Shown here: piece after piece, positions 1 through 64,000 of the stretch | How the letters are laid out: each line of letters begins with the position of its first letter | Numbering within the stretch: position 1 is the first letter of the stretch | Assembly: GCA_964552475.1 (NCBI GenBank) | Contig: CAZKFZ010000001.1 | Span: forward strand, 128,621 to 192,620 | DNA from: an uncultured Candidatus Saccharibacteria bacterium | Lineage (GTDB): Bacteria; Patescibacteriota; Saccharimonadia; CAILAD01; BJGX01 | DNA: 64,000 bases | Reading direction: 5' to 3' | The notes under the pieces: generated by a model | What the model saw: the letters and a program-made list of their open reading frames with translations, nothing else | Told to the model about the DNA's origin: nothing | Databases searched by the model: none | Translations under genes and position numbers: made by a program

Positions 1-782
1 GGTAGGTGGGTAATACGAACAGCCGAGTCTGTGGTGTTGACGCTTTGTCCGCCATGCCCACCAGCCCTGTACACATCTATACGTAAATCTTTGTTGTCAA
101 TATCAATATTTTCACTGACAATTTCGGGAATTACATCTACTAGGGCAAAAGAAGTTTGTCGCAAATTATCACTATTGTATGGAGATAATCGAACTAAACG
201 ATGCACTCCTTTTTCACATTTTAATTTTCCATAGGCAAATGGCCCGGCTATTCTTAAAGTTGTCGATTTTATACCAGCTTCTTCGCCGAAAGAGGTTTCT
301 AACATCTCTACGGTTAAACCATTAGAGTAGGCATATTTGATATACATCTGCTGAAGCATTTCGGTCCAATCTTGGGCGTCAGTACCACCAACACCAGCAG
401 AAAGTTGTAGAATTGCTGGGTTTTTGTCAAACTCGCCATTTAGTTTAACAGCTATCAGAATTTGTGCAGTGCGTTCCTGTAAGAGTTTGGCAACATTAGT
501 AAACTCTTTGTTGGCAGTTTCATTGTTTGTCTCCATCAGGGCAAGATCTAAGGTGGTTTGTAGCTCATCACGAATATCAAACCAACCAGCTATGTATTTC
601 TTTAGATCTGCTGCTTCACGACTTATTTTTTCTGCTTTTTCAGAATCATCCCAAAATCCAGGTTCACTTATTTGCTCTTCTAGGTTTTGAAGTAGTTTTT
701 TTTCACCCTCAATATTCAGTTGCTTAATAGCTATATCAACCGACTCTAAGAGCTCAGAAAGTTGCTTTATAATATTCTTCAT
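1..782 (-). CDS. prfB: Peptide chain release factor 2 (RF2), C-terminally truncated by the window edge
   Basis: Minus-strand translation from ATG 782..780 reads MKNIIKQLSELLESVD... through ...RLVRLSPYNSDNLRQTSFALVDV...GGQSVNTTDSAVRITHLP. The SPF/Y and GGQ motifs are diagnostic of RF2; the reading frame is open to position 1. Confidence 0.9.
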   Translation of the reverse strand, partial: MKNIIKQLSELLESVDIAIKQLNIEGEKKLLQNLEEQISEPGFWDDSEKAEKISREAADLKKYIAGWFDIRDELQTTLDLALMETNNETANKEFTNVAKLLQERTAQILIAVKLNGEFDKNPAILQLSAGVGGTDAQDWTEMLQQMYIKYAYSNGLTVEMLETSFGEEAGIKSTTLRIAGPFAYGKLKCEKGVHRLVRLSPYNSDNLRQTSFALVDVIPEIVSENIDIDNKDLRIDVYRAGGHGGQSVNTTDSAVRITHL

Positions 783-840
783 TACTACATTATACAGTAA
801 GCTCGCACAGTATTTGTAAACTTAATAGTCTGTAGAGTCT

Positions 841-869
841 TTGCACACATTGTGCTTTTGCTCTACAAT
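841..869 (+). promoter_or_regulatory. Candidate sigma70-type promoter upstream of ftsE (TTGCAC-17 bp-TACAAT)
   Basis: TTGCAC at 841-846, 17-bp spacer, TACAAT at 864-869, immediately upstream of the ftsE start region. Confidence 0.35.
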
Positions 870-876
870 GGAGTAT

Positions 877-1557
877 ATGATTCTATTAGATAGAGTCTCG
901 GTAATGTACCCGAATAAAACGGTTGCGTTGTCAGGTGTCTCACTCCATATTAATCCAAAAGAATTTGTTACTATTGTCGGTGCCTCAGGGGCCGGCAAAA
1001 GTACACTTATACGTCTTTTAATAAAAGAAGAAATGCCTACTAGCGGCAAGATTATAGTAGGCAGTATAGACTATGACACTATCGATAAGGCTAATATTCC
1101 TCATTTGCGTAGAAGGATAGGTGTGGTATTTCAGGATTTTAAACTTTTACCAAACATGACTGTCTTTGAAAATGTTGCATTTGCGCTTGAGGTATCTGGG
1201 GTTAGCACCAAAGAGATTAAAAGAGCAGTGCCCAAAATTCTTCAGCTAGTAGGCTTGAGCGAGAAAATGCACTCATACCCAAGTGAGTTATCTGGTGGTG
1301 AAAAACAACGCACGGCTATTGCCAGAGCACTCGTAAGAAACCCCAAGATTTTAATTGCCGACGAACCGACTGGTAATTTAGACCCCAAAAACTCTTGGGA
1401 TATTATCGAGTTGTTATTAAAAATCAATCGTTTTGGGACCACAGTACTGCTTACAACCCACAATAAAGAGATTGTTGATGCTCTTAAGAAACGCGTTATT
1501 ACTATTAATCGCGGTAGAATTGTAAAAGACGCTAAAATAGGAAAATACTCACTATGA
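877..1557 (+). CDS. ftsE: Cell division ABC transporter ATP-binding protein FtsE
   Basis: Walker A GASGAGKST, ABC signature LSGGEKQR and Walker B ILIADEP. The track ORF starts at TTG 841; the likely start is ATG 877 (MILLDRVSVMY), or possibly 868. A 4-nt overlap with the downstream ftsX is typical of ftsEX. Confidence 0.9.
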   Translation: MILLDRVSVMYPNKTVALSGVSLHINPKEFVTIVGASGAGKSTLIRLLIKEEMPTSGKIIVGSIDYDTIDKANIPHLRRRIGVVFQDFKLLPNMTVFENVAFALEVSGVSTKEIKRAVPKILQLVGLSEKMHSYPSELSGGEKQRTAIARALVRNPKILIADEPTGNLDPKNSWDIIELLLKINRFGTTVLLTTHNKEIVDALKKRVITINRGRIVKDAKIGKYSL

Positions 1558-2468
1558 CCACCTTTTTACGAATTTGGCGATCTGGCTTTAGGAATATCTT
1601 TAGAAATGCATGGCTAAGCACAGCCGCTACCGCGATCATGGTGGTAACTATTCTTATTATGACCTTTTTTGCATTCTCTTCTGTATTTGTACGCACCCAA
1701 CTTGCACAAGTAAGAGAAAAAATTGATTTGAGTATATTTTTATCAGATGACGCTACACAAAAACAGATAGAGAGCTTACAAGCCAAAATAAGCACCCTTG
1801 AAAACGTAGATTCGGTTACTTTTGTCACAAAAACCGATGCTCTCAAGCGTCTTCAAAGCTCTAGTTCTGAAGGTGAAAAATTAGCAAAATCTGCCGAGAG
1901 CATTGGTAATCCACTACCGGCGAGTTTCGAGGTAAAGCTTGTTAATATAGACAAGATTTCAGATACTAATGGTGTAATTAGATCTCTAGAAGAAGCCAAA
2001 ATAATAACCGAAACTAGTTTTGACAATCGTGACGACAATCGACGAGGTGTAGTAGAGAATATTATTAAAATTAGCAATTCGGTGAGTAGGATAGGCTTAA
2101 TACTTAGCATTGTATTTTTAGTGATAGCTCTTTTGATTATTTTTAATACCATAAGAATGGCTATTTTTACTAGAAGGGAAGAGGTTGAAATTATGAAGTT
2201 GGTGGGAGCTACCAAGTGGTTTATACGTGGGCCGTTTTTAGTAGAAGGTAGTTTGTACGGTATATTTGGAGCCATTATTTCCTTAATTTTAATTGTGCCA
2301 TTCGCAAGAGCAATCACGCCATTTTTAATAGAAAAACTCGGTGCAGGCCCATCACTTGACTATTTTGTTGCACATTTTTGGCTAGTAGCAATAGGCATGT
2401 TCACTGTTGGTATATTTATTGGTGTGGTATCTAGCTGGCTTGCTCTGATTCGTTATCTAAAGATTTAA
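1554..2468 (+). CDS. ftsX: Cell division permease FtsX
   Basis: 304 aa with an N-terminal TM, a periplasmic loop and a C-terminal 3-TM FtsX-like permease domain; translationally coupled to ftsE by ATGA overlap. Confidence 0.85.
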   Translation: MTTFLRIWRSGFRNIFRNAWLSTAATAIMVVTILIMTFFAFSSVFVRTQLAQVREKIDLSIFLSDDATQKQIESLQAKISTLENVDSVTFVTKTDALKRLQSSSSEGEKLAKSAESIGNPLPASFEVKLVNIDKISDTNGVIRSLEEAKIITETSFDNRDDNRRGVVENIIKISNSVSRIGLILSIVFLVIALLIIFNTIRMAIFTRREEVEIMKLVGATKWFIRGPFLVEGSLYGIFGAIISLILIVPFARAITPFLIEKLGAGPSLDYFVAHFWLVAIGMFTVGIFIGVVSSWLALIRYLKI

Positions 2469-2548
2469 TATCTACAAAAATTGCTTGAACATAAGCGTAT
2501 TGCATGATATACTATAAGCAATGTCTATAGGAGGGCAGCAGAAAAAAT

Positions 2549-3643
2549 ATGCTAACACAATTAAATAGCGCAAAAACAAAAATCATGGCAACACTTTTTG
2601 TGGTGGTTTTTTTAGTTTCTATATTTGCAGCTAGAATTACTCACGCTGATCAATTTGACGACCAGATAAATGTTCTTAAGCAAAAGGTTCAGCAGAGTCA
2701 GGCGGCCGCTGATCAAAAAGCCGGTGAAGCCGGCACGCTAAAAGCTAAGCTTTCTGGTATAGATGCCCAGATTAATGCTGCTCAAGCTCAGCTTAATCTT
2801 ACAAATTCCGAAATTTCTGCAACTCAAGCCAGAATAGACGCTGCCAACAAAGATCTTGATCGACAAAAATCTATCTTACGCCAAAATATTAAGTTAATTT
2901 ACAAAGAAGGTAGTGTTAGTCCGATAGAGATTATCGCCTCTAGTAGTAGTTTGAGTGACTTTGTTGCTAAACAAGAATATCTATCGGCTATTAAGAATAA
3001 AATAGATGAAAATCTAGAAAAAATTGATGCTCTCAAAAAAGAACTAGACAGCAAGAAAGACCAACTCACAGCATTATCTACTCAGCAAAAAGCAGTTTAT
3101 GATCAAATAGCATCACAGCGCGCTGAGCAACAAAGCCTCCTTGCTAGAACACAAGGTGATGAAGCTAAATACCGTGAGGTTGCCAACCAAGATAACGCCA
3201 AGATAGCTGAGTTGCGTCGTCAGCAGGCGGCAATTATTTCTTCATTTTCTAGTAACGTAAGATATGGTGGTAGTGGTGGATATCCTTGGGCAGGAGCACC
3301 ATTCCCTAACACATTAGCTGATCCCTGGGGTATGTATCAGAGGCAGTGTGTTAGCTATACCGCCTGGAAAGTGGCTTCAACCGGACGACATATGCCCTAC
3401 TGGGGTGGGCGCGGTAATGCAGCTCAATGGCCCGGCAATGCTCGAGCGGCTGGCATACCTGTAGACGGTAGTCCTAGAGTTGGAGATGTTGCCATCTCTA
3501 CAGCTGGCTATTATGGTCACGCTATGTACGTAGAAGCCGTAAATAGTGGAACGGTACGGGTTAGTCAATATAATGCTAACTGGGATGGAGCATACTCAAC
3601 TAGTGATGTTTCGATAGCTGGGCTACAGTTTATACATTTTTAA
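2549..3643 (+). CDS. Secreted coiled-coil peptidoglycan hydrolase with C-terminal CHAP domain (PcsB/EnvC-like partner of FtsEX)
   Basis: N-terminal signal/TM anchor, a long Q/A-rich coiled coil (LSGIDAQINAAQAQLNL...), and a C-terminal CHAP domain with catalytic Cys in QCVSYTAWKV and His in GHAMYVEAVN. AGGAGG Shine-Dalgarno upstream; position directly after ftsEX. Confidence 0.75.
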   Translation: MLTQLNSAKTKIMATLFVVVFLVSIFAARITHADQFDDQINVLKQKVQQSQAAADQKAGEAGTLKAKLSGIDAQINAAQAQLNLTNSEISATQARIDAANKDLDRQKSILRQNIKLIYKEGSVSPIEIIASSSSLSDFVAKQEYLSAIKNKIDENLEKIDALKKELDSKKDQLTALSTQQKAVYDQIASQRAEQQSLLARTQGDEAKYREVANQDNAKIAELRRQQAAIISSFSSNVRYGGSGGYPWAGAPFPNTLADPWGMYQRQCVSYTAWKVASTGRHMPYWGGRGNAAQWPGNARAAGIPVDGSPRVGDVAISTAGYYGHAMYVEAVNSGTVRVSQYNANWDGAYSTSDVSIAGLQFIHF

Positions 3644-3664
3644 TAAAACCCATAAAAAAAGTTT

Positions 3665-4921
3665 ATGAAAAACAATCCAGAATCATATGCGGATAATCCT
3701 ATAATATCTAAAAAATTACACAAAACAATCTGGCCAACCATAATTGTAGGCGTTGTGTTTTTTGCTTTAGGATTTTTATTGAATGCCTCAATTGTTAGAG
3801 TTCAAATAGGCTCCAGCTTACAATCAAAAAACTCCATAGATCTAACGAAGTTTTGGCAAGTAAATGACATACTGCACAAAAAATTTGATGGAGATATTTC
3901 TGCCGAAAAGCAGTCTGAGGGTGCTATTACCGGCATGGTAGCTAGTCTTGGCGATCCATACACCACTTACTTGACCGAAAAAGAAAACAATGAGTTAAGC
4001 GACCAGCTAAGCGGTAAATTAAGTGGTATTGGTATTGAGGTGGGCATTAAGAACAATCGACTCACCGTAATTGCGCCGATAGATGGTTCTCCTGCCCAAA
4101 AGGCTGGATTAAGAGCGGGCGATATTATAGCTGCTGTTGATGGACAAGATACTAGTAGTATGACCGTTGATGAAGCCGTGCACAAAATACGAGGGCAAAA
4201 GGGTACAGATGTGAAGTTGACAATTTTACGACCCGGTAACTCCTCTAAAGACATAACAATTACTAGAGACGATATTACCGTACCAAGTGTGAGCTCAGAA
4301 ATAAAACCAGGCAGTATAGGTTATATTAAAATTAGCACCTTCGGAGACAATACAGTTGCCGATGTTGATAAGGCTGCTGAAAGCTTGTCTAGCCAGGGTG
4401 CCAAGGCAATAATTGTAGATGTTCGTGACAACCCTGGCGGTTATCTTGATGCCGCTGTTAAGATTAGTTCTGAATTTTTAAGCAATGGTACGGTAGTAGA
4501 AGAGAGATCGAAGCATTCGGAAAATAAGGTTCTAACCGCTATACCTGGAGGAAAGCTTACTAATGTTCCAGTAATTTTGCTTATTAATGGTGGTTCGGCT
4601 TCGGCATCTGAAATTATGGCGGGCGCATTACACGATAACGGCAGAGCTACACTTGTAGGAGAAAAAACCTATGGCAAGGGTAGTGTTCAAGAAATAATCT
4701 GCCTAAGTTCTGGTATATTTGGTTTGAGCGGAGGTGAGTGCAAGGGCGACTCATTAAAGGTTACTGTGGCGCACTGGTTCACCCCAAAGGGTGTAAATAT
4801 CAGCAAGGAAGGCATTGCTCCTGATGTTGAGGTTAAACTAACGGGCGACGACTATAACGCCAATCGAGACCCGCAACTTAACAAGGCATTAGAGTTGGCT
4901 ACTCAAAAGGTTAATCAGTAA
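3665..4921 (+). CDS. C-terminal processing (tail-specific) protease, S41 family, with PDZ domain and N-terminal membrane anchor
   Basis: PDZ region (GIGIEVG...GSPAQKAGLRAGDII), catalytic Ser motif GGSASASE and Lys motif TYGKGSVQ typical of CtpA/Prc. Confidence 0.8.
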   Translation: MKNNPESYADNPIISKKLHKTIWPTIIVGVVFFALGFLLNASIVRVQIGSSLQSKNSIDLTKFWQVNDILHKKFDGDISAEKQSEGAITGMVASLGDPYTTYLTEKENNELSDQLSGKLSGIGIEVGIKNNRLTVIAPIDGSPAQKAGLRAGDIIAAVDGQDTSSMTVDEAVHKIRGQKGTDVKLTILRPGNSSKDITITRDDITVPSVSSEIKPGSIGYIKISTFGDNTVADVDKAAESLSSQGAKAIIVDVRDNPGGYLDAAVKISSEFLSNGTVVEERSKHSENKVLTAIPGGKLTNVPVILLINGGSASASEIMAGALHDNGRATLVGEKTYGKGSVQEIICLSSGIFGLSGGECKGDSLKVTVAHWFTPKGVNISKEGIAPDVEVKLTGDDYNANRDPQLNKALELATQKVNQ

Positions 4922-4922
4922 T

Positions 4923-5336
4923 ATGAACAATTATATTGAAATTCTTGACCTAGTAGATGAAGACGACAAAGTAATTAACACTCTTAGCCGCGATAAAATA
5001 TATAAAAATGGTCTAAAATATGTTCGAGTGGTAGAAGGTTTTATAAAGAATAGCTCAGGTAAAATTTGGATACCCGTAAGACACGGAGATAAGCGTATTG
5101 CACCAGGCGGTTTTGACATAGGAGTGGGTGGTCATGTTGAGCATGGTGAAACGTACTTACAAGCATTTAGAAAAGAAACCCAAGAAGAGCTTGGCTGGAA
5201 TATTGACACCATGAATTATCGCAAAGTTGATAAGTTTGGTCCAAAAGATGGGCTAAATACTGTTTCTATGGTTTACGAAATAATGACCGATACAAGTCCT
5301 GAACTTAATTCTGATGATTTTATAAGTGCAAGGTGA
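4923..5336 (+). CDS. Nudix hydrolase
   Basis: Nudix box GGHVEHGETYLQAFRKETQEELG (GX5EX7REUXEEXGU pattern). Confidence 0.7.
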   Translation: MNNYIEILDLVDEDDKVINTLSRDKIYKNGLKYVRVVEGFIKNSSGKIWIPVRHGDKRIAPGGFDIGVGGHVEHGETYLQAFRKETQEELGWNIDTMNYRKVDKFGPKDGLNTVSMVYEIMTDTSPELNSDDFISAR

Positions 5337-5438
5337 TACTCTCCATAAGAAGTGGTTGATAAAATAAAGTCCGGACACAAGGCTAAATCGAACTTACTGA
5401 AATTATTACAGCTTGTATATGACGTTAAGTAAAAAGTA

Positions 5439-5468
5439 TTGCATATATATCCACATAAGCGGTATGAT
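5439..5468 (+). promoter_or_regulatory. Candidate promoter of pyrG (TTGCAT-18 bp-TATGAT)
   Basis: TTGCAT 5439-5444, TATGAT 5463-5468; a GAGGGGAG Shine-Dalgarno lies 8 nt upstream of the pyrG ATG. Confidence 0.4.
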
Positions 5469-5506
5469 AGAAAAAACGTAAGTGAGTCGAGGGGAGTTAT
5501 TTATAT

Positions 5507-7153
5507 ATGCCAAGCAAAACAAAAAAACAAGTTAAGTACATATTTGTAACCGGTGGGGTCGTTTCAGGACTCGGTAAGGGCATCACCGCAGCAAGCCTCG
5601 GCAGAATTCTTAAAGCCCGAGGCTTTTTAGTAAATATGCAAAAGTGCGACCCATATCTAAACACTGATGCTGGCACCCTAAACCCTGCCGAGCACGGTGA
5701 GGTATTTGTTACCCACGACGGTGCCGAAACCGACCTTGACCTCGGACATTACGAACGATTTATTAATAATGAACTTAGTAAGTCTAGCTCGGTAATCTCT
5801 GGACAAATATTTAGTCAAGTAATTACTAATGAACGCAAAGGTTTATACCTTGGTAAGACGGTTCAAATCATACCTCACGTTACCAGTGAGATACAGCGAC
5901 GAATCATAGAAGCTGGTAAGGGTTTCGATATTCATATTGTAGAGATTGGGGGTACCGTAGGTGATTACGAAGCTATGGCCTTTATTGAGGCTATTAGGCA
6001 AATGAAACACAGAGTAGGTGCCGAAAATGTTTTATATGCACACTTAGTATTTTTGCCATATTTAGAAACTAGTAAAGAAGTGAAAACAAAGCCGGCTCAA
6101 AACAGTGTTCGCGATCTAAGAGAGGCTGGCATACAACCAGACGTATTATTTGTGCGCACCGACCATGCAATTACAGCCGATGCACTCGAAAAACTTAGTC
6201 TGTATTGCGATGTAGAAAAGGATGCTATTGTTGGTCTAGAAACGGCACACACAGTATATGAAGTCCCAATAAGGATGGAAGAGACTGGAATTGGGCACTA
6301 TATTACTAAAAAACTTGGATTTACTAAAAAAACTGCAAATCTATTGGAATGGTCTAATTTGGTAGACAGTGTATATAAACCAAAACAAGAAATAGTAGTT
6401 GGTGTGGTTGCAAAATATATGAGTCACGAAGACACCTACATGAGTGTTTTTGAAGCGCTACGTTCGGCTGGATGGCATCACAACCGTAGTGTCAAAATTA
6501 AATGGATAAATGCCGAAGATCTAGGATCAATAGAAAGTAGCTTAAAAGATATTGATGGGGTAGTAGTGCCAGGTGGTTTTGGTAGCAGAGGAGTGGAAGG
6601 CAAAATTTTGGCAGCACATTATGCTCGAACAAACAATCTGCCCTATTTAGGTCTTTGCCTTGGCATGCAGGTAGCAGTTATTGAATTTGCTAGAAATGTA
6701 TTAAATATAAAAGATGCTAACAGTGCCGAGATAGATCCCAACACAAAAAACCCGGTTATTCATATTATGCCAAGTCAAGTAGGTGTACAGCTAGGTGGAA
6801 CAATGAGACTAGGAAACTATAAATGTATTTTAAGTAAAAAGTCGCACGCCTATTTAGCGTATGGAAAAACCAGCGTCTTAGAGAGACATCGACATCGGTA
6901 CGAGTTTAATAATAGTTATAGAGATAAATTCGAGAAATCCGGCCTAGTACTTAGCGGATTAAGCCCAGATAAACAATTAGTTGAGGTAGTTGAGCTACCT
7001 AATCACGTATTTTTTGTGGCTAGCCAATTTCACCCTGAGTTTAAATCTCGACCCAACCATCCCCATCCATTATTTAAAGACTTTATTGGTGCATGTAGTA
7101 AAACTAGTGCACACAAACAAACTAAAAAAATAAGTTCAGTTAGTGGTTTGTAA
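5507..7153 (+). CDS. pyrG: CTP synthase
   Basis: N-terminus KYIFVTGGVVSGLGKGITAASLGRILKARG, a C-terminal glutamine amidotransferase domain (GLCLGMQ, catalytic Cys), 548 aa. Confidence 0.95.
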   Translation: MPSKTKKQVKYIFVTGGVVSGLGKGITAASLGRILKARGFLVNMQKCDPYLNTDAGTLNPAEHGEVFVTHDGAETDLDLGHYERFINNELSKSSSVISGQIFSQVITNERKGLYLGKTVQIIPHVTSEIQRRIIEAGKGFDIHIVEIGGTVGDYEAMAFIEAIRQMKHRVGAENVLYAHLVFLPYLETSKEVKTKPAQNSVRDLREAGIQPDVLFVRTDHAITADALEKLSLYCDVEKDAIVGLETAHTVYEVPIRMEETGIGHYITKKLGFTKKTANLLEWSNLVDSVYKPKQEIVVGVVAKYMSHEDTYMSVFEALRSAGWHHNRSVKIKWINAEDLGSIESSLKDIDGVVVPGGFGSRGVEGKILAAHYARTNNLPYLGLCLGMQVAVIEFARNVLNIKDANSAEIDPNTKNPVIHIMPSQVGVQLGGTMRLGNYKCILSKKSHAYLAYGKTSVLERHRHRYEFNNSYRDKFEKSGLVLSGLSPDKQLVEVVELPNHVFFVASQFHPEFKSRPNHPHPLFKDFIGACSKTSAHKQTKKISSVSGL

Positions 7154-7158
7154 AATAA

Positions 7159-7434
7159 CTAAGAAACTATATTAACAACGGTTTTACGTTGCTTAGCACC
7201 TGTAAAAGCAACTTTTCGTTTTTGAGAGAAGCTTACAAATCCTGCTTTGGTAGCAAAAATAGTAAAATCTTTACCTACTCCAACACCGACACCCGGTTGG
7301 TACTTGGTTCCGCGTTGACGTAACACTATATCGCCGGGTTTTACTTCTTGTCCGCCAAATAGCTTTACACCTAGTCTCTTAGATTGTGAATCGCGACCGT
7401 TCTTACTAGAACCGCCGGCTTTTGTATGTGACAT
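7159..7434 (-). CDS. rpmA: 50S ribosomal protein L27
   Basis: [29 protein letters not shown]...QRGTKYQPG, the canonical L27 sequence. Confidence 0.95.
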
Positions 7435-8595
7435 TTAATTCCTTTTTTTATTATTCAAAACTAATATCTGTCTACCTACAATTTGATTTGGTCTTTTATA
7501 GATCAAATCTTTGCTATCAACAGACTCAAACTGCTTAATAGTATAGCCTAGATTAACAATTTGGTCAACAATATTGAGCTTTTTTAAACCATCTTTAGTT
7601 TGCCAACAAGGCAAGGTAATAACTATACTTTCGGGTTTTCGTATTAAACCCTGCAGGTTCTTGAAAAAGCCTAAATACAAGTCAGCTAATTCTGATTTTA
7701 GAGTATTTAAAAAATCAACCGATGGGGGTTCTGATAACATCTTACCTAGATAGCCTTCTGTGACAATACAAAATCTTTCTTTTGGTAAATTAGTAATCTC
7801 AACAGCGTTTTTTTCAAAAACTTTATAAGGAGAGCTAATATCAAATTTTTCAGACAACCATAGTATGTTGTCTGAAGATGCTTTTATCATAGAAGTAGAA
7901 AGGTCTGACCCCCATGCAGCACTACCTCTTAACAAAGATTCTTGCATTACTACGCCACTACCACAAAATGGATCATAAACGACAGTGTCTTTAGTGACAC
8001 CCGCCAAATTTAGCATTATTTGAGCTAATTTTGGTGGAAACATTCCCACTTGCATATTACGTTTTGGTCTTCCAAAGTCTCTTAGAGCATAACTATCAAT
8101 ATCTTGTAGTTGAGTAGTTTTAGCTATTGTAAATTCCGAATTATCCTCAATGACCAATATCTCCATGCCATTTTTTAATAAATTATTATGTTTTACTTGA
8201 GCAGTATTTAGCTGTACTTTATTTGGCAAAACAAACCGACATTTTATATTATTTCTTTTTAAATTCTTTTTAATATTTATTAAGATATGTTTATAGCTTT
8301 TAGCGTCAATACTCTCACCATAAAAACTTACCCCAAAGTCAATTGAATTAACCGAGGTTTTATGGTAATGTTTAACAATTTGATCTGCTATGCTGTTGAT
8401 TAAGGTACCTTGCCCTCTAGTGGTCATAAGCACTTGACCTATTTTTATAACTGAGCCAAGAATGTCTATATTTTGCCCGAATGAGTCGTCAAAAATCACT
8501 GCGTTTTTACCAAGTTTTGCAACAATACCAAAAGCGCTCTCTGTCTCGGCGTATGCTAAGTTTTTTTCTCTACCAATGATAGCTATGTTTTGCAT
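7435..8595 (-). CDS. Putative class I SAM-dependent RNA methyltransferase (THUMP/RlmL/Trm14-like)
   Basis: SAM motif I VYDPFCGSGVVMQE preceded by MFPPKLAQIMLNLAG, resembling N2-G RNA methyltransferases; an N-terminal ~170-aa domain of unknown type. The stop abuts the rpmA start codon. Confidence 0.5.
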   Translation of the reverse strand: MQNIAIIGREKNLAYAETESAFGIVAKLGKNAVIFDDSFGQNIDILGSVIKIGQVLMTTRGQGTLINSIADQIVKHYHKTSVNSIDFGVSFYGESIDAKSYKHILINIKKNLKRNNIKCRFVLPNKVQLNTAQVKHNNLLKNGMEILVIEDNSEFTIAKTTQLQDIDSYALRDFGRPKRNMQVGMFPPKLAQIMLNLAGVTKDTVVYDPFCGSGVVMQESLLRGSAAWGSDLSTSMIKASSDNILWLSEKFDISSPYKVFEKNAVEITNLPKERFCIVTEGYLGKMLSEPPSVDFLNTLKSELADLYLGFFKNLQGLIRKPESIVITLPCWQTKDGLKKLNIVDQIVNLGYTIKQFESVDSKDLIYKRPNQIVGRQILVLNNKKRN

Positions 8596-8655
8596 AAAAA
8601 CAATTATATCTCAAAACTAACGCTAAAGGGGCAAATACGGTACAATGATAATAAT

Positions 8656-9675
8656 ATGAAATTACGTCATTTTATGTTTTTCGTTGCTTTAATAGTGGTG
8701 GTTGTGTTAGCCTACAACCAATTCCATCAGGTGCAGTCTTTTGGCCAACTTTTCTCACAGGTGAGGTGGTGGTTACTTATTTTAGCTATCCCTATTAGGT
8801 ACTTCTACTATAGAAGTAATGCTAAATATTTTGAAAGTTTTTTTGCTATATTTAAACAAAAAACTGGTTTTGGTGAACTCACTGAGGCCACAATTACCAT
8901 GAACTTCGTAAATATTGTTTTTCCATCTGGTGGCATATCGGGTATCTCTTATATTCGTAAAGTATTAGATGGTAAAGTTAGTTCATCAAACGTCACTCTG
9001 GCTCAACTAAGCTGGTATTTACTAAGTTTTGTAGCTTATCTAGTTTTCTTACTTGGTGCGTTCGTTTTACTGCTATTATCAAACCAGGTTATAAGAATAA
9101 GTTCGCGTATTATTATCTTGGTGCTATTTATAGTAATTACAATAAGTATCGCTATACTCACCTTTATTTTTAACCCCAAGTTTATTGCCAGTATAGCGGT
9201 GGTTGCTGCAAAACCTGTTAATCGAGTATTAAAGCTTATTAGAAAACGAGTATTTGGAAAAGAAAGAATAAGAAATTTCTTAGAACAGTTACACGACTCT
9301 ATCTTGTTTTTAAGATCTCATAGGAGCGAGTTGGGCAAACCTTTCTTATATACCTGTTTGATGGTTTTTTGGGATCTAGCAACTATATACTTGGTGTTTG
9401 TAGCATTTGGTCAGGTTGTGAACCCGGGAATAATTATGGCTGGTTATGTAATTGCACTAATTTCTTCTTTGGCCGCTATCGTCACTGCCGGTATTGGCGT
9501 GTATGAAGCAGCGATGGTGGCAACTTTTGTAGGTTTAAATATTCCGTTTGACATCGCTTTCGCTGTGACAATTCTTTATAGGGTAATATCATTGTGGTTA
9601 TTTGTACCCGTTGGATTATTGTTTTATAAAAGAACATTACTTGGTAAGAAGTCGACAACAGGTAAGAGTAAATAA
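8656..9675 (+). CDS. Polytopic membrane protein (possibly UPF0104/flippase-like family)
   Basis: ~8 predicted TM helices and basic loops. The track ORF starts at TTG 8590; the first ATG is 8656 (MKLRHFMFFVAL), with TACAAT 11 nt upstream. Confidence 0.4.
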   Translation: MKLRHFMFFVALIVVVVLAYNQFHQVQSFGQLFSQVRWWLLILAIPIRYFYYRSNAKYFESFFAIFKQKTGFGELTEATITMNFVNIVFPSGGISGISYIRKVLDGKVSSSNVTLAQLSWYLLSFVAYLVFLLGAFVLLLLSNQVIRISSRIIILVLFIVITISIAILTFIFNPKFIASIAVVAAKPVNRVLKLIRKRVFGKERIRNFLEQLHDSILFLRSHRSELGKPFLYTCLMVFWDLATIYLVFVAFGQVVNPGIIMAGYVIALISSLAAIVTAGIGVYEAAMVATFVGLNIPFDIAFAVTILYRVISLWLFVPVGLLFYKRTLLGKKSTTGKSK

Positions 9676-9676
9676 T

Positions 9677-10846
9677 ATGCCCGAACAAATTTTTTCTGTT
9701 AGTGAAGCTAACCAATTAATTAATCAAACTTTAGAATATGCTTATACTGTAATTATAATTGAAGGTGAAGTCGCAAATTATAAGATTAGCCAAAACAAGT
9801 GGGTTTTTTTTGATATAAAAGACAACCAAACAGTACTGAGTTGTTTTATGTCTATTTATCAACTTAACAATCCTCTGGAGGATGGTATGCTGATAAGAGT
9901 AAAATGTAGTCCCAAAATAACTAATTGGGGTAAATTCTCGCTTACAGTTCGATCTATCGAACTTGCCGGTGAAGGTAGTGTTAAGAAAGCTTTTGATATT
10001 CTACGAGCAAAGCTCGAAAAAGAGGGTATATTTGCTTCTGAACGCAAGCGACCACTGCCTGAATATCCCAAAAACGTTGCCCTTATAACCTCTAAACAAG
10101 CAGCTGCCTATAATGATTTTCTAAAAATCTTAAATGATCGTTGGTGTGGAGTTAATGTTAATCTTTTACAGGTACAAGTACAGGGCGATGCCGCACCCGA
10201 TCAAATTGTAAACGCAATTCAATATTTTAATAACAGCAATACAAAGTACGATGCACTAGTGATTATTAGAGGAGGTGGTAGCGCTGAGGATTTGCAAGCT
10301 TTCGCTACTGAATCTGTAACTAGAGCGGTGTATGGATCTAAGATACCAACGATAGTAGGTATTGGGCATGAGGATGATGTTAGTTTAGCTGAACTAGCTG
10401 CTGATGTTCGTGCTGCAACCCCTACAGATGCTGCTAGATTGTTGGTTTTAGATAAAAAAGAGATGATAGTTAAAGTGAGTTCAATAATTTCACAACAGCA
10501 TAGTGTTATATCGCAAAAAATCGATGCAACCACAAACAAGATCTTGGTTATGGAAAGATTGTTTTTAAATGTTCTAGCTAGCGCTAATACTTTAAATAAC
10601 GAGATAATGAATAGTATTACGGCCAGCATGATTAGGTTATATACCAGAGACATGGTAAGGCTCGAAAAGACTGTAGCTAGGCTCACGTCTTTAGATCCTC
10701 AATCGGTTTTGCGACGTGGCTACGCTGTTGTGATGTCAGAAGACGTAAGAATTAGAAGTTCTGCTCAACTAAGTGTGGGACAAAACATTATGATACAATT
10801 AGATAAAGGAAAGGTTGGTGCAGAGGTAAAACATCTTAAGCATTAA
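9677..10846 (+). CDS. xseA: Exodeoxyribonuclease VII large subunit
   Basis: N-terminal OB-fold region (FSVSEANQLINQTLE) and catalytic-domain motif IIRGGGSAEDL. The track ORF begins at TTG 9602 inside the upstream gene; ATG 9677 follows the upstream stop. Confidence 0.85.
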   Translation: MPEQIFSVSEANQLINQTLEYAYTVIIIEGEVANYKISQNKWVFFDIKDNQTVLSCFMSIYQLNNPLEDGMLIRVKCSPKITNWGKFSLTVRSIELAGEGSVKKAFDILRAKLEKEGIFASERKRPLPEYPKNVALITSKQAAAYNDFLKILNDRWCGVNVNLLQVQVQGDAAPDQIVNAIQYFNNSNTKYDALVIIRGGGSAEDLQAFATESVTRAVYGSKIPTIVGIGHEDDVSLAELAADVRAATPTDAARLLVLDKKEMIVKVSSIISQQHSVISQKIDATTNKILVMERLFLNVLASANTLNNEIMNSITASMIRLYTRDMVRLEKTVARLTSLDPQSVLRRGYAVVMSEDVRIRSSAQLSVGQNIMIQLDKGKVGAEVKHLKH

Positions 10847-10854
10847 AATTGGTC

Positions 10855-11073
10855 ATGAGTAAACCACAAAATAGAGATAAAAAAGAACATAATCTAAACT
10901 TCGCCGAGGCTATGGCCGAGCTAGAATCTATAACTGAGTACTTAGAAAGTGATGATGTAGAGATAGATAAGGCAATGGAAAAATTTAAGCGTGGTAGCGA
11001 GCTAGCTAAAGAGATAAAAAACTACCTAAAAGAAGCTGAAAATACCATATCTACAATAAAAGCCGATCTTTAA
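10855..11073 (+). CDS. xseB: Exodeoxyribonuclease VII small subunit
   Basis: FAEAMAELESITEYLESDDVEIDKAMEKFKRGSELAKE, the typical XseB helix pair; lies directly after xseA. Confidence 0.8.
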   Translation: MSKPQNRDKKEHNLNFAEAMAELESITEYLESDDVEIDKAMEKFKRGSELAKEIKNYLKEAENTISTIKADL

Positions 11074-11171
11074 ATAGCTTTCTTTTGGTTGTGTATTGAA
11101 TTATTTAGATATAGTTATAGACTTTTTATATAATATATGTTATTATCACTAAAAGCCTAAACGGAGAAAAA

Positions 11172-11555
11172 ATGATCCCCGAACATTTCACGGCTCTAGT
11201 TAAGCAACTAGCAAACTTAGTAAGCTTAGAGCAAGCCGAAATTTTAACAAAAAATATCTCTGAATGTCTAGAGCTTACTCTACCCACCGATAGTTCAAAG
11301 ATTCTATTCGGATATGCTCCGAGCTACCTAAGTGTACAAAAACGTCGATTCTATAATATTAGACGTGCACAACCAAATAGTTATAGACACACAATCTTAC
11401 TTCAAAGACTAATGACGCAGCAAGGTCTTACCGATAATACTGAGGCAGAGAATCGTATTGCTGCATACTTTAAAGCAATAAATATTGTAGTGGGTGATAA
11501 AAAATATCAAACCATATGCTCTATATTGCCATATGAATTAAAGCATCTTGCATAA
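11172..11555 (+). CDS. Hypothetical protein (127 aa)
   Basis: Clean ORF with GGAG-type ribosome-binding site (ACGGAGAAAAA-ATG); no recognisable motif. Confidence 0.4.
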   Translation: MIPEHFTALVKQLANLVSLEQAEILTKNISECLELTLPTDSSKILFGYAPSYLSVQKRRFYNIRRAQPNSYRHTILLQRLMTQQGLTDNTEAENRIAAYFKAINIVVGDKKYQTICSILPYELKHLA

Positions 11556-11578
11556 ATAAGCTTTATACTATTAATGTA

Positions 11579-12430
11579 ATGACAAAACTAAGCGTAGTAC
11601 GTGAAACCAGCTCAGATCAATATGAGAAGATTCTCTTTGAAAGACCAATTAGTGCTTTACAATCTCGTAAAATTGCAATACTCATCGGTGAGCACGCACA
11701 GATAAAGCACATTAATGACATTTATCAAATAATTGTTGCACTTAAGCATCAACCTATAATTATCGCTGAACGCACAGCATCAAACACACTTGTGCCTGTT
11801 GATACATACATGGAGAAGTCTAGGCTAAGATCAAATCCCCTCTATTCTAACGCCGACGAAATAGTATCTAATGTAAACAATTGTAGCTATGCTGTTGTTG
11901 GTATTGATTTTGAAATAAATTCATCTCTTCAATTATTTTTAGAAAAGCTAATAGCTTCTAGGCCAAGCCCAATACTTTTTAATGATGAATCAATGGTTAT
12001 GTCTAGGGTGTCACCAAATATTTTTAAACATCGAGTAGGTGATGCGTTTATATGCAGTATTAACAGCTTAAGTAAGTTTGCTAACAACTTAAAGGTATTA
12101 AATAAAGTGTCTGAAAGCGATGGTGTGCTACAAAAACTACAATTTATGAGCGAAGTATCGTCTTTAATAAATGCCAATATTGTAGTCTTAGGTGATAGGC
12201 AGATACTAGCAACTAGTTATAAACAAAGTAATCAAGGCTTTGTATCGAACTTCAATTTTGAAAAGAAAATAAATCTTAGTGGAGTGGTTACTGCTATACT
12301 TGTAAGTCTTTTAACAGATAGCTCAAGTACACAGGACGATTTTCTTATGAGGGTAGCAACTACCTGCTATCTGTTACGACAAGGTTTTAGAAGGAATGAT
12401 ATAATTGCAGCGCTAAAAAAAATAGCTTAG
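11579..12430 (+). CDS. Hypothetical protein (283 aa)
   Basis: Long ORF with balanced composition; no recognisable motif. Confidence 0.4.
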   Translation: MTKLSVVRETSSDQYEKILFERPISALQSRKIAILIGEHAQIKHINDIYQIIVALKHQPIIIAERTASNTLVPVDTYMEKSRLRSNPLYSNADEIVSNVNNCSYAVVGIDFEINSSLQLFLEKLIASRPSPILFNDESMVMSRVSPNIFKHRVGDAFICSINSLSKFANNLKVLNKVSESDGVLQKLQFMSEVSSLINANIVVLGDRQILATSYKQSNQGFVSNFNFEKKINLSGVVTAILVSLLTDSSSTQDDFLMRVATTCYLLRQGFRRNDIIAALKKIA

Positions 12431-12445
12431 TAACTTGTGTTTAGT

Positions 12446-12532
12446 TGGTGCCGCGAGAGAGACTCGAACTCTCATGAGGTTGCCCCCACGGGTTTTTGAG
12501 ACCCGCGTGTCTACCAGTTCCACCATCGCGGC
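12446..12532 (-). tRNA. tRNA-Leu (anticodon CAA), type II with long variable arm, CCA encoded
   Basis: Minus-strand sequence GCCGCGATGGTGGAACTGGTAGACACGCGGGTCTCAAAAACCCGTGGGGGCAACCTCATGAGAGTTCGAGTCTCTCTCGCGGCACCA. It has a 7-bp acceptor stem, anticodon stem CGGGT/ACCCG, loop CUCAAAA (U33, CAA, A37), a long extra arm and a GTTCGAGTC T-loop. Confidence 0.85.
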
Positions 12533-12599
12533 ATAGACAGAAAATGCAAATAGTTAGCTACTCCTGTATTATAATAAAGAAGCTATAAAATAACCACCT

Positions 12600-13802
12600 A
12601 TGAATTCACCAAAGCCAGATTCACAAGCCAAGGATAATACAAACTCAGCTTATTTAGGCCATTCTGATAATAATCAGATAGTAGATCCTAACAGTATTGC
12701 AAAATTTCATAATCCACACCACGGTAATACAGACCAGACACCAAACCCTCACCACCCCTCAACCCACCCTAATAATCCCAGTGCAAATAATAAGCCCATT
12801 AATCACGAAGGTCGCTTGGTTGCAGCTAAAGCTGCTAATATTCCTCGTAAGCCTGAGCAAAAAACTCATCATGCTATACACGGAATAGATCAATCAAGGC
12901 AGCATAGCGATAAAAAAGTTGATGCTCGCATTAAGCTAGTAAAAATGCGTAAACAGAGTCACTGGCATACCCTTAGATTTGCCATTATAAGTTTTATTGT
13001 GTTTTTGGTAATTTTTAATTTTCAGTTCATTTATGGCCAATTACAGTTCTATATCAATTCTCGTTCAACACAAAAAGTTGCCAATATTGACCCCATAAAA
13101 CCATCTTCATCGTCCAATCAAGCCGAAGCAGTAGCGGGACCAAACGAAATAATAATACCCAAAATAAATGTAAGAGCACCACTAGTTTTTATTGATACAA
13201 CCGAAGAAAAGGCTGTTTTATTGGCCCTTCAAGACGGGGTGGTGCACTACGCAGGTACAGCAAATCCAGGTGAAAATGGTAATTCGGTGTTTTTTGGACA
13301 TTCTAGTAACGATATTTGGGAGAAGGGTAATTATAAGTTTGTCTTTGCTCTACTTGAAAAATTGACTGTTGGCGATCAGTACGAGATACACTACCAATCT
13401 AAAAAATATATCTACACCGTAGAGGAAACAAAGGTAGTCATGCCCACCGATCTAACTGTATTAGATCAAACACCTACACCTTACTCTACACTTATTACCT
13501 GCACACCTCCAGGTACTAGCTGGAAAAGATTTATAGTTAAAGCCAAGCAAACCACACCTAGCTCGTCAGCCCAAATAGCAATCCCGCCAGCCACGAATAC
13601 GCCCCAAACAAAAGGTAGTGTTCTACCTAGCGCGCCTCCGTCTATCTTACAACAACTACAGACTGCAGTAGGTAATTTCTTTAGCAATTTACTTGGTAAT
13701 AATAACAACTCTTCACCAGGAACAAACGATCCCAATACTCCTAGCAATCATTTGCCAGAAGTGAGTCGTAAAAGCACCGAATCAATGCCAACTACTTTTT
13801 AG
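12600..13802 (+). CDS. Sortase-family transpeptidase with His/Pro/Asn-rich N-terminal region and Pro/Ser/Thr-rich C-terminal tail
   Basis: Catalytic motif TLITC followed by conserved Arg (WKRFIVKA), matching S. aureus SrtA TLITCDD...KRKIFVA. His motif in SVFFGHSSN. TM helix at ~aa 125-145. The N-terminal 120 aa are low-complexity (HNPHHGNTDQTPNPHHPSTHPNNP). Confidence 0.85.
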   Translation: MNSPKPDSQAKDNTNSAYLGHSDNNQIVDPNSIAKFHNPHHGNTDQTPNPHHPSTHPNNPSANNKPINHEGRLVAAKAANIPRKPEQKTHHAIHGIDQSRQHSDKKVDARIKLVKMRKQSHWHTLRFAIISFIVFLVIFNFQFIYGQLQFYINSRSTQKVANIDPIKPSSSSNQAEAVAGPNEIIIPKINVRAPLVFIDTTEEKAVLLALQDGVVHYAGTANPGENGNSVFFGHSSNDIWEKGNYKFVFALLEKLTVGDQYEIHYQSKKYIYTVEETKVVMPTDLTVLDQTPTPYSTLITCTPPGTSWKRFIVKAKQTTPSSSAQIAIPPATNTPQTKGSVLPSAPPSILQQLQTAVGNFFSNLLGNNNNSSPGTNDPNTPSNHLPEVSRKSTESMPTTF

Positions 13803-15183
13803 TAAGCCAAAGTCTAAAGATATTACCTGTAGTATTTAAGGGTACTACCGACTTGTTGTTTTGTTGCACACTAAAACCCTTAATGTCATTTATGGGTGTT
13901 AGGAGTTGATTATTTTGGCCATCAAAGTCGACAAATCTGAGTTGATTGTTTTGCAATAGAATTAAATGGTAGTCATCATACCATGACCAACCACTTAAAT
14001 TACCAAGGTTAATGCCAAAATTATAGTCTTGTGTAAATTCTAAATCTATAGTGTGCATTATCGAATCTTGACTAAACACCAAGAATCGACCATTGGGGCT
14101 ACTAATAGTATTCTTTACTCCAGCTCCTAATTCTCGAACACTACTCTGGCCATATGGGTCTTTTAGTAGCTGTAGACTGGTGGATGTATTGTGCAAAATA
14201 GATATGTAGTTGTTATATCTAGACCTAATAAGTTCAATCTGGTAGCCTGCTGGGTCTGGCGATAGATCTAAGATATCTCGTTTGTCGGCTCCAGAAAGGT
14301 CATAGCTAGTTAGTTTTTGAGTGTTGTCGCCCTCAACCAAGTTGTGTACAACAAGTAGATGATCTCTTGCAATACTCAAGCTGGTAATGTTATTTATTAA
14401 ATTTGCTGAAATACTATGTTCATCTAGGCGAATCTTTTTGAGTACACCCTGTTCTAACCAGAACAACTCGTTTGAGTCATTAATACTAAACCTTAAATCG
14501 TTAAAAATAAACCCATACTCTTGAGTTAAATTATCAACTTTTCCACTACTAGTTTGCACCACAATACTCTGAGTGGTCCCGTTTAACATAACTTGCTTGA
14601 ACAACATTCTGCTTCCATCTTGAGAGAGCTTTAGATCCTGGATACCTACAGCTTTGTTTAGAGGGTCTTCTGCGGGACTTGGTTCATATATTTTTTTAAC
14701 CTCTGAATTTTCTGAAATAGAATATATTACAGGTTGAGATGCTGCTATGGCAACTGTTTTTTGATGGTCGGCTGACTGAACTATACTACCAAATACTTGG
14801 GGTTGTTCAATTGATATTTGACTAAGGATTTCGGGGAGTAGAAATGCATAGTTGGCGAAGGTAACGGTGCCATCAGCTACCGTTTCGATAGCCTGCCACG
14901 GTCTATAATTATCTTTTCTTAGCTCAATATTAATTTTGCCAGATTGAGCATTAGTGTACCTATATGGTGTCTGTTTGTTCATATTCTTACCATTAATACT
15001 CACTTTTGCACCACCAGGTGTGGAATCAATTAATACCAAACCGCTAGAATGTATTTTTTTAGTATCAAGATCAAAAACATAGCCCTGACCGTAAGAGACC
15101 AGTACAAAAGTACCAACAACGATAAATATTATTGCAGCTATAGAAACAAACCATAGTCTTAAGGCAGGTGATATTTTAGGCAT
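13792..15183 (-). CDS. Membrane-anchored PEGA-domain / beta-propeller (TolB-like) protein
   Basis: TM anchor LWFVSIAAIIFIVVGTFVLV, a PEGA-like motif (GGAKVSINGKNM...NIELRKDNYRPW), then a long beta-rich repeat region. The track start at 15264 would sit 2 bp from the mreB start, so ATG 15183 (MPKISPALRLWFVS) is preferred. Confidence 0.5.
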   Translation of the reverse strand: MPKISPALRLWFVSIAAIIFIVVGTFVLVSYGQGYVFDLDTKKIHSSGLVLIDSTPGGAKVSINGKNMNKQTPYRYTNAQSGKINIELRKDNYRPWQAIETVADGTVTFANYAFLLPEILSQISIEQPQVFGSIVQSADHQKTVAIAASQPVIYSISENSEVKKIYEPSPAEDPLNKAVGIQDLKLSQDGSRMLFKQVMLNGTTQSIVVQTSSGKVDNLTQEYGFIFNDLRFSINDSNELFWLEQGVLKKIRLDEHSISANLINNITSLSIARDHLLVVHNLVEGDNTQKLTSYDLSGADKRDILDLSPDPAGYQIELIRSRYNNYISILHNTSTSLQLLKDPYGQSSVRELGAGVKNTISSPNGRFLVFSQDSIMHTIDLEFTQDYNFGINLGNLSGWSWYDDYHLILLQNNQLRFVDFDGQNNQLLTPINDIKGFSVQQNNKSVVPLNTTGNIFRLWLTKK

Positions 15184-15266
15184 GATATTAGCTTGTATTA
15201 TACAACTAATACGTGTAAAAGTTAAGGAACTTTGGAGTACTATAAAAGATTTGCTAAAATACATCT

Positions 15267-16274
15267 ATGCTTTCAAAAAGAATAGCCATAGATTTAGGAA
15301 CTGCCAATACTCGTGTTTATTTACCCAAGAAGGGTGTTGTCGCCAACGAACCATCAGTCGTTGCCGTAAGTATTGACGACAATCGTATTGTAGCAATAGG
15401 TAATGAAGCCAAGGAAATGCTTGGCAGAACTCCTGATATTATTACCGCATCACGTCCGTACAAAGACGGCGTTATTGCCGATTATCGCATTACTCAAGCC
15501 TTGTTAAAATATCTAATACAAAAAGTTACTGGCAAAATAAGACTTAGAAGGCCAGAGTTGATGATAAGCGTACCTACAGGAATTACTTCTACAGAAAGAA
15601 GGGCGGTGATTGACGCTGCGATGAGTGCCGGAGCTAAGAGGGTATATATAGTACGTGCACCCGTTGCTGCTGCAATTGGTGCTAATGTACCTATTGCCGC
15701 TCCAGCCGGTAATCTGGTAGTGGATATTGGTGAGGGTACTACCGAGGTAGCTATAATTAGCCTAGGTGGAATTGTTGCCCAACACAGCGTACGTATTGCT
15801 GGAGCAAAGATAGATACAGCAATATCTGAATTTATCCGCAAAAAATATGGTCTTGTAATTGGCTCAAGGACGGCTGAAGATATCAAGAAAGAAATTGGCT
15901 CTGCATTACCGCTAGACAAGCCTATGAAAATGCAAATTCGCGGACGAGACGTTGTTGCTGGGTTACCCAAAACAATTGAGCTCAACTCTACCGCTATTAC
16001 CGAAGCTATTAGTGAGCGTCTAGATGACATCATTCTTGCTGTAAAGGCTGTGCTAGAACAAACTCCGCCAGAACTATCAAGTGATATTATCGATAGAGGA
16101 ATGATTATGACAGGTGGCGGTAGTATGCTTCGCAATATAGATAAGCTTATGACCAAGGTTACAGGAGTGCCAAGTTACGTTGCCGAGGAGCCCCTTCTTT
16201 GCGTAATAAAAGGAACGGGTATTGCCTTAGAAAACCTCGACGATTATATGCGCTCAGTAATATCAAATCGTTAA
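15267..16274 (+). CDS. mreB: Rod shape-determining actin homologue MreB
   Basis: IAIDLGTANTRVY...NEPSVVAV...DIGEGTTEVAIISLGG, the classic MreB phosphate and adenosine motifs. Confidence 0.9.
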   Translation: MLSKRIAIDLGTANTRVYLPKKGVVANEPSVVAVSIDDNRIVAIGNEAKEMLGRTPDIITASRPYKDGVIADYRITQALLKYLIQKVTGKIRLRRPELMISVPTGITSTERRAVIDAAMSAGAKRVYIVRAPVAAAIGANVPIAAPAGNLVVDIGEGTTEVAIISLGGIVAQHSVRIAGAKIDTAISEFIRKKYGLVIGSRTAEDIKKEIGSALPLDKPMKMQIRGRDVVAGLPKTIELNSTAITEAISERLDDIILAVKAVLEQTPPELSSDIIDRGMIMTGGGSMLRNIDKLMTKVTGVPSYVAEEPLLCVIKGTGIALENLDDYMRSVISNR

Positions 16275-16283
16275 ATCTTAACA

Positions 16284-17573
16284 ATGAAGCATAAAAACAC
16301 ATCCCATAACATCTTGCTAGAGATATCAGCATTTGGTGTCTTGTTACTTCTAGTTGTGATGCCTTTCCATGCTGCCTTAGTCACAATTATTGGCAATTTT
16401 ATACCTTACAAATTAATTCTCCAAAGCTGGAAAGAGATTATAATTTTATCAATTGCAACTTTAACATTGTTAGTCTATCTCAAAGACCGATCGATTTTAA
16501 AACTTGATACTATAAACAAACTCGCCTTGATAACTATTTGTTTTAGTTTACTAATAACACTTTTAGTACATACAAATTTAGCCGGAACTTTGGCGGGTAT
16601 AAAAACTAACATTTCCATACTAGTACTGTTTTTGGCGGTTCAGACATTGTCCAGCTACATAGACAAACAAAGGCTTACACAGCTAGTACTATATCCAGCA
16701 TTCTTTGTGGCTGCGATAGCCATTGTTCAGCCTTGGCTATTTAGCCCGGGGTTACTAAGCAATATCGGCTATAATACAACGTCAATTTTGGGGGGGCAAT
16801 ACATAGAAGCCTCTAAGTCGGCTGTACGGGTATTTTCGACTCTTGGCGGACCCAATCAACTCGGCGCTTACTTAATTATTCCTTTTTCATTGTGTCTAGC
16901 ACTAGGTCTAAACAAAAAAACTCGTATTTGGCTCATTACTGCACTTGGCTTATGTATACCCGTATATATGACCTATTCAAGGAGTGCTTGGCTGGGCTTA
17001 ATTTTCGCATCAATACTCATTATTACTCTACGGCTTAAGAAAAATTTTCAAATTGTGATAGCAACAATTCTTGGTTTTGTAGTACTGTTAGGAGTTATTT
17101 TATTTTTCAACATAAATCCCTGTGGTCATTTCAAAACTATTCAAGCCCAGTTCCTGCACGGTAGTTGTATAGCGGGTTCTATAGAGGGTCCGGATGCAGA
17201 GCGAATTCAGGCTATACAGACTGGTCTTGCTACTATATCGACCAATCCACTAGGACATGGCTTGGGTTCTGCTGGTCCAGCTAGTTTCTATTCGAATTCA
17301 CCTAGGATAGTTGAGAATTGGTTTTTGCAGATAACTATTGAAATAGGGATCGTTGGCTTAGTGTTGTACATTTTAATGTTTACTTTACTGCTTAAGGAGT
17401 TGTATTTAGATTCGCAAAATAAAAATGGAGACCACACAATGTCATTAGCTTTGTTTGGTGCTTTAATGGGTATTTTGGTAACGGGAATGTTCTTACACAG
17501 TCTGGGCGATAGCACACTAGCAATAATATTATTCACATTGTTAGGCCTAAATAGGGGTTATATAAGATCATGA
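16284..17573 (+). CDS. Polytopic membrane protein, O-antigen ligase/polymerase (Wzy/WaaL)-like
   Basis: ~10 TM helices and a YSRSAWLGL segment typical of the O-antigen ligase domain. Assignment to Wzy/WaaL rather than SEDS is tentative. Confidence 0.45.
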   Translation: MKHKNTSHNILLEISAFGVLLLLVVMPFHAALVTIIGNFIPYKLILQSWKEIIILSIATLTLLVYLKDRSILKLDTINKLALITICFSLLITLLVHTNLAGTLAGIKTNISILVLFLAVQTLSSYIDKQRLTQLVLYPAFFVAAIAIVQPWLFSPGLLSNIGYNTTSILGGQYIEASKSAVRVFSTLGGPNQLGAYLIIPFSLCLALGLNKKTRIWLITALGLCIPVYMTYSRSAWLGLIFASILIITLRLKKNFQIVIATILGFVVLLGVILFFNINPCGHFKTIQAQFLHGSCIAGSIEGPDAERIQAIQTGLATISTNPLGHGLGSAGPASFYSNSPRIVENWFLQITIEIGIVGLVLYILMFTLLLKELYLDSQNKNGDHTMSLALFGALMGILVTGMFLHSLGDSTLAIILFTLLGLNRGYIRS

Positions 17574-18691
17574 GAGTAGCGATTACTTATGACTGGCTCA
17601 ACCAAAAAGTAGGTGGTGGTGAAGATACGTTGTTTAAAATTGCTACTCTTTACCCAGAGGCAGATATATTTTGCTTAGTATACAATCAAAAGAAGTTTTC
17701 GCGATACTTAAATGACCGAAGAATTTATACCTCAAATCTTCAGCAATACCCGAGTTTTATGAAAAAACGTCCAAGCCTACTGCTTCCCTTTATACCTCGA
17801 GCAGTTAAAAAGTTGAACTTTGATAATTATGATTTGGTAATATCCGTATCTAGTGCGTGGGTAAAAAATATAAATGTGCCCAAACATACCACTCACATTT
17901 GTTATTGTTTTAGTCCAGCCAGAATGTTGTGGGATAGTTGGCCGTCGTATTTAGACACGCAAAAGATTGGACCATTCAATTTGGGTCATGTTTCAAGGTA
18001 TATAGTAACTAGAATAGTATCAAAAATACGTTTATGGGACTTTTACTCTACTAAAAACGTCGATAGCTTTATCGCTATAAGCCAATATATCGCCAACAGA
18101 ATAACTAAATATTACAAAAGAGATAGCTATGTGGTGTATCCACCTGTTGATTTGAAAAAAAAATATAGTAAAAAAAGTAGTAAAAAATACTACTTAGTGC
18201 TTTCTGTTTTGAGTAGATATAAAAATATTGAATTAGTAATAAAAACATTTATAAAAAATGGTAAGGACTTAGTGGTAGCTGGTGATGGGCCAGACAAACA
18301 TCGACTACAAAATTTAGCCAAGGGTCATGCTAATATCAAATTCTTGGGTAGGGTAAGTGATGAAAAAAAACAGTCACTTTATGCTGGGGCTAAAGCTTTT
18401 ATTTTTCCTAGCATTGAAGACTTTGGTATTACTCCCGTTGAAGCGATGAACGAAGGTACGCCAGTAATTGCTCTAAATGGTGGTGGGCTCAAAGAAACCG
18501 TTATAAATGGTGTTACAGGAGTATTTTTTGATAAGCCTAGCGTGGACAGTCTAGACAAGGCTGTTACCGAGAGTGAATCAATAACTTTTGATAGTAGAAA
18601 AATTTACAACCAAGCTAAAAAGTTTGACAAAACAAACTTTGATAGTCAGTTTAGAAAAACAATCTCGGAAATTTTGAGGGCCAATAAATAA
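17570..18691 (+). CDS. Glycosyltransferase family 4 (GT-B, GT4)
   Basis: C-terminal GT4 signature: VAGDGPD...FLGRVSDEKKQSLYAGAKAFIFPSIEDFGITPVEAMNEGTPVIA. ATGA overlap with the upstream gene. Confidence 0.8.
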   Translation: MRVAITYDWLNQKVGGGEDTLFKIATLYPEADIFCLVYNQKKFSRYLNDRRIYTSNLQQYPSFMKKRPSLLLPFIPRAVKKLNFDNYDLVISVSSAWVKNINVPKHTTHICYCFSPARMLWDSWPSYLDTQKIGPFNLGHVSRYIVTRIVSKIRLWDFYSTKNVDSFIAISQYIANRITKYYKRDSYVVYPPVDLKKKYSKKSSKKYYLVLSVLSRYKNIELVIKTFIKNGKDLVVAGDGPDKHRLQNLAKGHANIKFLGRVSDEKKQSLYAGAKAFIFPSIEDFGITPVEAMNEGTPVIALNGGGLKETVINGVTGVFFDKPSVDSLDKAVTESESITFDSRKIYNQAKKFDKTNFDSQFRKTISEILRANK

Positions 18692-18693
18692 TC

Positions 18694-19527
18694 ATGAGTA
18701 TAAAACACACAAATAACAGGATAAAAATCCTTAATGTAGAGATAGATCCCCTTACAGCTGAAGATGCAAACAATAAGATATGCAATTTGGTTGATTTAAG
18801 TTCCCAAAAATCATCTTATGTAGTTAAGCCATACGTAGAGTTCATGGTTGCTGCACACAAAGACGAGGAAGTTGCCAACATATTAAACCGAGCCGACCTA
18901 GTTTTACCAGACGGCGTGTCTTTACAATGGGCGGCTAGCTATTTATATGGTAGGCCACAAAAAGCCTTTGCTAAGCTAATAAGAAGTGGGTTATTTTGGA
19001 TTCGCAAGCCTAACTGGATAAATCAAATTTTGCCTGCCAAGATGGCTGGTGTATCACAGGTATATCCACTGCTAAAGCTTTGTGAGAATAATAATTTTAG
19101 AATCGGGGTCATTGGTAGTCATTCGTCACCCGAAGATCTAAAGCGCAACTTGTCAAAGAGATTCCCAAAACTTAAGCATATCTATACCTGGAGTGGTTAT
19201 TTCGACCCCAATCAAGAGAAAGTCTTAGTAGAAGATATAAAGAATGTAAATTTAGACATTCTTTTTGTAGCAATGGGGTTCCCACGACAAGAAAAGTTTA
19301 TATACAGAAACATCAATAAAAAAATTGCTAAAGTCTTAATAGGTGAAGGTGGTACTTTTGATTATGATGTATTAGGAGGAGAAATAAAAAAAGCCCCAGA
19401 ATGGATTCAAAAAATTGGCCTAGAATGGTTCTGGAGACTTTTAAGGCAGCCTAAAAGATTGTTTCGTCAAATAGCGATACCGAAGTTTATTTTATTGATT
19501 TTAAATCAATCTAGAAAATCGAATTAA
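18694..19527 (+). CDS. WecB/TagA/CpsF family glycosyltransferase (GT26)
   Basis: LVLPDGVSLQWAA...ILFVAMGFPRQEKFI...EWFWRLLRQPKRLFRQ match the TagA/WecG N-acetylmannosaminyltransferase family. Confidence 0.75.
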   Translation: MSIKHTNNRIKILNVEIDPLTAEDANNKICNLVDLSSQKSSYVVKPYVEFMVAAHKDEEVANILNRADLVLPDGVSLQWAASYLYGRPQKAFAKLIRSGLFWIRKPNWINQILPAKMAGVSQVYPLLKLCENNNFRIGVIGSHSSPEDLKRNLSKRFPKLKHIYTWSGYFDPNQEKVLVEDIKNVNLDILFVAMGFPRQEKFIYRNINKKIAKVLIGEGGTFDYDVLGGEIKKAPEWIQKIGLEWFWRLLRQPKRLFRQIAIPKFILLILNQSRKSN

Positions 19528-19531
19528 AGTG

Positions 19532-19560
19532 TTTACGCTTGAAGTAATACATACTACAAT
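19532..19560 (+). promoter_or_regulatory. Candidate promoter (TTTACG-17 bp-TACAAT) for the zinc-ribbon membrane protein gene
   Basis: TTTACG at 19532-19537 and TACAAT at 19555-19560 with 17-bp spacing, ~60 nt upstream of ATG 19622. Confidence 0.4.
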
Positions 19561-19621
19561 ATAGCTATACCGATATCTTATTTAGATTTAATTATTATAG
19601 AGCTGAAGAAAAGAGCGATAA

Positions 19622-21064
19622 ATGCAGTGTCAAGATTGTGATGCCAAGGATCAAGTTACAATAGCAGGAAAAACATTCTGTGCGAATTGTGGTACTCCAA
19701 CGCTCATACAAAATCCTAGTACTACTGGATCATCTCAAACCGCCCCTGCGACTAATCCAGGAGCTGTCCAGCCTGATCCGCAACAGGTAATTAGTAGCAA
19801 CTCTCTTAACGAAAATGATTTAGCTGATGAGCTTACAAATAGTTTGCGTAAACAGTCTCCGATTGTATTTGGTCCTCAACCACAACAAACACCTAAAGAT
19901 ATAAATACTGTACCTGCGCCGTCTTCATCAAGCTTAAACTCTATAAACAATCAGCTTTGGGCTGATAAAACTGCACAAGCTTCAACTCAGCCAAACCAAG
20001 CTGAAACTATTACACCCCAGCCAGATTCTGCACTTAAACCCTCTAATCTACCAAATAACGAACAAAACAGCGAATTTACTTCGCTTGATAATAAAGAAGA
20101 GAGTGTCTTTAGCGATTCTCAGCTAAAAGAATTGGCAAGCATGCCCAACCCAATAGAGCAGACATCTCAAAATAGCGCCAATAATACAATAGCCCCGAGC
20201 CTAAGTACTCCGCAACAGACTGTCCAGCCGCCGCAAAATTCTGCAGTACTTAATACTAACGTAACTCCAAAGCAGCCGTCTTCACCAGCACAAGTTAAGC
20301 CAATGCAAGATATTACTTCGTCTGGCGGCCAATCACCCCAACCCAACACATCTGTAGATACCCGCCCTAGTAAGCAAAAAGTTACAGGCCAATATCTTGG
20401 TGCCCAAGCTAATTCCATAACCAGTGCAACTTCTACAGCATCATATTTATCTAAACCATCTCCTCAACCTTCGGCAAACACCACCGCAGCCACACCGCCC
20501 ACCAGTAATGTAGCGCCCAGTGCAGTCAAGACAGATACGACTCCATCAGCTAGCACATTTACTAGCAATGTAGCACAAGTAAGCAAGAAAGATAAGGTAA
20601 AGAGCATTGGCGGAAAAGCTGCTAGTGTCGGACTTACTTTAACTGGACTAGTTCTACTTGGGGTATATGTTTGGCAAATCAATTACCCTAATTTAGCACT
20701 CAAAGTTGCTAGTTCAAAGGCAGGTATTAATGCTTCTTTACCAGCTTATGTACCTTCGGGCTGGAAGGTTTCTGGAGATATTCAGGCCAATCCTGGTGGT
20801 GTAGTTTACGATATTAAGTCGCCAGATGGTGCAAAGACTATCTCGGTTAATGAAGAGCGTACTGATTGGGATTCACAAGCTTTAGCCGAAAACTACCTTA
20901 GTACAAAAACCAAGAAATATACTACTTTGCAATCCGAAGGTCTAACTATCTATATATATGGCAACAACCAAGCAAGCTGGATAAACCATGGTACCTGGTA
21001 TAGAATTGAAGGTAATCATGGTCTAACGCAAGAGCAAATTATTAAAATGGCCACAAGTTTGTAA
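19622..21064 (+). CDS. Zinc-ribbon membrane protein with long disordered P/S/T/Q-rich linker and C-terminal extracytoplasmic domain
   Basis: N-terminal CxxC-x13-CxxC (MQCQDCDAKDQVTIAGKTFCANCG), ~300 aa low-complexity linker, one TM (AASVGLTLTGLVLLGVYVW), and a ~130-aa globular C-terminus. Confidence 0.5.
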   Translation: MQCQDCDAKDQVTIAGKTFCANCGTPTLIQNPSTTGSSQTAPATNPGAVQPDPQQVISSNSLNENDLADELTNSLRKQSPIVFGPQPQQTPKDINTVPAPSSSSLNSINNQLWADKTAQASTQPNQAETITPQPDSALKPSNLPNNEQNSEFTSLDNKEESVFSDSQLKELASMPNPIEQTSQNSANNTIAPSLSTPQQTVQPPQNSAVLNTNVTPKQPSSPAQVKPMQDITSSGGQSPQPNTSVDTRPSKQKVTGQYLGAQANSITSATSTASYLSKPSPQPSANTTAATPPTSNVAPSAVKTDTTPSASTFTSNVAQVSKKDKVKSIGGKAASVGLTLTGLVLLGVYVWQINYPNLALKVASSKAGINASLPAYVPSGWKVSGDIQANPGGVVYDIKSPDGAKTISVNEERTDWDSQALAENYLSTKTKKYTTLQSEGLTIYIYGNNQASWINHGTWYRIEGNHGLTQEQIIKMATSL

Positions 21065-21075
21065 AGGGGTTAGTA

Positions 21076-21411
21076 GTGAGTGATAAAGCCTGGGAAGAAT
21101 TAACCGATTTAATTGATAAAAAATACCAAATAGATCTTACCGATCGTATCGTTGAGAAATTAGAGGACAACCCTAGCTTCAAAAAAACAATTGAACGTAT
21201 TGAGTTTGAAAAAGACAATACAAAATATCGAATTGATAGGGTCGAGAGTCCGATGATTATTGATAAAAAAACCCACTATCATCATCGCGGTTCCGCAAAT
21301 AGGATAGAATATGTTTACGACCCTGAAGAAACTACCACCAAAGTTTTCTTCTATCAACGTCTTGCCGATGGACATTACAACGAAATCTCGCCAGAATCTA
21401 TGCTTAGCTAG
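21076..21411 (+). CDS. Hypothetical protein (111 aa, GTG start)
   Basis: GTG 21076 preceded by AAAGGGG Shine-Dalgarno; no recognisable motif. Confidence 0.4.
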   Translation: MSDKAWEELTDLIDKKYQIDLTDRIVEKLEDNPSFKKTIERIEFEKDNTKYRIDRVESPMIIDKKTHYHHRGSANRIEYVYDPEETTTKVFFYQRLADGHYNEISPESMLS

Positions 21412-21444
21412 GTTAGTATGTTTTTTTCAGGTATAATCTAGTGT

Positions 21445-22920
21445 ATGAACAAACCTGTGAGAACTCGATTTGCGCCTAGCCCAACTGGCCTGCTACATAT
21501 TGGAGGCGTACGCACAGCACTTTTTGCTTACCTTTTTGCAAAATCAAATAATGGCACTTTCATTCTTCGGCTTGAAGACACCGATAGAGAAAGGTTTGTT
21601 GAAAACGGAGTAGAGCAAATTATTAAGAGCTTGGATTGGGTGGGAATACATCCAGATGAAGGCGTATGGTATCAAGATAAACCTGGTAATCACGGGCCCT
21701 ATGTGCAGTCGAAAAGACTTGACCATTACCAGAGTTTTGCAAATCAACTTGTTGACCAAGGCTTGGCATACTATAGCTATATATCTAAAGAAAGTTTTTC
21801 AAGTTATAAACAAGATGCCATTAATAATAAGAGACCATTTGTTTATCGGAAAAATTTAGAAATAGAATACCATGATGGCGCAGTAAGTATAGATAATTCT
21901 ATAAAATATCCTATTCGACTTGATATTGTTGCTATTCAAGAAAAATTTATTAATCAAAAACACCCTTTCTTACATGAAAGGGTAGACTGGGATGATGAGG
22001 TAAGAGATATGTTTTCGAGCGGATATTTTGAGATTGATGATTTTGTTATTATGAAAGCTGATGGATATCCAACTTATAACTTTGCCAACGTTGTCGATGA
22101 CCATCTAATGCAAATTACCCATGTTATTAGAGGTGATGAATTTATAAGTACCACTGCGAAACACGCTTTACTATATGACGTTTTTAGTTGGGAAAGGCCG
22201 AAGTTCATACATTTAGCTTCAATACTAGGGCCAGATGGTAAAAAGAAGCTCAGCAAGCGTGATGGCGATGTTAATGTACTAGAGTACAAAGCCAAAGGTT
22301 ATTTGCCAGAAGCGCTCATTAACTTTTTAGCACTCTTGGGCTGGAACGACGGAACAGAACAAGAGCTTTTCAGTATTGAGGAACTGATTGATAAGTTTGA
22401 TATCGGCAGAATACAAAAAAGCCCAGCGCGATTCGATATAGGTAGGCTTAATTGGATGAATGGGGAATATATTCGTACTATGAGTTATGACGAGTTACTT
22501 GACAAGCTCAGCACGTTTTTACCAAAAGATTGGTATGAAGACAGAGAGTACCTTAAAAAGGTCTTAAAGCTCGACAAAGACCGTATTAAGACACTATCTG
22601 AGGCTCAGTATGTAATGGAAATATTCTTTGAAACTCCAAAAGTTGATCAAAAGCTGCTAACTGACAAAGATGAACTTAACGATATCAGAGCGTGGCTCAA
22701 AGAAAGTAGCGAAGTACTGCAAGGCTGTGAGTTTGAACATGATAAACTCGAGCAAGCTATTCGTGATCTGACTGAGAAGTTGGGTATTAAAACAGGGCAA
22801 CTATTCTATGCTCTACGCATTGCTCTTACTGGCCGTACTGAGGCACCGGGGTTATTTGATATCATGCTAACATTAGGCAAAGAAGAGACTCTTAAGCGAA
22901 TTAAGATGGTAATCAAATAA
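21445..22920 (+). CDS. gltX: Glutamyl-tRNA synthetase
   Basis: HIGH-type motif PSPTGLLHIGGVRTALFAY and KMSKS-type motif KKLSKRDG; 491 aa. TATAAT at 21432-21437 only 7 nt before the ATG suggests a leaderless transcript. Confidence 0.9.
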   Translation: MNKPVRTRFAPSPTGLLHIGGVRTALFAYLFAKSNNGTFILRLEDTDRERFVENGVEQIIKSLDWVGIHPDEGVWYQDKPGNHGPYVQSKRLDHYQSFANQLVDQGLAYYSYISKESFSSYKQDAINNKRPFVYRKNLEIEYHDGAVSIDNSIKYPIRLDIVAIQEKFINQKHPFLHERVDWDDEVRDMFSSGYFEIDDFVIMKADGYPTYNFANVVDDHLMQITHVIRGDEFISTTAKHALLYDVFSWERPKFIHLASILGPDGKKKLSKRDGDVNVLEYKAKGYLPEALINFLALLGWNDGTEQELFSIEELIDKFDIGRIQKSPARFDIGRLNWMNGEYIRTMSYDELLDKLSTFLPKDWYEDREYLKKVLKLDKDRIKTLSEAQYVMEIFFETPKVDQKLLTDKDELNDIRAWLKESSEVLQGCEFEHDKLEQAIRDLTEKLGIKTGQLFYALRIALTGRTEAPGLFDIMLTLGKEETLKRIKMVIK

Positions 22921-22922
22921 GT

Positions 22923-23570
22923 ATGGTTTTAGAAGTTCCACAACTTTTACAAGAAAAACATAGTACAAATTGCCAGGCAGTTTGTATACAAATGATTCTT
23001 CATTACTACCAAGATATGGTCACTATAGATGAGATTATGAATGGACTTAAGCCGTACTTGATACATGAGACTGGTATGCATAGTCAGGGTCCTGCTATAT
23101 GGCTGGCAGAGCGAGGATATGATGTTACATATATTGCTCATGATCTTGGTGTAATTGATAAGGATACAGAGCATCTAACAGAAAAGAATGGTTCAAAAAT
23201 ACTAGAGGCTAAACTATTGGAGATACCAAATCAACCTAATCACTATAGACGAGAGAAGATTGAACTAGATATTCAAGTATTAAAGTCTGGAGTGAAATAT
23301 AGTAACGAGATTCCGTCTCTTGACTTATTGGATGATACTCTAAATTATAGTATTCCAGTAAAACTTGGTGTAAAAGCTAGTGGGTTGTTTGCGAACCCAA
23401 AGAATAATAGTAATCACTCAATTGTAGTTGTAGGGAAAGTTCGAGACGAGTACATTATTAATGACCCAAATCCTTTCCATGGACCACGATATTCTATTAA
23501 TAAGAATCAGTTGCTTATGGCTTGGTATCTGAACGGCGCACGAACATTAGTAGTAAAACCAAAAAAATAG
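22923..23570 (+). CDS. Hypothetical protein, possibly papain-fold cysteine peptidase (C39-like)
   Basis: Cys-containing N-terminal segment (STNCQAVCIQMILHYY) and a downstream His (NHSIVVVG...NDPNP), compatible with a Cys-His papain-like fold; weak. Confidence 0.3.
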   Translation: MVLEVPQLLQEKHSTNCQAVCIQMILHYYQDMVTIDEIMNGLKPYLIHETGMHSQGPAIWLAERGYDVTYIAHDLGVIDKDTEHLTEKNGSKILEAKLLEIPNQPNHYRREKIELDIQVLKSGVKYSNEIPSLDLLDDTLNYSIPVKLGVKASGLFANPKNNSNHSIVVVGKVRDEYIINDPNPFHGPRYSINKNQLLMAWYLNGARTLVVKPKK

Positions 23571-23571
23571 G

Positions 23572-24606
23572 CTAGTTCCAGTCTAAAGTGCCACCAGTTT
23601 GGTATTCTGTAACTCGAGTTTCGAAAAAGTTTTTCTCTTTACTTAGATCTACGGCTTCACTCATCCATGGAAAAGGATTTTTTACATTGTATTGCTTAGG
23701 TAGGCCCACGGCACTTAAGCGTCTGTCGGCGATATATTCAATGTATTGCTTAAAGCCGTCGGCATTCATACCAAATATACCACGCGGAAACACATCTCGA
23801 GCATATTTATATTCAAGTTCGGCAGACTGCTTCACTAAATCAACAATATGATTTTGAAAGTCTTTTGTCCATAGTTCTGGCTGCTCGTCTTTAATCGTAT
23901 TTATAAGGTTGATACCAAAGTTAAGGTGCTGAGATTCATCTCGCATAATATATTGAATTTGTTCCGCCGAACCCACTAATTTATTTTGACGCTGAAAACC
24001 AAATATCACAGCAAAGCTCGAGTAAAAGAATATGCCTTCTAAAATAAGAGAGAAGACACAAAGATTCTCTAGAAATTTTTGGTCATTTTTTAAAGTCCCA
24101 GTTTTAAAATTACTATCAAAGATTCCTTCGTTAAAGCTTAGTATGAATGAGGCTTTAGAGTGATGAGAGGCGTTCTCTCTGTACATATTAAATATTTCAC
24201 CACCATCCAAACCTAGACTCTCAACGATATATTGATAAGCGTGTGTGTGAATTGCCTCTTCGTAGGCTTGTCGTAATAGATACATACGGCATTCTGGGCT
24301 AGTAATGTGCTCATAAAGAGCTAACACAATGTTGTTAGCAGCAATTGAGTCTGCGGTAGTGAAAAACCCCAAAGCAGTTTTAAAGGCCAGTCTCTCGTCT
24401 TCGGTAAGCTTGTCGGATTTCCAAAGCTCTATATCGTCTTGCATAGCTATTTCGGTTGGTAGCCAGTGATTTGCGTTACCAACCAAGTAGGTATCCCACG
24501 CAAAAGTATGTTTCATAGGGTGTAGTTGTACAACATCTACATCTTCACCATTAATTATGCGTCGTTTATTTACGTCTGGTCTTTTTTTAGTCATATTGAT
24601 TGGCAC
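23572..24606 (-). CDS. nrdB: Ribonucleotide reductase class I small (beta, R2) subunit
   Basis: Ferritin-like di-iron motifs (EEAIHTHAY, EGIFFYSSFA). GTG start at 24606 is supported by an AAGGAG Shine-Dalgarno; the track's internal ATG at 24594 lacks one. Confidence 0.9.
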   Translation of the reverse strand: MPINMTKKRPDVNKRRIINGEDVDVVQLHPMKHTFAWDTYLVGNANHWLPTEIAMQDDIELWKSDKLTEDERLAFKTALGFFTTADSIAANNIVLALYEHITSPECRMYLLRQAYEEAIHTHAYQYIVESLGLDGGEIFNMYRENASHHSKASFILSFNEGIFDSNFKTGTLKNDQKFLENLCVFSLILEGIFFYSSFAVIFGFQRQNKLVGSAEQIQYIMRDESQHLNFGINLINTIKDEQPELWTKDFQNHIVDLVKQSAELEYKYARDVFPRGIFGMNADGFKQYIEYIADRRLSAVGLPKQYNVKNPFPWMSEAVDLSKEKNFFETRVTEYQTGGTLDWN

Positions 24607-24631
24607 TTTTTATCTCCTTAATTTGTTTTAT

Positions 24632-27412
24632 TTATTGACAAGCTTCACAATCTTCACTGTCTACAGAACATATGTTTGTAGATTTTTTTACCGATGGAGT
24701 AGGGGCATTTTGTGCGACAGTACTAAACTCACGTTTATGTGTGTTTCCATACTTTGCGGTATCAACAGTGGACTTTTCTACTTGAGAAATTGCTAAAGAT
24801 CTTAAGTAGTAGGTAGTTTTTAATCCTATTTTCCAGGCGTAAGTATAAATATCTGAGAGGTTCTTTCCTGACACTCCTTGCACAAAAATATTCAAACTTT
24901 GACTCTGGTCTATCCACTTGCCTCTGTGTGCAGCAATTTTTATTAACCATTCTGGACCTATTTCGAACACCTCTTGATACTTTTCTCTTATTTCTGCTGG
25001 TATCTCAGTGATTTTCTGGATTGATCCGTCATAGAATTTCACCTTATTCATTATCTCGTCGTTCCAGAGATTATTTTTCTTTAAATCTTCAATTAAATAA
25101 GAGTTTACTACGGTAAAATCACCACTCATATTTGATTTTACATAAAGGTTTTTGTAGATTGGCTCAATACAAGGGTAGCATCCAGAGATATTTGAGATTG
25201 ATGCGGTGGGAGCAATAGCCATAGTATTGCTGTTGCGCATACCATATTTTTTTACGTGAGCGCGTACTTCTTTCCAGTCTAACTTACCTTGGCGCTTTAC
25301 ATCTATTTTTATTCCTCGTTCTTTTTCTAACATATCAATGGTATCTACAGGAAAAATACCCCTATCCCACTTAGAGCCCTTGTAAGATTTATAAGCACCA
25401 CGTTCTTTAGCAAGCTTACTAGAGCCTAGTATGGCATAATAACTAATCAGTTCCATACTTTCGTCGCCAAACTTAACTGCCTTATCTGAACTAAAAGGAC
25501 AGTTCATTAGATAGAGTGCGTCTTGAAAACCCATAATACCCAGGCCCACTGGACGATGACGCATGTTAGATACCTTACATTCGCTAGTGGTGTAGTAATT
25601 AATATCAATAACATTATCAAGCATCCTCATAGCAACTTCTACAGTTTCTGCAATAAGTTCTCGGTTGAGTTTACCACTCTGCATATGACGAGCTAAGTTA
25701 ACCGAACCTAGATTGCACACAGCCGTTTCGTCGGCAGAGTTATTTAAGGTTATCTCGGTACAAAGATTGGAATTGTGTATTACGCCGGTGTGATCTTGGG
25801 GTGAGCGAACGTTACATGCATCCTTAAAATTGATCCAGGGGTGACCAGTTTCAAACAGCATAGTAAGCATTTTGCGCCAAAGCTGAATTGCAGGAATTCT
25901 CTTAAAAAGTTCAATCTTACCTTCATCAGCTAGCTTCTCATATTCTAAATATTTTTCTTCAAAAGCTTTACCATATAAATGGTGTAGTTCCGGAACATCA
26001 TTAGGTGAAAATAGTGTCCATTCTTCATTCAACTCTACTCGTTTCATAAAAAGATCAGGTATCCAGTTTGCCGTGTTCATATCGTGGGTGCGACGACGCT
26101 CGTCACCAGTATTTTTACGAAGTTCCAGAAAATCTTCAATGTCTAAGTGCCAGGTTTCTAGATAAACACAGGTAGCACCTTTACGCTTTCCTGATCGTGA
26201 TATAGCAACCGTAGTGTCATTGGCAATTTTTAAAAACGGAATAACCCCTTGAGAAGGGATGTTTACGGTTTTTATAAGTGAGCCTGTAGAGCGGATATTG
26301 CTCCAATCTGTAGCAATACCACCAGAGAATTTACTCATTAGAGCGGTGTCTAAATAGACTTTAAAAATATGCTTAAGGTCGTCTTCGACAGTGTTTAAGA
26401 AGCACGAACTTAGCTGTGCAAATGTAGTACCTGAATGAAATAGGGTAGGAGTTGATGGTACATAGCGAAGAGTAGATAGGATATCATAAAATTTCTTAGC
26501 CCAAGTGTTTTGGTCGGTCTTTTTTTCTAGCACACATAGCCCCATAGCTATGCGCATCCAAAAAATTTGTGGAGCCTCTAATCTTACTCCGCGACCTTCG
26601 GACTGTACGAAGTAGCGATCATGTAGCATGTCTAGACCCATGTAGTCAAAAAGCTTGTCCTTTTCTGGATCAATATAGTCAGCTAATTCATCTAAATCAA
26701 AGCTGAGTAGTCTTTTGTCGAGACGACCATCTTTAACAGTATTGGTTATAAAATTCTTAAAAGTATCTTTGTATGCTTGCGGAACTTCGGTTTCAGCATC
26801 GGTGCCCAAAACCTCGCGATATATTTTTTTACGAAGTAGCTGGGCGGCAAGAGTGGAATAGGCGTGATCTTTCTCAATACTTGAAGTTGCAGCCATTATG
26901 AGGGCGTCTTGTAGTTCTTCAAGGGTAATTCCATCGTATAGATTACTCTTAGCATACTGAGCTAGTTCGTCTAGATCAACGGAGTCTTCTAGGCCTTCGG
27001 CGGCTTCTACTAAGTTTTTAATGAGACGAGAATAGCTAAAGTAATCTATACTGCCGTCTGTTAGGGTGACTTTTAACTCATTGTGCTCTAGTTTTTCAGC
27101 CGATCTAGATACTTCAGCCTGCCTCATAGCCTTATGTTGTTCGCGATATAAAATATAACTTCTAGCCGTCTTGTAGTAGTCGGCACGCATTAGTTCTTGT
27201 TCCACTAGGTCTTGAATGGTTTCTACTTCTGGTACGGCATCACCAATAATAGATTCCATATGCGATACTATATCGTCGACTAAACGAGGGATAGTAGTAG
27301 CCGGTATCTCACCGTCAACCGAGTCGCTGGCTTTCTGAATAGCTAATATTATACGACCAGGCTCAAAGTCTACAACTTGGCCGTTGCGCTTTTTGATATT
27401 AGTTATAGTCAT
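24632..27412 (-). CDS. nrdA: Ribonucleotide reductase class I large (alpha, R1) subunit with N-terminal ATP-cone
   Basis: ATP-cone (IKKRNGQVVDFEPGRI), active-site region CNLGSVNL and a C-terminal Cys pair (EDCEAC). AAGGAGG Shine-Dalgarno upstream of ATG 27412. Confidence 0.95.
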   Translation of the reverse strand: MTITNIKKRNGQVVDFEPGRIILAIQKASDSVDGEIPATTIPRLVDDIVSHMESIIGDAVPEVETIQDLVEQELMRADYYKTARSYILYREQHKAMRQAEVSRSAEKLEHNELKVTLTDGSIDYFSYSRLIKNLVEAAEGLEDSVDLDELAQYAKSNLYDGITLEELQDALIMAATSSIEKDHAYSTLAAQLLRKKIYREVLGTDAETEVPQAYKDTFKNFITNTVKDGRLDKRLLSFDLDELADYIDPEKDKLFDYMGLDMLHDRYFVQSEGRGVRLEAPQIFWMRIAMGLCVLEKKTDQNTWAKKFYDILSTLRYVPSTPTLFHSGTTFAQLSSCFLNTVEDDLKHIFKVYLDTALMSKFSGGIATDWSNIRSTGSLIKTVNIPSQGVIPFLKIANDTTVAISRSGKRKGATCVYLETWHLDIEDFLELRKNTGDERRRTHDMNTANWIPDLFMKRVELNEEWTLFSPNDVPELHHLYGKAFEEKYLEYEKLADEGKIELFKRIPAIQLWRKMLTMLFETGHPWINFKDACNVRSPQDHTGVIHNSNLCTEITLNNSADETAVCNLGSVNLARHMQSGKLNRELIAETVEVAMRMLDNVIDINYYTTSECKVSNMRHRPVGLGIMGFQDALYLMNCPFSSDKAVKFGDESMELISYYAILGSSKLAKERGAYKSYKGSKWDRGIFPVDTIDMLEKERGIKIDVKRQGKLDWKEVRAHVKKYGMRNSNTMAIAPTASISNISGCYPCIEPIYKNLYVKSNMSGDFTVVNSYLIEDLKKNNLWNDEIMNKVKFYDGSIQKITEIPAEIREKYQEVFEIGPEWLIKIAAHRGKWIDQSQSLNIFVQGVSGKNLSDIYTYAWKIGLKTTYYLRSLAISQVEKSTVDTAKYGNTHKREFSTVAQNAPTPSVKKSTNICSVDSEDCEACQ

Positions 27413-27465
27413 ATCCCTTCACCCTCCTTAAAATTTTGATTGATTTTTATTTAACTTATCCATAA

Positions 27466-27513
27466 GCCCATATATAGTGCTTATGTTACATCTAAATACA
27501 CTATATATAGGTA
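27466..27513 (-). promoter_or_regulatory. Two NrdR-box-like palindromes in the nrdA leader
   Basis: Box 1 at 27466-27481 (reverse complement AGCACTATATATGGGC) and box 2 at 27498-27513 (ACACTATATATAGGTA) are related to the NrdR consensus acaCwAtATaTwGtgt. Centres are 32 bp apart, which is the typical tandem NrdR operator geometry. Confidence 0.5.
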
Positions 27514-27582
27514 TTTGTTCTTAGTCAACTAGCTGTATTGCGCCAATAAAACAGACTATTTGATAAAATAGTTACTACGAAC

Positions 27583-27612
27583 ATAATACGAAAATGCCCC
27601 CTATTTTGTCAA
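27583..27612 (-). promoter_or_regulatory. Near-consensus sigma70 promoter on minus strand upstream of nrdA (TTGACA-18 bp-TATTAT)
   Basis: Minus-strand TTGACA (plus 27607-27612) and TATTAT (plus 27583-27588), ~170 nt upstream of the nrdA ATG. Confidence 0.45.
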
Positions 27613-27774
27613 GTGAATTGGCTTAAGCACTAGCGGCAAAGCATTAAGCACCCCACAAAAACAAAAGCTTACGATTAATAATAGCCCAAAACACAAATAT
27701 TTGTCTAGCATTGATATTTTGTGAATTTTAGTTTAAAAATACTATCTACAGATATGAGTTATAGTTTTATGCAA

Positions 27775-29445
27775 CTATACCGAGCTGGCAAATTCTTTAA
27801 TTTCTTCTTTGGCAACTTTCTGCTGATCTTGCTTGAGGGCACCAACGGGTGGTACTTCTAAGTAAAAAGTAGATCCATGATTAAGTTCACTTTCAAACCA
27901 TATTCTAGCCTTAATTCGCTTTGCCAACTTGTCGGTAATATATAGTCCAAGGCCGGTACCTCTGGTTTGTCGTGTTTCAAATGATTCGCTACGGTAGAAC
28001 TTATTAAAAACATTTTTCTTATCACTCGATGCTATACCGATGCCCGTGTCAGCTACAGAAAATATAACTTTGCCGTTTTTACCCTCACTAGCCGAGAGAG
28101 TGATTGTACCTTGTTTGGTGTACTTGAGGGCATTGGAGATAAAGTTTTGAAGGATTTCTTTAATATAGACTTCTGAGCTTAAAAGAGAATTAACGTCACC
28201 AGATTTTTGCATTCTTATTTCTAAACCGGCAGCCTTTGCTTCTGATTCGTAATTCTTGGTAAGTTCTTCTACTAACTCAACGGGGTTGATTAATCCAATA
28301 TGAATAGACAAATCACCATGTTCGGCCTTATCAAGGGTAGCTAAGTCGTTAATGAGGTCACCTAAGAAGATAATGTTTTTATGAGCTTGTTCTAAGAGTT
28401 CTTTGGCGGTTGGGTCGAACTTGTCAGAATAGTTGGGCCGTAGAACGGTGGCGATATCGGCCTCAGTAATAGCAATTGGTGTACGTAACTCGTGTGAAGT
28501 TACCGAGATAAATTCTTTACGTTCGTCCTCTACAGACTTTTCTTTGGTTATATCTCTTAGGGTAATAATAAAACCACCTTCTAAGTTTGTAACCTTAGCG
28601 GAACGTATTGGCGATATATTTGCTACTACATATACATTAACTTTTTCGTTAGAAAAGAAGTGTAAGTCTTTTCGGGTAATCATACGATCTTCGTTTCTGG
28701 ATAGACGTAATAGGTCTACTGGGTTGTTGTTTTCATCTAAAAGCTTTAAATAGTAGTCGATAGGCTTATCCTCAAGTGCGTCATTGGTATTAAAAAGATT
28801 TAGTGTGGCGCCGTTATATAGAGTAATAATACCTTTTTCATCGGTAGCAATAAATGAGTCGGCCATACTATTTATAAGTGAAACCAGGCGAGCATGCTCA
28901 AAAGTGGCGTTTTCGCGTAAGAACCTAGCATCGGCAGCAATAGGCTTACGAAGCATAAGAAGAGCAATATATAGAGTACTTACCATCAAGATTGCATAGT
29001 GCCCAGCAACATGATAGATCTCCATACTGCTAATATCAGGAAATTGGTAATAAGCCGAATATATGGTGATGGCAGTTATAGCTATTGTTCCACCAATATA
29101 ACCCCGCCAACCATACCAGTACATAGCTACAGTCAGGTAGAAAAAGAACAAGAAGTAGTAGGCGCTATCAATAGGGGCAAAGTAGATTAGGAACACTCCA
29201 GCAATAATGAAGTGACCTATCACTATCAGGTACCTTTGTTTGAAATATATATAGAATTTAAACAGTGGCAAAGAAATCAGTACAAAAGTACCAAAAGCGA
29301 GGATGTAAAAATAATTACCTAGACTGTGATTTAAATATTGCCCAAATGCATAATCAAGTGTTACTAACAATAGTAGTAAAGACTGAGATATATACATTGG
29401 GCTATATTCTTGCCAACGAGTTTTTAGGGTTGATTTTTCGTTCAT
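27775..29445 (-). CDS. Sensor histidine kinase (multi-TM N-terminus, PAS-like region, HisKA + HATPase_c)
   Basis: H-box SHELRTPIAITE, G-boxes DTGIGI and GTGLGLYI, and ~6 N-terminal TM helices. Confidence 0.85.
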   Translation of the reverse strand: MNEKSTLKTRWQEYSPMYISQSLLLLLVTLDYAFGQYLNHSLGNYFYILAFGTFVLISLPLFKFYIYFKQRYLIVIGHFIIAGVFLIYFAPIDSAYYFLFFFYLTVAMYWYGWRGYIGGTIAITAITIYSAYYQFPDISSMEIYHVAGHYAILMVSTLYIALLMLRKPIAADARFLRENATFEHARLVSLINSMADSFIATDEKGIITLYNGATLNLFNTNDALEDKPIDYYLKLLDENNNPVDLLRLSRNEDRMITRKDLHFFSNEKVNVYVVANISPIRSAKVTNLEGGFIITLRDITKEKSVEDERKEFISVTSHELRTPIAITEADIATVLRPNYSDKFDPTAKELLEQAHKNIIFLGDLINDLATLDKAEHGDLSIHIGLINPVELVEELTKNYESEAKAAGLEIRMQKSGDVNSLLSSEVYIKEILQNFISNALKYTKQGTITLSASEGKNGKVIFSVADTGIGIASSDKKNVFNKFYRSESFETRQTRGTGLGLYITDKLAKRIKARIWFESELNHGSTFYLEVPPVGALKQDQQKVAKEEIKEFASSV

Positions 29446-29547
29446 GGGGAATGATGTTTGTGAGCTAGCTTCTTATGCTTAACATTATATCCTAATCGCA
29501 ATAATTAATACAAAGTTGTTAAAAGTTTATGCTATAATTTCTAATAT

Positions 29548-30258
29548 ATGTTCAGTACAATACCGGAAAATTTACTACCTTATCTCATAGGATTCCCTGT
29601 GTTTATGTTATTTGGGTTTCGTGGATGGCGAAACTATCAAAGACTTCACAATCCACTTTCTAAGCTCTTTGCATACAGTGGTTTTGCAGCTGGTATTGCT
29701 TTCGGTAGTTGGTCGGTACCATTCTTATTGCCTATAACCGAACCTGTTATGATAGTAGTGTCGATATTTGGTGATTTTTTTCTGTACGCTATGTTTGCTC
29801 TTCAGGCCTATATAGTATATTATCTCGCCCTAAAAAACCGCATACCTGCTGTATTTATAGTTCTGCCATTTTCTGTATTAGCTTTTTTGGGGTGGTTAGC
29901 CAATTGTTACGGCTATATTCACAATGGCGTATCGGTCGAGAATGGAAAATTCTTGTATACACTGCCAGCGTTTTCTGATTTTGCCCAATTAGTACTACTA
30001 ATAAATGTCTTTATAGTAGGAATACTTATGGTTGGTCGCATTGGGCAACAAACCAATGCTCGTGCCAAGGGCGCGCTTATGGGTATTGGAGCCCTATATT
30101 TGCTCACAGGATTTGCAGGTACTCTAAACGTAATTCTATCTGGCGACCCAAATGGATCACCCTTAATAGTCGCGGGCTACGTAGTTGGGTTTGTGTCTTT
30201 TGTGATAATACTTGCAACTATACGTTTAGTGCAAAGGCCTAAGAATAAAAAACATTAA
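29548..30258 (+). CDS. Hypothetical polytopic membrane protein (236 aa)
   Basis: 6-7 hydrophobic helices. An extended -10 (TGcTATAAT at 29530-29538) sits 9 nt before the ATG. Confidence 0.4.
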   Translation: MFSTIPENLLPYLIGFPVFMLFGFRGWRNYQRLHNPLSKLFAYSGFAAGIAFGSWSVPFLLPITEPVMIVVSIFGDFFLYAMFALQAYIVYYLALKNRIPAVFIVLPFSVLAFLGWLANCYGYIHNGVSVENGKFLYTLPAFSDFAQLVLLINVFIVGILMVGRIGQQTNARAKGALMGIGALYLLTGFAGTLNVILSGDPNGSPLIVAGYVVGFVSFVIILATIRLVQRPKNKKH

Positions 30259-30264
30259 ATAAAT

Positions 30265-31296
30265 TTAGTAGTCAGATCTCTTTGGAAGCTTTAATTCTAT
30301 ACCTTCTGGCATGGGTGTATTCGGTACACTATCAATGCAGTTAACAAGGTTAGATTTAAGTTCTTCTTTATCAATATCTTTACCAATAAACACCAACTTA
30401 GTACTTGGCTCTTGACCAACCCAATTATCCCAAGTTATTTCTGCTCTTACCCCCACTAGATGAAATACATACCGGCGCATATGACCCTTGGTACCTAGAT
30501 TTACAAACCCTTTAGCGCGATAAATATTGGTGGGCAATTGTCTATTAACAAAATTCTGGAATTTCATAGGATCTAGGGGTTTATTTGTTTGCCAGCTAAA
30601 ACTTGAGTACTGATGGTGTAGATGGTCGTGGTGATTTTGCTGAGAAGATTTGTTGTCTTCGACGCTTACTTTACTGCGAGTCTTATATGTATCTTGGTCT
30701 AGAACTAGGCGTATGTCTATAGCGGCGTTTTTGGCCTCAAAAACTCTAGCTCTAGGATTGAAAGAGTTGATAAGTTTCTTTATCTGCTCAACATCTTTTT
30801 TGGGTACTAGATCAGTCTTATTTATTACTATAAAATCAGTAAATATTATCTGGTCGCGAGCACTTTGGTGTTTTTGGGCATTTTTAGTAATATTTTCAGC
30901 ATCTAAAACCGTCACTATACTATCAAGGCGCACCTTAACTCCAATTGTTTGGTGTAGTGTCAGCGCAAGATCTCGAGGTTCAGCAAGCCCGCTTGCTTCT
31001 ATTAGTATGTAGTCAATACCACTTCCGGGATAGGTGAATTGGTCAATTGCTTGTTGTATGTCGAGGGTTTGTAGACTACAACAAATGCAGCCACTAGTAA
31101 GTTCTAGTTGCTTGTCGGTTTTCGACTTAACCAACTCTGAATCAATATTAATATCACCAAAGTCATTTACTACAACACCAATATTTAGACCATGGTTGTG
31201 GGTTAATATATGGTTTAGTAGTGTGGTTTTACCGGAACCCAAAAAACCCTGGATAACAGTTATAGGAATCTTAGTTTTTGGAATGAGTTGTTTCAT
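30265..31296 (-). CDS. COG0523 CobW/YciC/ZigA-family GTPase (putative metallochaperone) with His-rich stretch
   Basis: Walker A GFLGSGKTT, the family-defining GCICCS metal-binding motif, a His-rich segment QQNHHDHLHHQ and a C-terminal CobW_C-like domain. Confidence 0.8.
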   Translation of the reverse strand: MKQLIPKTKIPITVIQGFLGSGKTTLLNHILTHNHGLNIGVVVNDFGDINIDSELVKSKTDKQLELTSGCICCSLQTLDIQQAIDQFTYPGSGIDYILIEASGLAEPRDLALTLHQTIGVKVRLDSIVTVLDAENITKNAQKHQSARDQIIFTDFIVINKTDLVPKKDVEQIKKLINSFNPRARVFEAKNAAIDIRLVLDQDTYKTRSKVSVEDNKSSQQNHHDHLHHQYSSFSWQTNKPLDPMKFQNFVNRQLPTNIYRAKGFVNLGTKGHMRRYVFHLVGVRAEITWDNWVGQEPSTKLVFIGKDIDKEELKSNLVNCIDSVPNTPMPEGIELKLPKRSDY

Positions 31297-31351
31297 CGTT
31301 TAATAATTATATAGTAAAACTACTATTTTGCAGTATTGAAGACGCATCATG

Positions 31352-31381
31352 TTGCCGATGAACTAGTAGCGGTGATATAAT
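31352..31381 (+). promoter_or_regulatory. Candidate promoter with extended -10 (TTGCCG-18 bp-TGaTATAAT) for the response-regulator gene
   Basis: TTGCCG at 31352-31357 and TATAAT at 31376-31381 preceded by TGa. Confidence 0.4.
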
Positions 31382-31417
31382 AATTCTTAAGATTAATAAC
31401 TAGGAATAAATATTATA

Positions 31418-31912
31418 ATGTCAAAAATACTTATTGTAGAAGATGAAATTAGTTTGCGTGATGTTTACGCTGCAAGATTAGAGGCCGATGGCTACCAGAT
31501 AGTTGTGGCAGCAAATGGTGAAGAAGCCCTGGCAACAGCAGTACGCGAAAGACCAGATCTAATACTACTTGACATTATGATGCCGAAAATTTCTGGCTTC
31601 GATGTGCTGGATATTATCCGCACCACACCTGAGATTGCCGATACCAGGGTAATAATGATGACTGCACTTTCTTCGCCCGAAGACCAAAAAAGAGGAGAGA
31701 AACTTGGCGTTAATCGTTATTTGGTGAAGTCCCAAGTAGTTCTTGAAGAGATGGTAAAAACAATTGGCGATGTTCTGCAAGAACCCGTTAAGTCTAGCAG
31801 TCCGCCTTCAGACCTTGTCGGTGGAAGTGGTAACCAGCGTGCGGTTGTTAATGAAGACAATTCTCCAAACAGCCCACAACCGCAGCCCGACCCAACGCCA
31901 CCAGAGTCCTAG
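31418..31912 (+). CDS. Single-domain response regulator (CheY-like receiver) with Pro/Ser-rich C-terminal tail
   Basis: KILIVEDE...LILLDIMMPKISGFDVL...RVIMMTAL receiver motifs; the tail SPNSPQPQPDPTPPES carries no output domain. Confidence 0.8.
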   Translation: MSKILIVEDEISLRDVYAARLEADGYQIVVAANGEEALATAVRERPDLILLDIMMPKISGFDVLDIIRTTPEIADTRVIMMTALSSPEDQKRGEKLGVNRYLVKSQVVLEEMVKTIGDVLQEPVKSSSPPSDLVGGSGNQRAVVNEDNSPNSPQPQPDPTPPES

Positions 31913-32013
31913 AAGTTAATAACAATTTAGATTTAGTTTAACTCCTTAAATATATAGGTTAAGTGCCTGCTACTATTTGGTTGAGTGCTTCTTATCTGAT
32001 AAAATACATAATT

Positions 32014-33324
32014 ATGCGAACACTAATAAGCGAACTACAACAAAAAGCCGGAACAACCCAAACAGTTTCTGGCTGGGTGCACAAAAGAAGGCTGTTGGGT
32101 GGACTAAATTTTATTGTACTAAGAGACAGAAGTGGCTTGGTACAAATACTGACTGAGAGCAAAGAAGAGATTGATAAGCTCGATGGTTTACAGCTGGGTA
32201 CCATACTAACCGTTACTGGCGAGGTGGTAAAAGACGAACGTGCCCCGGGCGGAGTAGAAATACATCGACCTCAACTTAAAGTTGATGTAGCAGTAAAAGA
32301 TGTTATGCCAATTGAGATAGACAAGCCAATTAGTCATAAATCGGAGCATTTAGATACTTTATTTGAAAATCGCGTTCTCAATATTCGTAATATACAAGAG
32401 CAGAAAATATTTAAAATTCGAGCCGATATTAACCGCTATTTTAGAGAGTACTTAACAAAAAATGATTTTATTGAAATTCAAACCCCAAAACTTTTAGCCG
32501 AAGCAACTGAGGGTGGTGCAGAAGTTTTTAAGGTAGATTATTACTCAAAAGAAGCGACTTTAGCCCAAAGTCCTCAGCTATACAAACAAATCATGGTAGG
32601 AGCATATGAGAGAGTTTTTGAAATCGGCCCAGCTTACCGCGCCGAACCAAGCACTACCACTCGACACATGAGCGAAGTAACTATGCTTGATATTGAGATG
32701 GGGTTTGTAAAAAACCATGATGAAGTCTTAGATTTCGTGGCCAAAATGACAATGAGCGTTATAGAGAGTACACAGAAAGAACATAGCGACGACCTAAAAA
32801 GCCTAAATGCGCCAACTATTGCATTGGCGGACGATGTCCCCAAATACACAGTTGAACAAATACATCAGCTTTATAGCAAAGCAAACAACACTGATACAAC
32901 CGAAGAAAAAGACCTGACACCTGCCGAAGAGAGATGGATAAGTGAATATGCAAAGAAAAAACACGGTTCAGACTTAGTTTATGCTACCGAGTTTCCAATA
33001 GAAGCTATGAAGTTTTATCACAAAATCAACCCCGATAACCCTAAAACTGTTTTATGGGGAGATTTGATATTTAATGGTTTAGAGATTTCTACCGTACCGC
33101 TAAGAGAACATAGATACGGCGTTTTAGTAGAACAAATGACTGCCGCCGGTCTGGATGTTGATCATCCTGGTTACAAATATTATCTGCAAGCTTTTAAATA
33201 TGGCTTGCCGGTACATGGTGGATGTGGTTTTGGTATTGATAGATTTGTTGAAAAAATTATTGGTTTACAAAATGTTAAAGAAGCGACCCTTTTCCCTAGA
33301 GATATGCAACGTTTATCGCCATAA
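32014..33324 (+). CDS. aspS: Class IIb aminoacyl-tRNA synthetase, archaeal/eukaryal-type Asp-tRNA synthetase (AsnRS not excluded)
   Basis: N-terminal OB anticodon-binding domain (VSGWVHKRRLLGGLNFIVLRDRSG), motif 2 GPAYRAE and motif 3 GGCGFGIDRF. The track start at GTG 31963 is re-set to ATG 32014 (MRTLISEL). Confidence 0.6.
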   Translation: MRTLISELQQKAGTTQTVSGWVHKRRLLGGLNFIVLRDRSGLVQILTESKEEIDKLDGLQLGTILTVTGEVVKDERAPGGVEIHRPQLKVDVAVKDVMPIEIDKPISHKSEHLDTLFENRVLNIRNIQEQKIFKIRADINRYFREYLTKNDFIEIQTPKLLAEATEGGAEVFKVDYYSKEATLAQSPQLYKQIMVGAYERVFEIGPAYRAEPSTTTRHMSEVTMLDIEMGFVKNHDEVLDFVAKMTMSVIESTQKEHSDDLKSLNAPTIALADDVPKYTVEQIHQLYSKANNTDTTEEKDLTPAEERWISEYAKKKHGSDLVYATEFPIEAMKFYHKINPDNPKTVLWGDLIFNGLEISTVPLREHRYGVLVEQMTAAGLDVDHPGYKYYLQAFKYGLPVHGGCGFGIDRFVEKIIGLQNVKEATLFPRDMQRLSP

Positions 33325-33341
33325 CCAAAGCTTAAAAAACA

Positions 33342-34022
33342 ATGAAAACCTACACAGTCGAACTAGACAATTATAGTGGTCCGTTAGACGTATTATTACG
33401 CTTAATTCAGCGTCAAAAGTTAGATATTTGTGATATTAATTTGGCGATTGTGACTAACGATTATTTACAATTCATGAAAAATACTACATTAGATCAACAC
33501 TCCGCCAACCAGTTTTTAGAGGTTGCTGTAAAACTAATTCTGTACAAATCCAAAGCTTTACTGCCTAGTCAAGATGCGGAACAAAGCGAAGAAGAGATAG
33601 AAGATTTGGCCGAGCAGCTCAGAATATTGTCGCTGTTTCAGCAATCTACAAAAAAATTAATAGACATGCAAAAAAATGCATTCATTCTAAGGCCAATGCC
33701 CAAAAAATTATCTAAAGAAATAGGTTTTTACAATCTTAGTCTAGATAATCTTGTAGATTCTTATAGACAAATTAGTAAAAACTTAAGAACTGTTCCTAAA
33801 AAAACCTTCCATCTAAAACGTCAATCGAATAAACAATTGCAAGAAAAGTTACTTAGTAAATTAGAAAAAATAAGTAAGATTGAAATATCTAAGTTAAATA
33901 CTCTTGCTCAAACTAAACAAGAAGTAGTAATTCTTTTCATGATGATTTTGAATTTACTAAGTACTGATAAAGCTAACCTTAGTACCAATAATAATAATTA
34001 TAAAATTGAGATCATCAAATGA
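33342..34022 (+). CDS. scpA: Segregation and condensation protein A
   Basis: YSGPLDVLLRLIQRQKLDICDINLAIVTNDYLQF is the typical ScpA N-terminus. Confidence 0.85.
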   Translation: MKTYTVELDNYSGPLDVLLRLIQRQKLDICDINLAIVTNDYLQFMKNTTLDQHSANQFLEVAVKLILYKSKALLPSQDAEQSEEEIEDLAEQLRILSLFQQSTKKLIDMQKNAFILRPMPKKLSKEIGFYNLSLDNLVDSYRQISKNLRTVPKKTFHLKRQSNKQLQEKLLSKLEKISKIEISKLNTLAQTKQEVVILFMMILNLLSTDKANLSTNNNNYKIEIIK

Positions 34023-34537
34023 ACATAGACCTACAAAAACTCCATGCTTATCTATTTGTTAATTCTAGCGGGATTGGTGTAAATAAAATTTGTGAACATT
34101 TCGGCTGGACAACTAAGCAGACTGAAGAATTGCTCAATAATCTGGGTTCATTTTTGCAAAATACAGGTGTTGAACTTGTAAGGCACGGTGATCATGTTGA
34201 GTTAGCTGCTAGACAAAGTCTTGTTTCTGGGCTAAAGTCACTCCAGAAACCCACCGAACAACTTAGTAGCTCCGCTATGGAGGTGCTCGCTATTATTGCT
34301 TATAGTCAGCCTATTACTAGAGACGAAATAGTTCAAATAAGAGGAATAAATAGCGATCAGAGTATTAAGGGTTTATTAGAAAAAAACTTGATCGACTCTG
34401 TAGTCTCGAAAAAAAGTGGCATAAATTTTACACATTTTAAAACTACCAAGCAGTTTCTACACCACTTAGGAATAAATTCAATTTCAAACCTACCAAACTT
34501 AGGAGACACTAGTGAACAAACCAACAAACCCACATAA
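34019..34537 (+). CDS. scpB: Segregation and condensation protein B
   Basis: Tandem winged-helix repeats (AMEVLAIIAYSQPITRDEIVQIRGINSDQSIKGLLEKNLI); ATGA overlap with scpA. Confidence 0.85.
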   Translation: MNIDLQKLHAYLFVNSSGIGVNKICEHFGWTTKQTEELLNNLGSFLQNTGVELVRHGDHVELAARQSLVSGLKSLQKPTEQLSSSAMEVLAIIAYSQPITRDEIVQIRGINSDQSIKGLLEKNLIDSVVSKKSGINFTHFKTTKQFLHHLGINSISNLPNLGDTSEQTNKPT

Positions 34538-35225
34538 AACTCGTCTCAACAAACACCTAGTCGAACTCGGTTTGGTCAATTCTAGAAGAAAAGCCGATAT
34601 AGCTATAAGTGAAGGTATTGTAGAGGTAAATAATAAGATAGCGAAAATGGGCGAGTTGGTAAGTCAAACCGATCACATTACTTTGTCTGGACGTACAGGT
34701 AAAACACAGTCACATATAACTATTATTTTTTACAAACCAACGGGTTATGTCTGTACACACCTAGAAAATGGTCGTTCAAAAACAATTTTCGATTTGTTAC
34801 CTAAAACTTTCAAGTCTCTTAAAATTGCTGGTCGACTAGACAAGAATAGTCAGGGCTTGATGCTGCTTAGCTCAAGTGGAGAGTTGATAAATACAATAGC
34901 TCATCCTAGCTCCCAAAAAGACAAGGAATATATAGTAACTCTAAAATCATCTTTTAATACTAAAGACTTAGCAAGATTGTTGCAGGGTGTAGAACTAGAC
35001 GATGGATTGAGTCTGTTTACAAAAGCAAAAATAATTACTCCACAAAAACTTAGGGTCATATTAAGAGAAGGTAGAAAAAGACAAATACGGCGCACTTTTA
35101 GTGCTATTGGTTACAAAGTCGTGGAGCTGGAGCGTACTCGTATTGGTTCAGTTTCAACTGGTTTACTTAAGTCTGGCGAGTATAGATTTTTAAAAGAAAA
35201 TGAGATTAAAGATATACTAAAATGA
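34512..35225 (+). CDS. Pseudouridine synthase, RsuA/RluB family with N-terminal S4 domain
   Basis: Catalytic Asp motif GRLDKNSQGLMLLSSSGEL, and an S4-like N-terminus (TRLNKHLVELGLVNSRRKA). GTG start with AGGAG Shine-Dalgarno. Confidence 0.8.
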   Translation: MNKPTNPHKTRLNKHLVELGLVNSRRKADIAISEGIVEVNNKIAKMGELVSQTDHITLSGRTGKTQSHITIIFYKPTGYVCTHLENGRSKTIFDLLPKTFKSLKIAGRLDKNSQGLMLLSSSGELINTIAHPSSQKDKEYIVTLKSSFNTKDLARLLQGVELDDGLSLFTKAKIITPQKLRVILREGRKRQIRRTFSAIGYKVVELERTRIGSVSTGLLKSGEYRFLKENEIKDILK

Positions 35226-36136
35226 TGTTATACTTTGTTTTAATTTTAAGCATAGTCACTATGAGTTTGGGACAAAATGTCGCCATAACAGCAACGGCTA
35301 AAAGATTGTCTAGTTTAGAGCAGGCATCAAAGCAAACCAAGAAGACATTCATAGATGTAGAATATAATGAATCTCCAGAACTCAAACAAAATGCCACGCC
35401 AATAAATATTGCCGCCAAGCAAGCTATAATATACGACGTGGGCAGTGGGCGAAGCCTATATACAAAAAACACCGAGGAATCTGTACCTATTGCATCACTT
35501 ACCAAACTAATGACCGCAATGGTAATATTACAAAACCATTCACCAGACGAAATTGTCACCGTACCAAATAATCTTCCTGCCCTACAAGCGAATGACCAAA
35601 AAATAAACCTACAAGTCGGTGAACAGTTTAAATTATCTGAAATGATACGTGCACTTCTTATTTACTCTGCCAATGACGTAGCCAATAGCTTGGCAATCTG
35701 GGATGCCGGCTCCATTGATAATTTTACCTCTAAGATGAATGCCTATGCTAAAACTTGGAATTTAAATAACTCCCGCTTCATCAATCCAACTGGTCTAGAT
35801 GAGATAAATAATCGTAGTTCATCAAATGATTTACTAAAACTTTCAAATATTTTAATTAAGAATAATAGTTTTAGACAGGTGGTTAATACTCAATCTGTTA
35901 CCATTTACAACATCGCTGGAAAGCCTTATGTACTTAATACTACCAACAAAGACCTTGGGTTGTCATATGTGTATGGAATTAAGACGGGTTTTACTGACTT
36001 GGCCGGCCAATGCTTAATTTTGCTCGCACAAAAGGGAGGGCACGAAATAGTAACGGTGGTTCTAAACAGTCCAGACCGTTTTCAAGAATCAAAAAATATG
36101 ATAGACTATACGTTCAATAATTATATTTGGAAATAA
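35222..36136 (+). CDS. D-alanyl-D-alanine carboxypeptidase (PBP5/6-like, peptidase S11)
   Basis: Signal peptide, SxxK active site in PIASLTKLMTAMV, and an SxN-like motif downstream. Confidence 0.75.
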   Translation: MMLYFVLILSIVTMSLGQNVAITATAKRLSSLEQASKQTKKTFIDVEYNESPELKQNATPINIAAKQAIIYDVGSGRSLYTKNTEESVPIASLTKLMTAMVILQNHSPDEIVTVPNNLPALQANDQKINLQVGEQFKLSEMIRALLIYSANDVANSLAIWDAGSIDNFTSKMNAYAKTWNLNNSRFINPTGLDEINNRSSSNDLLKLSNILIKNNSFRQVVNTQSVTIYNIAGKPYVLNTTNKDLGLSYVYGIKTGFTDLAGQCLILLAQKGGHEIVTVVLNSPDRFQESKNMIDYTFNNYIWK

Positions 36137-36142
36137 TTTTAT

Positions 36143-37507
36143 ATGTCTGTCAAAAAAACCCCCACAATAGCTTTAGTCGGATTACCAAATTCAGGTAAGT
36201 CGACAGTTTTTAATAGACTTACGCATTCTTCTCAAGCGATTGTATCTGAAATTGCCCATACTACTCGTGACACTAACCGTAAGATGGCTCATAGTAAATT
36301 TGGGTCTTTTATGATAGTTGATACTGCTGGTTATACCAACGAAAAAAGTAAGATACCTCGGGCCGCTATGCTACAGTTAAAAAATAGCCTTGATACTTCT
36401 GATATGGTGATTTATGTAATTGACGGAACTGTTCAGGTGACTTCTAGTGATAAGGCTTTGGCAAAGGTTATTCGCAAAGCTAACAAGCCAGTAATAGTAG
36501 CGACAAACAAATCTGACAATACCTCTCAGCTTCTCTCTAAAGAATCGTTTAGACAGCTTGGTTTTGAAGATATTATTAATGTCTCGGCAATTCACGGCGA
36601 GGGATTTGATATCTTAGCTAATAAGATAAACAAAATCATGCCAAAAGTAGCGGTGAAGAATAAGAAGGTAGATAAGTCAATTAGAGTTGCTATTATTGGC
36701 CGTCCCAACGTTGGTAAATCTAGTCTACTCAATGCACTAGCTGGCGAGTCTCTCGCAATAGAGGCAGATGTGCCGGGTACTACACGCGACACCAATGAGT
36801 TTGCGCTTAATTTTCATGGCATTAATATTACTTTTATAGACACTGCGGGCCTAAGGCGTCCTGGTAAAATTGCCAAATCTGAAAATATTGAATTTTACTC
36901 TAAGGTAAGAACAGTAAGAGCTATTGAAAACGCTGATGTTTGCTTAATGCTTATAGACTCAAATGACCCGGCAACTGCTCAAGACCAACATTTATTGGGT
37001 ATGATAAAAGACGCTAAAAAAGCATTAATTATTGTCGCAACCAAATGGGATACTATAGATAAAGACACTTATACTATGCCGCAAATCACTGCAATTTTGA
37101 AAAATAAGTTGCAATTTGTTTGGTGGGCACCTTTGATATTTACATCAGCTAAATCTAGACAAAACATCGACCAATTATTAAATCTTATTAAAGATGTTAA
37201 TAATCGCTTAGACTTCAGTATTAGTACACCAAAACTCAATAGGTTCTTAGAAGATGCCAACTCCAAGAATCCACCATCGGCTATCAAGACAAAAAAACCA
37301 AAGGTCAACTATATTACTCAAACCAACACTCGTCCACCTGAATTTACACTTTTTGCCACGCACCCAGAATATATGCACTGGAGCTATACTAGATTCTTGG
37401 AAAATCAACTGCGCTCGCAATATGAGCTTTCTGGTATACCTATATCAATAAAGTACAAGAGCAAATATAAAGAGGGTAACAGAGACAGATATAAGACGAA
37501 AAAATGA
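36143..37507 (+). CDS. der: Ribosome-associated GTPase Der (EngA), tandem GTPase domains + KH-like domain
   Basis: Two G1 motifs GLPNSGKST and GRPNVGKSS, with DTAG motifs in both halves. Confidence 0.9.
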   Translation: MSVKKTPTIALVGLPNSGKSTVFNRLTHSSQAIVSEIAHTTRDTNRKMAHSKFGSFMIVDTAGYTNEKSKIPRAAMLQLKNSLDTSDMVIYVIDGTVQVTSSDKALAKVIRKANKPVIVATNKSDNTSQLLSKESFRQLGFEDIINVSAIHGEGFDILANKINKIMPKVAVKNKKVDKSIRVAIIGRPNVGKSSLLNALAGESLAIEADVPGTTRDTNEFALNFHGINITFIDTAGLRRPGKIAKSENIEFYSKVRTVRAIENADVCLMLIDSNDPATAQDQHLLGMIKDAKKALIIVATKWDTIDKDTYTMPQITAILKNKLQFVWWAPLIFTSAKSRQNIDQLLNLIKDVNNRLDFSISTPKLNRFLEDANSKNPPSAIKTKKPKVNYITQTNTRPPEFTLFATHPEYMHWSYTRFLENQLRSQYELSGIPISIKYKSKYKEGNRDRYKTKK

Positions 37508-37520
37508 TAAAATATATAGC

Positions 37521-38084
37521 ATGAAACTAATTGTTGGACTAGGCAACCCTGGTCGAGAGTATTTATCAACCAGACATAATCTTGGATATATGGTAATAGA
37601 CGAGCTGTGTAGTAGATGGGATATCGCTTTGGGTCCAAATACCAAGCTGAAATCACAAATTTTTACTGGACTCGTTGACGGTCAAACCATAGTTGTTATA
37701 AAACCCGATACCTTCATGAACTTAAGCGGTCAGGCTGTTTACAAGGTTAAACAATTTTATAAATTACACAATAGTGATATATGGGTTGTAAGTGACGATC
37801 TAGACATTGATTTTGGTAAGATTCGTACTAGAGTTGGTGGTAGTAGTGGTGGCCACAACGGGTTAAAAGATATTATCGAGCAAATAGGAAAAGATTTTGT
37901 GAGAATAAGAGTAGGTATTAGAAACCCAAGCTTAGAAAAAGTCTCTTCAGACAAGTTTGTACTTAGTAGATTCAACAAAGTAGAGGTTGAGAAACTTCCA
38001 GAAATAATTCATATGACTAGTGATTGTGTTATAAATTTACTAAAAGATGGAGTGGTGGAGCACAATTCGGTAAAGGTAATTTAA
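37521..38084 (+). CDS. pth: Peptidyl-tRNA hydrolase
   Basis: MKLIVGLGNPGREYLSTRHNLG is the Pth signature. Confidence 0.9.
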   Translation: MKLIVGLGNPGREYLSTRHNLGYMVIDELCSRWDIALGPNTKLKSQIFTGLVDGQTIVVIKPDTFMNLSGQAVYKVKQFYKLHNSDIWVVSDDLDIDFGKIRTRVGGSSGGHNGLKDIIEQIGKDFVRIRVGIRNPSLEKVSSDKFVLSRFNKVEVEKLPEIIHMTSDCVINLLKDGVVEHNSVKVI

Positions 38085-38151
38085 ATACATATTTGTATAG
38101 ACTACATCATATCTTTATGATATAGTTTGTAGCACCATACCAGCCAAAGAC

Positions 38152-38427
38152 ATGGGGATATCAGTAGGTATGAGTAAACACACAACGCCTGAGCTACACC
38201 AAAGACGTCTTACTAAACTTAGTAAGATTATCCAAAGACTAGAGAAGGGTAGTATTTCAAAAAGTGACAAGCAAGATCTACAGATAATTGCTGGTCACTA
38301 TGGTGTAGATCAACCAACTTGTAGTGTAGAAAACATGTATCTGACATGGGCTAAAACCATTTCTGGAGAGATAAGCTCTCATATTCGATCTCTACAGTAT
38401 CATCCCGCAGCAATGTCAACCAACTAA
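38152..38427 (+). CDS. Hypothetical small protein (91 aa)
   Basis: ATG 38152; ends 7 nt before a strong intrinsic terminator. Confidence 0.35.
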   Translation: MGISVGMSKHTTPELHQRRLTKLSKIIQRLEKGSISKSDKQDLQIIAGHYGVDQPTCSVENMYLTWAKTISGEISSHIRSLQYHPAAMSTN

Positions 38428-38431
38428 ATAC

Positions 38432-38878
38432 ATGCCTTGTAACTTTCTAAGTTACGAGGCTTTTTATTTACAAAACATCTTCCTAATAGTATTATCACTT
38501 ATAAGTTTTGTACCTAATACATGTCATGGGGGAGTAGTGCTACATAGAACCATTCAAAAGTGTAGTGGACTTTTACGTTCACAAATAACTCGCCGAGAAA
38601 ATGAGAAGGCGACACGCAAGCTACAGCTTCAAGTTGATGCCAAGAAACTACTAGAAATAAAGGGTGATGCACGAAAGAATGGCTGGTCTCTTTCTCAGGA
38701 GTTAGTGCTATCACAGCTAAGTCTAAGGTACTGCGTGCCTACACCCGAACCGTTGCCAAATATCGTAGGTGATAAATATGGGCAGATAGACGAAAACGAT
38801 CGTTGGGCAAATCTTATACTCCATGAGATTACACAGATACTTAAGAAGTATCGTACCGACCGACCAGTAGGTAGATAG
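38432..38878 (+). CDS. Doubtful ORF (148 aa); the 5' part overlaps the terminator hairpin. A real coding portion, if any, probably starts downstream (e.g. GTG 38537)
   Basis: The ATG at 38432 lies inside the terminator stem. A candidate promoter (TTTACA-17 bp-TATTAT, 38467-38495) follows the terminator. The C-terminal ~100 aa look protein-like, with no internal ATG. Confidence 0.25.
   Translation: MPCNFLSYEAFYLQNIFLIVLSLISFVPNTCHGGVVLHRTIQKCSGLLRSQITRRENEKATRKLQLQVDAKKLLEIKGDARKNGWSLSQELVLSQLSLRYCVPTPEPLPNIVGDKYGQIDENDRWANLILHEITQILKKYRTDRPVGR
38434..38468 (+). terminator. Rho-independent terminator (11-bp stem with one G.U, loop TTCTA, T5 tract)
   Basis: GCCTTGTAACT-ttcta-AGTTACGAGGC followed by TTTTTATTT, directly after the 91-aa ORF stop. 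Confidence 0.7.
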
Positions 38879-38964
38879 TATTATGATAGAAAATTCTACT
38901 TAAGACTGAGTTAAAAATTAGAGATAGAGATAATGAGTTGTAAAAAACTAACTACCAAATTAGT

Positions 38965-38995
38965 GATTAGATTACTCTCACGGCTAAATTGTGAG
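38965..38995 (+). terminator. Rho-independent terminator (CTCTCAC-ggctaaatt-GTGAGAG + TTTTTAT)
   Basis: 7-bp stem plus T-tract on the plus strand downstream of the 38.4-38.9 kb unit. Confidence 0.55.
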
Positions 38996-39033
38996 AGTTT
39001 TTATTTATTAGTAAAATCCCCGTCTACTGTTTT
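38996..39033 (-). terminator. Terminator for the minus-strand MiaE-like gene (10-bp perfect stem CCCCGTCTAC/GTAGACGGGG)
   Basis: Hairpin at 39008-39033; on the minus strand it is followed by ATTTTACTAAT. Confidence 0.5.
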
Positions 39034-39053
39034 GTAGACGGGGTAGAGGTAAC

Positions 39054-39605
39054 TCAAGCTGCTATCTCTGGAATAAGGCCAATCGCCTCACGTCCGCGCT
39101 GATGTGCAGCCAAAGTTTTCTGCATAGCTTCATTTCCAGCCATCCTACGAAATGCACGCTCGTGGAACACTTCTTGGGGTAGGATTTTGGTAAACACGGC
39201 ACGGATATCTGAAGGAGCATATTCGTCAGCTGCAATTTCACGAATCCGTTCGAGTCTCATAAATTCAGCGTGGGCGGCAACTGCCGCACCAGTCTCGAAG
39301 TTTGTAATACCGGCTAGTGTAGTATTCCAATATCGCTCTGGCTTCTTAAGCTCGCTGGGTGTTATACCACGCGCAATCAGTAGATCACCAACCCAACTCG
39401 CATGATCAAGCTCTTGATCCGCGATATAGCCTAGAACCGCACGCTCTCGTGAACCTACCAAGGTATATTCTTCTGCAAACTCCATTATTCTGGCGTGAGC
39501 GGTAATTTCTCCGTGATACTGGTTGAGTAGCCAATCTAGCAGTAGTTCTGGGTTATGCTTGATTTTTTGCCACCAAGCCACTGAGTCTGTAAGTGTAGGG
39601 TACAT
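39054..39605 (-). CDS. Ferritin-fold di-iron protein, MiaE (tRNA hydroxylase)-like; higher GC than surroundings
   Basis: Four ExxH/E helices (EITAH, ELDH, AHAE, EVFHE). The segment IADQELDHASWVGDLLIARGITPSEL resembles MiaE ...EELVHFEQVLEIMQARGIRPRRI. Start re-set to ATG 39605 (GAGGAGG Shine-Dalgarno); the track's extra 31 N-terminal codons are AT-rich promoter DNA. Local GC is visibly higher (~50% by eye) than neighbouring genes. Confidence 0.5.
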   Translation of the reverse strand: MYPTLTDSVAWWQKIKHNPELLLDWLLNQYHGEITAHARIMEFAEEYTLVGSRERAVLGYIADQELDHASWVGDLLIARGITPSELKKPERYWNTTLAGITNFETGAAVAAHAEFMRLERIREIAADEYAPSDIRAVFTKILPQEVFHERAFRRMAGNEAMQKTLAAHQRGREAIGLIPEIAA

Positions 39606-39753
39606 ACTGTCCTCCTCGTAGTGTTTCGACAGTAAATATACTTTAATGTATACAATTATTATGTACAATGTGTGTTCGTAATGCGTGACTGACAACATAA
39701 CTTTACTGATTAGTGAGTTGCTTTTATTGTCGATATATAGTTATAATGTAAGT

Positions 39754-40524
39754 ATGGATAGCGAATTACTTTCATTTTTTGTTTCAATTGGATTAACTAA
39801 AACTGAGGCAAACATTTATTATTGCGGTCTATCTGACGCTCAGATAGGTGTAAAAGAGTTGGTTGATAGAACCAATATAAAGCGTACTACAATATACCAT
39901 TGTCTCGGCACCTTACGTCAAAAAGGGCTTGTGTCCGAATCACGTGATAATGGGAAGCTAGTGTATGTTATGGCCAGAAGTGAAAGTATAGATAGATTTT
40001 TACAACGCCAAATATCTAAGCTTGAGCAACAAAAACTAAAATTAGCTAGTATAGAAAGGTCTCTACCTAAAGTAAAAGTTAAGCAGAGTGATGATTGGGC
40101 TATTGAGCACTATACAGGTAGGGAGGGCGTGGAATTAGCCATAGACACAGCATTATATTGTAAGGATCGTTGCTGGAAAATAATTGCACCTACTAACAAC
40201 TACTTTTCGCACAGCGATAAAAACTCGCAGAAGTATTTTCTTAAAACTAGAGAGAACAGGCATATTATTGCAAAAAGCCTTTGGGAAGAGACTTTTCACC
40301 CAAAAAAATCTAGTGTGGAAAACAGAGCTCCACGTATTTTACCATCGTCATTTAATGGAAAATTTAAGTCAACAATAATTCTATTCGACAACTCAATACT
40401 TATGCTGTCGTCTGGCAAAACGCACTCTGCAGTTATCTTAAAATCGACTGAACTTTTCTCTACACTATCAGTAATGTTTGATGGTTTATATTTAATCTCA
40501 AAGCCATATGAGTTGATAAAATAG
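39754..40524 (+). CDS. TrmB-like/MarR-like winged-HTH transcriptional regulator with C-terminal domain
   Basis: N-terminal HTH (LTKTEANIYYCGLSDAQIGVKELVDRTNIKRTTIYHCLGTLRQKGLV) is typical of TrmB-family regulators. ATG 39754 lies 6 nt after TATAAT (39742-39747), suggesting a leaderless transcript. Divergent from the MiaE-like gene. Confidence 0.5.
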   Translation: MDSELLSFFVSIGLTKTEANIYYCGLSDAQIGVKELVDRTNIKRTTIYHCLGTLRQKGLVSESRDNGKLVYVMARSESIDRFLQRQISKLEQQKLKLASIERSLPKVKVKQSDDWAIEHYTGREGVELAIDTALYCKDRCWKIIAPTNNYFSHSDKNSQKYFLKTRENRHIIAKSLWEETFHPKKSSVENRAPRILPSSFNGKFKSTIILFDNSILMLSSGKTHSAVILKSTELFSTLSVMFDGLYLISKPYELIK

Positions 40525-40589
40525 CTAGGCAACTATTTTATAGAAAGTTTATTCCGCTCCACGCTAGCAATGGGTAAAAAAATTCGCTA

Positions 40590-40633
40590 ATATGAAAAGC
40601 AGACCTGCCGTACGAATCGAACAGATCTGCTTA
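40590..40633 (-). terminator. Intrinsic terminator of the candidate sRNA
   Basis: 11-bp stem with a G.U wobble on the minus strand, a 14-nt loop, and a 3' U-tract (plus 40590-40597). Confidence 0.5.
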
Positions 40634-40823
40634 TCACACCCTTTCATACCCCCAAAGAATTGGGATTTGTCAGTCTCATAATATATAAATAGACCGTGGT
40701 GATGAAAGGGAGTAATCTGCTAGCGAGAATCTAAAAGGAGGGTGAGTTTTAGACCTTGCCTCGACTAGCAGATTACTCCCTTCAATAAGTAAAAGAGCAA
40801 TAAAATATAAAGTTTTTGATTCG
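40595..40823 (-). ncRNA. Candidate novel small RNA (~230 nt) bounded by a near-consensus promoter and an intrinsic terminator
   Basis: Minus-strand promoter TTGACA-17 bp-TACAAT (plus 40830-40858). A 20-bp long hairpin (GGGAGTAATCTGCTAGtCGAG / CTCGcTAGCAGATTACTCCC) encloses a 7-bp apical stem with CUCACCCUCC loop. The terminal 11-bp hairpin AAGCAGAUCUG...CAGGUCUGCUU pairs with a G.U only in the minus-strand transcript (C.A on plus) and is followed by UUUUCAUAUU. No convincing ORF inside. Confidence 0.5.
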
Positions 40824-40829
40824 ACAAGT

Positions 40830-40858
40830 ATTGTATCACGCTAGTGCTTATTTGTCAA
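40830..40858 (-). promoter_or_regulatory. Near-consensus sigma70 promoter on the minus strand (TTGACA-17 bp-TACAAT) driving the candidate sRNA
   Basis: Plus-strand tgtcaa at 40853-40858 and attgta at 40830-40835. Confidence 0.5.
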
Positions 40859-40913
40859 TACCTTTTACAGGGTATTTTTTATATAGCTTATGCTTCTCTG
40901 ATAGAGCAGAAAT

Positions 40914-41765
40914 ATGAATATACAAGAATTTAATTATAATAGCAAGGGTTATCCAGATCTTTTGCGAAATATTTCATCTCCACCCAAGAAATTATTCTAT
41001 CTGGGTAGTATACCCAACCTACCAATGGTGGCCATAGTAGGCACACGCAAGCCGACCGAGTATGGCAAGCAAATAACCTATAAAATTGCCTACGATCTTG
41101 CCAGCGCTGGTATATGCGTCGTTAGTGGCTTAGCCTATGGCATAGATGGAATTGCGCATAGCGCAGCTTTAGATGCTGGCGGTAAAGTGGTAGCGGTACT
41201 AGGTACCCCACTTAACACAATATATCCGGTAGCAAATCGCAACTTAGCTAAGTCTATATTGTCCAAAGGTGGAGCAATTATTAGTGAGTATAGAGTTGGT
41301 ACCAGCACTCAACGATTTAATTTTCCGGCGCGAAATAGAATAATTGCCGGCCTAAGCTTGGCCACAATCGTAACCGAAGCCGATGCGCAAAGTGGTAGTC
41401 TAATTACTGCCAATTTTGCCATTACTAATGATCGAATGGTGATGGCTGTGCCAGGCAACATTACCAGCCCACGTAGCGCCGGCCCCAACAACTTAATAAA
41501 ACTAGGCGCTAGACCGGTAACCGACGCTAGTGATGTACTGGCCGAGCTAGAACTTAAAAGTACAGTTTTGAAAAGTCACAAAATTGCACCGGCTAATAAA
41601 GAAGAGGCTTTGGTCATACAGCTTATAGAAAATGGTCACGTCAACACTCACGCCATGATAGAGAATAGTGAGTTTGACGCCGCCAGGCTAGCACATGTAT
41701 TAAGCTTAATGGAGATAACCGGCAAGATTCGAAACCTTGGTGCAGGCCAATGGGTAGTAAGCTAA
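40914..41765 (+). CDS. dprA: DNA processing protein A (Smf)
   Basis: Rossmann-like DprA core: VAIVGTRKPTEYGKQITYKIAYDLASAGICVVSGLAYGIDGIAHSAALDAGG. Confidence 0.85.
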   Translation: MNIQEFNYNSKGYPDLLRNISSPPKKLFYLGSIPNLPMVAIVGTRKPTEYGKQITYKIAYDLASAGICVVSGLAYGIDGIAHSAALDAGGKVVAVLGTPLNTIYPVANRNLAKSILSKGGAIISEYRVGTSTQRFNFPARNRIIAGLSLATIVTEADAQSGSLITANFAITNDRMVMAVPGNITSPRSAGPNNLIKLGARPVTDASDVLAELELKSTVLKSHKIAPANKEEALVIQLIENGHVNTHAMIENSEFDAARLAHVLSLMEITGKIRNLGAGQWVVS

Positions 41766-41775
41766 CTATTTTTAT

Positions 41776-41805
41776 TTGACAATGCAATTATTCATCTGCT
41801 AATAT
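41776..41805 (+). promoter_or_regulatory. Candidate promoter upstream of topA (TTGACA-18 bp-TAATAT)
   Basis: TTGACA at 41776-41781 and TAATAT at 41800-41805. Confidence 0.35.
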
Positions 41806-41867
41806 CGGCAACTTATGCAGTTAACTTGCAAATATATTTTTAAAGCGTTAGCATAATACAAACTCTT

Positions 41868-44183
41868 ATGGCAAAAAAATTACTCATAGTAGAATCACCG
41901 GCCAAGGCTAAAACAATCGAGAAGTATCTGGGCTCAGACTACCAGGTACTTTCTAGCTATGGACACATACGAGATCTGCCCAAGAGCGGTATGAGCATTG
42001 ATATTAAAAACAACTTCGAGCCCACCTACGAAATTCCCGCTGATTCTAAAAAGACAATTTCTGCGCTCAAAAAGGCTGTAAAAAACAAAGAGGTATTTCT
42101 TGCCACCGATGAAGACCGCGAAGGGGAGGCAATTAGTTGGCATTTGTGCGAAGCACTTAAGCTTGATTATAAAACCACTAAACGTATAGTGTTTCACGAG
42201 ATCACCAAAGAGGCTTTAGTTAGCGCTGTAAGTAACCCCCGTACGGTTGATATTAACCTTGTAAATGCCCAGCAGGCTCGCCGGGTGCTTGATAGATTAG
42301 TGGGTTATGAGCTAAGCGAAGTTATATGGAAAAAAATACGGTATGGTCTGAGTGGTGGTCGTGTTCAGTCAGTTGCAGTTCGCCTAATATGCGAACGAGA
42401 GAGCGAGATTGAAGCCTTTAATGCAAATTCTACTTTTAAAGTAAGTGCGGAGTTTAATCTAGGAAAAGATGGTGTGTTACTGGCTGAACTAAAAGATAAG
42501 ATACCTTCCAAAGATGAAGCAAAGCAATTACTTGAATTATTAAAGAGCACAAAATATACAATAACGTCAGTAGAGAAAAAACCCGGTAAAAAATCTCCAT
42601 CGCCACCATTCACTACCTCAACATTACAACAGGCGGCTAGCTCTCAATTAGGCTTTTCAGTACGTCAAACCATGGTGGTTGCTCAAAAGCTTTATGAAGC
42701 CGGTAAAATTACCTATATGCGTACTGACTCACTCAACCTTTCTGATAGTGCTATCAAACAAGCTAGTAGTGTAATAAGATCAAATTTTGGTAATAAGTAC
42801 TTAAAAAATAGACATTTCAAGGCTAAATCGGCTAACGCCCAAGAAGCACATGAGGCTATTCGTCCAACTGATTTTTCTGAAGAGTTAGGTAGTGATGATT
42901 CTGGCCAACAACGCTTATATAAGCTTATTAGAGCACGGGCTTTAGCCTCACAAATGACTGATGCCGAAATCGAAAGATCGGTTGTAACCATTAATTTAAA
43001 CAACTCTGAGTACGTTTTTATTGCTAGGGGTGAGATTGTTGTTTTTGATGGTTTTTTAAAAGTTTATGGCAAGATGATAGAAGATGTTATTCTCCCACCA
43101 CTAAAAGATGGGCAGTCTCTAGATATAAAAAAGGTAACGGCTCGCGAGACCTTCGATAGGCCACCATCTAGGTATACCGAGGCAAGTTTGGTAAAAAAAT
43201 TAGAGACTGAAGGAATAGGTCGCCCAAGTACTTATGCTCCTACTATTTCAACCATACAATCTCGTGGATATGTAGAAAAAGCCAGCCGTGAAGGTGAACC
43301 GCGTAACGTAAATGTAATTACATTAGAAAACAAATCTGTAAACGAAGTTGTTGAACAAGAAAACTTTGGTGTAGAAAAAAACAAATTGTTTCCAACCGAT
43401 ACTGGGAGAGTGGTAAATGATTTTATAGTGAAGTATTTTCCGACTATAGCTGATTATAAGTTCACCGCTAAGGTAGAGGGAGAGTTTGATAAAATTGCCC
43501 AAGGCCATGAAAAATGGAAAACTATGATAGCTAATTTTTATAAACCATTTCATGAACTAATACTTAAAACCGAGGATGTTACACGCCAAGATGCCAACAA
43601 AGGAAGAGAACTAGGTAAAGATCCTAAATCTGGTAAACCGGTAATCGCTAGATTGGGTAAGTATGGGGCGATGATACAAATAGGACAAGCAGAAGACGAA
43701 GATAAGGGCGAGGGCAAACCAAAATTTGCTTCTATGCCAGCCGGTAAAACAATAGAGAGCGTCACTCTTGATGAAGCTTTAGAGATGTTTAAATTGCCAA
43801 GAGATCTAGGTAAGACAAAAGACGGCAAGGATGTTGTTGCGAGTATTGGTAGATTTGGGCCATATGTAAGGTTTGATAATACCTTTGTATCTATTAAAGA
43901 CGAAGATCCATTTACTATTACGCATAAAAAAGCCCTAGAATACATCGCTGCCAAGCAAAAAGCCGATGCCGAAAAAATAATTACTGATTTTAAAGACGAA
44001 GGTATACAGATATTGAATGGTCGCTATGGTCCTTATGTAACAGATGGAGAAACCAACGCTAAAATACCAAAAGACGTTGATCCTAAAACACTATCGGCAA
44101 AGTCAGCTCAAGAAATTATCGCAAATAAACCAAGTGGAAAACGTTCTAAGAAAACAACGTTAAAGAAAAAATCTAATAAATAG
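41868..44183 (+). CDS. topA: DNA topoisomerase I
   Basis: TOPRIM N-terminus (LLIVESPAKAKTIEKYLG...GHIRDL), the catalytic Tyr region, C-terminal Zn-ribbon-less repeats and a Lys-rich tail; 771 aa. The dprA-topA linkage is conserved in many bacteria. Confidence 0.95.
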   Translation: MAKKLLIVESPAKAKTIEKYLGSDYQVLSSYGHIRDLPKSGMSIDIKNNFEPTYEIPADSKKTISALKKAVKNKEVFLATDEDREGEAISWHLCEALKLDYKTTKRIVFHEITKEALVSAVSNPRTVDINLVNAQQARRVLDRLVGYELSEVIWKKIRYGLSGGRVQSVAVRLICERESEIEAFNANSTFKVSAEFNLGKDGVLLAELKDKIPSKDEAKQLLELLKSTKYTITSVEKKPGKKSPSPPFTTSTLQQAASSQLGFSVRQTMVVAQKLYEAGKITYMRTDSLNLSDSAIKQASSVIRSNFGNKYLKNRHFKAKSANAQEAHEAIRPTDFSEELGSDDSGQQRLYKLIRARALASQMTDAEIERSVVTINLNNSEYVFIARGEIVVFDGFLKVYGKMIEDVILPPLKDGQSLDIKKVTARETFDRPPSRYTEASLVKKLETEGIGRPSTYAPTISTIQSRGYVEKASREGEPRNVNVITLENKSVNEVVEQENFGVEKNKLFPTDTGRVVNDFIVKYFPTIADYKFTAKVEGEFDKIAQGHEKWKTMIANFYKPFHELILKTEDVTRQDANKGRELGKDPKSGKPVIARLGKYGAMIQIGQAEDEDKGEGKPKFASMPAGKTIESVTLDEALEMFKLPRDLGKTKDGKDVVASIGRFGPYVRFDNTFVSIKDEDPFTITHKKALEYIAAKQKADAEKIITDFKDEGIQILNGRYGPYVTDGETNAKIPKDVDPKTLSAKSAQEIIANKPSGKRSKKTTLKKKSNK

Positions 44184-44312
44184 CGTTGACCATATAGAAC
44201 TAAAGTGATATAATTGAATTAAGTTATTAGTTTACAGATAGAGATATGTTTTTTATACCTGTAGATAATATGTTAAAACCACTCACTTTTTTAATCAAAG
44301 GAAACAATTTTA

Positions 44313-45380
44313 ATGCAAAATAAGTCGCAAAGTGTAGATAAAAAACAACTCGATTCATTGATTTCGGAGAGTTTAGATCTACTAAAAAAAGATCGCGATC
44401 GAGAAATACTATTACGTAGATATGGTGTGGCTACTGGTAAAACTCAAACTCTAGAACAAATAGGTAGAGACCTTGGTATAACCAGGGAGAGAGTGAGACA
44501 GATAGAAAAAGCCGCACTTACCAAGATACGTGAACAAGCCAAGCACGATCACGAACTTAGTAATATATTGGTTGCTATCACCGACAAAAGGGGTGGAATA
44601 ATTGGTTTTGCGTCACTTGTTAATGAACTTGGTTTAGACGGTAAACTAAGACCACACCTTAGCTTTCTATTAAAACTTAACCCAAATTTTACATTTCTAG
44701 ATAAGAACGATCAGCACGCTGATTTAGTCTTTTTAAGTGATAGCTATAAAGAAGATGGAGTGCGTAAGTTGCACGATCAGATAATTACTGTTGCAAGAGA
44801 AAATGGTAAACCGGTTAAATTTGATAAGCTTGTCGGTAAAATAGAGGGCGAAAATAAACCTGAAGCTCTAGAAGAATTGGCTACCGCTAGCACTCAACTA
44901 GCCAATCTAGATAATGTATGGGGTCTAAGCATTTGGCCAGAAGTAAACCCTAAGAGTATAAGAGATAAAATATATTTAGTACTAAAAAAGGGTGGAAGAC
45001 CAATGCATTTTACTGAAATTTCTACAAAAATAGCAGTAATGCCAGCAAATCCCAAGAAAGTTACAACCCAAGCGGTACATAATGAACTTATTAAAGATAG
45101 TCGCTTTGTACTAATTGGTCGCGGTATCTACGCACTAGGTGAATGGGGTTACCAAAGTGGTACGGTCGCTGATATAATAGAGGAGATCTTGCGCGAAAAC
45201 TCACCGATGAGCAGAGAAGATATTATTACCAAGGTATTAGCGCGAAGACAAGTAAAAACTACAACTATCACTCTTAACCTACAGGAAAAGCCACAATTTG
45301 AACGCACAAGCAAAGGATTTTATCAACTCAAAAAAGGATATACTGCAACCGGAGTTAAGAGTAGTCGCGGCGGACGATAG
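44313..45380 (+). CDS. Sigma-70 region 4 HTH fused to a C-terminal HARE-HTH domain (unusual architecture)
   Basis: N-terminus GKTQTLEQIGRDLGITRERVRQIEKAALTKIRE is sigma region 4.2. The C-terminus KKGGRPMHFTEISTKIA...RFVLIGRGIYALGEWGY matches the HARE-HTH pattern of RpoE-delta type (RF..G.G.Y.L.EW). No sigma regions 2 or 3. Confidence 0.6.
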   Translation: MQNKSQSVDKKQLDSLISESLDLLKKDRDREILLRRYGVATGKTQTLEQIGRDLGITRERVRQIEKAALTKIREQAKHDHELSNILVAITDKRGGIIGFASLVNELGLDGKLRPHLSFLLKLNPNFTFLDKNDQHADLVFLSDSYKEDGVRKLHDQIITVARENGKPVKFDKLVGKIEGENKPEALEELATASTQLANLDNVWGLSIWPEVNPKSIRDKIYLVLKKGGRPMHFTEISTKIAVMPANPKKVTTQAVHNELIKDSRFVLIGRGIYALGEWGYQSGTVADIIEEILRENSPMSREDIITKVLARRQVKTTTITLNLQEKPQFERTSKGFYQLKKGYTATGVKSSRGGR

Positions 45381-45456
45381 GTATTTACTAGTCCATATTA
45401 GACAATTTTGTATATTTTCACATATTAAGAAAACTAAGTTCTTCTTTTAGCACCTC

Positions 45457-48177
45457 ATGAACGACATTATTTCATTAATTTCAACATTTTTTTCAGTAAT
45501 AGGCACCATTCTTTTTCAGTTTTGGGGTTGGACGCTTATTGCCGCTTACTTGGGATTTTTAATCTGGAAAAATAATAGTAAGAAAATAGAATATCTACAA
45601 AATTCTGACTTCAGTCTATTACATATTGTAATACCTAAAGACAATGAAAAAAAAGAATTGTCTGCAGAGCAAATGTTTGCTAGCTTACATGGCATATTAC
45701 AGCCTACAAGTGAATTAGAAAAGGAGAGGCGAATACAAGACCATATAAGCTTCGAGATAGTTGCTCGCGACCAGGTGATACATTTTTATGTCTGGACCCC
45801 TACTAATTTGAAGGATTTTGTAAGTAGTCAAATTTATGCTCAATACCCATCTGTACAAATAAGTGAGATGAAACACGATTATACCAGCCAAGAGGGGCTC
45901 GACCCCAATCATGTATATTCTACAGAAATAACGCTTATGAAGGATGAAATATTTCCAATTCGTACCTTTCAAACTTTTGAAGTAGACCCTTTGGCCGGAC
46001 TCACCACTGTCCTGGCATCACTATCAGATAACGAACAGATGTGGATACAATTCTTAATGGAGCCGGTCGATGACAGTTGGCACAAAAAAAGTCTTAACTA
46101 TATAAATGAAGTTATTAATGGCAAAAAGCCTAGTCGTTTTGAAAACTTAGGAAGCAAAACCGTTGGCTATGCTAAAGCGTTATCTGTTCCACCAAGTGTA
46201 CAGGCTGCAGATGCCAAAAAACCCGATAAAAAAGAACTCACACCCGGCCAAACTACCCTAAACTCCGCTATTGAAACTAAGGCAGAAAAACTTGGTTATG
46301 CAGTAAAAATACGAGCCGTATATGTAGGGGAGAGTGATGCTGCAGCAAAAACCCGTATGCAAGCCTTGGTAGGAGGATTTAAACAGTTTAATACTATTAA
46401 TTTAAATGGTTTTACTAATACCGGACTGTTAGCGGGCGACACAGCCCTAGAACAATACCAATTGAGAGAGTTTGAGGATGCTGGCTATGTTCTAAATATT
46501 GAAGAGATCGCCAGCCTATACCACTTACCACACACCAGTGTAGAGACACCAGGTGTAGCCTACACCAGCACAAAAGTAGGGGAGCCACCTAGTAACCTGC
46601 CAACTATTAACAACACTCCTGCAGAGGATATAAGCTTGTTTGGAGTTACTACTTTTAGGCAAGCCAATATGAAGTTTGGTATAAAACGTGAAGATCGTAA
46701 ACGACACATGTATATTATTGGTAAGTCTGGCAGTGGTAAATCATTTTTACTCAATTTGCTTACACTATCAGATATTTATCACAACGAAGGCTTTGCGGTA
46801 GTTGATCCGCACGGTGACTACGCTCAAGATATGTTGCGGTATATACCAGAACATCGGCTCGAAGACGTAGTATACTTTAATCCTGCTGACGGAGAGTTTC
46901 CAGTGGCGTTCAACCCTATGGAGGTTTATGATGTGAATCGCCGTAGCAACGTCGCTTCTGAAATTGTGGGGGTACTCAAAAAAATGTTCGGTGATAGTTG
47001 GGGACCACGGCTTGAACATATTTTACGCTACACACTACTGGCACTTCTTGAGACACCTAATACCACACTGCTAGGTATCACCCGTATGCTCACCGACAAA
47101 AAATATCGTAATGAAATCATCGGCAACGTAACCGACCCTGTAGTGAAGGCGTTCTGGGTGAATGAGTTTGCCAGCTGGAATGATAAGTTTGCATCAGAAG
47201 CTGTAGCTCCGGTTCTAAATAAAGTTGGGGCGTTTACAGCCAACCCACTTATACGAAATGTAATTGGACAAGAAAAGAGTACCTTTAGTATTCGTAAAAT
47301 GATGGATGAAGGTAAAATTTTAATAGTAGACCTAAGTCGCGGTAAGATTGGTGAAGACAATGCTAGTATACTTGGTAGTCTGCTAATTACAAAAATTCAG
47401 CTTGATGCTATGAGTCGTGCAGATATTCCAAATATTGACGATCGTAGGCCATTTTACTTATACGTAGATGAGTTTCAAAACTTCGCTACCGAGAGTTTTG
47501 CAGTAATTCTTTCTGAGGCACGTAAATATGGTCTTTATCTTACCGTTGCAAACCAATACATAGCTCAGATGCCCGACGAGGTCAAAGATGCCGTTTTTGG
47601 TAATGTTGGTAGTATGATTACTTTTAGGGTGGGTGCAGACGACGCCACTAGCCTGAGTCGTTATTTTGAACCAGTGTTTGAACCTTTAGATTTGGTTAAT
47701 CTAGACAAGCAAGATATATATGTCAGTATGAGTATCGATGGACAAACCAGTCTACCTTTCTCGGCTAAAACTCTTTTTGTGCCCAAAACACCAGCCGATC
47801 ACTCTAGTAAAATTCTAGAACTTAGTAGGAATAAATACTCTAGTGGACGAGCTAGCGTAGAAGAATCAATTGCCGCCTGGAGTGGTATGGAAGAGGGAAA
47901 ATCAGCGAGTGATAATAACGAAAATACAAAAACCGAACAAAAGATTTCTGGAACTGCTGCTAGCCTACCATCTCTAAAAGTGAGTGGTGCAGAGCCCAAA
48001 AAGTATAGCGAGATGGTAAAAGGTAAAAGCCAAGCAATTAGTAACCGTAGAAACGAACCTTACAAGCCTGATCAAAGCAAAGGCAACCCGACGAACAATA
48101 ACAAAAAAACTGGCAATAACTCAAACAACCACCAAGGTGGTCACAATAAACCTTTCTACCCCAAAAAGAAAAACTAG
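45457..48177 (+). CDS. Membrane-anchored VirD4/TraD/TraG-like type IV coupling protein ATPase with extra ~390-aa N-terminal domain and low-complexity C-terminal tail
   Basis: Two N-terminal TM helices. Walker A IIGKSGSGKSF, then VVDPHGDYAQDML...FNPADGEFPVAFNP (compare F TraD: IVDPNGDML...ILNPYD). Walker B FYLYVDEFQNF, then ARKYGLYLTVANQ and TFRVGADDA, typical of TraG/TraD C-terminal region. N/K/G-rich tail. Confidence 0.7.
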   Translation: MNDIISLISTFFSVIGTILFQFWGWTLIAAYLGFLIWKNNSKKIEYLQNSDFSLLHIVIPKDNEKKELSAEQMFASLHGILQPTSELEKERRIQDHISFEIVARDQVIHFYVWTPTNLKDFVSSQIYAQYPSVQISEMKHDYTSQEGLDPNHVYSTEITLMKDEIFPIRTFQTFEVDPLAGLTTVLASLSDNEQMWIQFLMEPVDDSWHKKSLNYINEVINGKKPSRFENLGSKTVGYAKALSVPPSVQAADAKKPDKKELTPGQTTLNSAIETKAEKLGYAVKIRAVYVGESDAAAKTRMQALVGGFKQFNTINLNGFTNTGLLAGDTALEQYQLREFEDAGYVLNIEEIASLYHLPHTSVETPGVAYTSTKVGEPPSNLPTINNTPAEDISLFGVTTFRQANMKFGIKREDRKRHMYIIGKSGSGKSFLLNLLTLSDIYHNEGFAVVDPHGDYAQDMLRYIPEHRLEDVVYFNPADGEFPVAFNPMEVYDVNRRSNVASEIVGVLKKMFGDSWGPRLEHILRYTLLALLETPNTTLLGITRMLTDKKYRNEIIGNVTDPVVKAFWVNEFASWNDKFASEAVAPVLNKVGAFTANPLIRNVIGQEKSTFSIRKMMDEGKILIVDLSRGKIGEDNASILGSLLITKIQLDAMSRADIPNIDDRRPFYLYVDEFQNFATESFAVILSEARKYGLYLTVANQYIAQMPDEVKDAVFGNVGSMITFRVGADDATSLSRYFEPVFEPLDLVNLDKQDIYVSMSIDGQTSLPFSAKTLFVPKTPADHSSKILELSRNKYSSGRASVEESIAAWSGMEEGKSASDNNENTKTEQKISGTAASLPSLKVSGAEPKKYSEMVKGKSQAISNRRNEPYKPDQSKGNPTNNNKKTGNNSNNHQGGHNKPFYPKKKN

Positions 48178-49030
48178 TAGTAGTTTTACTATAAAAAAAA
48201 TAAGTAAGCTATATAGGCTAAAAGTAGGGGAGTAAAAACAATTATAGCTCTGATCCCCCATAAAACAGAATAATCGTTCAGACAACCGGCGATGATTCGT
48301 GAAGGGTATTGAAGTATATGATTTAAAACACAAAATCTATTTTACGTAATCAATCCATCTCCCCTATATTATTGCTATTTGATTAAAACTTCATGTGATC
48401 ATTTTATATGTTACTTTATATATACCTTTAATATAATTTAGTATGATTGTCATTATGAATCTCGTTTCAAATAAATATTTCTCTTAAATGTTTCCCATAC
48501 TATTACTAAAGAACAACTAAGAATAGATTGTCAGTAAAAAGAATGCTGCTATTACTTAAATAAAGTGGATAAAGAGAAGTTTCATAGAATACATAGGTAT
48601 AATTAATCAAGTCTAGTGCATAATATACTTAGTCGCACAATGTATATTTTGCGTCGTATTAAGGTATTATACTTAAAATACGTATTTATATTTTAAACAT
48701 ATTTTTTTTATGATTTTTTCTCTATTTGCTCCCCTCTCTAGTATAAGCTTAGATAATCAATTCTATTGTTAACACCATGTATTTAACTAAATACATATAC
48801 ATACAAAAACCGAACGTAATATAAAAGTGAATTGAGGACGTATTTAGCTAGATCTAAATAACTAAGTACTATATATTATAAAAAATGCCAAAGCCTAAAT
48901 GACTAAAGTATCTATACTTAAGACTTTTATCCGTAATTATATTAGGTTAAAAGTTATCCACAGTCGAATTATAGGGTCGCAAAATAGCTGTAGTATATTT
49001 TACAATAATACCCTCACCGTCTCGCTTCCC

Positions 49031-49852
49031 CTACTTGTAGAATACCCTACCATTAATACGTAGATCTATATATTCTTTAGGCGCTTTATTTTGTTTTTTT
49101 AGTTCATCAAGTACCGTCACTAGGTCGGTTAACTGCTCGCCCACTGGCCTGGTAGTATCAAATCGTATCTTGTAACCCTGTTGAGTCAGTACAAATAACT
49201 CCGTCGTGGTTTCCTGAACTTGGTACTCAGCGACTTTAACCCCATTTTCAGGTAGTTTAGCATGGAGTTGTTCTACAAAAGCCACAAAGCTTTCGGCTAG
49301 AGCTACCTCCCCTGTTTTTACCGGCAAGTTGGATGTATCTACCACTGTTGGCAAGCTACCCTTTAATTCTTCGCTTGGTTCCCCACTGTACGCATGCCCA
49401 TTACTTGAGAAAACTGATATTACATTGCCGGACTTCCAAAGCAAACTCGGCTTTTGTTCGGTTATTGTTACTTTTAGCTTATTTGGGTATATTCGGTCTA
49501 TTTTCGTATTTGCTATCTGATAATTATTTTTCTTGAGTTGGTTGTCGACATTCTGTAACGATGCGAAAAAGATGTTTTGCGAGATTGGCGAACCGCCAAT
49601 AATCTCCATTACCTGAGTTCTTATAGTTGACTCAGCTACCGTTTGGTTGCCGACTACCTCTATTTTTTGAATTCTAAAAAAACTAGAAGCTACTACAAAG
49701 TAAAAAACAAATCCAAAAACCGTGATATATATAATTGGTCGAATAAATCGCTTGGGAGTTGACTTAGATTTTTCTTTTTTGACTTGTTCTAGTTTCTTAT
49801 ATCCAACCTGATTAGAGTTGGTTACTCTTCTTACCCTTCTGCGCTCCTTCAT
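49031..49852 (-). CDS. ftsQ: Cell division protein FtsQ/DivIB-like
   Basis: Basic N-terminus, single TM (IIYITVFGFVFYFVVASSFF), then a POTRA-like region (IQKIEVVGNQTV...); located after murG in the division cluster. Confidence 0.6.
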   Translation of the reverse strand: MKERRRVRRVTNSNQVGYKKLEQVKKEKSKSTPKRFIRPIIYITVFGFVFYFVVASSFFRIQKIEVVGNQTVAESTIRTQVMEIIGGSPISQNIFFASLQNVDNQLKKNNYQIANTKIDRIYPNKLKVTITEQKPSLLWKSGNVISVFSSNGHAYSGEPSEELKGSLPTVVDTSNLPVKTGEVALAESFVAFVEQLHAKLPENGVKVAEYQVQETTTELFVLTQQGYKIRFDTTRPVGEQLTDLVTVLDELKKQNKAPKEYIDLRINGRVFYK

Positions 49853-51009
49853 ACATTACTTCCCTTAGCAGTGCTAATAATTAGATCTGCAATACGTGTA
49901 GACGCATCAGAAATCCAAACCTTATGAATGTTTGATTGTAGGTACTTTTTTGATTTTGGATTTGATAATATTTTATCAACTTCAGAACAAAGTCTGATTG
50001 GTGTAAGATCGGTTTGCTGAATAATCCTTACTGCCCCAATTTTCTCTAAAAATGTAGCATTTTGTTGCTGATGGTTGTTAGCGGAAAGTGGGTTTGGAAC
50101 AAGTATAGTTGGCTTCGAGTGAGCAGCTACCTCTGCAATAGAACTAGCACTCGCCCTTATGATTGTAATATTAGCAATAAAAAGTGCATCGGCCATTTCA
50201 GATTGCAGAAATTCAAACGGTCTGTAACTACTCTTTAAGTTTACATCAAGTTTATGAGCAATTATTCTTGCTCTTTCAATGCCTTGCGTACCTGTGTGAT
50301 GTATTACATTAAAAGTTCTGAGTATTAATTCTAGACCATCAAAAACAACGTCGTTAATGGCTTCTGCGCCTTGAGATCCACCAAAGATAAATACTACAGG
50401 TTTATTGTTTGTAAAATTGAAAGTTTTTTTAGCTTTATTAGGGTTGGTAGAGAGTAGCTCGCTTCTCACGGGGTTACCAGTAAAAACTAATTTGTTTGAT
50501 TGAGAATAGTCTGGGTATGCATCTATAGGAAACCCAGTGGCAATTTTTTGGGCTCTGTTAGCAAGTATGCGGCTAGCCAAGCCAAAGACAACATCAGAAT
50601 CGTGGATAACCAGGGGTATTTTTAGTCTTGATGCCGCTAGGCCTACTGGCACCGTAACGTAACCTCCTTTGGTAAATACTACGTCGGGATTAAAGCTTTT
50701 TAATATCTTTTTGGCTTGCAGGTATCCTTTACTAAACCTCACAAGGTCTGATAAATTTTTACTATTAGTCTTAATATCTGCAATTTCTTTGCCGGCACCA
50801 CGTCCGTAACGTCGGTATTTACCAGCTGATATTATTTTGTAGTCAAAACTATAAGCGCTAAGTAGTTGCCTCTCTACTGCACTACCTGAGCCGATAAAAA
50901 CCACCTTAATTTCTGGGTTAGACTCGTACAGGGCGTCGATCACTGCTAGGACTGGTGTTATGTGTCCGGCTGTTCCGCCGCCGCAAACCACGATTTTCAT
51001 CTGGCTCAT
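49849..51009 (-). CDS. murG: UDP-GlcNAc:undecaprenyl-PP-MurNAc-pentapeptide GlcNAc transferase
   Basis: N-terminal VVCGGGTAGHITPVLAV and the GT28 C-terminal domain. Confidence 0.9.
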   Translation of the reverse strand: MSQMKIVVCGGGTAGHITPVLAVIDALYESNPEIKVVFIGSGSAVERQLLSAYSFDYKIISAGKYRRYGRGAGKEIADIKTNSKNLSDLVRFSKGYLQAKKILKSFNPDVVFTKGGYVTVPVGLAASRLKIPLVIHDSDVVFGLASRILANRAQKIATGFPIDAYPDYSQSNKLVFTGNPVRSELLSTNPNKAKKTFNFTNNKPVVFIFGGSQGAEAINDVVFDGLELILRTFNVIHHTGTQGIERARIIAHKLDVNLKSSYRPFEFLQSEMADALFIANITIIRASASSIAEVAAHSKPTILVPNPLSANNHQQQNATFLEKIGAVRIIQQTDLTPIRLCSEVDKILSNPKSKKYLQSNIHKVWISDASTRIADLIISTAKGSNV

Positions 51010-52147
51010 CTCCTTTCGTATAGCGTGAAATATTTTGCAAAATACCTACAGAAATAAGTAGCGCAATCATACTTGTTCCGCCGTAACTAATAAATGGCAA
51101 AGTTATTCCTGTAAGCGGAATTATTCCGAGCATGGCTGCTATATTGTAAAAAGACTGAAAGCCTATCCATGCTGTTATACCACATGCCACTAATTTTGCG
51201 TAGTCATCTGGTGCGTCTCGAATTATACGAAAACCGCGCCAAATAAGCAAGATAATTAACATAATAATAGTACTCGCCCCTATTAAACCAAATTCTTCAC
51301 CAATGATTGCAAAAATAGAGTCATTGGTGGCTTCGGGTAAATAACCATATGCCTGCAAGCTTTTACCCAGACCACGTCCAAATATACCTCCAGAACCCAA
51401 CGCTATTAGAGCTTGGTTAATGTGGTAACCTGCGCCCGTAGGATCGTCGCTATGATTTAAGAAAGTGATGTATCTAGACAACCTGTAGCTAGAACTAGCT
51501 ATCAGTGCAGCTGCCGTAGCAAACATACCACCAAGTGCGGCTAAAAACATCCAAACTGGTACGCCTGATATAAAATACATGCAAAATATCGCACTAGCAA
51601 GTACCGATGCCGAGCCCATGTCTTTTTGAAGTAGTACGACTAAACCCATTGCTAGCGCTAATATAATTATTAGAGGTACCAAACCTTCGAATGGTTCATT
51701 AAGCTTGTTCTTGTTCTTTTCTATCCAGGCAGCTACAAACAAAATAGTACCAAGTTTAAAAAATTCTACTGGTTGAAAATTGATTGGTCCAAAATGCACC
51801 CATCGAGCTGCCCCATTAACCTTAACTGCTATTCCCGGAACTAGAACCAAAAACATGAGAGCTAAAGACCCATAAAAGAACACACTGGCGTACTTTTGCC
51901 AGAAAGTATATTTTACTTTGCTAGCTACCAACCATCCGGTCATACCTAGTCCAAAGCTTAATAATTGAGTATAGAAAAAACCATTCTGGTCGCTACTACC
52001 ACCTGTCTGTTTTAATACGGCTATCCAACCGGTTGAGTAAATCATAACAAGGCCAATAGTTATAAGTATCAATACTAATACTGCCAAAAAATAATCTGGT
52101 CGGTGTGAAAAGGTAAATTTATCTGAATTTTTGTTTTGGGGTTTCAT
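50918..52147 (-). CDS. ftsW: SEDS-family peptidoglycan glycosyltransferase FtsW
   Basis: 10-TM SEDS topology, conserved PFISYGGTSM near the C-terminus. A long charged tail overlaps the murG 5' end by ~90 nt in another frame. Confidence 0.85.
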   Translation of the reverse strand: MKPQNKNSDKFTFSHRPDYFLAVLVLILITIGLVMIYSTGWIAVLKQTGGSSDQNGFFYTQLLSFGLGMTGWLVASKVKYTFWQKYASVFFYGSLALMFLVLVPGIAVKVNGAARWVHFGPINFQPVEFFKLGTILFVAAWIEKNKNKLNEPFEGLVPLIIILALAMGLVVLLQKDMGSASVLASAIFCMYFISGVPVWMFLAALGGMFATAAALIASSSYRLSRYITFLNHSDDPTGAGYHINQALIALGSGGIFGRGLGKSLQAYGYLPEATNDSIFAIIGEEFGLIGASTIIMLIILLIWRGFRIIRDAPDDYAKLVACGITAWIGFQSFYNIAAMLGIIPLTGITLPFISYGGTSMIALLISVGILQNISRYTKGDEPDENRGLRRRNSRTHNTSPSSDRRPVRV

Positions 52148-52164
52148 TTTTTTAAATAACTATT

Positions 52165-53187
52165 TTAAACTCTGGTGATTAAACCTAGTAACATTCCTAT
52201 AGCCGCACTTACTGCTCCAATTATCCATAATCGCATAGTCACCTTTGTTTCGGGCCAACCTATAGCTTCTAAATGATGGTGTAGTGGTGCAGATAAGAAT
52301 ATTTTTCTTTTAAATACTTTTTTAGAGAATATCTGAATTAGACTAGATCCAGCCTCTACCACAAATACAGAGGCAATTACAGGTAACACAAATACAGAAT
52401 TCGTGAGCATAGCCACAACCCCAAGTGCTGTACCAAAGGCGAACGATCCCGTATCGCCCATAAAAAACCTTGCCGGAAAAATATTAAACCAAGTATAAGA
52501 TAGAACTGCACCAACCATTGCTAAACAGAATCCAGCAATACCAAAATTACCTTGAGCAAAAGCAATTATACAGTAAGCAGAAAACGCGCTCGCTAACAAC
52601 CCACCAGCTAATCCATCTAGCCCGTCGGCGATATTAACGGCGTTAGCAGTAGAAACTACAACTAAAATGAAAAGTGGTATATATAACCAACCTATCTCAA
52701 AATTACCAACTGCTGGCACGTGAATTTGGCTATAACCTAGACGGAAGAAGAAGTATAGGGCTCCAACTAATGCTACTAACAGAATTAGACCCATTTTTAA
52801 GGATCCTCGTATTCCTGCAATACCACTCTTACCTCTAATATTTATAAAATCGTCTAGCAGACCAATAGAACCAGCAGCCACCAGACCAAATACCGGTAAG
52901 TAAGTTTGTGATCTGCTCCAGTTGAGTAGTAATGTAGTGATAGCCACCGCTACAACACCTACAACGCCGGCCATAGTAGGTATGTTTCGCTTGTGTTTAG
53001 CAGCATGCAACTTGTAATAAACCGGTGCTTTCTCACCTGTCATGGCGTCGGTTCTTACTTGTTTCCATAGCTTATATTTAAATGCGTAGTGCGTATATAT
53101 CGGCGTTAAGACCATAGCTAACACAAAACAGATAAAGCCCTGAAAAAGTATGTGTGATAATTGTACGCTTAGTGTGGTTTCAAACAT
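52165..53187 (-). CDS. mraY: Phospho-N-acetylmuramoyl-pentapeptide transferase
   Basis: NAVNIADGLDGLAGG and the downstream PNPP family motifs. Confidence 0.95.
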   Translation of the reverse strand: MFETTLSVQLSHILFQGFICFVLAMVLTPIYTHYAFKYKLWKQVRTDAMTGEKAPVYYKLHAAKHKRNIPTMAGVVGVVAVAITTLLLNWSRSQTYLPVFGLVAAGSIGLLDDFINIRGKSGIAGIRGSLKMGLILLVALVGALYFFFRLGYSQIHVPAVGNFEIGWLYIPLFILVVVSTANAVNIADGLDGLAGGLLASAFSAYCIIAFAQGNFGIAGFCLAMVGAVLSYTWFNIFPARFFMGDTGSFAFGTALGVVAMLTNSVFVLPVIASVFVVEAGSSLIQIFSKKVFKRKIFLSAPLHHHLEAIGWPETKVTMRLWIIGAVSAAIGMLLGLITRV

Positions 53188-53221
53188 GTTATATTGATTG
53201 TTATTTTAGCAAATTATTTAC

Positions 53222-54952
53222 TTAATTACTACTGGGTGGTACCTGATAATAGTTGAAGAGTTCTTTTGCAACAACGGCAAAAGCGGGAACCGCAGTTTTT
53301 TCTGCAAAGCCCTCAACTTTCGGATAGTCTACTCTTACCAACATTACAAAACGAGGATCCTCGGCTGGAGCAAAGCCTACAAAACTACCGATGTTTTTAT
53401 TATCTTCATAGCCCTTACCATCGGCTCTAGGTACCTGAGCGGTACCTGTTTTGCCGGCTATTTTGTAGCCCTTCATTCTGGTAAGGTAGCCAGATCCATG
53501 TTCTACTACTTGAGTCATTATTTCACCTAGCTGTACAGCTGCTGGAGCGCTAATTACATTTCTCACTACCTCGGTATTATTAGGCTTGATAGTCTGGTCT
53601 TGGGCAACCTCGCCGGCAACTATATGTGGTTTTACTAGGTTGCCATTGTTGGCTATTGCGCCCACAGCCGCAAGCAACTGAACGGAATTAACTGAAATAC
53701 CTTGACCAAAACTCATATTCGCATAGTCTACATCTGAGCTAGTTGCTGGCTTTACTTTACTACTCACTTCTCCAGCCTGTTCAATACCAGTAACCTTACC
53801 AAAACCAAATTTTTCAATATAATCGTGCAGTACTTGCTTGCTAGTCGGGGTAATCGTTCTGGGATCGGTGCCTAGCTGCTGTAAGACAAACACTACACCT
53901 GTATTGAGAGATTTCTGGATTACATCAGTCATGGTTTGAATACCGAATTTATGATTTTCAGCATTTTTTATTGTCTTACCGCCAATTGTAAGTTCGCCAG
54001 TATCATTATAAATAGTTTTTGGCGTAACCTTACCGGTGTCTAAACCTGCAGCCATAGTAATTACCTTAAATCCACTGCCTGGCTCAAATAAACTTGAAGT
54101 TGAGAGATTAGAAAAAACAGCATAATCTTTGACATCTCGGAAATTATTTGGGTCGAAATCTGGGTAGTTTGTCATAGCTTTAATTTCGCCGGTCTTAGCA
54201 TCCATAACTATAATACTTCCAGAACTTGCTTTGTTTGTCTCTACAGCTGTCTTAATTGCTTCGCGAGCCACCTCTTGTAACCCTCTGTCAAGAGTAAGAA
54301 CAAAGCTTTTTCCCTCTTTTGGCTCGGTGAGGGTATTTTCGGTGCTATTAATGGGTATTCCTAGTGCGTCGGTAATGGTGTTGTACTGACCCTTTTGCCC
54401 AGCCAGGGCTTCATCGCTAAACTGCTCAAAGCCATACTGACCTTTACCATCATCATTTACATAACCCAATACGTGCGAAAACAATGTACTCTCTGGATAG
54501 TATCGGCTCGATCTCTGCTGTAAAATCACTCCAGGTAGAGATAGAGTTTTTATTTTTTCGGCTTGGTCTGAAGAAATATTTTTTGAGAGCTCAACGTAAC
54601 GCCCGCTTTTTGATAGTTTAGACTTAATGTCTTCTGCAGATTGAAGAGTAATAGTGCTTAATTTTTGAGAAGTTTCCTCGCTACTTACTATAAACTTAGG
54701 GTCTACAGCCAAAGTGTAAACTTGAGTGTTTAGTGCTATTGGCACAAGAGTCTGACCTTCTTTTAAGTAAATTAGACCTCTTGTTGATGGAATCTCAAAC
54801 TTTCTAGATTGTTGTTCTGATGCTTTTTGTGCATATTGCTTACCTCGCATGGCTTGTACATAAAAAAGACGCCCTAGCGCAATAAACCAAAGTGCAATAA
54901 CAAGTGCAGCAATGGTGTATAGTCGCCAACGTTCGCGTTTACGGGGTTGCAT
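53222..54952 (-). CDS. ftsI: Class B penicillin-binding protein (FtsI/PBP2-type transpeptidase)
   Basis: N-terminal TM, dimerisation domain, and transpeptidase motifs SGFK (SxxK), SxN and KTGTA (AGKTGTAQ). Confidence 0.85.
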   Translation of the reverse strand: MQPRKRERWRLYTIAALVIALWFIALGRLFYVQAMRGKQYAQKASEQQSRKFEIPSTRGLIYLKEGQTLVPIALNTQVYTLAVDPKFIVSSEETSQKLSTITLQSAEDIKSKLSKSGRYVELSKNISSDQAEKIKTLSLPGVILQQRSSRYYPESTLFSHVLGYVNDDGKGQYGFEQFSDEALAGQKGQYNTITDALGIPINSTENTLTEPKEGKSFVLTLDRGLQEVAREAIKTAVETNKASSGSIIVMDAKTGEIKAMTNYPDFDPNNFRDVKDYAVFSNLSTSSLFEPGSGFKVITMAAGLDTGKVTPKTIYNDTGELTIGGKTIKNAENHKFGIQTMTDVIQKSLNTGVVFVLQQLGTDPRTITPTSKQVLHDYIEKFGFGKVTGIEQAGEVSSKVKPATSSDVDYANMSFGQGISVNSVQLLAAVGAIANNGNLVKPHIVAGEVAQDQTIKPNNTEVVRNVISAPAAVQLGEIMTQVVEHGSGYLTRMKGYKIAGKTGTAQVPRADGKGYEDNKNIGSFVGFAPAEDPRFVMLVRVDYPKVEGFAEKTAVPAFAVVAKELFNYYQVPPSSN

Positions 54953-54967
54953 ACTTAACAGTATACC

Positions 54968-55306
54968 TTATTTAATTGTCTTTTGGGCTTGAGCGAAAGA
55001 AACTGTATCAGTCTTTACGAGTCCATTATTGGCAGCCTTAGCCTTCGTTTCGGCGAGTGACTGTGCTCGAGCAGCTTCAATCTGTAATTTCTGTTTCTGC
55101 GTCTCTAAGTTCGCCTGCGTATTTTTTAAAGTAGAAATCTTGTAGCTAAAAACAGAAGTTTTAGTTATCTGATTTAAGTACATTAAAGATAGTAATATAA
55201 CCAGTCCTAATAGCATTAGCCCTACCGCAATTGGTCCTGTTTGGAATTGAAGTCTATTTCTTGTAATGTTCTGGTTGCGGCGCATAGACGCTACGGCTGT
55301 GCTCAT
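54968..55306 (-). CDS. ftsL: FtsL-like division protein (TM + coiled coil)
   Basis: 112 aa with a single TM (IAVGLMLLGLVILLSLMYL) followed by a coiled coil; located between rsmH and ftsI. Confidence 0.5.
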   Translation of the reverse strand: MSTAVASMRRNQNITRNRLQFQTGPIAVGLMLLGLVILLSLMYLNQITKTSVFSYKISTLKNTQANLETQKQKLQIEAARAQSLAETKAKAANNGLVKTDTVSFAQAQKTIK

Positions 55307-55334
55307 ATTTATCTCCTGTTTTTTTATTTTTATA

Positions 55335-55358
55335 GTTTTTTGTTTTTGTTTTTGTTTT
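55335..55358. repeat. (TTTTTG)n microsatellite-like tract in the ftsL-rsmH spacer
   Basis: ttttttgtttttgtttttgtttta; similar tracts at 56428-56448 and 56616-56668. Confidence 0.6.
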
Positions 55359-55387
55359 ATCGTTATATCTGTGTATTGGTAAGATTT

Positions 55388-55459
55388 CTAGTGTACTGTG
55401 ATTACTCTTACTTTTAGCTTACGAGCACGTGGGCTTTCGTTTTTAATTAATAAGGTCAT
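55388..55459 (-). pseudogene. 23-codon micro-ORF duplicating the conserved RsmH C-terminus (MTLLIKNESPRARKLKVRVITVH), with strong Shine-Dalgarno
   Basis: Shares the nucleotide string CCACGTGCyCGT and the peptide PRAR..KL(K/R)V with the real rsmH 3' end (…NTNPRARSAKLRVVEKIN). Preceded by AAGGAGGAAACATT-ATG. Confidence 0.4.
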
Positions 55460-55485
55460 AATGTTTCCTCCTTTTATTTTTTGTT

Positions 55486-56385
55486 TTAATTTATTTTCTC
55501 GACGACGCGTAGTTTGGCGCTACGGGCACGTGGATTGGTATTATCTAATTTTGAACCAACGACTGGTTTTTTGGTAACTATTTTGTATTTCGCCTCAGAC
55601 ACAATCTGACCATAGTCGTCACGTATTGGTGTGGCCAACTCCTTGAAGGCCTGTTTGACAAGTCGATCTTCTAGAGAATGAAAGCTTATCACGGCCATCC
55701 TTCCACCTTTACTTAGATTATTTGGAGCTTGTTTTAGCATCTGCTCTAATGCACCCAGTTCATCATTCACTGTAATTCTTAGTGCTTGGAAGCTACGTGT
55801 CGCTGGATGGATTCTGCCTATAGTTCTAACGTTTTTTGAAATAATCTCCGCTAAATCTGTAGTTTTGGTGATAGGTTTAATCTTTCTCTCCCTTACAATA
55901 GCTTTGGCAATTTTACGACTAGCCCTTTCTTCTCCATATTTATATAATATTTCGGCTAAATCGTGTTCTGAGTAGCTATTAACAATCTTTTCTGCAGTGA
56001 GATCTTGTGTTGTGTCCATTCTCATATCTAAAGGGCCAGGTTGTGAAAAGCTAAAACCTCTCTTGGGTTGATCAATCTGTGGCGAACTCACACCTACATC
56101 GGCAAGTATTATATCTGCAAGTGGTATGTTTTTATGCCATTTTATCGCGCTAAAGTCTACATGCTCTATACTGACGTTTTTTACGTTTTTAAACTTTGAA
56201 CGTAAGAACCTGATTGCTTCTGGGTCTTTATCAAAAAGATATCCATAGCCACTCTTACCTACGGCAGATAACAACTTAGTGGCGTGACCGCCATAACCTG
56301 CTGTTATATCTACAAATACTTCTCCCATCTTTGGTCGCAATAAAACTTCGACTTGTTCTAGTAATACTGGTGTGTGTCTGTTCAT
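55486..56385 (-). CDS. rsmH: 16S rRNA (cytosine1402-N4)-methyltransferase RsmH (MraW)
   Basis: MNRHTPVLLEQVEVL, the SAM-binding fold and the conserved C-terminal NPRARSAKLRV. Confidence 0.9.
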   Translation of the reverse strand: MNRHTPVLLEQVEVLLRPKMGEVFVDITAGYGGHATKLLSAVGKSGYGYLFDKDPEAIRFLRSKFKNVKNVSIEHVDFSAIKWHKNIPLADIILADVGVSSPQIDQPKRGFSFSQPGPLDMRMDTTQDLTAEKIVNSYSEHDLAEILYKYGEERASRKIAKAIVRERKIKPITKTTDLAEIISKNVRTIGRIHPATRSFQALRITVNDELGALEQMLKQAPNNLSKGGRMAVISFHSLEDRLVKQAFKELATPIRDDYGQIVSEAKYKIVTKKPVVGSKLDNTNPRARSAKLRVVEKIN

Positions 56386-56427
56386 GTCAAGGTTACCTAT
56401 TCAGCAGTCAGTTGTGTGTTTTTATAT

Positions 56428-56448
56428 TTGTTTTTTGTTTTTTGTTTT
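56428..56448. repeat. (TTTTTTG)n tract in the 344-bp mraZ-rsmH spacer
   Basis: ttttttgttttttgtttta. Confidence 0.5.
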
Positions 56449-56729
56449 AAATTTATCTGCAGTTGCAGACAATAGTGTGACAAGGACTTAATAAAATAAG
56501 TCCTTATAAGTAGAGATAGTTTGTGAGGTGGAGTTTTATGTTGCATGTACGTACTAGAGTATTATTTTACGCGTCACCCTCCAATAAACGCGTACTGACT
56601 GCCAAATAGTTAACTTTGATTTTTGTATTTTTTTGAACTTTTTGTTTTTATTTTGTTATTAATGAGCGATTGTCTTTTATATAGATTTTCATCTAGTAAG
56701 ACCATCATATAGACTGCCGATAAGCGGAA

Positions 56730-57080
56730 TCATTTAGCACTAAGTCTAAAGTATTTACCAGCTCTTACGGCGACAATATTTCTTTTGCCACCTAGCAGTT
56801 CCATATGATGGGCTTCTAGTGTTATTCGACCCTGTTTGCCATCCAGACGAGCATTTGTTCTGCCGGTTCGGAAGCGAACATTGAGATCGGCGGTTGATTC
56901 GTCTAGGATATCTCCTTGCAGAGCAGTTTCCATATCTTGATTCCAGACTTTTTCTGGATACAAGTGTAGATAATGCTTAAAACCAGGAGTGATAACTACG
57001 TTTTTACCAAACTCTTTGTGTAATTGCGAGGGAATTGTTAGTCGGTTTTTGTTGTCTAGCTTTCTTTCGAAATAATCCAT
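56730..57080 (-). CDS. mraZ: Transcriptional regulator MraZ
   Basis: Two DxxxR motifs (DNKNR, DGKQGR) in tandem MraZ repeats; 116 aa; first gene of the division cluster. Confidence 0.85.
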   Translation of the reverse strand: MDYFERKLDNKNRLTIPSQLHKEFGKNVVITPGFKHYLHLYPEKVWNQDMETALQGDILDESTADLNVRFRTGRTNARLDGKQGRITLEAHHMELLGGKRNIVAVRAGKYFRLSAK

Positions 57081-57105
57081 TGATTTATGTTTTTAGACTT
57101 TCTTA

Positions 57106-57154
57106 TTACCCACTGTTACCCACTAAATCTATTATATACGTCTAGTTACCCACT
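57106..57154 (-). promoter_or_regulatory. Three direct repeats AGTGGGTAA (MraZ-box-like GTGGG repeats) flanking a TATAAT upstream of mraZ
   Basis: Plus-strand TTACCCACT at 57106, 57116 and 57146; the first two are spaced 10 bp apart. The minus strand reads AGTGGGTAA-ctagacgTATAATagattt-AGTGGGTAA-c-AGTGGGTAA, then 25 nt to the mraZ ATG. Confidence 0.55.
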
Positions 57155-57283
57155 TGTAAAGTATTACAATCAAAGTTTTTATGGTTTTGATGATATTTGT
57201 TTTACTTTTATATAAGCAAATTACTGCACTTTACGAACACACTACGAAAGCACATATGCTTAGTCTCTGCTATACTTACTATT

Positions 57284-57781
57284 ATGAAACACCGAAGACG
57301 TATAGCTCCAGACTACATACATAGCTCTTTCTTTGGCTTAGAAGACAGCTTAGTTTCTACTACTGGTGCCCTCGCTGGTATAGCTATTGGTGCAGGTAAT
57401 AAAGAAGTAATACTTATGACAGCATTGGTTATAATTGCGGTTGAATCAACCTCAATGGGTGCCAGTGAATTTATTAGTGAAGAGACCGAAGAAGATATAG
57501 AGAAAGAAAAAATGCCTGCAAGTCCTTTAATAAGCGGGCTTTTGATATTTGGCAGCTACATATTAGCGGGCACTATACCGCTTGCGCCATACTTGTTTCT
57601 TCCCCATTTGCAAGCAATACCCGTAAGTATTGTTATGGCCCTGATAGGTTTAATCGTATTAGGAATATTTAAGGGTAAAATTACTCACAAGAGCCCGGTG
57701 CGTTCAGCTCTAGAGGTACTAATAATTGGTGGTATTGCTGCGGCAATTGGTTTAGCGGTAGGAATAATATTTAAGGTGTAA
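57284..57781 (+). CDS. VIT1/CCC1-family membrane protein (putative Fe/Mn transporter)
   Basis: FGLEDSLVSTTGALAGIA and C-terminal GGIAAAIGLAVG motifs. The track start at TTG 57197 is re-set to ATG 57284, with TATACT 7 nt upstream (leaderless). Confidence 0.7.
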   Translation: MKHRRRIAPDYIHSSFFGLEDSLVSTTGALAGIAIGAGNKEVILMTALVIIAVESTSMGASEFISEETEEDIEKEKMPASPLISGLLIFGSYILAGTIPLAPYLFLPHLQAIPVSIVMALIGLIVLGIFKGKITHKSPVRSALEVLIIGGIAAAIGLAVGIIFKV

Positions 57782-57787
57782 TTGCTT

Positions 57788-58783
57788 TTAGGGTAAGTTA
57801 AGCAGTTTTTTGGCAATTTTATCACCATCGTGACGAATAAGAGTTCTAAGTATACGCTTATCGCTCTTATTTTGTTTATGTATCTCACTCGAGATTAAAT
57901 CTGTAGAAACAATTTTATAGCTTAGTGTAGACCCCGCACTTTTATTTTCTACTGCTAGCTCACCTTGTTTGGCATACTTACTTAACAACTCAGTACTTGG
58001 TTTGGCAGAATTATACAATACGTAATTAAGTACATCAGCTTGAGCAAAACGATTTATCTCGTCTGCAAAATCTTGAACGGTAAAACCCTCTGTTTGACCT
58101 GGCTTAGTTACAAGGTTACATACATAAACTACCGGCGCCTTGGTGCTTTGAAGGAGATCGCCCATACCCTCTACTAACAATGTCGGGGCTAGACTACCAT
58201 AAAGATGTCCTGGAGCAACAACTACAATATCGGCATTTAGTATTGCACTACCAACATTAGGATTAATTACACTTTTAGGTGTTAGCCTTAAGTTTGGCTT
58301 TACTCCTTTTTTCCAGCTAGTTTGAGCAACTGCAAATTCACCGCGCACTACTACACCGTCGCTGGTTTCTAACTCTAAGTGAGAATCTGTAAGAGTTACC
58401 GGTAGAACTCGTCCGGTAATATTTAAAATCTTAGAGGCCTTGTTTACCGCATCGCCAAAATTTCCAGAAGTTTTCTCCAGAGCACTTATAAATAAATTAC
58501 CAAAGCTGTGCCCCTCTAGACTTCCAGCTTCGAATCGATAATTAAACAACTCTCTTAAATCAGACGATTCGTCTGCTAAAGCCACTAAGCACTGCCTAAT
58601 ATCTCCTGGTGGTAAAACACCTAGCTCGTCACGCAATACTCCTGTTGAGCCACCGTCATCGCTCATATTTACGATAGCAGTAATATTAGGGGTATACTTT
58701 TTTAGTTTGGATAATAGCGTGAAGCTACCCGTCCCTCCCCCTATAACGGCAATTTTTGGATATTTAGTTTGAGAGTTTATCAT
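57788..58783 (-). CDS. YvcK/CofD-family protein (UPF0052, gluconeogenesis factor-like)
   Basis: KIAVIGGGTGSFTLLSKLK...SDDGGSTGVLRDELGVLPPGDIRQ, typical of YvcK. Confidence 0.7.
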   Translation of the reverse strand: MINSQTKYPKIAVIGGGTGSFTLLSKLKKYTPNITAIVNMSDDGGSTGVLRDELGVLPPGDIRQCLVALADESSDLRELFNYRFEAGSLEGHSFGNLFISALEKTSGNFGDAVNKASKILNITGRVLPVTLTDSHLELETSDGVVVRGEFAVAQTSWKKGVKPNLRLTPKSVINPNVGSAILNADIVVVAPGHLYGSLAPTLLVEGMGDLLQSTKAPVVYVCNLVTKPGQTEGFTVQDFADEINRFAQADVLNYVLYNSAKPSTELLSKYAKQGELAVENKSAGSTLSYKIVSTDLISSEIHKQNKSDKRILRTLIRHDGDKIAKKLLNLP

Positions 58784-60116
58784 TTAGATAATTAGGTAAA
58801 TCTTTTATTTTTATCCGTTCTTGCTTCATACTGTCTCTGTCGCGAACAGTCACCGCCTCGTCTTGTAAACTTTCAAAATCAACCGTTACGCAGTATGGTG
58901 TACCTATTTCGTCTTGACGTCTGTAGCGCTTACCAATAGACTGTGTCTCGTCGTACTCAACATTATATTCCCCAGCAACTCTAGTAAATATTTGATGCGA
59001 CAGATTACTAAGCTCTGGTTTTTTACTAAGGGGTAGTATTGCTACCTTTACTGGCGCTAGGCGTTTATCAAATTTCATTACTACTCTTTTTTCGCCATCC
59101 ACATCTTCCTCATGATAGGCATCGGCAATGACAGCCAAGAATAGACGGTCAACTCCAATAGACGTCTCAATAACCCAAGGCACAAATTTCTCACCAGTTG
59201 TCTCGTCGAAATATTCTAAATCACGTTTACTATATTTTCCATGCCTGCTTAAATCCCAATCCCCACGATTATGTATACCCTCCATCTCTTTAAAACCGAA
59301 TGGAAAATTATATTCGATATCCCATGCATTTTTGGCATAGTGTGCTCTCTCATTCTCACCATGTTCACGATAACGTAAGTTTTCTTTCTTTAAGAAGGTT
59401 TGTAGCCAATCCATGCGACGCCGTTTCCAAATTGCAAATATATCATTAGCTTGGTTGGGGTGAACAAATATTTGCATCTCAGCCTGTTCAAACTCACGTT
59501 GGCGAAAAAGAAAATCACCAGGAGTAATCTCGTTGCGGAAGGCTTTACCTATCTGTCCCACACCAAATGGTAATTTTGCTCTGGTAGTCTCACGTACATT
59601 AGTAAAATTCGTGTATATACCTTGACAAGTCTCACCTCGCAAATATGCTTTGGTTTTACTACCTTCAATCGACCCCAAACCAACTTCTACTAACAAATTA
59701 AACTCTTTTGGCTCTGTCCAATCTATTTTGCTACAACTAGGACATTTTGTCTTGGTTAGTAGGTTAAGAATCTCTTTTTGGTCGGTACTATCTATGCCTA
59801 CCAACTTATCGGCTCTATAACGGTGTTTGCAAGCCTTACAATCAACCATGGGATCACTGAACTGCACGGTGTGACCAGAGGCCTCCCAAACTCGTGGATT
59901 TTGTATAATAGCACTATCTAATCCGGTGATGTTTTCATTGCTATATACAACTTCTTGCCACCACAATTTTTTAATATTATTCTTCAGTTCTGTACCATAT
60001 GGTCCAAAATCATAAAAACCAGCTAAGCCACCATATATTTCGCTAGCCTGAAATACAAAACCACGTCTTTTACAAAAACCTACTAGATCTTCCATGCTGA
60101 TATTTAATTTACTCAT
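58764..60116 (-). CDS. glyQS: Glycyl-tRNA synthetase, dimeric alpha2 type
   Basis: N-terminus GFVFQASEIYGGLAGFYDFGPYG and class II motifs; 450 aa. 20-nt overlap with the downstream yvcK-like start. Confidence 0.9.
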   Translation of the reverse strand: MSKLNISMEDLVGFCKRRGFVFQASEIYGGLAGFYDFGPYGTELKNNIKKLWWQEVVYSNENITGLDSAIIQNPRVWEASGHTVQFSDPMVDCKACKHRYRADKLVGIDSTDQKEILNLLTKTKCPSCSKIDWTEPKEFNLLVEVGLGSIEGSKTKAYLRGETCQGIYTNFTNVRETTRAKLPFGVGQIGKAFRNEITPGDFLFRQREFEQAEMQIFVHPNQANDIFAIWKRRRMDWLQTFLKKENLRYREHGENERAHYAKNAWDIEYNFPFGFKEMEGIHNRGDWDLSRHGKYSKRDLEYFDETTGEKFVPWVIETSIGVDRLFLAVIADAYHEEDVDGEKRVVMKFDKRLAPVKVAILPLSKKPELSNLSHQIFTRVAGEYNVEYDETQSIGKRYRRQDEIGTPYCVTVDFESLQDEAVTVRDRDSMKQERIKIKDLPNYLNDKLSN

Positions 60117-60131
60117 GTCTAGTATTATACC

Positions 60132-60851
60132 TTATAGTGAGTACTCTTGAAAAACTTTAGTACTACGAAAAACTAAATCAAAGTGATATTCGTAGTAGCG
60201 CATGAGTAATTGCTCCCCTTCTTTTAAAGGGCTAGCAATTTTAGTAAGCCTGCTAAGACTAATTAATCTACTGCTTAATAGTAGTCGCCACAACTTTATT
60301 GTGTCCACCGATATTATGCCATAGTGCCCATTTGGCTTAGCCCTAGATATTAAACCAGAGTCATAAACCAGGTAGTGTGGCACTCCCAGCTTGGTGTCTG
60401 ACAGATCTGGTTGTGAACCAATAGTAGCCAAAAATCGCAGACCAAAATATTGCCTGGTAATTAGTGGGTTAACCCCATCTTTTAACCCACTAAATACTTC
60501 TTGAATTAGTTCATATGCAGCTTTGTTGGCTTGTGATTCCATTGATAGTTGGTTGATAGTCTCTAGTACTATATATGCCGTGTACAAACACTCTTGCGAT
60601 AGCGCTGAGAAATCAAATACCTGTATGGCTTGGGCGCCAATAATAATATCGAGGTTGCGGCCCTTTGTGAGCCTTATTTTTACTTTAGTGAATGGCTCTA
60701 GATGACCACTGAGTTTTGCCTTAGATCGTCTCACTCCTTTTGCTATGGCCTTTAACTTACCTTCTTCAAAAGTAAAAATAGTAATTATCCTATCAGCTTC
60801 ACCAAGATTGATATAACTCAGCACAAAACCTTCAATTTCACTATATTTCAT
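60132..60851 (-). CDS. recO: DNA repair protein RecO
   Basis: N-terminal OB fold (EGFVLSYINLGEADRIITIFTFEEGKLKAIAKGVRRSK); 239 aa. Confidence 0.8.
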   Translation of the reverse strand: MKYSEIEGFVLSYINLGEADRIITIFTFEEGKLKAIAKGVRRSKAKLSGHLEPFTKVKIRLTKGRNLDIIIGAQAIQVFDFSALSQECLYTAYIVLETINQLSMESQANKAAYELIQEVFSGLKDGVNPLITRQYFGLRFLATIGSQPDLSDTKLGVPHYLVYDSGLISRAKPNGHYGIISVDTIKLWRLLLSSRLISLSRLTKIASPLKEGEQLLMRYYEYHFDLVFRSTKVFQEYSL

Positions 60852-61240
60852 TTTGCTTGCTTAGCGCTCAGTATTAAATCAATATTGTCAAGTAATTGCT
60901 TTGGAGATATCTGAGATTTCACAAAAAAAGCACCCACACCCAAACTGTCACGAACAGTGCTATTTAGATTAATGTTGGCCTGGGTTAAATTAGTGAGAAT
61001 TACGATTTTTGTATTATCATACTTGGGGTTCTTGCGGACATTTTTAATAAACTGTAATCCGTTCATACCGGGTAGTAAAATATCCACAACTATACAGTCT
61101 GGGGAGTTGTTTTTAAGCCAACCAAGGGCTTTTTCGGCGTCACTTAAAACTACCACACTGTAGCCATATTTACTGAATTTGTACTCATACATTTCGCCAA
61201 GTATCTTATCATCTTCTATGAATAATATTTTTCGTGCCAT
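60848..61240 (-). CDS. Single-domain response regulator (CheY-like)
   Basis: KILFIEDD...DCIVVDILLPGMNGLQF...KIVILTNL; 130 aa; ATGA overlap with recO. Confidence 0.8.
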   Translation of the reverse strand: MARKILFIEDDKILGEMYEYKFSKYGYSVVVLSDAEKALGWLKNNSPDCIVVDILLPGMNGLQFIKNVRKNPKYDNTKIVILTNLTQANINLNSTVRDSLGVGAFFVKSQISPKQLLDNIDLILSAKQAK

Positions 61241-61269
61241 ATTGTTTTACTCTACACTTTGTAGTTAGT

Positions 61270-61983
61270 CTATTCAAATACATTGAGTTGACGAGTTAAT
61301 GGTATACCAATATATAATATTTGTTTCTTGTGTGTACTGCGTTGCCAAACCGATACTTCGGTAGTTTTTAATACCTCGAGAGCATAGTTACATACAATCC
61401 CTGTAAGATCTAACTTTTTGTTAACTACCTGGTTGCGATTGAGGCTAACAATTGCAAAAATCAGTTTATTGCTCAACCATACACTTCTGGTAGAATATAT
61501 CTCCAAAACACCTAGCCTATCTCTTTTACTGAATCTTGTTTTCATTGTAGAACTATTTGTACCCGATACCAGTAGAACAGATAGTGCGTTCGTAAACACC
61601 TTAGGATCTACGTTTACTAGCGAATTTTTATATGTTTTGTGCGACAAAAATACTAGATTTGAAAATAAACTGCTAATCTGATTAAGCAGATCTTCTATAT
61701 GAACATTCTTATTTGCCTCTATTTTTAAATCGCAGAGTAGGCGTAGATTTTCAAGTAAATTAACGGCATTGTGGTTTTTTTTGTTAGCCACTTTAATACG
61801 CTTAACTATATCTGGTAGCTCAGATTTTTTGGAATTTAATAGATCTTCTAAATAGCCACTTATGGTTTGTTCTGTACTACTAACTGTTTTTGAGGTAGCA
61901 AAAAGTGTAGAAGACAAACCGCCATGAGCTATCCACTCTTCATTAATATCGTTTAACAAACCATATCCCTCCGGTACTTCCAT
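61270..61983 (-). CDS. Hypothetical protein (237 aa) upstream of the receiver gene
   Basis: No kinase H/N/G boxes recognised; function unknown. Confidence 0.35.
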   Translation of the reverse strand: MEVPEGYGLLNDINEEWIAHGGLSSTLFATSKTVSSTEQTISGYLEDLLNSKKSELPDIVKRIKVANKKNHNAVNLLENLRLLCDLKIEANKNVHIEDLLNQISSLFSNLVFLSHKTYKNSLVNVDPKVFTNALSVLLVSGTNSSTMKTRFSKRDRLGVLEIYSTRSVWLSNKLIFAIVSLNRNQVVNKKLDLTGIVCNYALEVLKTTEVSVWQRSTHKKQILYIGIPLTRQLNVFE

Positions 61984-62044
61984 ATATCTACTAGACTAGC
62001 TCTTGACATAGCAACTATGCAAGCACTAGAGCGATTAATTAGGT

Positions 62045-62764
62045 TTAGGGGTTTAGGCGTAGATTTTTTACAATTGTGTTGTAAACCTCAAGGTATTTGG
62101 TGTTGTCATCGGTTTGAATGGAAAAAGTTTTGTCACGCAAAGGTATCAAAATAATCGTTCCATTCGGTATCTTGCTAGAAATCTGACCCGTATAACGAAA
62201 TGACTTTATTCCCGACACCGTCTCTTCTTGCATTGTAACTTTCTTTTTTGTACTACCTTTGTCTGTAGATATTGAGTCTAGAGGTTTCTTTACTTCGTCG
62301 AGTTTTTTGTCTAGCAAACTAAATCTTAGAGCATACTGTTCTAATTTGGTTTCCACGTAATCTGGCATTGCAATGCCAGATATACTACCCTCGCCATCCT
62401 CAGTGCTAATTTCTAGACTCCAAGACTTAGGTATATCTACTGTGAAGCTACCTGCACTTTCCGGGGCGGTGTAGGTTCTAAAGTCGGAATTTTGTGTTTT
62501 TGCTAACTGGGCTTCATCAATCTTTTTTTGTGCAGCGGCACCATCTTTTTGACCTTGCTGGGTTGCTTCACTCAGCTTACTATCGTTTATGAAAGCTCGA
62601 GTAGCAAATACCATAACAAGTATTAATAGAATAATACTAACGCCACCGAGCACAAAGGTGAGCATTCGAAAAAGCTTGGTCTGATTATCACCGAGCGAAG
62701 CCGATTTAATAGGCTCGGTCACGGGTGTATTATTGGGTGTCTCTTGGGGGTTTAGAGGATCCAT
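62045..62764 (-). CDS. Hypothetical membrane-anchored protein (239 aa)
   Basis: N-terminal TM (LFRMLTFVLGGVSIILLILVMVFA) followed by an extracytoplasmic domain. Confidence 0.35.
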   Translation of the reverse strand: MDPLNPQETPNNTPVTEPIKSASLGDNQTKLFRMLTFVLGGVSIILLILVMVFATRAFINDSKLSEATQQGQKDGAAAQKKIDEAQLAKTQNSDFRTYTAPESAGSFTVDIPKSWSLEISTEDGEGSISGIAMPDYVETKLEQYALRFSLLDKKLDEVKKPLDSISTDKGSTKKKVTMQEETVSGIKSFRYTGQISSKIPNGTIILIPLRDKTFSIQTDDNTKYLEVYNTIVKNLRLNP

Positions 62765-62781
62765 AAAAATTTATTACTGTG

Positions 62782-63303
62782 CTATAGATTGGCTTGACCT
62801 GGCTCCCAGTCAACTGGACAAAGGCCACCGGTCTGAAGAGCTTTTACAACTCGGATGGTTTCTTCTACACTTCGACCTACATTACTATCTGAGATAACCA
62901 CATAACGTAAGTTACCTTCAGGATCAATAATAAACGTTCCTCTTTCGGCCTCACCATTTTCTTCATTAAGTACCTCGTAGGCCCTAGAAAGCTCGTGATT
63001 GGTATCTGATAACACCGGAAACTCAACATCTTCAAGATCTCTTTCAAACCATGCTTTGTGTGAGTAAACACTATCTGTACTGGCAGCCAGAACAACAGTA
63101 TCTAGTTCGTTGAATTCTTTACTGTGTTTTGCAAAACCATTAATTTCTGTAGGACACACAAAGGTAAAGTCTCTTGGGTAAAAAAACAATACTACCCACT
63201 TACCTTTAAAGTCACCTAGACTCACTTCTTTGTAGTCGTCTTTTAACTTTTTTTGGTAACTGGCAACTGTAAATTCTGGTGCTGGCTGGTTAAGTTTTAA
63301 CAT
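62782..63303 (-). CDS. 2-Cys peroxiredoxin (AhpC/Tsa family)
   Basis: Peroxidatic Cys motif FTFVCPTEI and resolving Cys in GGLCPVDWEPG; AAGGAG Shine-Dalgarno. Confidence 0.9.
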   Translation of the reverse strand: MLKLNQPAPEFTVASYQKKLKDDYKEVSLGDFKGKWVVLFFYPRDFTFVCPTEINGFAKHSKEFNELDTVVLAASTDSVYSHKAWFERDLEDVEFPVLSDTNHELSRAYEVLNEENGEAERGTFIIDPEGNLRYVVISDSNVGRSVEETIRVVKALQTGGLCPVDWEPGQANL

Positions 63304-63317
63304 ATATTTCTCCTTTT

Positions 63318-63914
63318 TTATTTACTAACGCTGTCTACAACCCACCTGGGTATTCTCTGATTAATCTCGTCCCAGTCTATCAAGGCCATAAAGGCGTCGA
63401 TATACTTTTTACGAGCCGTTGCATAATCTAGAAAATATGCGTGCTCATATACATCCATAACAATAATAGTTGTACCATTCCAAATACCACCTTGGTTATG
63501 AGCATCACATATATAATTATCAAGACTTTGTAGGTCAAAATCGAACGAACAAACAACCCAACCGCGTGCGGCCATGCCTAGGGCAGAAAATTCTTTTTGC
63601 CAGTTCTCAAAACTACTCCATTTTTTCTCTATTAGCTTAAGTATGGGGCCGCTGCATTTAGATTGCTCTTCGGTCATATTGTCAAAATAATATTCGTGCA
63701 ATTTAATACCGTTAAGCACAAAGGTTTTTTCGACGTTTAGTTCTCTTAGGTCTGAGAAAGATTGGTTGGCCGAGTCTAAATCGACATTTTCTAGTTTTGA
63801 GCAGATTTCGTTATACTTATTAACATAGCCTGTATATAACACGTCATGATGTTCGGCGAGCTGTTTTTCGCTTATTCCTGGTAATGATTTATATTTTAGG
63901 GGTTTTACCTCCAT
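63318..63914 (-). CDS. Fe/Mn superoxide dismutase
   Basis: C-terminal metal-ligand motif DVYEHAYF (D-x-W/Y-E-H-A-Y) and N-terminal His pair (AEHHDV). Confidence 0.9.
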   Translation of the reverse strand: MEVKPLKYKSLPGISEKQLAEHHDVLYTGYVNKYNEICSKLENVDLDSANQSFSDLRELNVEKTFVLNGIKLHEYYFDNMTEEQSKCSGPILKLIEKKWSSFENWQKEFSALGMAARGWVVCSFDFDLQSLDNYICDAHNQGGIWNGTTIIVMDVYEHAYFLDYATARKKYIDAFMALIDWDEINQRIPRWVVDSVSK

Positions 63915-64000
63915 ATAAATATATCCTCCTTTAAGTTAATTATATTGTAGCAAACCCCCTTGTATTATTAAAGCATTCAAAGATTAAAAGCGATAAAAAT

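Follow-up and report, generated by a model that had tools for sequence, protein, structure and literature searches.

Within the 64-kb stretch of Saccharibacteria DNA analyzed here (the window), a 389-bp spacer separates a gene for a TrmB-HTH protein from dprA (Table 1). No open reading frame of at least 60 amino acids lies inside it, in agreement with the initial annotation, which had described the spacer as ORF-free and had placed in it a free-standing small RNA gene on the minus strand, running from its own promoter to its own terminator. The start codon of dprA lies 55 nt from the −35 box of the RNA promoter in the window genome and only 8 to 22 nt from it in several clades. The TrmB-like neighbor is incidental, because the gene is missing from the relatives' loci, which carry the ancestral order der-pth-[RNA]-dprA-topA. 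The gene beyond the RNA terminator is convergent (pth in the relatives, the TrmB-like gene in the window), and no gene follows the RNA in the same orientation in the window or in the relatives' loci. A riboswitch or cis-regulatory leader was therefore rejected, there being no gene on the RNA strand for it to control.

Table 1. Features of the spacer between the TrmB-like gene and dprA, of the RNA gene on its minus strand, and of the two candidate target sites (window coordinates)
Feature	Position	Strand	Description
TrmB-HTH gene	39685-40524	+	Pfam PF01978, E = 4.8e-8
Spacer with RNA gene	40525-40913		389 bp, between the TrmB-HTH gene and dprA
dprA	40914-41765	+	Conserved divergent neighbor; PF02481, E = 3.6e-74
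RNA gene, promoter to terminator	40858-40595	-	
Promoter	40830-40858	-	-35 TTGACA 40858-40853; 17-nt spacer; TG 40838-40837; -10 TACAAT 40835-40830
5' leader	40778-40823	-	AU-rich, variable; start placed near 40823 (+/- 2) by the position of the -10 box
P1 long hairpin	40711-40777	-	AGUAAUCUGCUAG/CUAGCAGAUUACU, bulged U, CGAG/CUCG, internal loop, apical UCUAAAA/UUUUAGA
P1 apical loop	40737-40746	-	10 nt, CUCACCCUCC
Three-way-junction domain (P2-P4)	40639-40710	-	
P2	40710-40698 with 40650-40639	-	CCCUUUCAU-c-ACC with GGU-AUGAAAGGG
P3	40696-40691 with 40676-40671	-	CGGUCU with AGACUG
Junction strand		-	ACAAAU, A-rich, in the three-way junction
P4	40664-40660 with 40655-40651	-	CCCAA with UUGGG
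P5 terminator hairpin and U tract	40595-40632	-	AAGCAGAUCUG (40632-40622) with CAGGUCUGCUU (40607-40597), 11 bp including one U.G; 3' end probably near 40595-40590
Conserved motif beyond the terminator	40548-40570	-	TTGCTAGCGTGGAGCGGAATAAA; may not be part of the RNA
Predicted target, nrdA ribosome-binding site	27410-27430	-	AUG 27412-27410
Possible second site, mraZ-rsmH leader hairpin	56568-56594	-	UACGCGU-[UUAUUGGAGGGUG]-ACGCGUA, with GGAGGGUG in the loop (56582-56575)

The promoter is near consensus, as initially described, with 11 of 12 matches and a TG extension. It is the best of 11 promoter-like sites in positions 39000 to 42500, a count not above chance (9.5 expected). A regular expression retrieved TTGACA, separated by exactly 17 nt from a −10 box with a TGn extension, in 39 of 42 family members; the other 3 were mis-hits of the expression, and reading their sequences shows the same promoter. 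Both hexamers, like the spacing between them, are invariant. The 5′ leader that follows differs among relatives in sequence and length, and the RNA body is nearly invariant. In the minimum-free-energy fold the leader is unpaired (the first 27 nt of the folded 241-nt stretch).

At the far end lies the 11-bp hairpin (P5) already reported as terminator-like. Its loop is 14 nt long, and it is followed by UUUUCAUAUU, counted from the last two U's of the stem. One of its pairs, a U.G in the minus-strand transcript, would become an A.C mismatch in a plus-strand transcript, as had been argued in favor of the orientation. In the aligned members a U run lies 3′ of the hairpin, and P5 with its U tract is, by its sequence, a predicted intrinsic (Rho-independent) terminator. 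It was missed by a terminator scan, in which the loop was limited to 8 nt. About 25 nt farther on, a conserved motif (consensus in window-clade relatives, TTGCKAGCRTGKAGCRKWATAAA) accompanies the RNA even though the genes farther out differ between genomes; it was rejected as a sigma-70 promoter, since the spacing is wrong on both strands.

Between these signals the RNA comprises a long hairpin, P1, and a three-way-junction domain, P2 to P4. P1 is the long stem with an apical stem-loop that was noted at the outset; its lower stem of 13 plus 4 bp is continued by a 7-bp apical stem that closes the 10-nt loop. Positions 40585 to 40825 fold at −87.4 kcal/mol (z = −8.7) as the minus strand and at −68.4 kcal/mol (z = −4.9) as the plus strand, and the covariance model described below scores the minus strand at 218 bits versus 35 bits for the plus strand. 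The RNA is about 230 nt long in the window genome and up to about 450 nt in other Saccharibacteria. In the larger versions another C-rich loop is invariant as well, GCCCACCC or GACCACCCAC; its possible pairing with GGGUGGG or GGGUG inside the RNA suggests a pseudoknotted fold. Another pseudoknot, between loop CACCCU and AGGGUG just 3′ of P2, was not adopted; it is not conserved in the L009 and L091 clades.

RNA homologues lie divergently upstream of dprA in all dprA-anchored Saccharibacteria relatives examined, whose DprA proteins are 39 to 100% identical. Between genomes with DprA 77 to 90% identical, the RNA body is about 100% identical and its flanks have diverged. Metagenomes were also searched with a pattern from the RNA only, and 29 of the 31 matches are true members; the remaining matches, L097 and L100, were discarded as chance, and an ambiguous Berkelbacteria locus (L043, 29.9 bits) was left out of the counts. 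dprA adjoins the RNA in 21 of the 29 pattern-found loci, and 6 contigs end first. The flanks are present in the other two loci, L120 and L122, and neither dprA nor pth is adjacent there; the RNA persists without them and is therefore not merely an appendage of dprA. Members occur across the class Saccharimonadia, including the cultivable Nanosynbacter. Each related locus has one copy, and neither word and repeat searches nor the covariance model turned up a second one in the 64-kb window.

MAFFT by itself misaligned P3, P4, and P5, so the sequences were realigned with a covariance model whose structure had been specified by hand. In this model-based alignment of 36 sequences, which is biased toward the structure modeled, 37 of 57 base pairs show compensatory changes, distributed over all seven helices; paired cells amount to 91.6% versus 77.2% in shuffles, and the covariation score is 0.431 versus 0.06 to 0.08 with slid partners. 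P1 (helices 1 to 3) has changes on both sides at 16 of 24 pairs, with 95.6%, 74.3%, and 93.3% paired cells, respectively. Helices 4, 5, and 6 (P2 to P4) have 5, 4, and 4 compensated pairs, and P5 (helix 7) has 8 of 11, with 93.4% paired cells. RNAalifold applied to the MAFFT alignment found compensatory changes at 16 of 29 pairs and supported P2 independently.

Conservation and covariation in relatives are the decisive evidence that the locus is more than a chance arrangement. Its minus-strand orientation follows from the strand-specific G.U pairs present in several helices, from the strand scores of the covariance model, and from the promoter, which is conserved on the minus strand in all members. 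Judged from these sequence comparisons, the minus strand almost certainly carries a genuine gene for a structured RNA, and it represents a new RNA family, absent from Rfam 15. A promoter and terminator conserved on one strand only, with no same-strand gene downstream, are what would be expected of an independent transcription unit encoding a trans-acting sRNA with a C-rich loop, and the proposal of a free-standing minus-strand RNA is supported by them. A small peptide product was rejected, since an 11-codon open reading frame starting AUGAGACUG is not preserved in relatives.

The core of the P1 loop, CACCCUCC, is invariant in 35 aligned sequences and is closed by a covarying stem; it thus has the form of a conserved unpaired seed. 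An ACCCUCC core is retained in the larger, more distant versions of the RNA, and Nanosynbacter-type members have the loop UUACCCUCCAC. The initial annotation had read the loop as anti-Shine-Dalgarno-like, a reading strengthened by complementarity, conserved among relatives, to the ribosome-binding site of nrdA. There, AAGGAGGGUGA (27429 to 27419) is complementary to the loop segment UCACCCUCCUU; the complementarity spans 10 to 11 nt, and the loop pairs with GGAGGGUGA at the Shine-Dalgarno position. nrdA ranks first of 60 window genes at −20.5 kcal/mol (next, −15.7; mean, −7.8; standard deviation, 3.9). This energy was reached on any gene by 5 of 300 loop shuffles (p ~0.017, a modest value); the target was found post hoc, within the 64-kb window rather than a whole genome. 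dprA was rejected as a target of the loop, as its ribosome-binding region contains no GGAGG.

The same GGAGGGUGA occupies the Shine-Dalgarno position in four of four nrdA leaders, whose flanks differ and whose NrdA proteins are 63 to 72% identical. The RNA loop is invariant across the clades with readable nrdA leaders, so the site is conserved without loop-site covariation. One of these leaders (L123) shares a contig with an RNA locus (L090), and another (L124) probably comes from the same organism as RNA locus L091, to judge by the nearly equal lengths of their contigs. Among 32 distinct GGAGG-type sites before long open reading frames, the four nrdA leaders alone have GUG directly after GGAGG. 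Outside the RNA gene, 382 kb contain 12 copies of GGAGGGTG; of these, five lie in nrdA leaders, one in the transcript of the RNA itself (in L012), and one in the loop of a conserved hairpin. GGAGGGUGA could also be simply a strong Shine-Dalgarno sequence, if the 16S rRNA tail of this lineage has an extra C. We regard nrdA as a tentative direct target of the loop, with a chance slightly short of even. The possible second site, the hairpin in the mraZ-rsmH leader, is conserved in L126 (RsmH 61% identical), and an Rfam search of the mraZ-rsmH region found no match.

The Saccharibacteria, once called TM7 and part of the Candidate Phyla Radiation, are ultrasmall, naturally competent epibionts with reduced genomes that depend on scavenged nucleotides. 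In such a cell, the RNA would be transcribed from its near-consensus extended −10 promoter and would end at its own hairpin and U tract. The long, rigid P1 presents the invariant C-rich loop, with the P2 to P4 junction and the terminator hairpin as the remaining body. The loop may serve as a seed for pairing with mRNAs at G-rich GGAGGGUG(A) sites. The leading candidate is the Shine-Dalgarno sequence of nrdA, which opens the nrdAB operon for class I ribonucleotide reductase; pairing there would keep ribosomes from binding, and less of the enzyme would be translated. A further contact, between loops, may form with the hairpin of the conserved leader of mraZ-rsmH, a cell-division operon. That the RNA acts through base-pairing of its loop seems to us somewhat more probable than its opposite, and the whole explanation, an independent sRNA gene together with its base-pairing mechanism, we consider evenly balanced between right and wrong.

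The structured body probably stabilizes the RNA or serves to bind a protein. The three-way junction is conserved class-wide, beyond the needs of a simple seed sRNA, and thereby hints at a protein partner or another activity. More speculatively, the back-to-back promoters of the RNA and dprA might couple deoxynucleotide supply to DNA uptake and recombination. In the broadest form of the proposal, which we think unlikely, the RNA would be a class-wide Saccharibacteria riboregulator that ties nrdAB and the mraZ-rsmH operon to dprA, a hub RNA of the cell cycle whose junction or pseudoknot may sense a signal or bind a lineage-specific protein.

Several other accounts of the locus were weighed. The RNA might have a structural or protein-binding role, as a component of a Saccharibacteria-specific protein or as a partner that sequesters it, with the loop and junction as protein-recognition elements and not a seed. 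The three-way junction, the invariant P2 sequence CCCUU/AAGGG, and the A-rich junction strand are all kept class-wide, the second C-rich loop of the larger versions suggests a pseudoknotted fold, and the near-consensus promoter suggests high abundance. However, dprA is the only adjacent partner gene that is conserved, and it is not next to the RNA in L120 and L122; the account also offers no explanation for the complementary sites kept at nrdA and in the mraZ-rsmH leader. On balance this account is unlikely.

Loop pairing of a more general kind is considerably less probable. The loop could mimic the anti-Shine-Dalgarno tail of 16S rRNA and either compete globally with ribosomes for Shine-Dalgarno sequences or serve as a decoy that draws off some factor or toxin specific for the 16S 3′ end. 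The RNA loop CACCCUCCUUU does resemble the canonical 16S tail, taken as CACCUCCUUU, and the most distant members still have the CCUCC core (L056, for instance, has UACCUCCAC). An extra C is nevertheless conserved in nearly all members, with a matching extra G only in nrdA-type sites, and most window genes pair poorly with the loop, as their mean energy indicates.

It is very unlikely that the locus is a cis-acting device of dprA, in which divergent transcription or a 5′-overlapping antisense RNA would control the dprA promoter and the act of transcription would outweigh the RNA product. The divergent position beside dprA, seen at every dprA-anchored locus and at 21 of 23 informative pattern-found loci, fits such a device, as does the short distance from the dprA start to the −35 box in several clades, but interference needs neither a covarying structure of 200 to 450 nt nor an invariant loop, and the RNA persists with its promoter and terminator in L120 and L122, where dprA is not adjacent.

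A highly divergent housekeeping RNA (6S, SRP, RNase P, or tmRNA) missed by the Rfam models is more improbable still. Its size and conservation are within the range of such RNAs, and UGAAAGGGUGUGAUAAG loosely resembles one of the conserved segments in the specificity domain of RNase P. Against this, the sole match of Rfam 15 in the 64-kb window at gathering thresholds is a tRNA (12449 to 12532). At E ≤ 10 the spacer gave only chance matches, all below 21 bits against thresholds of 54 to 150, and five homologous loci, including a Nanosynbacter locus, gave none. Nothing at E ≤ 10 corresponded to RsaE/RoxS (RF01820), nor, in the window and the Nanosynbacter-type version, to 6S RNA (RF00013), to SRP RNA, to tmRNA, or to RF00010, RF00011, or related RNase P models, and an ARAGORN tmRNA search of positions 39500 to 42000 was empty. 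The RNA also has no 5′-3′ closing stem and no GNRA-capped helix, its apical loop being a 10-mer and not the GNRA tetraloop of SRP RNA, and reading its sequence disclosed no P4-type motif of RNase P (pseudoknot motif of the GGAAAGUCC type). The initial annotation, which had seen no features of these four RNAs by eye, is supported on this point, and three of the refutations that it named (an Rfam match, lack of conservation and covariation in relatives, and a multicopy REP-like palindrome, the last within the window) did not come about.

A DNA-level palindrome without RNA function (a REP-like repeat, cruciform, or protein-binding site) is scarcely credible, for although P1 is a near-perfect inverted repeat, so that the opposite strand also reaches about 35 bits, the element is single copy in the window, has strand-specific G.U pairs, covaries in the nonpalindromic P2 to P5, and has its promoter and U tract conserved on one strand only.

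An RNA family with strong covariation and a fixed genomic address could enter Rfam and serve in genome annotation. A full-text literature search for Saccharibacteria, Patescibacteria, and Nanosynbacter found no regulatory or structured RNA. The base-pairing mechanism would add a testable regulatory link to ribonucleotide reductase, which sets deoxynucleotide supply, in organisms whose lifestyle centers on nucleotide economy. If loop pairing is true, nrdA leaders of the Nanosynbacter type should be GUGGAGGGUAA-like and not AAGGAGGGUGA. The mraZ-rsmH leader, with its matching loop, is a possible second structured element. Should the nrdA prediction be wrong, a well-supported orphan structured RNA would still stand.

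Compared with known RNAs, the Saccharibacteria RNA is similar in size to 6S RNA, and it is conserved and probably abundant, but it has no closing stem, central bubble, or terminal-stem rod, and its 5′ leader is unpaired and variable. It shares with the cia-dependent csRNAs of streptococci an unpaired sequence resembling an anti-Shine-Dalgarno and a link to competence, here a genomic one through dprA. The csRNAs differ in being 87 to 151 nt long, with two stem-loops flanking an unpaired anti-Shine-Dalgarno and anti-AUG stretch and with CiaR direct repeats; the repeat TTTAAG-N5-TTTAAG was not found upstream of 40858. The 3′ domain of Staphylococcus aureus RNAIII (H7, H13, and H14) likewise places C-rich apical loops on stable hairpins that bind Shine-Dalgarno sequences, partly by kissing, and its kissing with target hairpins is matched by the GGAGGGUG hairpin loop in the mraZ-rsmH leader, where such contact is a prediction. 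RNAIII, by contrast, is 514 nt long, encodes delta-hemolysin, and is under quorum-sensing control, and homology to it was not found.

In presumed mechanism there is a parallel with the RsaE/RoxS family of Firmicutes, likewise free-standing sRNAs that run from a promoter of their own to an intrinsic terminator and have conserved unpaired C-rich loop motifs predicted to pair with the G-rich Shine-Dalgarno sequences of metabolic mRNAs; some clades of the Saccharibacteria RNA carry two C-rich loops as well. The resemblance stops at mechanism, with no similarity by sequence or covariance model, and the Saccharibacteria RNA, from another phylum (Patescibacteria), is 2 to 4 times longer, contains a three-way junction that covaries, and has nrdA as its predicted target. 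With orphan structured RNAs discovered through comparative genomics, such as the raiA-motif and Bacteroidales-1-type RNAs, it has in common that it is free-standing, covarying, and confined to a lineage, without an experimentally known function. It differs from them in its absence from Rfam 15 and, unlike most orphans, in having a conserved candidate target site.

The spacer upstream of dprA contains, on the minus strand, a candidate small RNA gene. Read on that strand, the promoter, the long hairpin with its exposed loop and the 11-bp 3′ hairpin described in the initial annotation are all present, as is the single G.U pair of the 3′ hairpin, here U.G. The promoter (11/12 with a TG extension) was the top-scoring site in a scan of 39000-42500, where promoter-like sites were not more numerous than chance (11, with 9.5 expected). 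Folding of 40585-40825 gave −87.4 kcal/mol (z = −8.7) on the minus strand versus −68.4 kcal/mol (z = −4.9) on the plus strand, in keeping with the orientation originally proposed. The earlier view that this is not tmRNA, RNase P, SRP or 6S RNA held: ARAGORN found nothing at the locus, and Rfam gave no match at gathering thresholds or at E ≤ 10. Repeat and word searches and a covariance model found one copy in the 64-kb window, not a multicopy REP-like element. We infer expression, transcript ends and regulation from sequence.

Coordinates of the small RNA locus and of other features in the window
Feature	Position	Strand	Details
Extra genes between pth and the RNA	38100-40524		two small unannotated ORFs; rubrerythrin/MiaE-like gene; TrmB-HTH gene
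Rubrerythrin/MiaE-like gene	39054-39698	−	
TrmB-HTH gene	39685-40524	+	
Spacer	40525-40913		between TrmB-HTH gene and dprA
3′ hairpin	40632-40597	−	11 bp including one U.G pair, then U tract
Long hairpin (P1)	40777-40711	−	apical loop CUCACCCUCC at 40746-40737
RNA promoter	40858-40830	−	TTGACA 40858-40853, 17-nt spacer with terminal TG, TACAAT 40835-40830
dprA	40914-41765	+	
rsmH	55486-56385		
mraZ-rsmH intergenic region	56386-56729	−	344 nt
mraZ	56730-57080		

The RNA is conserved and covarying in relatives. For 35 distinct sequences aligned with MAFFT, RNAalifold supported P1, its apical stem and the P2 helix, with compensatory changes in 16 of 29 predicted pairs. MAFFT misaligned the shorter helices; therefore, the full structure was set on the window sequence, a covariance model was built, and 36 strong matches were realigned. 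In this alignment, 91.6% of cells held standard pairs, a fraction somewhat inflated by fitting to the model, versus 77.2% in shuffles (0/500 reached the observed value). Both sides had changed in 37 of 57 pairs versus a mean of 28.5 in shuffles (0/500 reached 37), compensatory pairs occurred in all seven helices, and the covariation score was 0.431 versus 0.06 to 0.08 with partners slid by 1 to 3 columns. Both the MAFFT-based result and this slide control speak for a real signal. The strand is fixed as minus by several pairs in which G.U predominates. From 5′ to 3′, the consensus comprises a variable leader, P1 capped by an invariant loop, CACCCUCC, a three-way junction closed by P2 (with P3 and P4 inside, connected via an A-rich strand), a short linker and the terminator hairpin P5. 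The promoter is remarkably constant: TTGACA, a spacer of exactly 17 nt and an extended −10 element (TGn) precede 39 of 42 members by regular expression and the other three by eye.

By its DprA homologues, the organism belongs to Saccharibacteria, within Patescibacteria. Contigs with DprA 77 to 90% identical share the ORF-free gap upstream of dprA; there, the RNA body is ~100% identical from the P1 base to the terminator, and the 5′ leader, promoter spacer and flanks vary. The RNA holds the same position in genomes with DprA 53 to 75% identical. Weaker covariance model matches were obtained in front of dprA in additional Saccharimonadia, Nanosynbacter sp. TM7-087 among them; dprA loci outside Saccharibacteria gave none, apart from an ambiguous 29.9-bit hit in a Berkelbacteria locus (L043) that was not counted. 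A metagenome scan with a pattern from invariant RNA blocks alone, dprA not used, returned 31 loci, 29 of them true members. dprA divergently adjoins the RNA in 21 of these 29; six reach the contig end before the dprA side can be judged, and two (L120 and L122) place the RNA beside other genes, still with its own promoter and terminator. Ancestrally, the genes run der-pth-[RNA, opposite strand]-dprA-topA; the TrmB-like and rubrerythrin-like genes of the window are lineage-specific insertions between pth (37521-38084) and the RNA, a region that varies among genomes.

A conserved motif, TTGCKAGCRTGKAGCRKWATAAA, lies 25 to 60 nt past the terminator (window 40548-40570, read on the minus strand; also L003, L005, L007, L087-L091, L093-L096, L101, L110 and L111) and is replaced by GAACAAAAAGCGAGCATGAGCA in the L009 clade. 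It borders the pth-RNA zone, where inserted genes differ per genome, and it cannot be read as a promoter on one strand or the other. In relatives, the region downstream of topA codes for a ~355-aa protein matching Sigma70_r4 and, faintly, HARE-HTH (L001 7400-8852, L005 7370-8852 and L003 7763-8852), followed in L001 and L005 by a ~900-aa TrwB/VirD4-like ATPase; taken with dprA, these genes resemble a neighborhood for DNA uptake or transfer. Cumulative GC skew reaches its maximum at window ~46000-48000 and falls thereafter, a pattern suggestive of a switch in replication strand bias inside the window.

In more distant Saccharimonadia, whose regions were read directly, the RNA is ~330 to 450 nt long with the same overall plan: a promoter, a long hairpin tipped by UUACCCUCCAC, a P2 helix CCCUUUAAC/GUUGAAGGG, insertions within the junction domain, and a terminator loop GCCCACCC complementary to an internal GGGUGGG. 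This partner lies immediately before the 3′ strand of P2 in L019, L021, L022, L034, L042 and L076; the corresponding pair is CGGGUG with CACCCG in L029, and L014 and L056 place the G-rich partner elsewhere in the junction domain. The complementarity may reflect pseudoknot formation, or else a second seed and its internal mimic.

The C-rich P1 loop is the sole long unpaired invariant sequence of the RNA. Besides the antisense of the RNA gene, its complement AAGGAGGGTG occurs in the window only at 27429-27420 (minus), the Shine-Dalgarno region of nrdA (leader UUUUAAGGAGGGUGAAGGGAUAUG), encoding a 926-aa class I ribonucleotide reductase alpha subunit. By loop duplex energy against −30 to +12 regions, nrdA ranked first of the 60 genes in the 64-kb window searched (−20.5 kcal/mol; next, −15.7; mean, −7.8; SD, 3.9), and 5 of 300 composition-preserving loop shuffles attained its energy on any gene. 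Three further nrdA leaders, from lineages with 63 to 72% NrdA identity, keep GGAGGGUGA at the Shine-Dalgarno position despite diverged surroundings; one (L123) shares a contig with an RNA locus (L090). Of 32 distinct GGAGG-type sites preceding long ORFs in the Saccharibacteria DNA compared, only those in the four nrdA leaders continue from GGAGG into GUG. The canonical 16S rRNA tail is CACCUCC. Relative to it, the loop carries an additional C and the nrdA site an additional G; the loop is therefore predicted to fit nrdA better than would a ribosome with the canonical tail, which may not be that of this lineage.

Upstream of nrdA (27413-27760, minus) are two NrdR-box-like palindromes, CCTATATATAGTGTA and GCACTATATATGGGC; ~200 nt further upstream are a consensus promoter, TTGACA-17-TATTAT, and then a conserved GTTCGTAG. 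Among L123, L124 and L125 (compared upstream of position 1501), L123 and L125 also have the promoter, from which a short transcript or a longer nrdA leader may arise. The L125 leader carries, at 1425-1450, an additional site farther upstream, GGAGGGUGC-GGUGGUC, complementary simultaneously to both C-rich loops of the L008-type RNA, GCACCCUCC and GACCACC.

The only other window copy of GGAGGGTG (56582-56575, minus) lies within a 13-nt hairpin loop of the mraZ-rsmH intergenic region, displaying GGAGGGUG, the complement of the small RNA loop. This region is a conserved and highly structured element (fold z = −5.3) with a ~21-bp long-range helix ending at the rsmH AUG, three internal hairpins and no Rfam match. 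It is 88% identical to L126 1174-1506, versus only 61% for RsmH, and the GGAGGGTG-bearing hairpin is unchanged there. From these two sequences, a second, loop-loop contact of the RNA is suggested as a lead. T-rich (A-rich on minus) low-complexity direct repeats (55317-55369, 56413-56457 and 56619-56663) flank dcw-cluster intergenic regions.

The locus has no same-strand gene after it, which rules out a leader or riboswitch role. The nrdA evidence and the second site in the mraZ-rsmH leader lead us to favor an RNA that would act in trans through a seed in its loop, occluding the nrdA ribosome-binding site. A protein-binding or scaffold RNA is a less probable reading, kept plausible by the elaborate conserved body. 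A generic anti-Shine-Dalgarno mimic is unlikely, since the additional C and G are specific, and a purely cis-acting role on dprA is slightly more doubtful still, with the covarying structure and L120 and L122 against it. A divergent housekeeping RNA is essentially excluded, and a DNA palindrome even more firmly so.

Rfam 15 does not contain the family, and no paper describing it was found in the searchable literature. It is notable as class-wide in the Candidate Phyla Radiation, with a fixed address beside dprA and a specific candidate target. The family is new, the type of regulator familiar: although the RNA belongs to neither family, its proposed mechanism resembles that of RsaE/RoxS and that of the C-rich loops of RNAIII.

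Follow-up and report, generated by a model that had tools for sequence, protein, structure and literature searches.

Coupling proteins (T4CPs), among them TrwB of R388, VirD4, TraD and TrsK, are ATPases with an N-terminal membrane anchor. In VirB4 ATPases, the N-terminal domain lies close to the membrane and a RecA-like ATPase comes after it, as in TrwK of R388 and in TrsD plus TrsE of pSK41. The VirB4 gene of pSK41, trsE, is immediately preceded by trsD, whose product was described in a published analysis as remotely homologous to the N-terminal part of VirB4. Orphan coupling-protein homologues have already been reported in Patescibacteria and were classed as T4CP by CONJScan-based work: they are encoded in 2,918 of 3,035 genomes (VirB4 in 2,417), only 148 of 5,713 T4CPs lie near virB4, nearly all are located away from a T4SS, and exaptation of these orphans was left as a possibility by the authors of a published analysis. 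We found no description in the literature of the module reported here, of its split and fused forms, or of a VirB4-like fold within it.

We analyzed a stretch of 64,000 nucleotides (the window) from an uncultured Candidatus Saccharibacteria bacterium, in which a sequence-only reading had singled out two genes next to dprA-topA. Both ORFs, of 355 and 906 aa, were present exactly where that reading had placed them. Their products are called the sigma4-WH protein and the fusion protein below, and the locus has the following features:

44186..44214, + strand: promoter-like site (TTGACC-17 nt-TATAAT, TG-extended), downstream of the topA stop codon and ahead of the sigma4-WH gene
44313..45380, + strand: sigma4-WH gene (gene 1), 355-aa product (ORF list, Pfam, AF2 model)
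44340..44552, + strand: sigma region 4 (4.1-4.2) of group-1/2 type, aa ~10-80 (Pfam, PDB profile, SigA alignment)
44553..45332, + strand: four winged-helix-like units, aa 81-141, 147-205, 216-275 and 285-339 (AF2 model, Foldseek)
44964..45146, + strand: HARE-HTH, the third winged helix, aa 218-278 (Pfam)
45457..48177, + strand: 906-aa fusion gene (gene 2; anchor, DUF8128, coupling-protein-type ATPase, basic tail)
45457..45567, + strand: hydrophobic N-terminal membrane anchor, aa 1-37 (Kyte-Doolittle scan, conserved FxFWGW motif)
45586..46611, + strand: DUF8128 domain, aa 44-385 (precomputed PF26449, AF2, Foldseek)
46630..47841, + strand: TrwB/VirD4-type (T4CP) ATPase domain, aa 392-795 (Pfam, NCBIfam, phmmer, hhalign)
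47854..48174, + strand: basic low-complexity C-terminal tail, aa 800-906 (pI 9.7)

The promoter-like site has 11 of 12 consensus matches and is a pattern match only, since the number of such sites in the region did not exceed that in shuffled sequence. Upstream of the pair lie dprA (40914-41765) and topA (41868-44183), and, as in most Saccharimonadia loci, the pair in the window is convergent with ftsQ-murG-ftsW-mraY (dcw). In a Pfam scan of 52 further window ORFs, those with a match all fell into housekeeping families and the rest matched nothing; genes for a relaxase, VirB4, an integrase or any other T4SS component were not found among them, in agreement with the earlier statement that the window holds no relaxase, VirB4 or T4SS genes. 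No GC or skew anomaly was observed at the locus.

The ATPase domain is of the TrwB/VirD4 hexameric-motor type. All five motifs that had been read from the sequence were found: GKSGSGKS (Walker A, aa 422-429), VVDPHGD (448-454), YLYVDEF (Walker B, 667-673), TVANQ (696-700) and TFRVGADDA (722-730). Pfam TrwB_AAD_bind matched aa 411-725 at 4.4e-9 (36.2 bits against a 20.5-bit cut-off), and the fusion protein also matched DUF87 (4.1e-9) and TraG-D_C (1.4e-4), while NCBIfam matches to TraD and CD1115 VirD4-like families were all far under their cut-offs. TrwB came first and DotL next in phmmer and profile searches of the PDB, and hhalign aligned the domain with TrwB over 268 columns (probability 96%, E 1.7e-9), spanning the region between Walker A and B where T4CPs carry an inserted all-alpha domain. 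Across TrwB and TrsK, the nucleotide-binding domain and this inserted region align with the ATPase over 268-292 columns. Neither VirB4 nor FtsK was matched in the PDB profile search. A VirB4-type ATPase was rejected as a candidate, with hhalign to TrwK/TrsE aligning the P-loop only and AAA_10 scoring 17.3 bits (cut-off, 27.5 bits). An FtsK/SpoIIIE motor was also rejected (Pfam FtsK_SpoIIIE, E 0.037, 13.9 bits against a 24-bit cut-off). The PDB searches and hhalign assign the ATPase to TrwB/VirD4-like proteins, as the sequence-only reading had expected, and not to FtsK, HerA or VirB4.

Unlike TrwB, the fusion protein carries a DUF8128 domain of ~345 aa between anchor and motor. R388 TrwB has no room for such a domain, because it is 506 aa in total and its motor aligns from residue ~116. 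The anchor itself is one hydrophobic stretch (aa 1-36) in the Kyte-Doolittle scan, compatible with a hairpin or a single helix. The extra domain that had been proposed between anchor and ATPase is real and strongly conserved, with a size of ~345-350 aa, and corresponds to Pfam PF26449/DUF8128; strong constraint extends over the whole 906-aa protein (mean column identity of 57% among 26 homologues of 55-87% identity), and Walker A and Walker B are invariant in these homologues. The low-complexity tail was likewise confirmed (aa ~800-906) and is basic, whereas T4CP tails are typically acidic.

An AF2 model of DUF8128 was obtained with pLDDT 74 and pTM 0.74. In a Foldseek search of the PDB, the best 12 matches were all to R388 TrwK/VirB4 and were the only significant ones among the matches listed. 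No other P-loop ATPase appeared among the 50 matches listed, and for this reason the match probably falls in the N-terminal part of TrwK. It is a match at the fold level (E ~1e-4, TM ~0.4, rmsd ~9 Å, model pLDDT 74), with no detectable sequence similarity of DUF8128 to TrwK or TrsD. From this model, we infer that the DUF8128 fold probably resembles the N-terminal part of VirB4/TrwK. The fusion protein has the same layout as VirB4; however, in sequence its ATPase domain is unlike VirB4 beyond the P-loop, and the pair is located outside any VirB3/B6/B8 cluster.

The 355-aa protein joins a sigma region 4 HTH to a HARE-HTH (Pfam Sigma70_r4, 7.7e-14, aa 27-74; HARE-HTH, 8.5e-11) without regions 2 and 3, the architecture that had been read from the sequence and noted as non-standard. 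Sigma matches were confined to aa 4-86, corresponding to region 4, and there was no Pfam match to Sigma70_r2 or region 3. A profile of the family matched region 4 of RpoS, SigA and RpoD in the PDB at 2e-15. Residue-level alignment with SigA region 4 gave ~40-45% identity, recognition helix included, and the recognition helix TRERVRQIE is invariant across the family columns. The protein thus shares with the sigma-70 family the region for -35 recognition and beta-flap binding. The winged-helix array, modeled by AF2 together with the rest of the protein (pLDDT 86.7), matched the SelB 4xWH fragment, UFL1/DDRGK1, RPC62 and Dcc1 in Foldseek, and the DPAM domains of the Southlakia orthologue agree with this array, including a HARE-HTH match (e7f75L1). 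The HARE-HTH fold is common to the third winged helix and the RNA polymerase delta subunit (RpoE), but delta alone has an acidic C-terminal tail, whereas the sigma4-WH protein is basic (pI 9.6) and has three further winged helices. Two identities were rejected: that of a sigma factor (no region 1, 2 or 3) and that of delta (TIGR04567, 38 bits against a 42-bit cut-off; pI 9.6, no acidic tail). Nor is the protein an ordinary or ECF sigma factor, since it consists of a group-1-type region 4 alone followed by winged helices. A genuine RpoD is encoded in the related Southlakia genome.

Among 86 Saccharimonadia loci, the sigma4-WH gene lies directly upstream of the fusion gene in 85, and the position of the locus is fixed across the class. 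The dprA-topA flank varies: some loci have dprA in the opposite orientation or lack it, and in some a PBP gene separates topA from the pair. Adjacency of dprA and topA is common bacterial synteny, of which the smf-topA arrangement in Bacillus subtilis is presumably an example. Other Patescibacteria encode the motor in two genes, one for TM-DUF8128 and one for an ATPase without an anchor (truly split in 73 of 73); the ATPase gene is directly downstream in 59 of 60. The sigma4-WH gene is upstream in 51 of 58 testable split loci; in the other seven, none was found within 10 kb. In these lineages the module follows secDF, not topA or dcw, with topA within 10 kb in 0 of 80 loci and an ftsQ match likewise in 0 of 80. 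Conservation of the neighbourhood therefore holds for the sigma4-WH/motor pair, which co-occurs in both forms and over a far greater evolutionary distance than the window alone could reveal, and not for the dprA-topA flank, which is lineage-specific synteny confined to Saccharimonadia and variable even there. The housekeeping neighbours and class-wide synteny also show that the pair is not inside an integrative conjugative element.

In the split forms, the DUF8128 proteins have a TM segment and the ATPases have none, which implies a DUF8128-ATPase complex. The split ATPases bear a zinc ribbon where the fused form has its basic tail. The TrsD/TrsE arrangement of pSK41 would parallel this split. 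According to called gene boundaries, the gaps are -32 to +76 nt between genes 1 and 2 and 2-6 nt between the split DUF8128 and ATPase genes, suggesting co-translation. In contrast to T4CPs, the motor resides at a fixed housekeeping position, is divided into two genes in many lineages, and has no relaxase or MPF genes beside it in the scanned window ORFs or in seven distinct annotated loci. Taken together, the two genes form a core operon of the chromosome that is widespread in Patescibacteria, and its invariant unit is sigma4-WH, DUF8128 and ATPase, because their linkage is kept across fused and split forms and differing flanks.

Published Tn-seq data are available for Southlakia, in which both orthologues belong to 'core' and 'Patescibacteria-enriched' families. 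The sigma4-WH orthologue, SEML1_0294, is essential (ES) and the ATPase orthologue, SEML1_0293, is non-essential (NE); the sigma4-WH protein must therefore do more than assist the motor. Also essential in Southlakia are the T4SS genes and SEML1_0142, a second coupling-protein-like ATPase; the Se T4SS locus has no recognizable coupling protein. The FtsK of Southlakia is canonical (4TM, alpha, motor and gamma domains) and essential, and comEC is dispensable in this species.

We favour, at a probability of roughly 0.4, a membrane translocase made of a DUF8128 scaffold and an ATPase ring that works with the sigma4-WH protein as DNA-binding partner, and not an ICE remnant. DUF8128 would tether the ring to the membrane and scaffold it, a part that the N-terminal domain plays in VirB4. 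The ring would act as a nucleic-acid or nucleoprotein translocase, and the sigma4-WH protein would specify its substrate or loading site, by analogy with a coupling protein and its DNA-binding accessory factor or with FtsK and its gamma domain. DNA is a candidate substrate only, because coupling proteins can also move proteins; hints of nucleic acid are the pI of the sigma4-WH protein (9.6) and of the tail (9.7) and the zinc ribbon of the split forms. The motor may serve the Patescibacteria T4SS, whose locus lacks a coupling protein, or act alone; the non-essential ATPase in Southlakia, where the T4SS is essential, counts against such service. Because essentiality differs, the sigma4-WH protein and the ATPase do not share all function, and the former may have an additional essential role, probably at -35-like DNA or the RNA polymerase beta-flap. 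The seven split loci without a sigma4-WH gene and the fold-level nature of the VirB4-like assignment count against the mechanism.

The essentiality data are also accommodated by a purely regulatory coupling, in which the sigma4-WH protein would be an essential RNA polymerase- or promoter-associated factor, merely co-expressed with or controlling the ATPase operon, and the ATPase would act alone, for example as a detached T4SS coupling protein, with no physical link. The closeness of region 4 to SigA with TRERVRQIE kept, the delta fold of the HARE-HTH (TIGR04567; e7f75L1), the loss of the gene from 7 of 58 split loci and the promoter-like pattern match all agree with this explanation. We nevertheless regard it as doubtful: adjacency is kept even where all flanks change and the motor is split or fused, and stop and start codons overlap or nearly so in several lineages, which is commoner for interacting partners than for a general factor with many targets. 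Less probable still is a DNA-uptake or DNA-sensing module, competence-linked or stand-alone, with DprA and TopA, as the sequence-only reading had proposed from dprA and topA upstream in the window, which are also found in many Saccharimonadia loci. The non-essential ATPase fits, comEC being likewise dispensable; however, the split lineages have secDF neighbours in place of topA, dprA and the PBP gene make the flank inconstant, dprA-topA adjacency is widespread in bacteria, and the NCBIfam matches to CedD and CedB, ATPases of archaeal DNA import, are weak, far under their cut-offs.

An FtsK/SpoIIIE-like translocase clearing chromosomes at division, with the winged-helix partner in the place of a gamma domain, would suit the convergence with dcw genes and the membership of the ATPase in the FtsK superfamily. 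It is very improbable, and replacement of FtsK is largely refuted, given the canonical FtsK of Southlakia, the sub-threshold FtsK_SpoIIIE match and the lack of dcw adjacency in split lineages. We give hardly any credence to an ICE remnant or an anti-phage defence module of a HerA/mad8-like ATPase and an MzaA-like sigma protein. PADLOC mad8 did match the ATPase domain (5e-18), as did several HerA models, MzaA matched the sigma4 part, and the ATPase family is T4CP-type. However, the MzaA match is limited to region 4, and integrase, relaxase, MPF and other mad or mza genes are absent from the 52 other window ORFs scanned and seven distinct annotated loci; nor did those window ORFs include any other defence gene. 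Both families are core in Patescibacteria, compositional anomalies are lacking, the position is fixed across the class, and neither a patchy, strain-variable distribution nor flanking att sites were seen.

The translocase reading has a bolder extension, which we consider unlikely: an undescribed Patescibacteria-specific membrane machine in which the essential sigma4-WH protein, bound to -35-like DNA or RNA polymerase, would supply a VirB4/VirD4-hybrid motor with chromosomal DNA or a transcription complex. If true, this machine, which would not depend on classical relaxase-driven conjugation, could export DNA to or exchange it with the host or siblings, or tether transcription to the membrane.

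A large part of bacterial diversity belongs to Patescibacteria, whose tiny genomes make it improbable that a conserved gene has no function. Their orphan coupling protein now has a defined anatomy, with an N-terminal domain that is VirB4-like at the level of a modeled fold and a coupling-protein motor, fused or split, and a constant partner, a sigma4/winged-helix protein essential in the one genetically tractable species. A motor apparently built from parts of two T4SS ATPase families may bear on the divergence of VirB4 and VirD4. Both genes are open to manipulation in Southlakia, which makes these hypotheses testable.

Both open reading frames proposed in the sequence-only reading exist, on the same strand and separated by 76 nt:

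44313-45380, + strand: 355-aa protein with sigma region 4 and winged helices (sigma4-WH gene)
45457-48177, + strand: 906-aa protein with membrane anchor, DUF8128, coupling-protein-type ATPase and basic tail

The window is ordinary core chromosome of low GC (~38%) from Saccharimonadia (Patescibacteria/CPR), with no compositional anomaly seen and one tRNA-Leu as the sole RNA gene found. Upstream, the order is der, pth, dprA and topA, then the pair. Downstream, an AT-rich gap of 850 nt (48178-49030), towards which the ATPase gene and ftsQ converge, has no credible ORF or Rfam match and precedes a convergent dcw cluster (ftsQ, murG, ftsW, mraY, PBP, mraW, mraZ), also with recO. The window also carries ftsEX, CTP synthase, xseA, sortase, mreB, glycosyltransferases, a Glu/Gln-type tRNA synthetase, ribonucleotide reductase, a two-component system and scpAB. 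As had been claimed, no relaxase, VirB4 or other T4SS gene was present among the 52 other window ORFs scanned, and no integrase was found among them. With no supporting gene in the window and no anomaly in composition, a remnant of an integrative conjugative element was rejected. Several conserved-looking ORFs (127-283 aa; 38432-38878, 11172-12430, 29548-30258 and 61270-61983) matched no Pfam family at E<=1e-3 or 1e-5.

We then analyzed the 906-aa protein. It begins with one hydrophobic stretch (aa 1-36), contains all the ATPase motifs previously quoted, with catalytic motifs intact, and ends in the predicted low-complexity tail of about 100 residues, which is basic (pI 9.7). Pfam matches were TrwB_AAD_bind (4.4e-9, aa 411-725), DUF87/HerA (4.1e-9) and TraG-D_C (1.4e-4); NCBIfam TraD and VirD4-like models also matched, with scores far under the family cut-offs. 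When all PDB sequences were searched with phmmer and with a family profile (A1, 26 sequences), TrwB was the top match (5e-6), followed by DotL, and neither VirB4 nor FtsK was returned. In hhalign, the family aligned with R388 TrwB over 268 columns (probability 96%, E 1.7e-9), covering the nucleotide-binding domain and the region of the all-alpha insertion, and with the type IV coupling protein (T4CP) TrsK of pSK41 over 292 columns. Alignment with the VirB4 proteins TrwK and TrsE was limited to the P-loop. Because TrwB and TrsK align over a long stretch and TrwK and TrsE over the P-loop only, the motor is, by sequence, of the coupling-protein type; reassignment to FtsK/HerA, which the sequence-only reading had named as evidence against itself, did not follow from these alignments and PDB searches. 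Across HMM libraries, the top match to aa 415-760 (46699-47736) was PADLOC mad8 of the MADS defence system (5e-18, 63.7 bits). The surroundings of the ATPase gene hold no further defence gene, and a defence system was rejected, as the mad8, HerA and MzaA matches concern single domains whose partner genes are missing.

The extra N-terminal domain corresponds to DUF8128 (PF26449), a precomputed Pfam family carried by homologues of the 906-aa protein; it is conserved as strongly as the motor and finds no mention in the literature searched. An AlphaFold2 model of aa 44-405 (pLDDT 74, pTM 0.74) was compared with the PDB by Foldseek. The 12 best matches were all R388 TrwK/VirB4 chains (E 9e-5 to 8e-4, probability 0.95-1.0, TM about 0.4), and those past the E 0.001 level were unrelated ferredoxin-like proteins and oxidases. 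No P-loop ATPase other than TrwK/VirB4 appeared among the 50 matches listed, and from this exclusivity we infer that the match probably falls on the VirB4-specific N-terminal part. A DUF8128-TrwK link at the sequence level was sought and none was found. The 906-aa protein may thus be best described as a hybrid of a VirD4-like motor and a VirB4-like front end, the latter at the level of fold, without sequence support.

In the 355-aa protein, the claimed fusion of sigma region 4 (Sigma70_r4, 7.7e-14, aa 27-74) with HARE-HTH (8.5e-11, aa 218-278) was recovered, and sigma regions 2 and 3 were absent by Pfam and NCBIfam. The PDB matches of its family profile were confined to region 4 of RpoS, SigA and RpoD (2e-15, aa 8-86). 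Region 4.1-4.2 is kept almost residue for residue relative to SigA, and the SigA segment TRERIRQIE appears as TRERVRQIE, invariant across the family. An AF2 model (pLDDT 86.7) showed sigma4 followed by four winged-helix-like units, in agreement with the published DPAM parse of the orthologue in Southlakia epibionticum ML1 into three winged domains and one tri-helical domain. Foldseek matched the model to tandem winged-helix proteins (SelB C-terminal fragment, UFL1/DDRGK1, RPC62, Dcc1) and to sigma4/beta-flap chimeras. With a pI of 9.6, the protein is basic. Lacking region 2, it is not a sigma factor, and lacking an acidic tail, it is not an RNA polymerase delta subunit. Nothing relevant to a sigma4/HARE architecture was found in the literature searched.

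Homologues of each protein number in the thousands, and the named ones are labelled Saccharibacteria or Patescibacteria, except for one labelled Dormibacteraeota. A scan with the DUF8128 alignment, using one genome per GTDB species, confirmed at least 593 stretches (593 of 600 listed). The best 80 of these, nearly all titled Saccharibacteria or Saccharimonadia, were combined with six further loci into a sample of 86 carrying the fused gene. By tblastn, the ATPase gene was directly preceded by a sigma4-WH homologue in 85 of the 86; in the exception, the sequence ends 434 nt upstream. topA is usually found further upstream and the dcw cluster downstream, dprA is at times inverted or missing, a PBP gene is at times inserted, and secDF was near the module in none of the 86. 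In six loci (L029, L052, L055, L061, L070 and L072), 0.5-1 kb separates the sigma4-WH and ATPase matches, pointing to an additional gene at this place or to an extended N-terminus.

With DUF8128 alone as the query, an exhaustive HMMER search returned 2,262 cluster representatives in two architectures, the ATPase fusion (800-1,100 aa) and a stand-alone TM+DUF8128 protein (~415-550 aa), one of which carries the name Portnoybacteria. We analyzed 80 loci from a metagenome scan with stand-alone DUF8128. A separate ATPase gene followed the DUF8128 gene in 59 of 60 testable loci, a sigma4-WH homologue preceded it in 51 of 58, and all 73 scorable cases were truly split. Identity to the window proteins was 51-59% for the ATPases (window aa 406-800), 27-33% for DUF8128 and 31-40% for the sigma4-WH homologues (aa 28-340). 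Counting fused and split loci together, gaps between the sigma4-WH and DUF8128 genes ranged from -32 to +76 nt; where DUF8128 and ATPase are separate genes, they lie 2-6 nt apart. In 33 of 44 testable split-gene loci, secD-secF immediately precedes the module on the same strand (L087-L169; for example, L167 5123-7711, L168 5680-7684 and L169 5090-7670), and in the seven loci without a sigma4-WH gene a SecF-like ORF, judged by its N-terminal sequence, directly precedes DUF8128. Because the split ATPases have no hydrophobic segment and the DUF8128 proteins have one, DUF8128 must supply the membrane anchor of the split motor. Identification of stand-alone DUF8128 with the literature's 'TrsD' homologues beside virB4 was rejected on context, with a sigma4-WH gene before and a coupling-protein-type ATPase after, and on hhalign, which found no match to pSK41 TrsD.

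Whereas the window ATPase has a basic low-complexity tail, split ATPases at L168 9924-11477 and L169 10294-11979 have a CxxC...CxxC zinc ribbon (Pfam zf_Tbcl_2) at their C-terminus. On the L168 contig (Portnoybacteria), a 75-aa ORF with two hydrophobic segments (9694-9921) separates the DUF8128 gene from the ATPase gene and might encode a small membrane partner resembling VirB3. One metagenome contig (L143) carries a second coupling-protein-type ATPase copy (19915-21078; 44% identical to the window domain) about 8 kb downstream of the module.

The invariant unit is therefore sigma4-WH, DUF8128 and ATPase, and the neighbourhoods with dprA-topA and dcw reflect synteny within particular lineages. 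The suggested co-occurrence of the pair was borne out by the 85 of 86 fused and 51 of 58 split loci. The suggested link to dprA, topA and competence found no support: neither topA nor ftsQ lay within 10 kb of the module in any of the 80 split loci, and dprA is variable.

VirD4-like T4CP homologues have been reported in 2,918 of 3,035 Patescibacteria genomes (5,713 in total), only 148 of them near virB4, with VirB4 present in 2,417 genomes; since the Southlakia homologue is non-essential, the authors state that exaptation 'cannot be ruled out' (Quinonero-Coronel et al., Microb Genom 2025). The Southlakia T4SS has no recognisable coupling protein and no relaxase (Wang et al., Cell 2023). The same gene pair is listed in Table S1 of that study, and we treat SEML1_0294 and SEML1_0293 as orthologues of the window pair, judging from domain coordinates, lengths and synteny, with topA two genes upstream. 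SEML1_0294, annotated RpoS (Sigma70_r4 27-72, HARE-HTH 225-283), was called essential at each of the three time points; 1-2 insertions were seen, versus 24 in input DNA. SEML1_0293 (TrwB_AAD_bind 402-719) was called non-essential; its normalised reads fell about four-fold from T0 to T2 (5,817 to 1,372), while those of neighbouring genes stayed level. SEML1_0294 and SEML1_0293 each carry the flags 'core family' and 'Patescibacteria enriched'. Also essential are a genuine RpoD (SEML1_0063) and SEML1_0142 (3,060 nt), a second T4CP-like ATPase with two small hypothetical genes before it (Wang et al., Cell 2023).

These results show that the linkage of sigma4-WH and motor is operon-like and deeply conserved, and that the motor undergoes fission and fusion. 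We tentatively propose, with a probability of roughly 0.4, that sigma4-WH, DUF8128 and ATPase form a functional module. At the membrane, DUF8128 would anchor and organise a hexameric motor of the coupling-protein type. Its substrate would be nucleic acid or nucleoprotein, given the basic tail (or split-form zinc ribbon) and the basic sigma4-WH partner, which would select or load it, and the motor would feed a T4SS or act alone. That the partner alone is essential may reflect a second, general function, for which -35-like DNA or the RNA polymerase beta-flap would be plausible sites given the near-canonical region 4, or else a need to hold in check a motor that would otherwise do harm. The chief alternative, that the adjacency of the two genes reflects regulation only, is considered somewhat less likely than the module. 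An FtsK substitute, prompted by the dcw neighbourhood, was rejected, as Southlakia has a canonical FtsK of its own (SEML1_0096), which is essential (Wang et al., Cell 2023).

Taken together, the original observation holds and its domains were called correctly; a conjugative remnant, an FtsK and an ordinary sigma factor are each excluded or very improbable. Earlier work had already reported the orphan T4CP itself. What appears to be undescribed in the literature searched is the VirB4-like fold of DUF8128, the occurrence of the motor in split and fused forms, and the constant sigma4-winged-helix partner. The sigma4-WH/ATPase pair is directly testable in Southlakia.

Follow-up and report, generated by a model that had tools for sequence, protein, structure and literature searches.

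The widest intergenic gap of the window (the whole 64-kb stretch of DNA that was analysed) is an 853-bp gene-free spacer between two convergent genes. It is probably a conserved non-coding recombination locus, in which a conserved accessory module surrounds a dif-type Xer site. This reading is favoured by three features of the sequences compared: the conservation of a dyad in the spacer, an asymmetry of its two arms which resembles that of dif sites, and the linkage of the site to xer genes across the Patescibacteria. A literature search returned no described dif site for Patescibacteria or Saccharibacteria.

The spacer and its dif-like core

The window belongs to the Saccharibacteria (TM7). 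The GC content of the spacer is 27.4%, compared to 38% for the window, and the runner-up among the intergenic gaps measures 389 bp. The first-pass annotation was right in describing an AT-rich spacer of about 850 bp between convergent genes, but gave its GC content as about 25% and the length of all other convergent gaps as 1–40 bp (two of those in the window measure 281 and 175 bp). The spacer is free of ORFs, as had been claimed, except that a mechanical call places a 70-aa ORF with a TTG start (48121–48333, − strand) across its left edge; this ORF has no family match.

On the right, ftsQ ends the block mraW-ftsL-ftsI-mraY-ftsW-murG-ftsQ. In 10 of the 10 Saccharibacteria relatives fetched, ftsQ is followed by a spacer of 405–1442 bp and then by the convergent gene of the TrwB-like ATPase, and this order is kept down to 37% FtsQ identity. 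The alignment with a relative which is 92% identical (L001) shows conserved islands, the rest of the spacer being saturated with change. Saccharibacteria genomes are about 94% coding, so that a conserved non-coding region of 850 bp merits an explanation in itself.

The dyad CGCACAA-TGTATA-TTTTGCG, which had been noticed before, lies exactly at 48634–48653. It belongs to a 28-bp core (Table 1) with the two ~11-bp arms, the partial dyad symmetry and the 6–8 bp centre expected of a dif site. On the + strand the core reads TAGTCGCACAA TGTATA TTTTGCGTCGT, the arms agreeing at 7 of 11 positions (read by eye); on the − strand the dyad is GACGCAAAA-TATACA-TTGTGCGAC. The inner 18 bp (GCACAATGTATATTTTGC) match what we take to be the E. 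coli dif sequence at 14 of 18 positions, the TGTATA centre included.

The core is present in one copy in the window and in one copy per locus elsewhere. It was found in 11 of 11 ftsQ-downstream spacers of Saccharibacteria, and also upstream of xer in three other loci (L131–L133); it is 100% identical in L001 and has two mismatches in L002. The dyad is the best-conserved element of the spacer. Its arms can be seen without bias only in the 14 loci that were retrieved through FtsQ or Xer, without using the motif. In these loci one arm is better conserved than the other and there is no base-pair covariation: the variable arm has undergone 14 changes, none of which forms a compensatory pair, and the invariant arm has undergone none. 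Such an asymmetry without compensation is the pattern known for dif sites and not that of an RNA hairpin. The central region is TATACA in nine Saccharibacteria loci and TAAACA in two, and it is lineage-specific elsewhere (e.g., GTATTA, GATACA, GCTACA or GTTACA).

Table 1. Features of the spacer and of the genes on either side of it (positions in the window).
Feature	Position	Strand	Remarks
Gene of a TrwB/VirD4/HerA-like P-loop ATPase with DUF8128, 906 aa	45457–48177	+	Left flank of the spacer
Second perfect copy of GTTCGGTTTTTGT	47926–47938	−	Within the 3' end of the ATPase gene, oriented as the copy in the spacer
Whole non-coding spacer	48178–49030		Conserved module between two convergent genes
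AGGGGA box	48226–48231	+	First of the TCCCCT/AGGGGA boxes
TCCCCT boxes	48360–48365, 48730–48735, 49027–49032	+	Conserved only in L001, L002, L123 and L124
Near-perfect DnaA box TTATCCACT	48564–48572	−	Not conserved in L001
dif-like core, 28 bp	48630–48657	−	Layout 11+6+11; ACGACGCAAAA TATACA TTGTGCGACTA on the − strand
Invariant arm TTGTGCGAC	48632–48640	−	No substitution in 14 loci; would act as the XerD-type arm
Central region, 6 bp	48641–48646	−	TATACA (− strand), TGTATA (+ strand)
Variable arm GACGCAAAA	48647–48655	−	Seven variants in 14 loci; would act as the XerC-type arm
Accessory motif GTTCGGTTTTTGTATG	48800–48815	−	At a fixed distance from the core
Perfect DnaA-box 9-mer TTATCCACA	48954–48962	+	Sole perfect copy in 64 kb
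ATTATAGG, then third half-site GTCGCAAAAT	48968–48985	+	Conserved in L001
ftsQ	49031–49852	−	Right flank; ends the division and cell-wall cluster
Inverted near-copy GTTCGGTTATTGT	49456–49468	+	Inside ftsQ; encodes TITEQKP on the ftsQ strand

Linkage to xer genes and the terminus question

A scan of metagenomes with the pattern CGCAAAA-N6-TTGTGCGACTA, which fixes the arms of the hits, found the motif in at least 120 Patescibacteria contigs, once in each. Of 123 loci, 70 have a Xer-like gene 260–1860 bp from the motif, and its side and strand are the same in all of them; 32 of the 53 other loci have too little flank for the test, which leaves 70 of 91 testable loci. A HAD-like gene often stands between the motif and xer. 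Conversely, when three Xer proteins were picked regardless of the motif, the site was present in the gap of 625–783 bp upstream of all three (L131–L133).

The recombinase whose gene adjoins the motif is of the XerC/D/XerA type and has about 310 residues. It scores equally against the XerC and XerD models, below both equivalog cut-offs, and clears the cut-off of the NCBI XerA_Arch model (221–228 bits against 220). Its score against the XerS model is 125–130 bits, for a cut-off of 267.

The sites that have no adjacent xer are usually located in a convergent gap, as in L119 and in L053 (nine genes on the + strand, then four on the − strand), and some of these gaps are only 33–150 bp long. The site is therefore not just an operator of xer. 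A tblastn search with Xer detected no xer gene in the window or in any of the 10 loci of Saccharibacteria relatives, and a Pfam scan of 40 ORFs of the window detected none of Xer, FtsK, DnaA, FtsA and FtsZ. The gene ftsK is annotated in TM7x.

If a Xer-family tyrosine recombinase uses the core as its dif-type site, subunits of this enzyme would bind both arms (9–11 bp), and the two copies of the site, which are present together only in a dimer of sister chromosomes, would be brought together. Strand exchange at the edges of the 6-bp centre TATACA would then resolve the dimer at division. The site is at the meeting point of two gene blocks, which in Saccharibacteria would most likely be the replication terminus.

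The convergence of the genes makes this location plausible: 34 of the 41 genes to the left of the spacer are on the + strand, and 16 of the 17 genes to the right are on the − strand. The GC skew does not prove it. A skew calculation had been proposed as a check, and in the window the cumulative skew indeed has its maximum near the spacer, at 48029, but this peak is largely an effect of gene strand and the third-position tests are weak. For GC3 per gene, the comparison of + and − genes on the left gives p = 0.08 and that of − genes on the right with − genes on the left gives p = 0.28; the AT3 skew of the latter two groups differs (p = 0.008), which is the sole significant third-position test. 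The skew does not reverse at the site in a locus with the same synteny (L130) or in a closer one (L123), and the GC3 skew is about 0.5 on both sides of the site in five Xer-linked loci (L107, L122 and L131–L133). The left-minus-right difference in total GC skew, seen in 15 of 15 loci, is no proof of the terminus, as the third-position analysis gave no reversal in strongly skewed loci. Microgenomates genomes with a monotonic skew are known (PMC7143001) and explain part of the missing reversals. Of the earlier proposal of a dif region or terminus, the first half thus gains support from conservation, arm asymmetry and xer linkage, and the second is suggestive only.

Accessory motifs and other readings of the spacer

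The spacer holds several motifs besides the core. The part GTTCGGTTT of the accessory motif GTTCGGTTTTTGTATG does not vary among the 11 loci. In 10 of these 11, the motif stands 162–171 nt upstream of the core, from which it is separated by A-rich sequence that is not conserved; one subgroup of the Xer-linked loci has the same spacing (−171). GTTCGGTTTTTGT is found about 165 bp from the core, on the side of the variable arm, and the relatives have a copy on the same strand 287–715 nt beyond the core. The near-copy GTTCGGTTATTGT is conserved in the relatives too, which may be accounted for by the conservation of the protein sequence. A sigma70_r4/HARE-HTH protein encoded nearby (44313–45380) is a candidate for binding GTTCGGTTTTTGT. 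The Xer-linked modules share a vocabulary of motifs with the spacer (CCTATAAT/ATTATAGG and GTCGCAAAT).

The perfect DnaA box had been recognised before, one base off (at 48953–48961). Its significance comes from its conservation in relatives and not from its count, since one copy in 64 kb compares with 0.64 expected by chance: of 11 Saccharibacteria spacers, seven have it in the corresponding position and four lack it, and of 66 dereplicated metagenome loci, 30 have a perfect copy about 170–230 nt away from the core. The near-perfect box also exists, one base from its earlier placement at 48565–48573, but it is probably not functional because it is not conserved in L001. The enrichment in CCCCT-type motifs is confirmed, with three inside the spacer for 0.16 expected at the density of the window; the AGGGGA and TCCCCT boxes alike are conserved only in the closer relatives. 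The first-pass annotation had listed these motifs without GTTCGGTTTTTGT and without the third half-site, a perfect GTCGCAAAA at 48976–48984. By analogy with cer and psi, GTTCGGTTTTTGT, the DnaA box, the third GTCGCAAAA, the TCCCCT boxes and the A-tract-rich DNA may be putative protein-binding or architectural sequences.

Two further candidates were rejected. AGGGGAG was considered as a KOPS-like polar motif, as six of its six copies outside the spacer point toward it (four on the + strand to the left, two on the − strand to the right), but of the three copies inside, one has the wrong orientation, all these counts are very small, and the polarity is confounded by gene strand and by Shine-Dalgarno-like sequence. 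GTGAAAA was considered as a parS half-site and forms no full palindrome.

The spacer could also encode one or several small non-coding RNAs, the conserved blocks being promoters and functional sequences, for example of a CU-rich anti-Shine-Dalgarno RNA. In the Xer-linked modules, GTCGCA and CCTATAAT are placed 17 nt apart, like the elements of a promoter; direct repeats of GTGAAAA flank this arrangement, small variable hairpins follow it, and the CCCTCCTCCCCT box, which is conserved, can often pair with G-runs just downstream (by eye). In the window, AGCTATAATTG (48239–48249, − strand) directly precedes TTTTACTCCCCT and a T-run. An RNA would be compatible with a Xer site, as illustrated by the Rcd RNA inside cer, which itself holds the promoter for a 70-nt RNA (PMC5357621). 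However, Rfam gives no match at the gathering score in the spacer or in 13 related loci (only tRNAs in the whole window), and a permissive scan of the spacer stays at chance level. With RNAalifold, neither strand of the two best-conserved segments (GTGAAAA to CTCCCCT in 29 loci, and GTTCGG to the dyad in 10 loci) gives a consensus structure: there are no pairs on the + segment, and the − strand forms only the trivial hairpin of the dyad, with no compensatory pairs, just as the changes in the dyad arms are uncompensated. The spacer contains four promoter-like sites, compared to 6.4 expected in shuffled sequence, and no terminators. The order of the motifs varies between lineages, which is easier to reconcile with modular binding sites for proteins than with a single fixed RNA. 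The unannotated RNA locus proposed earlier is therefore unlikely.

It is improbable that the dyad is the operator of a transcription factor or of a Xer protein that represses its own synthesis, in an otherwise ordinary regulatory region. An inverted repeat with a variable spacer is typical for dimeric proteins, the dyad is upstream of xer or of an operon of a HAD-like gene and xer in most Patescibacteria loci, and GTCGCA is placed as a −35 element relative to TATA-like hexamers. On the other hand, the genes on either side are directed toward the spacer, in the window as well as in every Saccharibacteria relative, so that neither needs a promoter there, and the site persists without xer nearby, sometimes in the convergent gaps of 33–150 bp. 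The marked asymmetry of the arms would also be unexpected for a homodimeric operator.

A replication origin, or an origin combined with a terminus, would use the DnaA box TTATCCACA, iteron-like repeats and AT-rich DNA for unwinding. The conservation of the sole perfect DnaA box of the window, the AT-richness and the direct repeats of related modules (CTATATCAaaCTATATCA, and GTGAAAA twice) are in line with this. The Microgenomates with a monotonic skew have been proposed to have their origin and terminus close to each other (PMC7143001), which fits the Xer-linked loci where the GC3 skew is about 0.5 to the left as well as to the right of the site. But the genes converge on the spacer, the cumulative skew has a maximum there and not a minimum, and the conserved DnaA box is single, not part of a cluster, and is absent from four spacers. 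Neither dnaA nor dnaN was found among the 40 ORFs of the window that were scanned, or in L131–L133 at up to 10 kb from the module. Saccharibacteria replicate bidirectionally from a dnaN-dnaA origin, and a complete genome of the group has its origin between these two genes and a normal two-armed skew (PMC6031116). With a single box, convergent genes, a skew maximum and neither dnaA nor dnaN among the scanned ORFs, the spacer was not classed as a bacterial oriC, and this reading is improbable.

It is scarcely credible that the spacer descends from a mobile element which has decayed (a MITE with terminal inverted repeats), or that it is the scar or pseudogene left by the loss of ftsA-ftsZ, even though it is AT-rich, ORF-free and located where these genes would follow ftsQ: it has no second copy in the window (self-BLAST) and no match in a phage database, it was not classed as a MITE, its six-frame fragments have no match in Pfam, and the layout from ftsQ to the ATPase gene is conserved, with islands under selection, which argues against the rearrangement scar suggested before. 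The 14-nt inverted repeat at its ends (48218–48231 and 49027–40, 93% complementary) is no more than chance, as it is one of 46 comparable pairs and is absent from L001; its right arm starts at 49027, and not at 49029 as first given, and consists of the last codons and the stop codon of ftsQ.

Comparison with known Xer systems and significance

The dif-type site proposed here is like the dif sites of E. coli and B. subtilis, the substrates of XerC/XerD, in its 11-6-11 layout, in the far better conservation of one arm, in the convergence of genes and in being present in a single copy in the DNA examined. The inner sequence CGCAnAA-TGTATA-TTnTG resembles what we take to be that of E. coli dif. 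It differs from chromosomal dif sites in its outer arms, in the scores of the linked recombinase, which are below the XerC/XerD cut-offs, and in being embedded in a conserved non-coding module of ~0.4–1.4 kb with a DnaA box; its location at the terminus is plausible from gene orientation. No chromosomal dif described so far is known to have about 800 bp of conserved accessory DNA or a DnaA box.

The combination of a core and long non-coding accessory DNA is reminiscent of cer (ColE1) and psi (pSC101). In cer, which has 280 bp, a 30-bp core is accompanied by ~180 bp of accessory DNA; here, a motif stands at a fixed distance of ~165 bp on the side of the variable arm, with A-tract-rich DNA in between. 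Unlike cer and psi, the site is chromosomal and its accessory motifs are unrelated to the sites of ArgR, PepA and ArcA. Its recombination may depend on the accessory DNA, by analogy with these plasmid sites.

We recognised no resemblance of the core to archaeal dif sequences. The linked recombinase clears the XerA_Arch cut-off. The archaeal XerA is a single recombinase which acts on a 28-bp site without FtsK (PMC5357621), and the hosts here are bacteria, one of which (TM7x) has an annotated ftsK.

Single-recombinase systems such as XerS/difSL (streptococci, lactococci) and XerH/difH (Helicobacter, Campylobacter) keep dif beside the recombinase gene (PMC5357621). Most of the Patescibacteria sites are likewise upstream of a single xer, in a fixed orientation, but at a distance of 0.3–1.9 kb, not immediately adjacent, and often with the HAD-like gene in between. 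The Saccharibacteria sites show no such linkage to xer. The centre has 6 bp and not 11 bp as in difSL, and the ~310-aa protein is XerC/D/XerA-like, not the 355-aa XerS or the XerH type.

A wider interpretation, which we regard as speculative and rather unlikely, is that a compact nucleoprotein locus organises the end of the chromosome cycle across the Patescibacteria. It would consist of the core for Xer, accessory DNA spaced as in cer at a constant distance, polar GTTCGGTTTTTGT motifs to the left and right of the core, as possible fork-arrest or loading sites, and the DnaA box. In the Microgenomates whose skew does not reverse, the module, which there adjoins xer and gyrBA, could be the long-suspected coincident origin and terminus, which would imply replication in one direction.

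Patescibacteria represent a large share of bacterial diversity, for which no described dimer-resolution site was found. The 28-bp consensus GTCGCAAAA-N6-TTGTGCGAC would give a terminus marker for the curation of metagenomes, a candidate attachment site for integrating elements and a substrate with which to study the XerA-like recombinase biochemically. A 2020 study reportedly asked why the skew of some Microgenomates never reverses; the module can be located in these complete genomes and its position compared with their coverage profiles.

The spacer and its dif-like core

The spacer (853 bp, GC 27.4% against 38% in the window) is the largest intergenic gap of the window, the runner-up measuring 389 bp. 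It separates the gene of an ATPase from the convergent ftsQ. The window belongs to a Saccharibacteria (TM7) genome; two Saccharibacteria MAGs encode homologues of its FtsQ, with identities of 92% and 64%. In all eight further relatives retrieved through FtsQ homologues (37–66% identity), ftsQ is likewise followed by a spacer of 405–1127 bp and a convergent ATPase gene. The relatives have no ftsA-ftsZ at this position, so the arrangement is old and stable and, contrary to one proposal of the first-pass annotation, not a recent rearrangement scar.

Features in and around the spacer
Feature	Position	Strand	Remark
P-loop ATPase gene (TrwB/VirD4/HerA kind)	left of spacer	+	906 aa
GTTCGGTTTTTGT, strong copy	47926–47938	-	coding sequence
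Spacer	48178–49030
Near-perfect DnaA box	48564–48572
Dyad (11+6+11)	48630–48657	-	GACGCAAAA TATACA TTGTGCGAC
GTTCGGTTTTTGT, strong copy	48803–48815	-	spacer
DnaA box TTATCCACA	48954–48962		sole perfect DnaA box in 64 kb
ATTATAGG-GTCGCAAAAT	48968–48985		third half-site
ftsQ	right of spacer	-	end of mraW-ftsL-ftsI-mraY-ftsW-murG-ftsQ block
GTTCGGTTTTTGT, inverted copy, 1 mismatch	49456–49468	+	inside ftsQ
AGGGGA	46326, 46578, 48226	+
AGGGGA	48730, 49027, 49308	-

In the related locus whose FtsQ is 92% identical, the spacer measures 830 bp, and near-identical islands alternate with stretches that lack any similarity to the window; neutral positions are thus saturated and the islands are under selection. 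The best conserved island is the dyad, found in 11 of 11 Saccharibacteria spacers with a constant orientation relative to ftsQ. Its centre is TATACA, except in two loci (TAAACA). The arm TTGTGCGAC is unchanged in all 11 spacers, while the other takes the forms GTCGCAAAA, GACGCAAAA, GTCGTAAAA, GTCGTCAAA, TTCGTAAAA, TACGTAAAA and ATCGCAAAA, and none of these variants is compensated in the invariant arm. RNAalifold returns a trivial hairpin only, with 0 compensatory pairs. In dif sites, the XerD-type arm is conserved and the XerC-type arm is looser. Judged from these alignments, the asymmetry of the arms is dif-like and unlike that of RNA helices.

The observation of the first-pass annotation is borne out, and of its four explanations the dif candidate is the supported one. 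A described RNA family is rejected (no Rfam match above chance level in the spacer), as is an origin of replication: the genes converge, a single DnaA box is present, the ORFs scanned include neither dnaA nor dnaN, and in this phylum the origin is known at another place. A MITE is dismissed for want of a second copy in the window and of a conserved inverted repeat, and a decayed gene because six-frame fragments show no family remnant in Pfam. Most sequence details of that annotation are correct. The perfect and near-perfect DnaA boxes are present, each one nucleotide away from where it had placed them, and the spacer is ORF-free apart from a 70-aa TTG ORF overlapping its left edge. Other convergent gaps are not confined to 1–40 bp, since gaps of 175 and 281 bp also exist. 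The inverted repeat described as terminal extends over the stop codon of ftsQ; it belongs to a set of 46 similar pairs, and the closest relative lacks it. Four more intergenic gaps of 340–390 bp (27413–27774, 38085–38431, 40525–40913 and 56386–56729) are unusually long for such a genome.

Association with Xer recombinases

Metagenome contigs were scanned with the exact pattern CGCAAAA-N6-TTGTGCGACTA, which matches at least 120 contigs, with one site apiece; among the matches listed, the centres vary by lineage (GTATTA, GATACA, GCTACA, GTTACA). When 123 loci were searched by tblastn with a recombinase encoded beside the site, an Xer-like gene was found 260–1860 bp from the site in 70 of them; its side and its strand, taken relative to the asymmetric dyad, never differ. 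Of the 53 loci without a match, 32 have a flank shorter than 1.5 kb on the relevant side. The recombinase scores equally against the NCBI XerC and XerD models, both below cut-off, and passes the archaeal XerA model. The named sources of its homologues are Microgenomates, Shapirobacteria and Woesebacteria. A reverse test used three Xer homologues on long contigs (L131–L133), selected independently of the motif: the dyad is present in the 625–783 bp gap upstream in all three cases, two of them being variants that the scan pattern would have missed, with the change again in the variable arm.

Single-recombinase systems habitually keep dif adjoining the recombinase gene (PMC5357621). In loci without an adjacent xer, the dyad lies mostly between convergent genes, in gaps sometimes of merely 33–150 bp, which suggests that it acts independently and is more than an xer operator. 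In the Xer-linked loci (e.g., L061 4560–6058 and L131 7908–9375) the gene order is conserved: yebC, the gene of a membrane protein (256 aa, DUF5656), the module, in some cases a HAD-like gene, xer, then convergent gyrA-gyrB; neither the membrane protein nor the 221-aa HAD-like protein has a match in NCBIfam.

Position relative to the replication terminus

Left of the spacer 34 of 41 genes are on the + strand, and right of it 16 of 17 are on the - strand. The cumulative GC skew, a check that the first-pass annotation proposed for the whole contig, peaks at 48029 within the window, but this peak is largely a gene-strand effect. In their third codon positions, the - genes on the right are like the + genes on the left and unlike the - genes on the left, the pattern predicted for a terminus; tested per gene, the difference is significant for AT3 (p=0.008) but not for GC3 (p=0.28). 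Some relatives are contrary: L130 has the synteny of the window but a strong GC3 skew (+0.36 to +0.55) on either side, and in L123 the skew is likewise not antisymmetric around the site. The Xer-linked L107, L122 and L131–L133 also speak against a terminus, with a GC3 skew of about 0.5 on both sides of the module, in genes of either strand. Together with L130 they show a GC3 skew of about 0.4–0.55 on one strand, which matches the monotonic-skew Microgenomates genomes of PMC7143001. In these complete genomes (order UBA1400) the skew never reverses, and the authors proposed adjacent origin and terminus, or one-directional replication (PMC7143001). Skew is thus uninformative on this locus there, and this explains the contrary relatives in part; judging from L130, a Saccharibacteria-like lineage may also have monotonic skew. 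In a complete Saccharibacteria genome, by contrast, the skew has the normal two arms and the origin lies between dnaN and dnaA (PMC6031116). In the window, the site is likely located at the terminus.

The putative accessory module and its neighbours

Within the 64 kb, strong copies of GTTCGGTTTTTGT occur solely in a 1.5-kb stretch around the dyad, where there are three. The GTTCGGTTT of this motif is unchanged in 11 of 11 loci and, in 10 of them, lies 162–171 nt from the core on the variable-arm side, the intervening A-tract-rich DNA not being conserved in sequence. Both coding copies encode T-x-T-E-Q-K, and the ftsQ copy is possibly kept in relatives merely through peptide conservation. In one subgroup of Xer-linked loci a TTCGG motif is found at -171, in others 200–500 nt away on the opposite side, and its strand is the same in 44 cases and opposite in 3. 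Seven of 11 Saccharibacteria spacers have the DnaA box, and 30 of 66 other loci have it at +170 to +230. In related modules, GTCGCAAAT precedes CCTATAAT by 17 nt, with GTGAAAA repeats on the flanks, and there is a palindrome, CCTATAATTATAGG. TCCCCT/AGGGGA boxes are enriched in the spacer and conserved in closer relatives only. Seven of the 12 AGGGGA sites of the window are within 2.4 kb of the dyad, six of these directed towards it, a polarity that resembles FtsK-orienting sequences, with small numbers confounded with gene strand.

The order and orientation of the motifs vary between lineages (in Saccharibacteria the dyad is inverted relative to them) and no consensus RNA fold of the module was found, so we read them as putative protein-binding sites. 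The nearest analogy would be cer/psi, in which an Xer core is accompanied by accessory DNA of about 180 bp; cer also has an internal small-RNA promoter (PMC5357621).

The ATPase gene is preceded by the genes of topoisomerase I and a sigma70_r4/HARE-HTH protein. From 41868 to 48177, dprA, topA, the sigma70_r4/HARE-HTH gene and the DUF8128/TrwB-like ATPase gene lead into the dyad, an order kept from topA on in the Saccharibacteria relatives with enough reach (L123, L126–L130); L123 has a second ATPase of the same kind farther along. With a topoisomerase, an FtsK-HerA superfamily ATPase and a DNA-binding protein encoded beside a dif-like site, a functional link is possible. In three relatives (L002 7804–8163, L124 6579–7232, L125 6659–7757), one or two small genes without annotation, and DNA of higher GC, separate the dyad from the ATPase gene. 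Such variable cargo would be the expected trace of integrating elements that exploit Xer; no second dyad borders the insert in these three spacers.

A literature search found no published description of such a site in Saccharibacteria or Patescibacteria. The best explanation of the dyad is a putative dif-type site for dimer resolution, in Saccharibacteria as in other Patescibacteria. Unlike known chromosomal dif sites, it is embedded in a conserved accessory module, to which a fixed-distance motif and a DnaA box belong.
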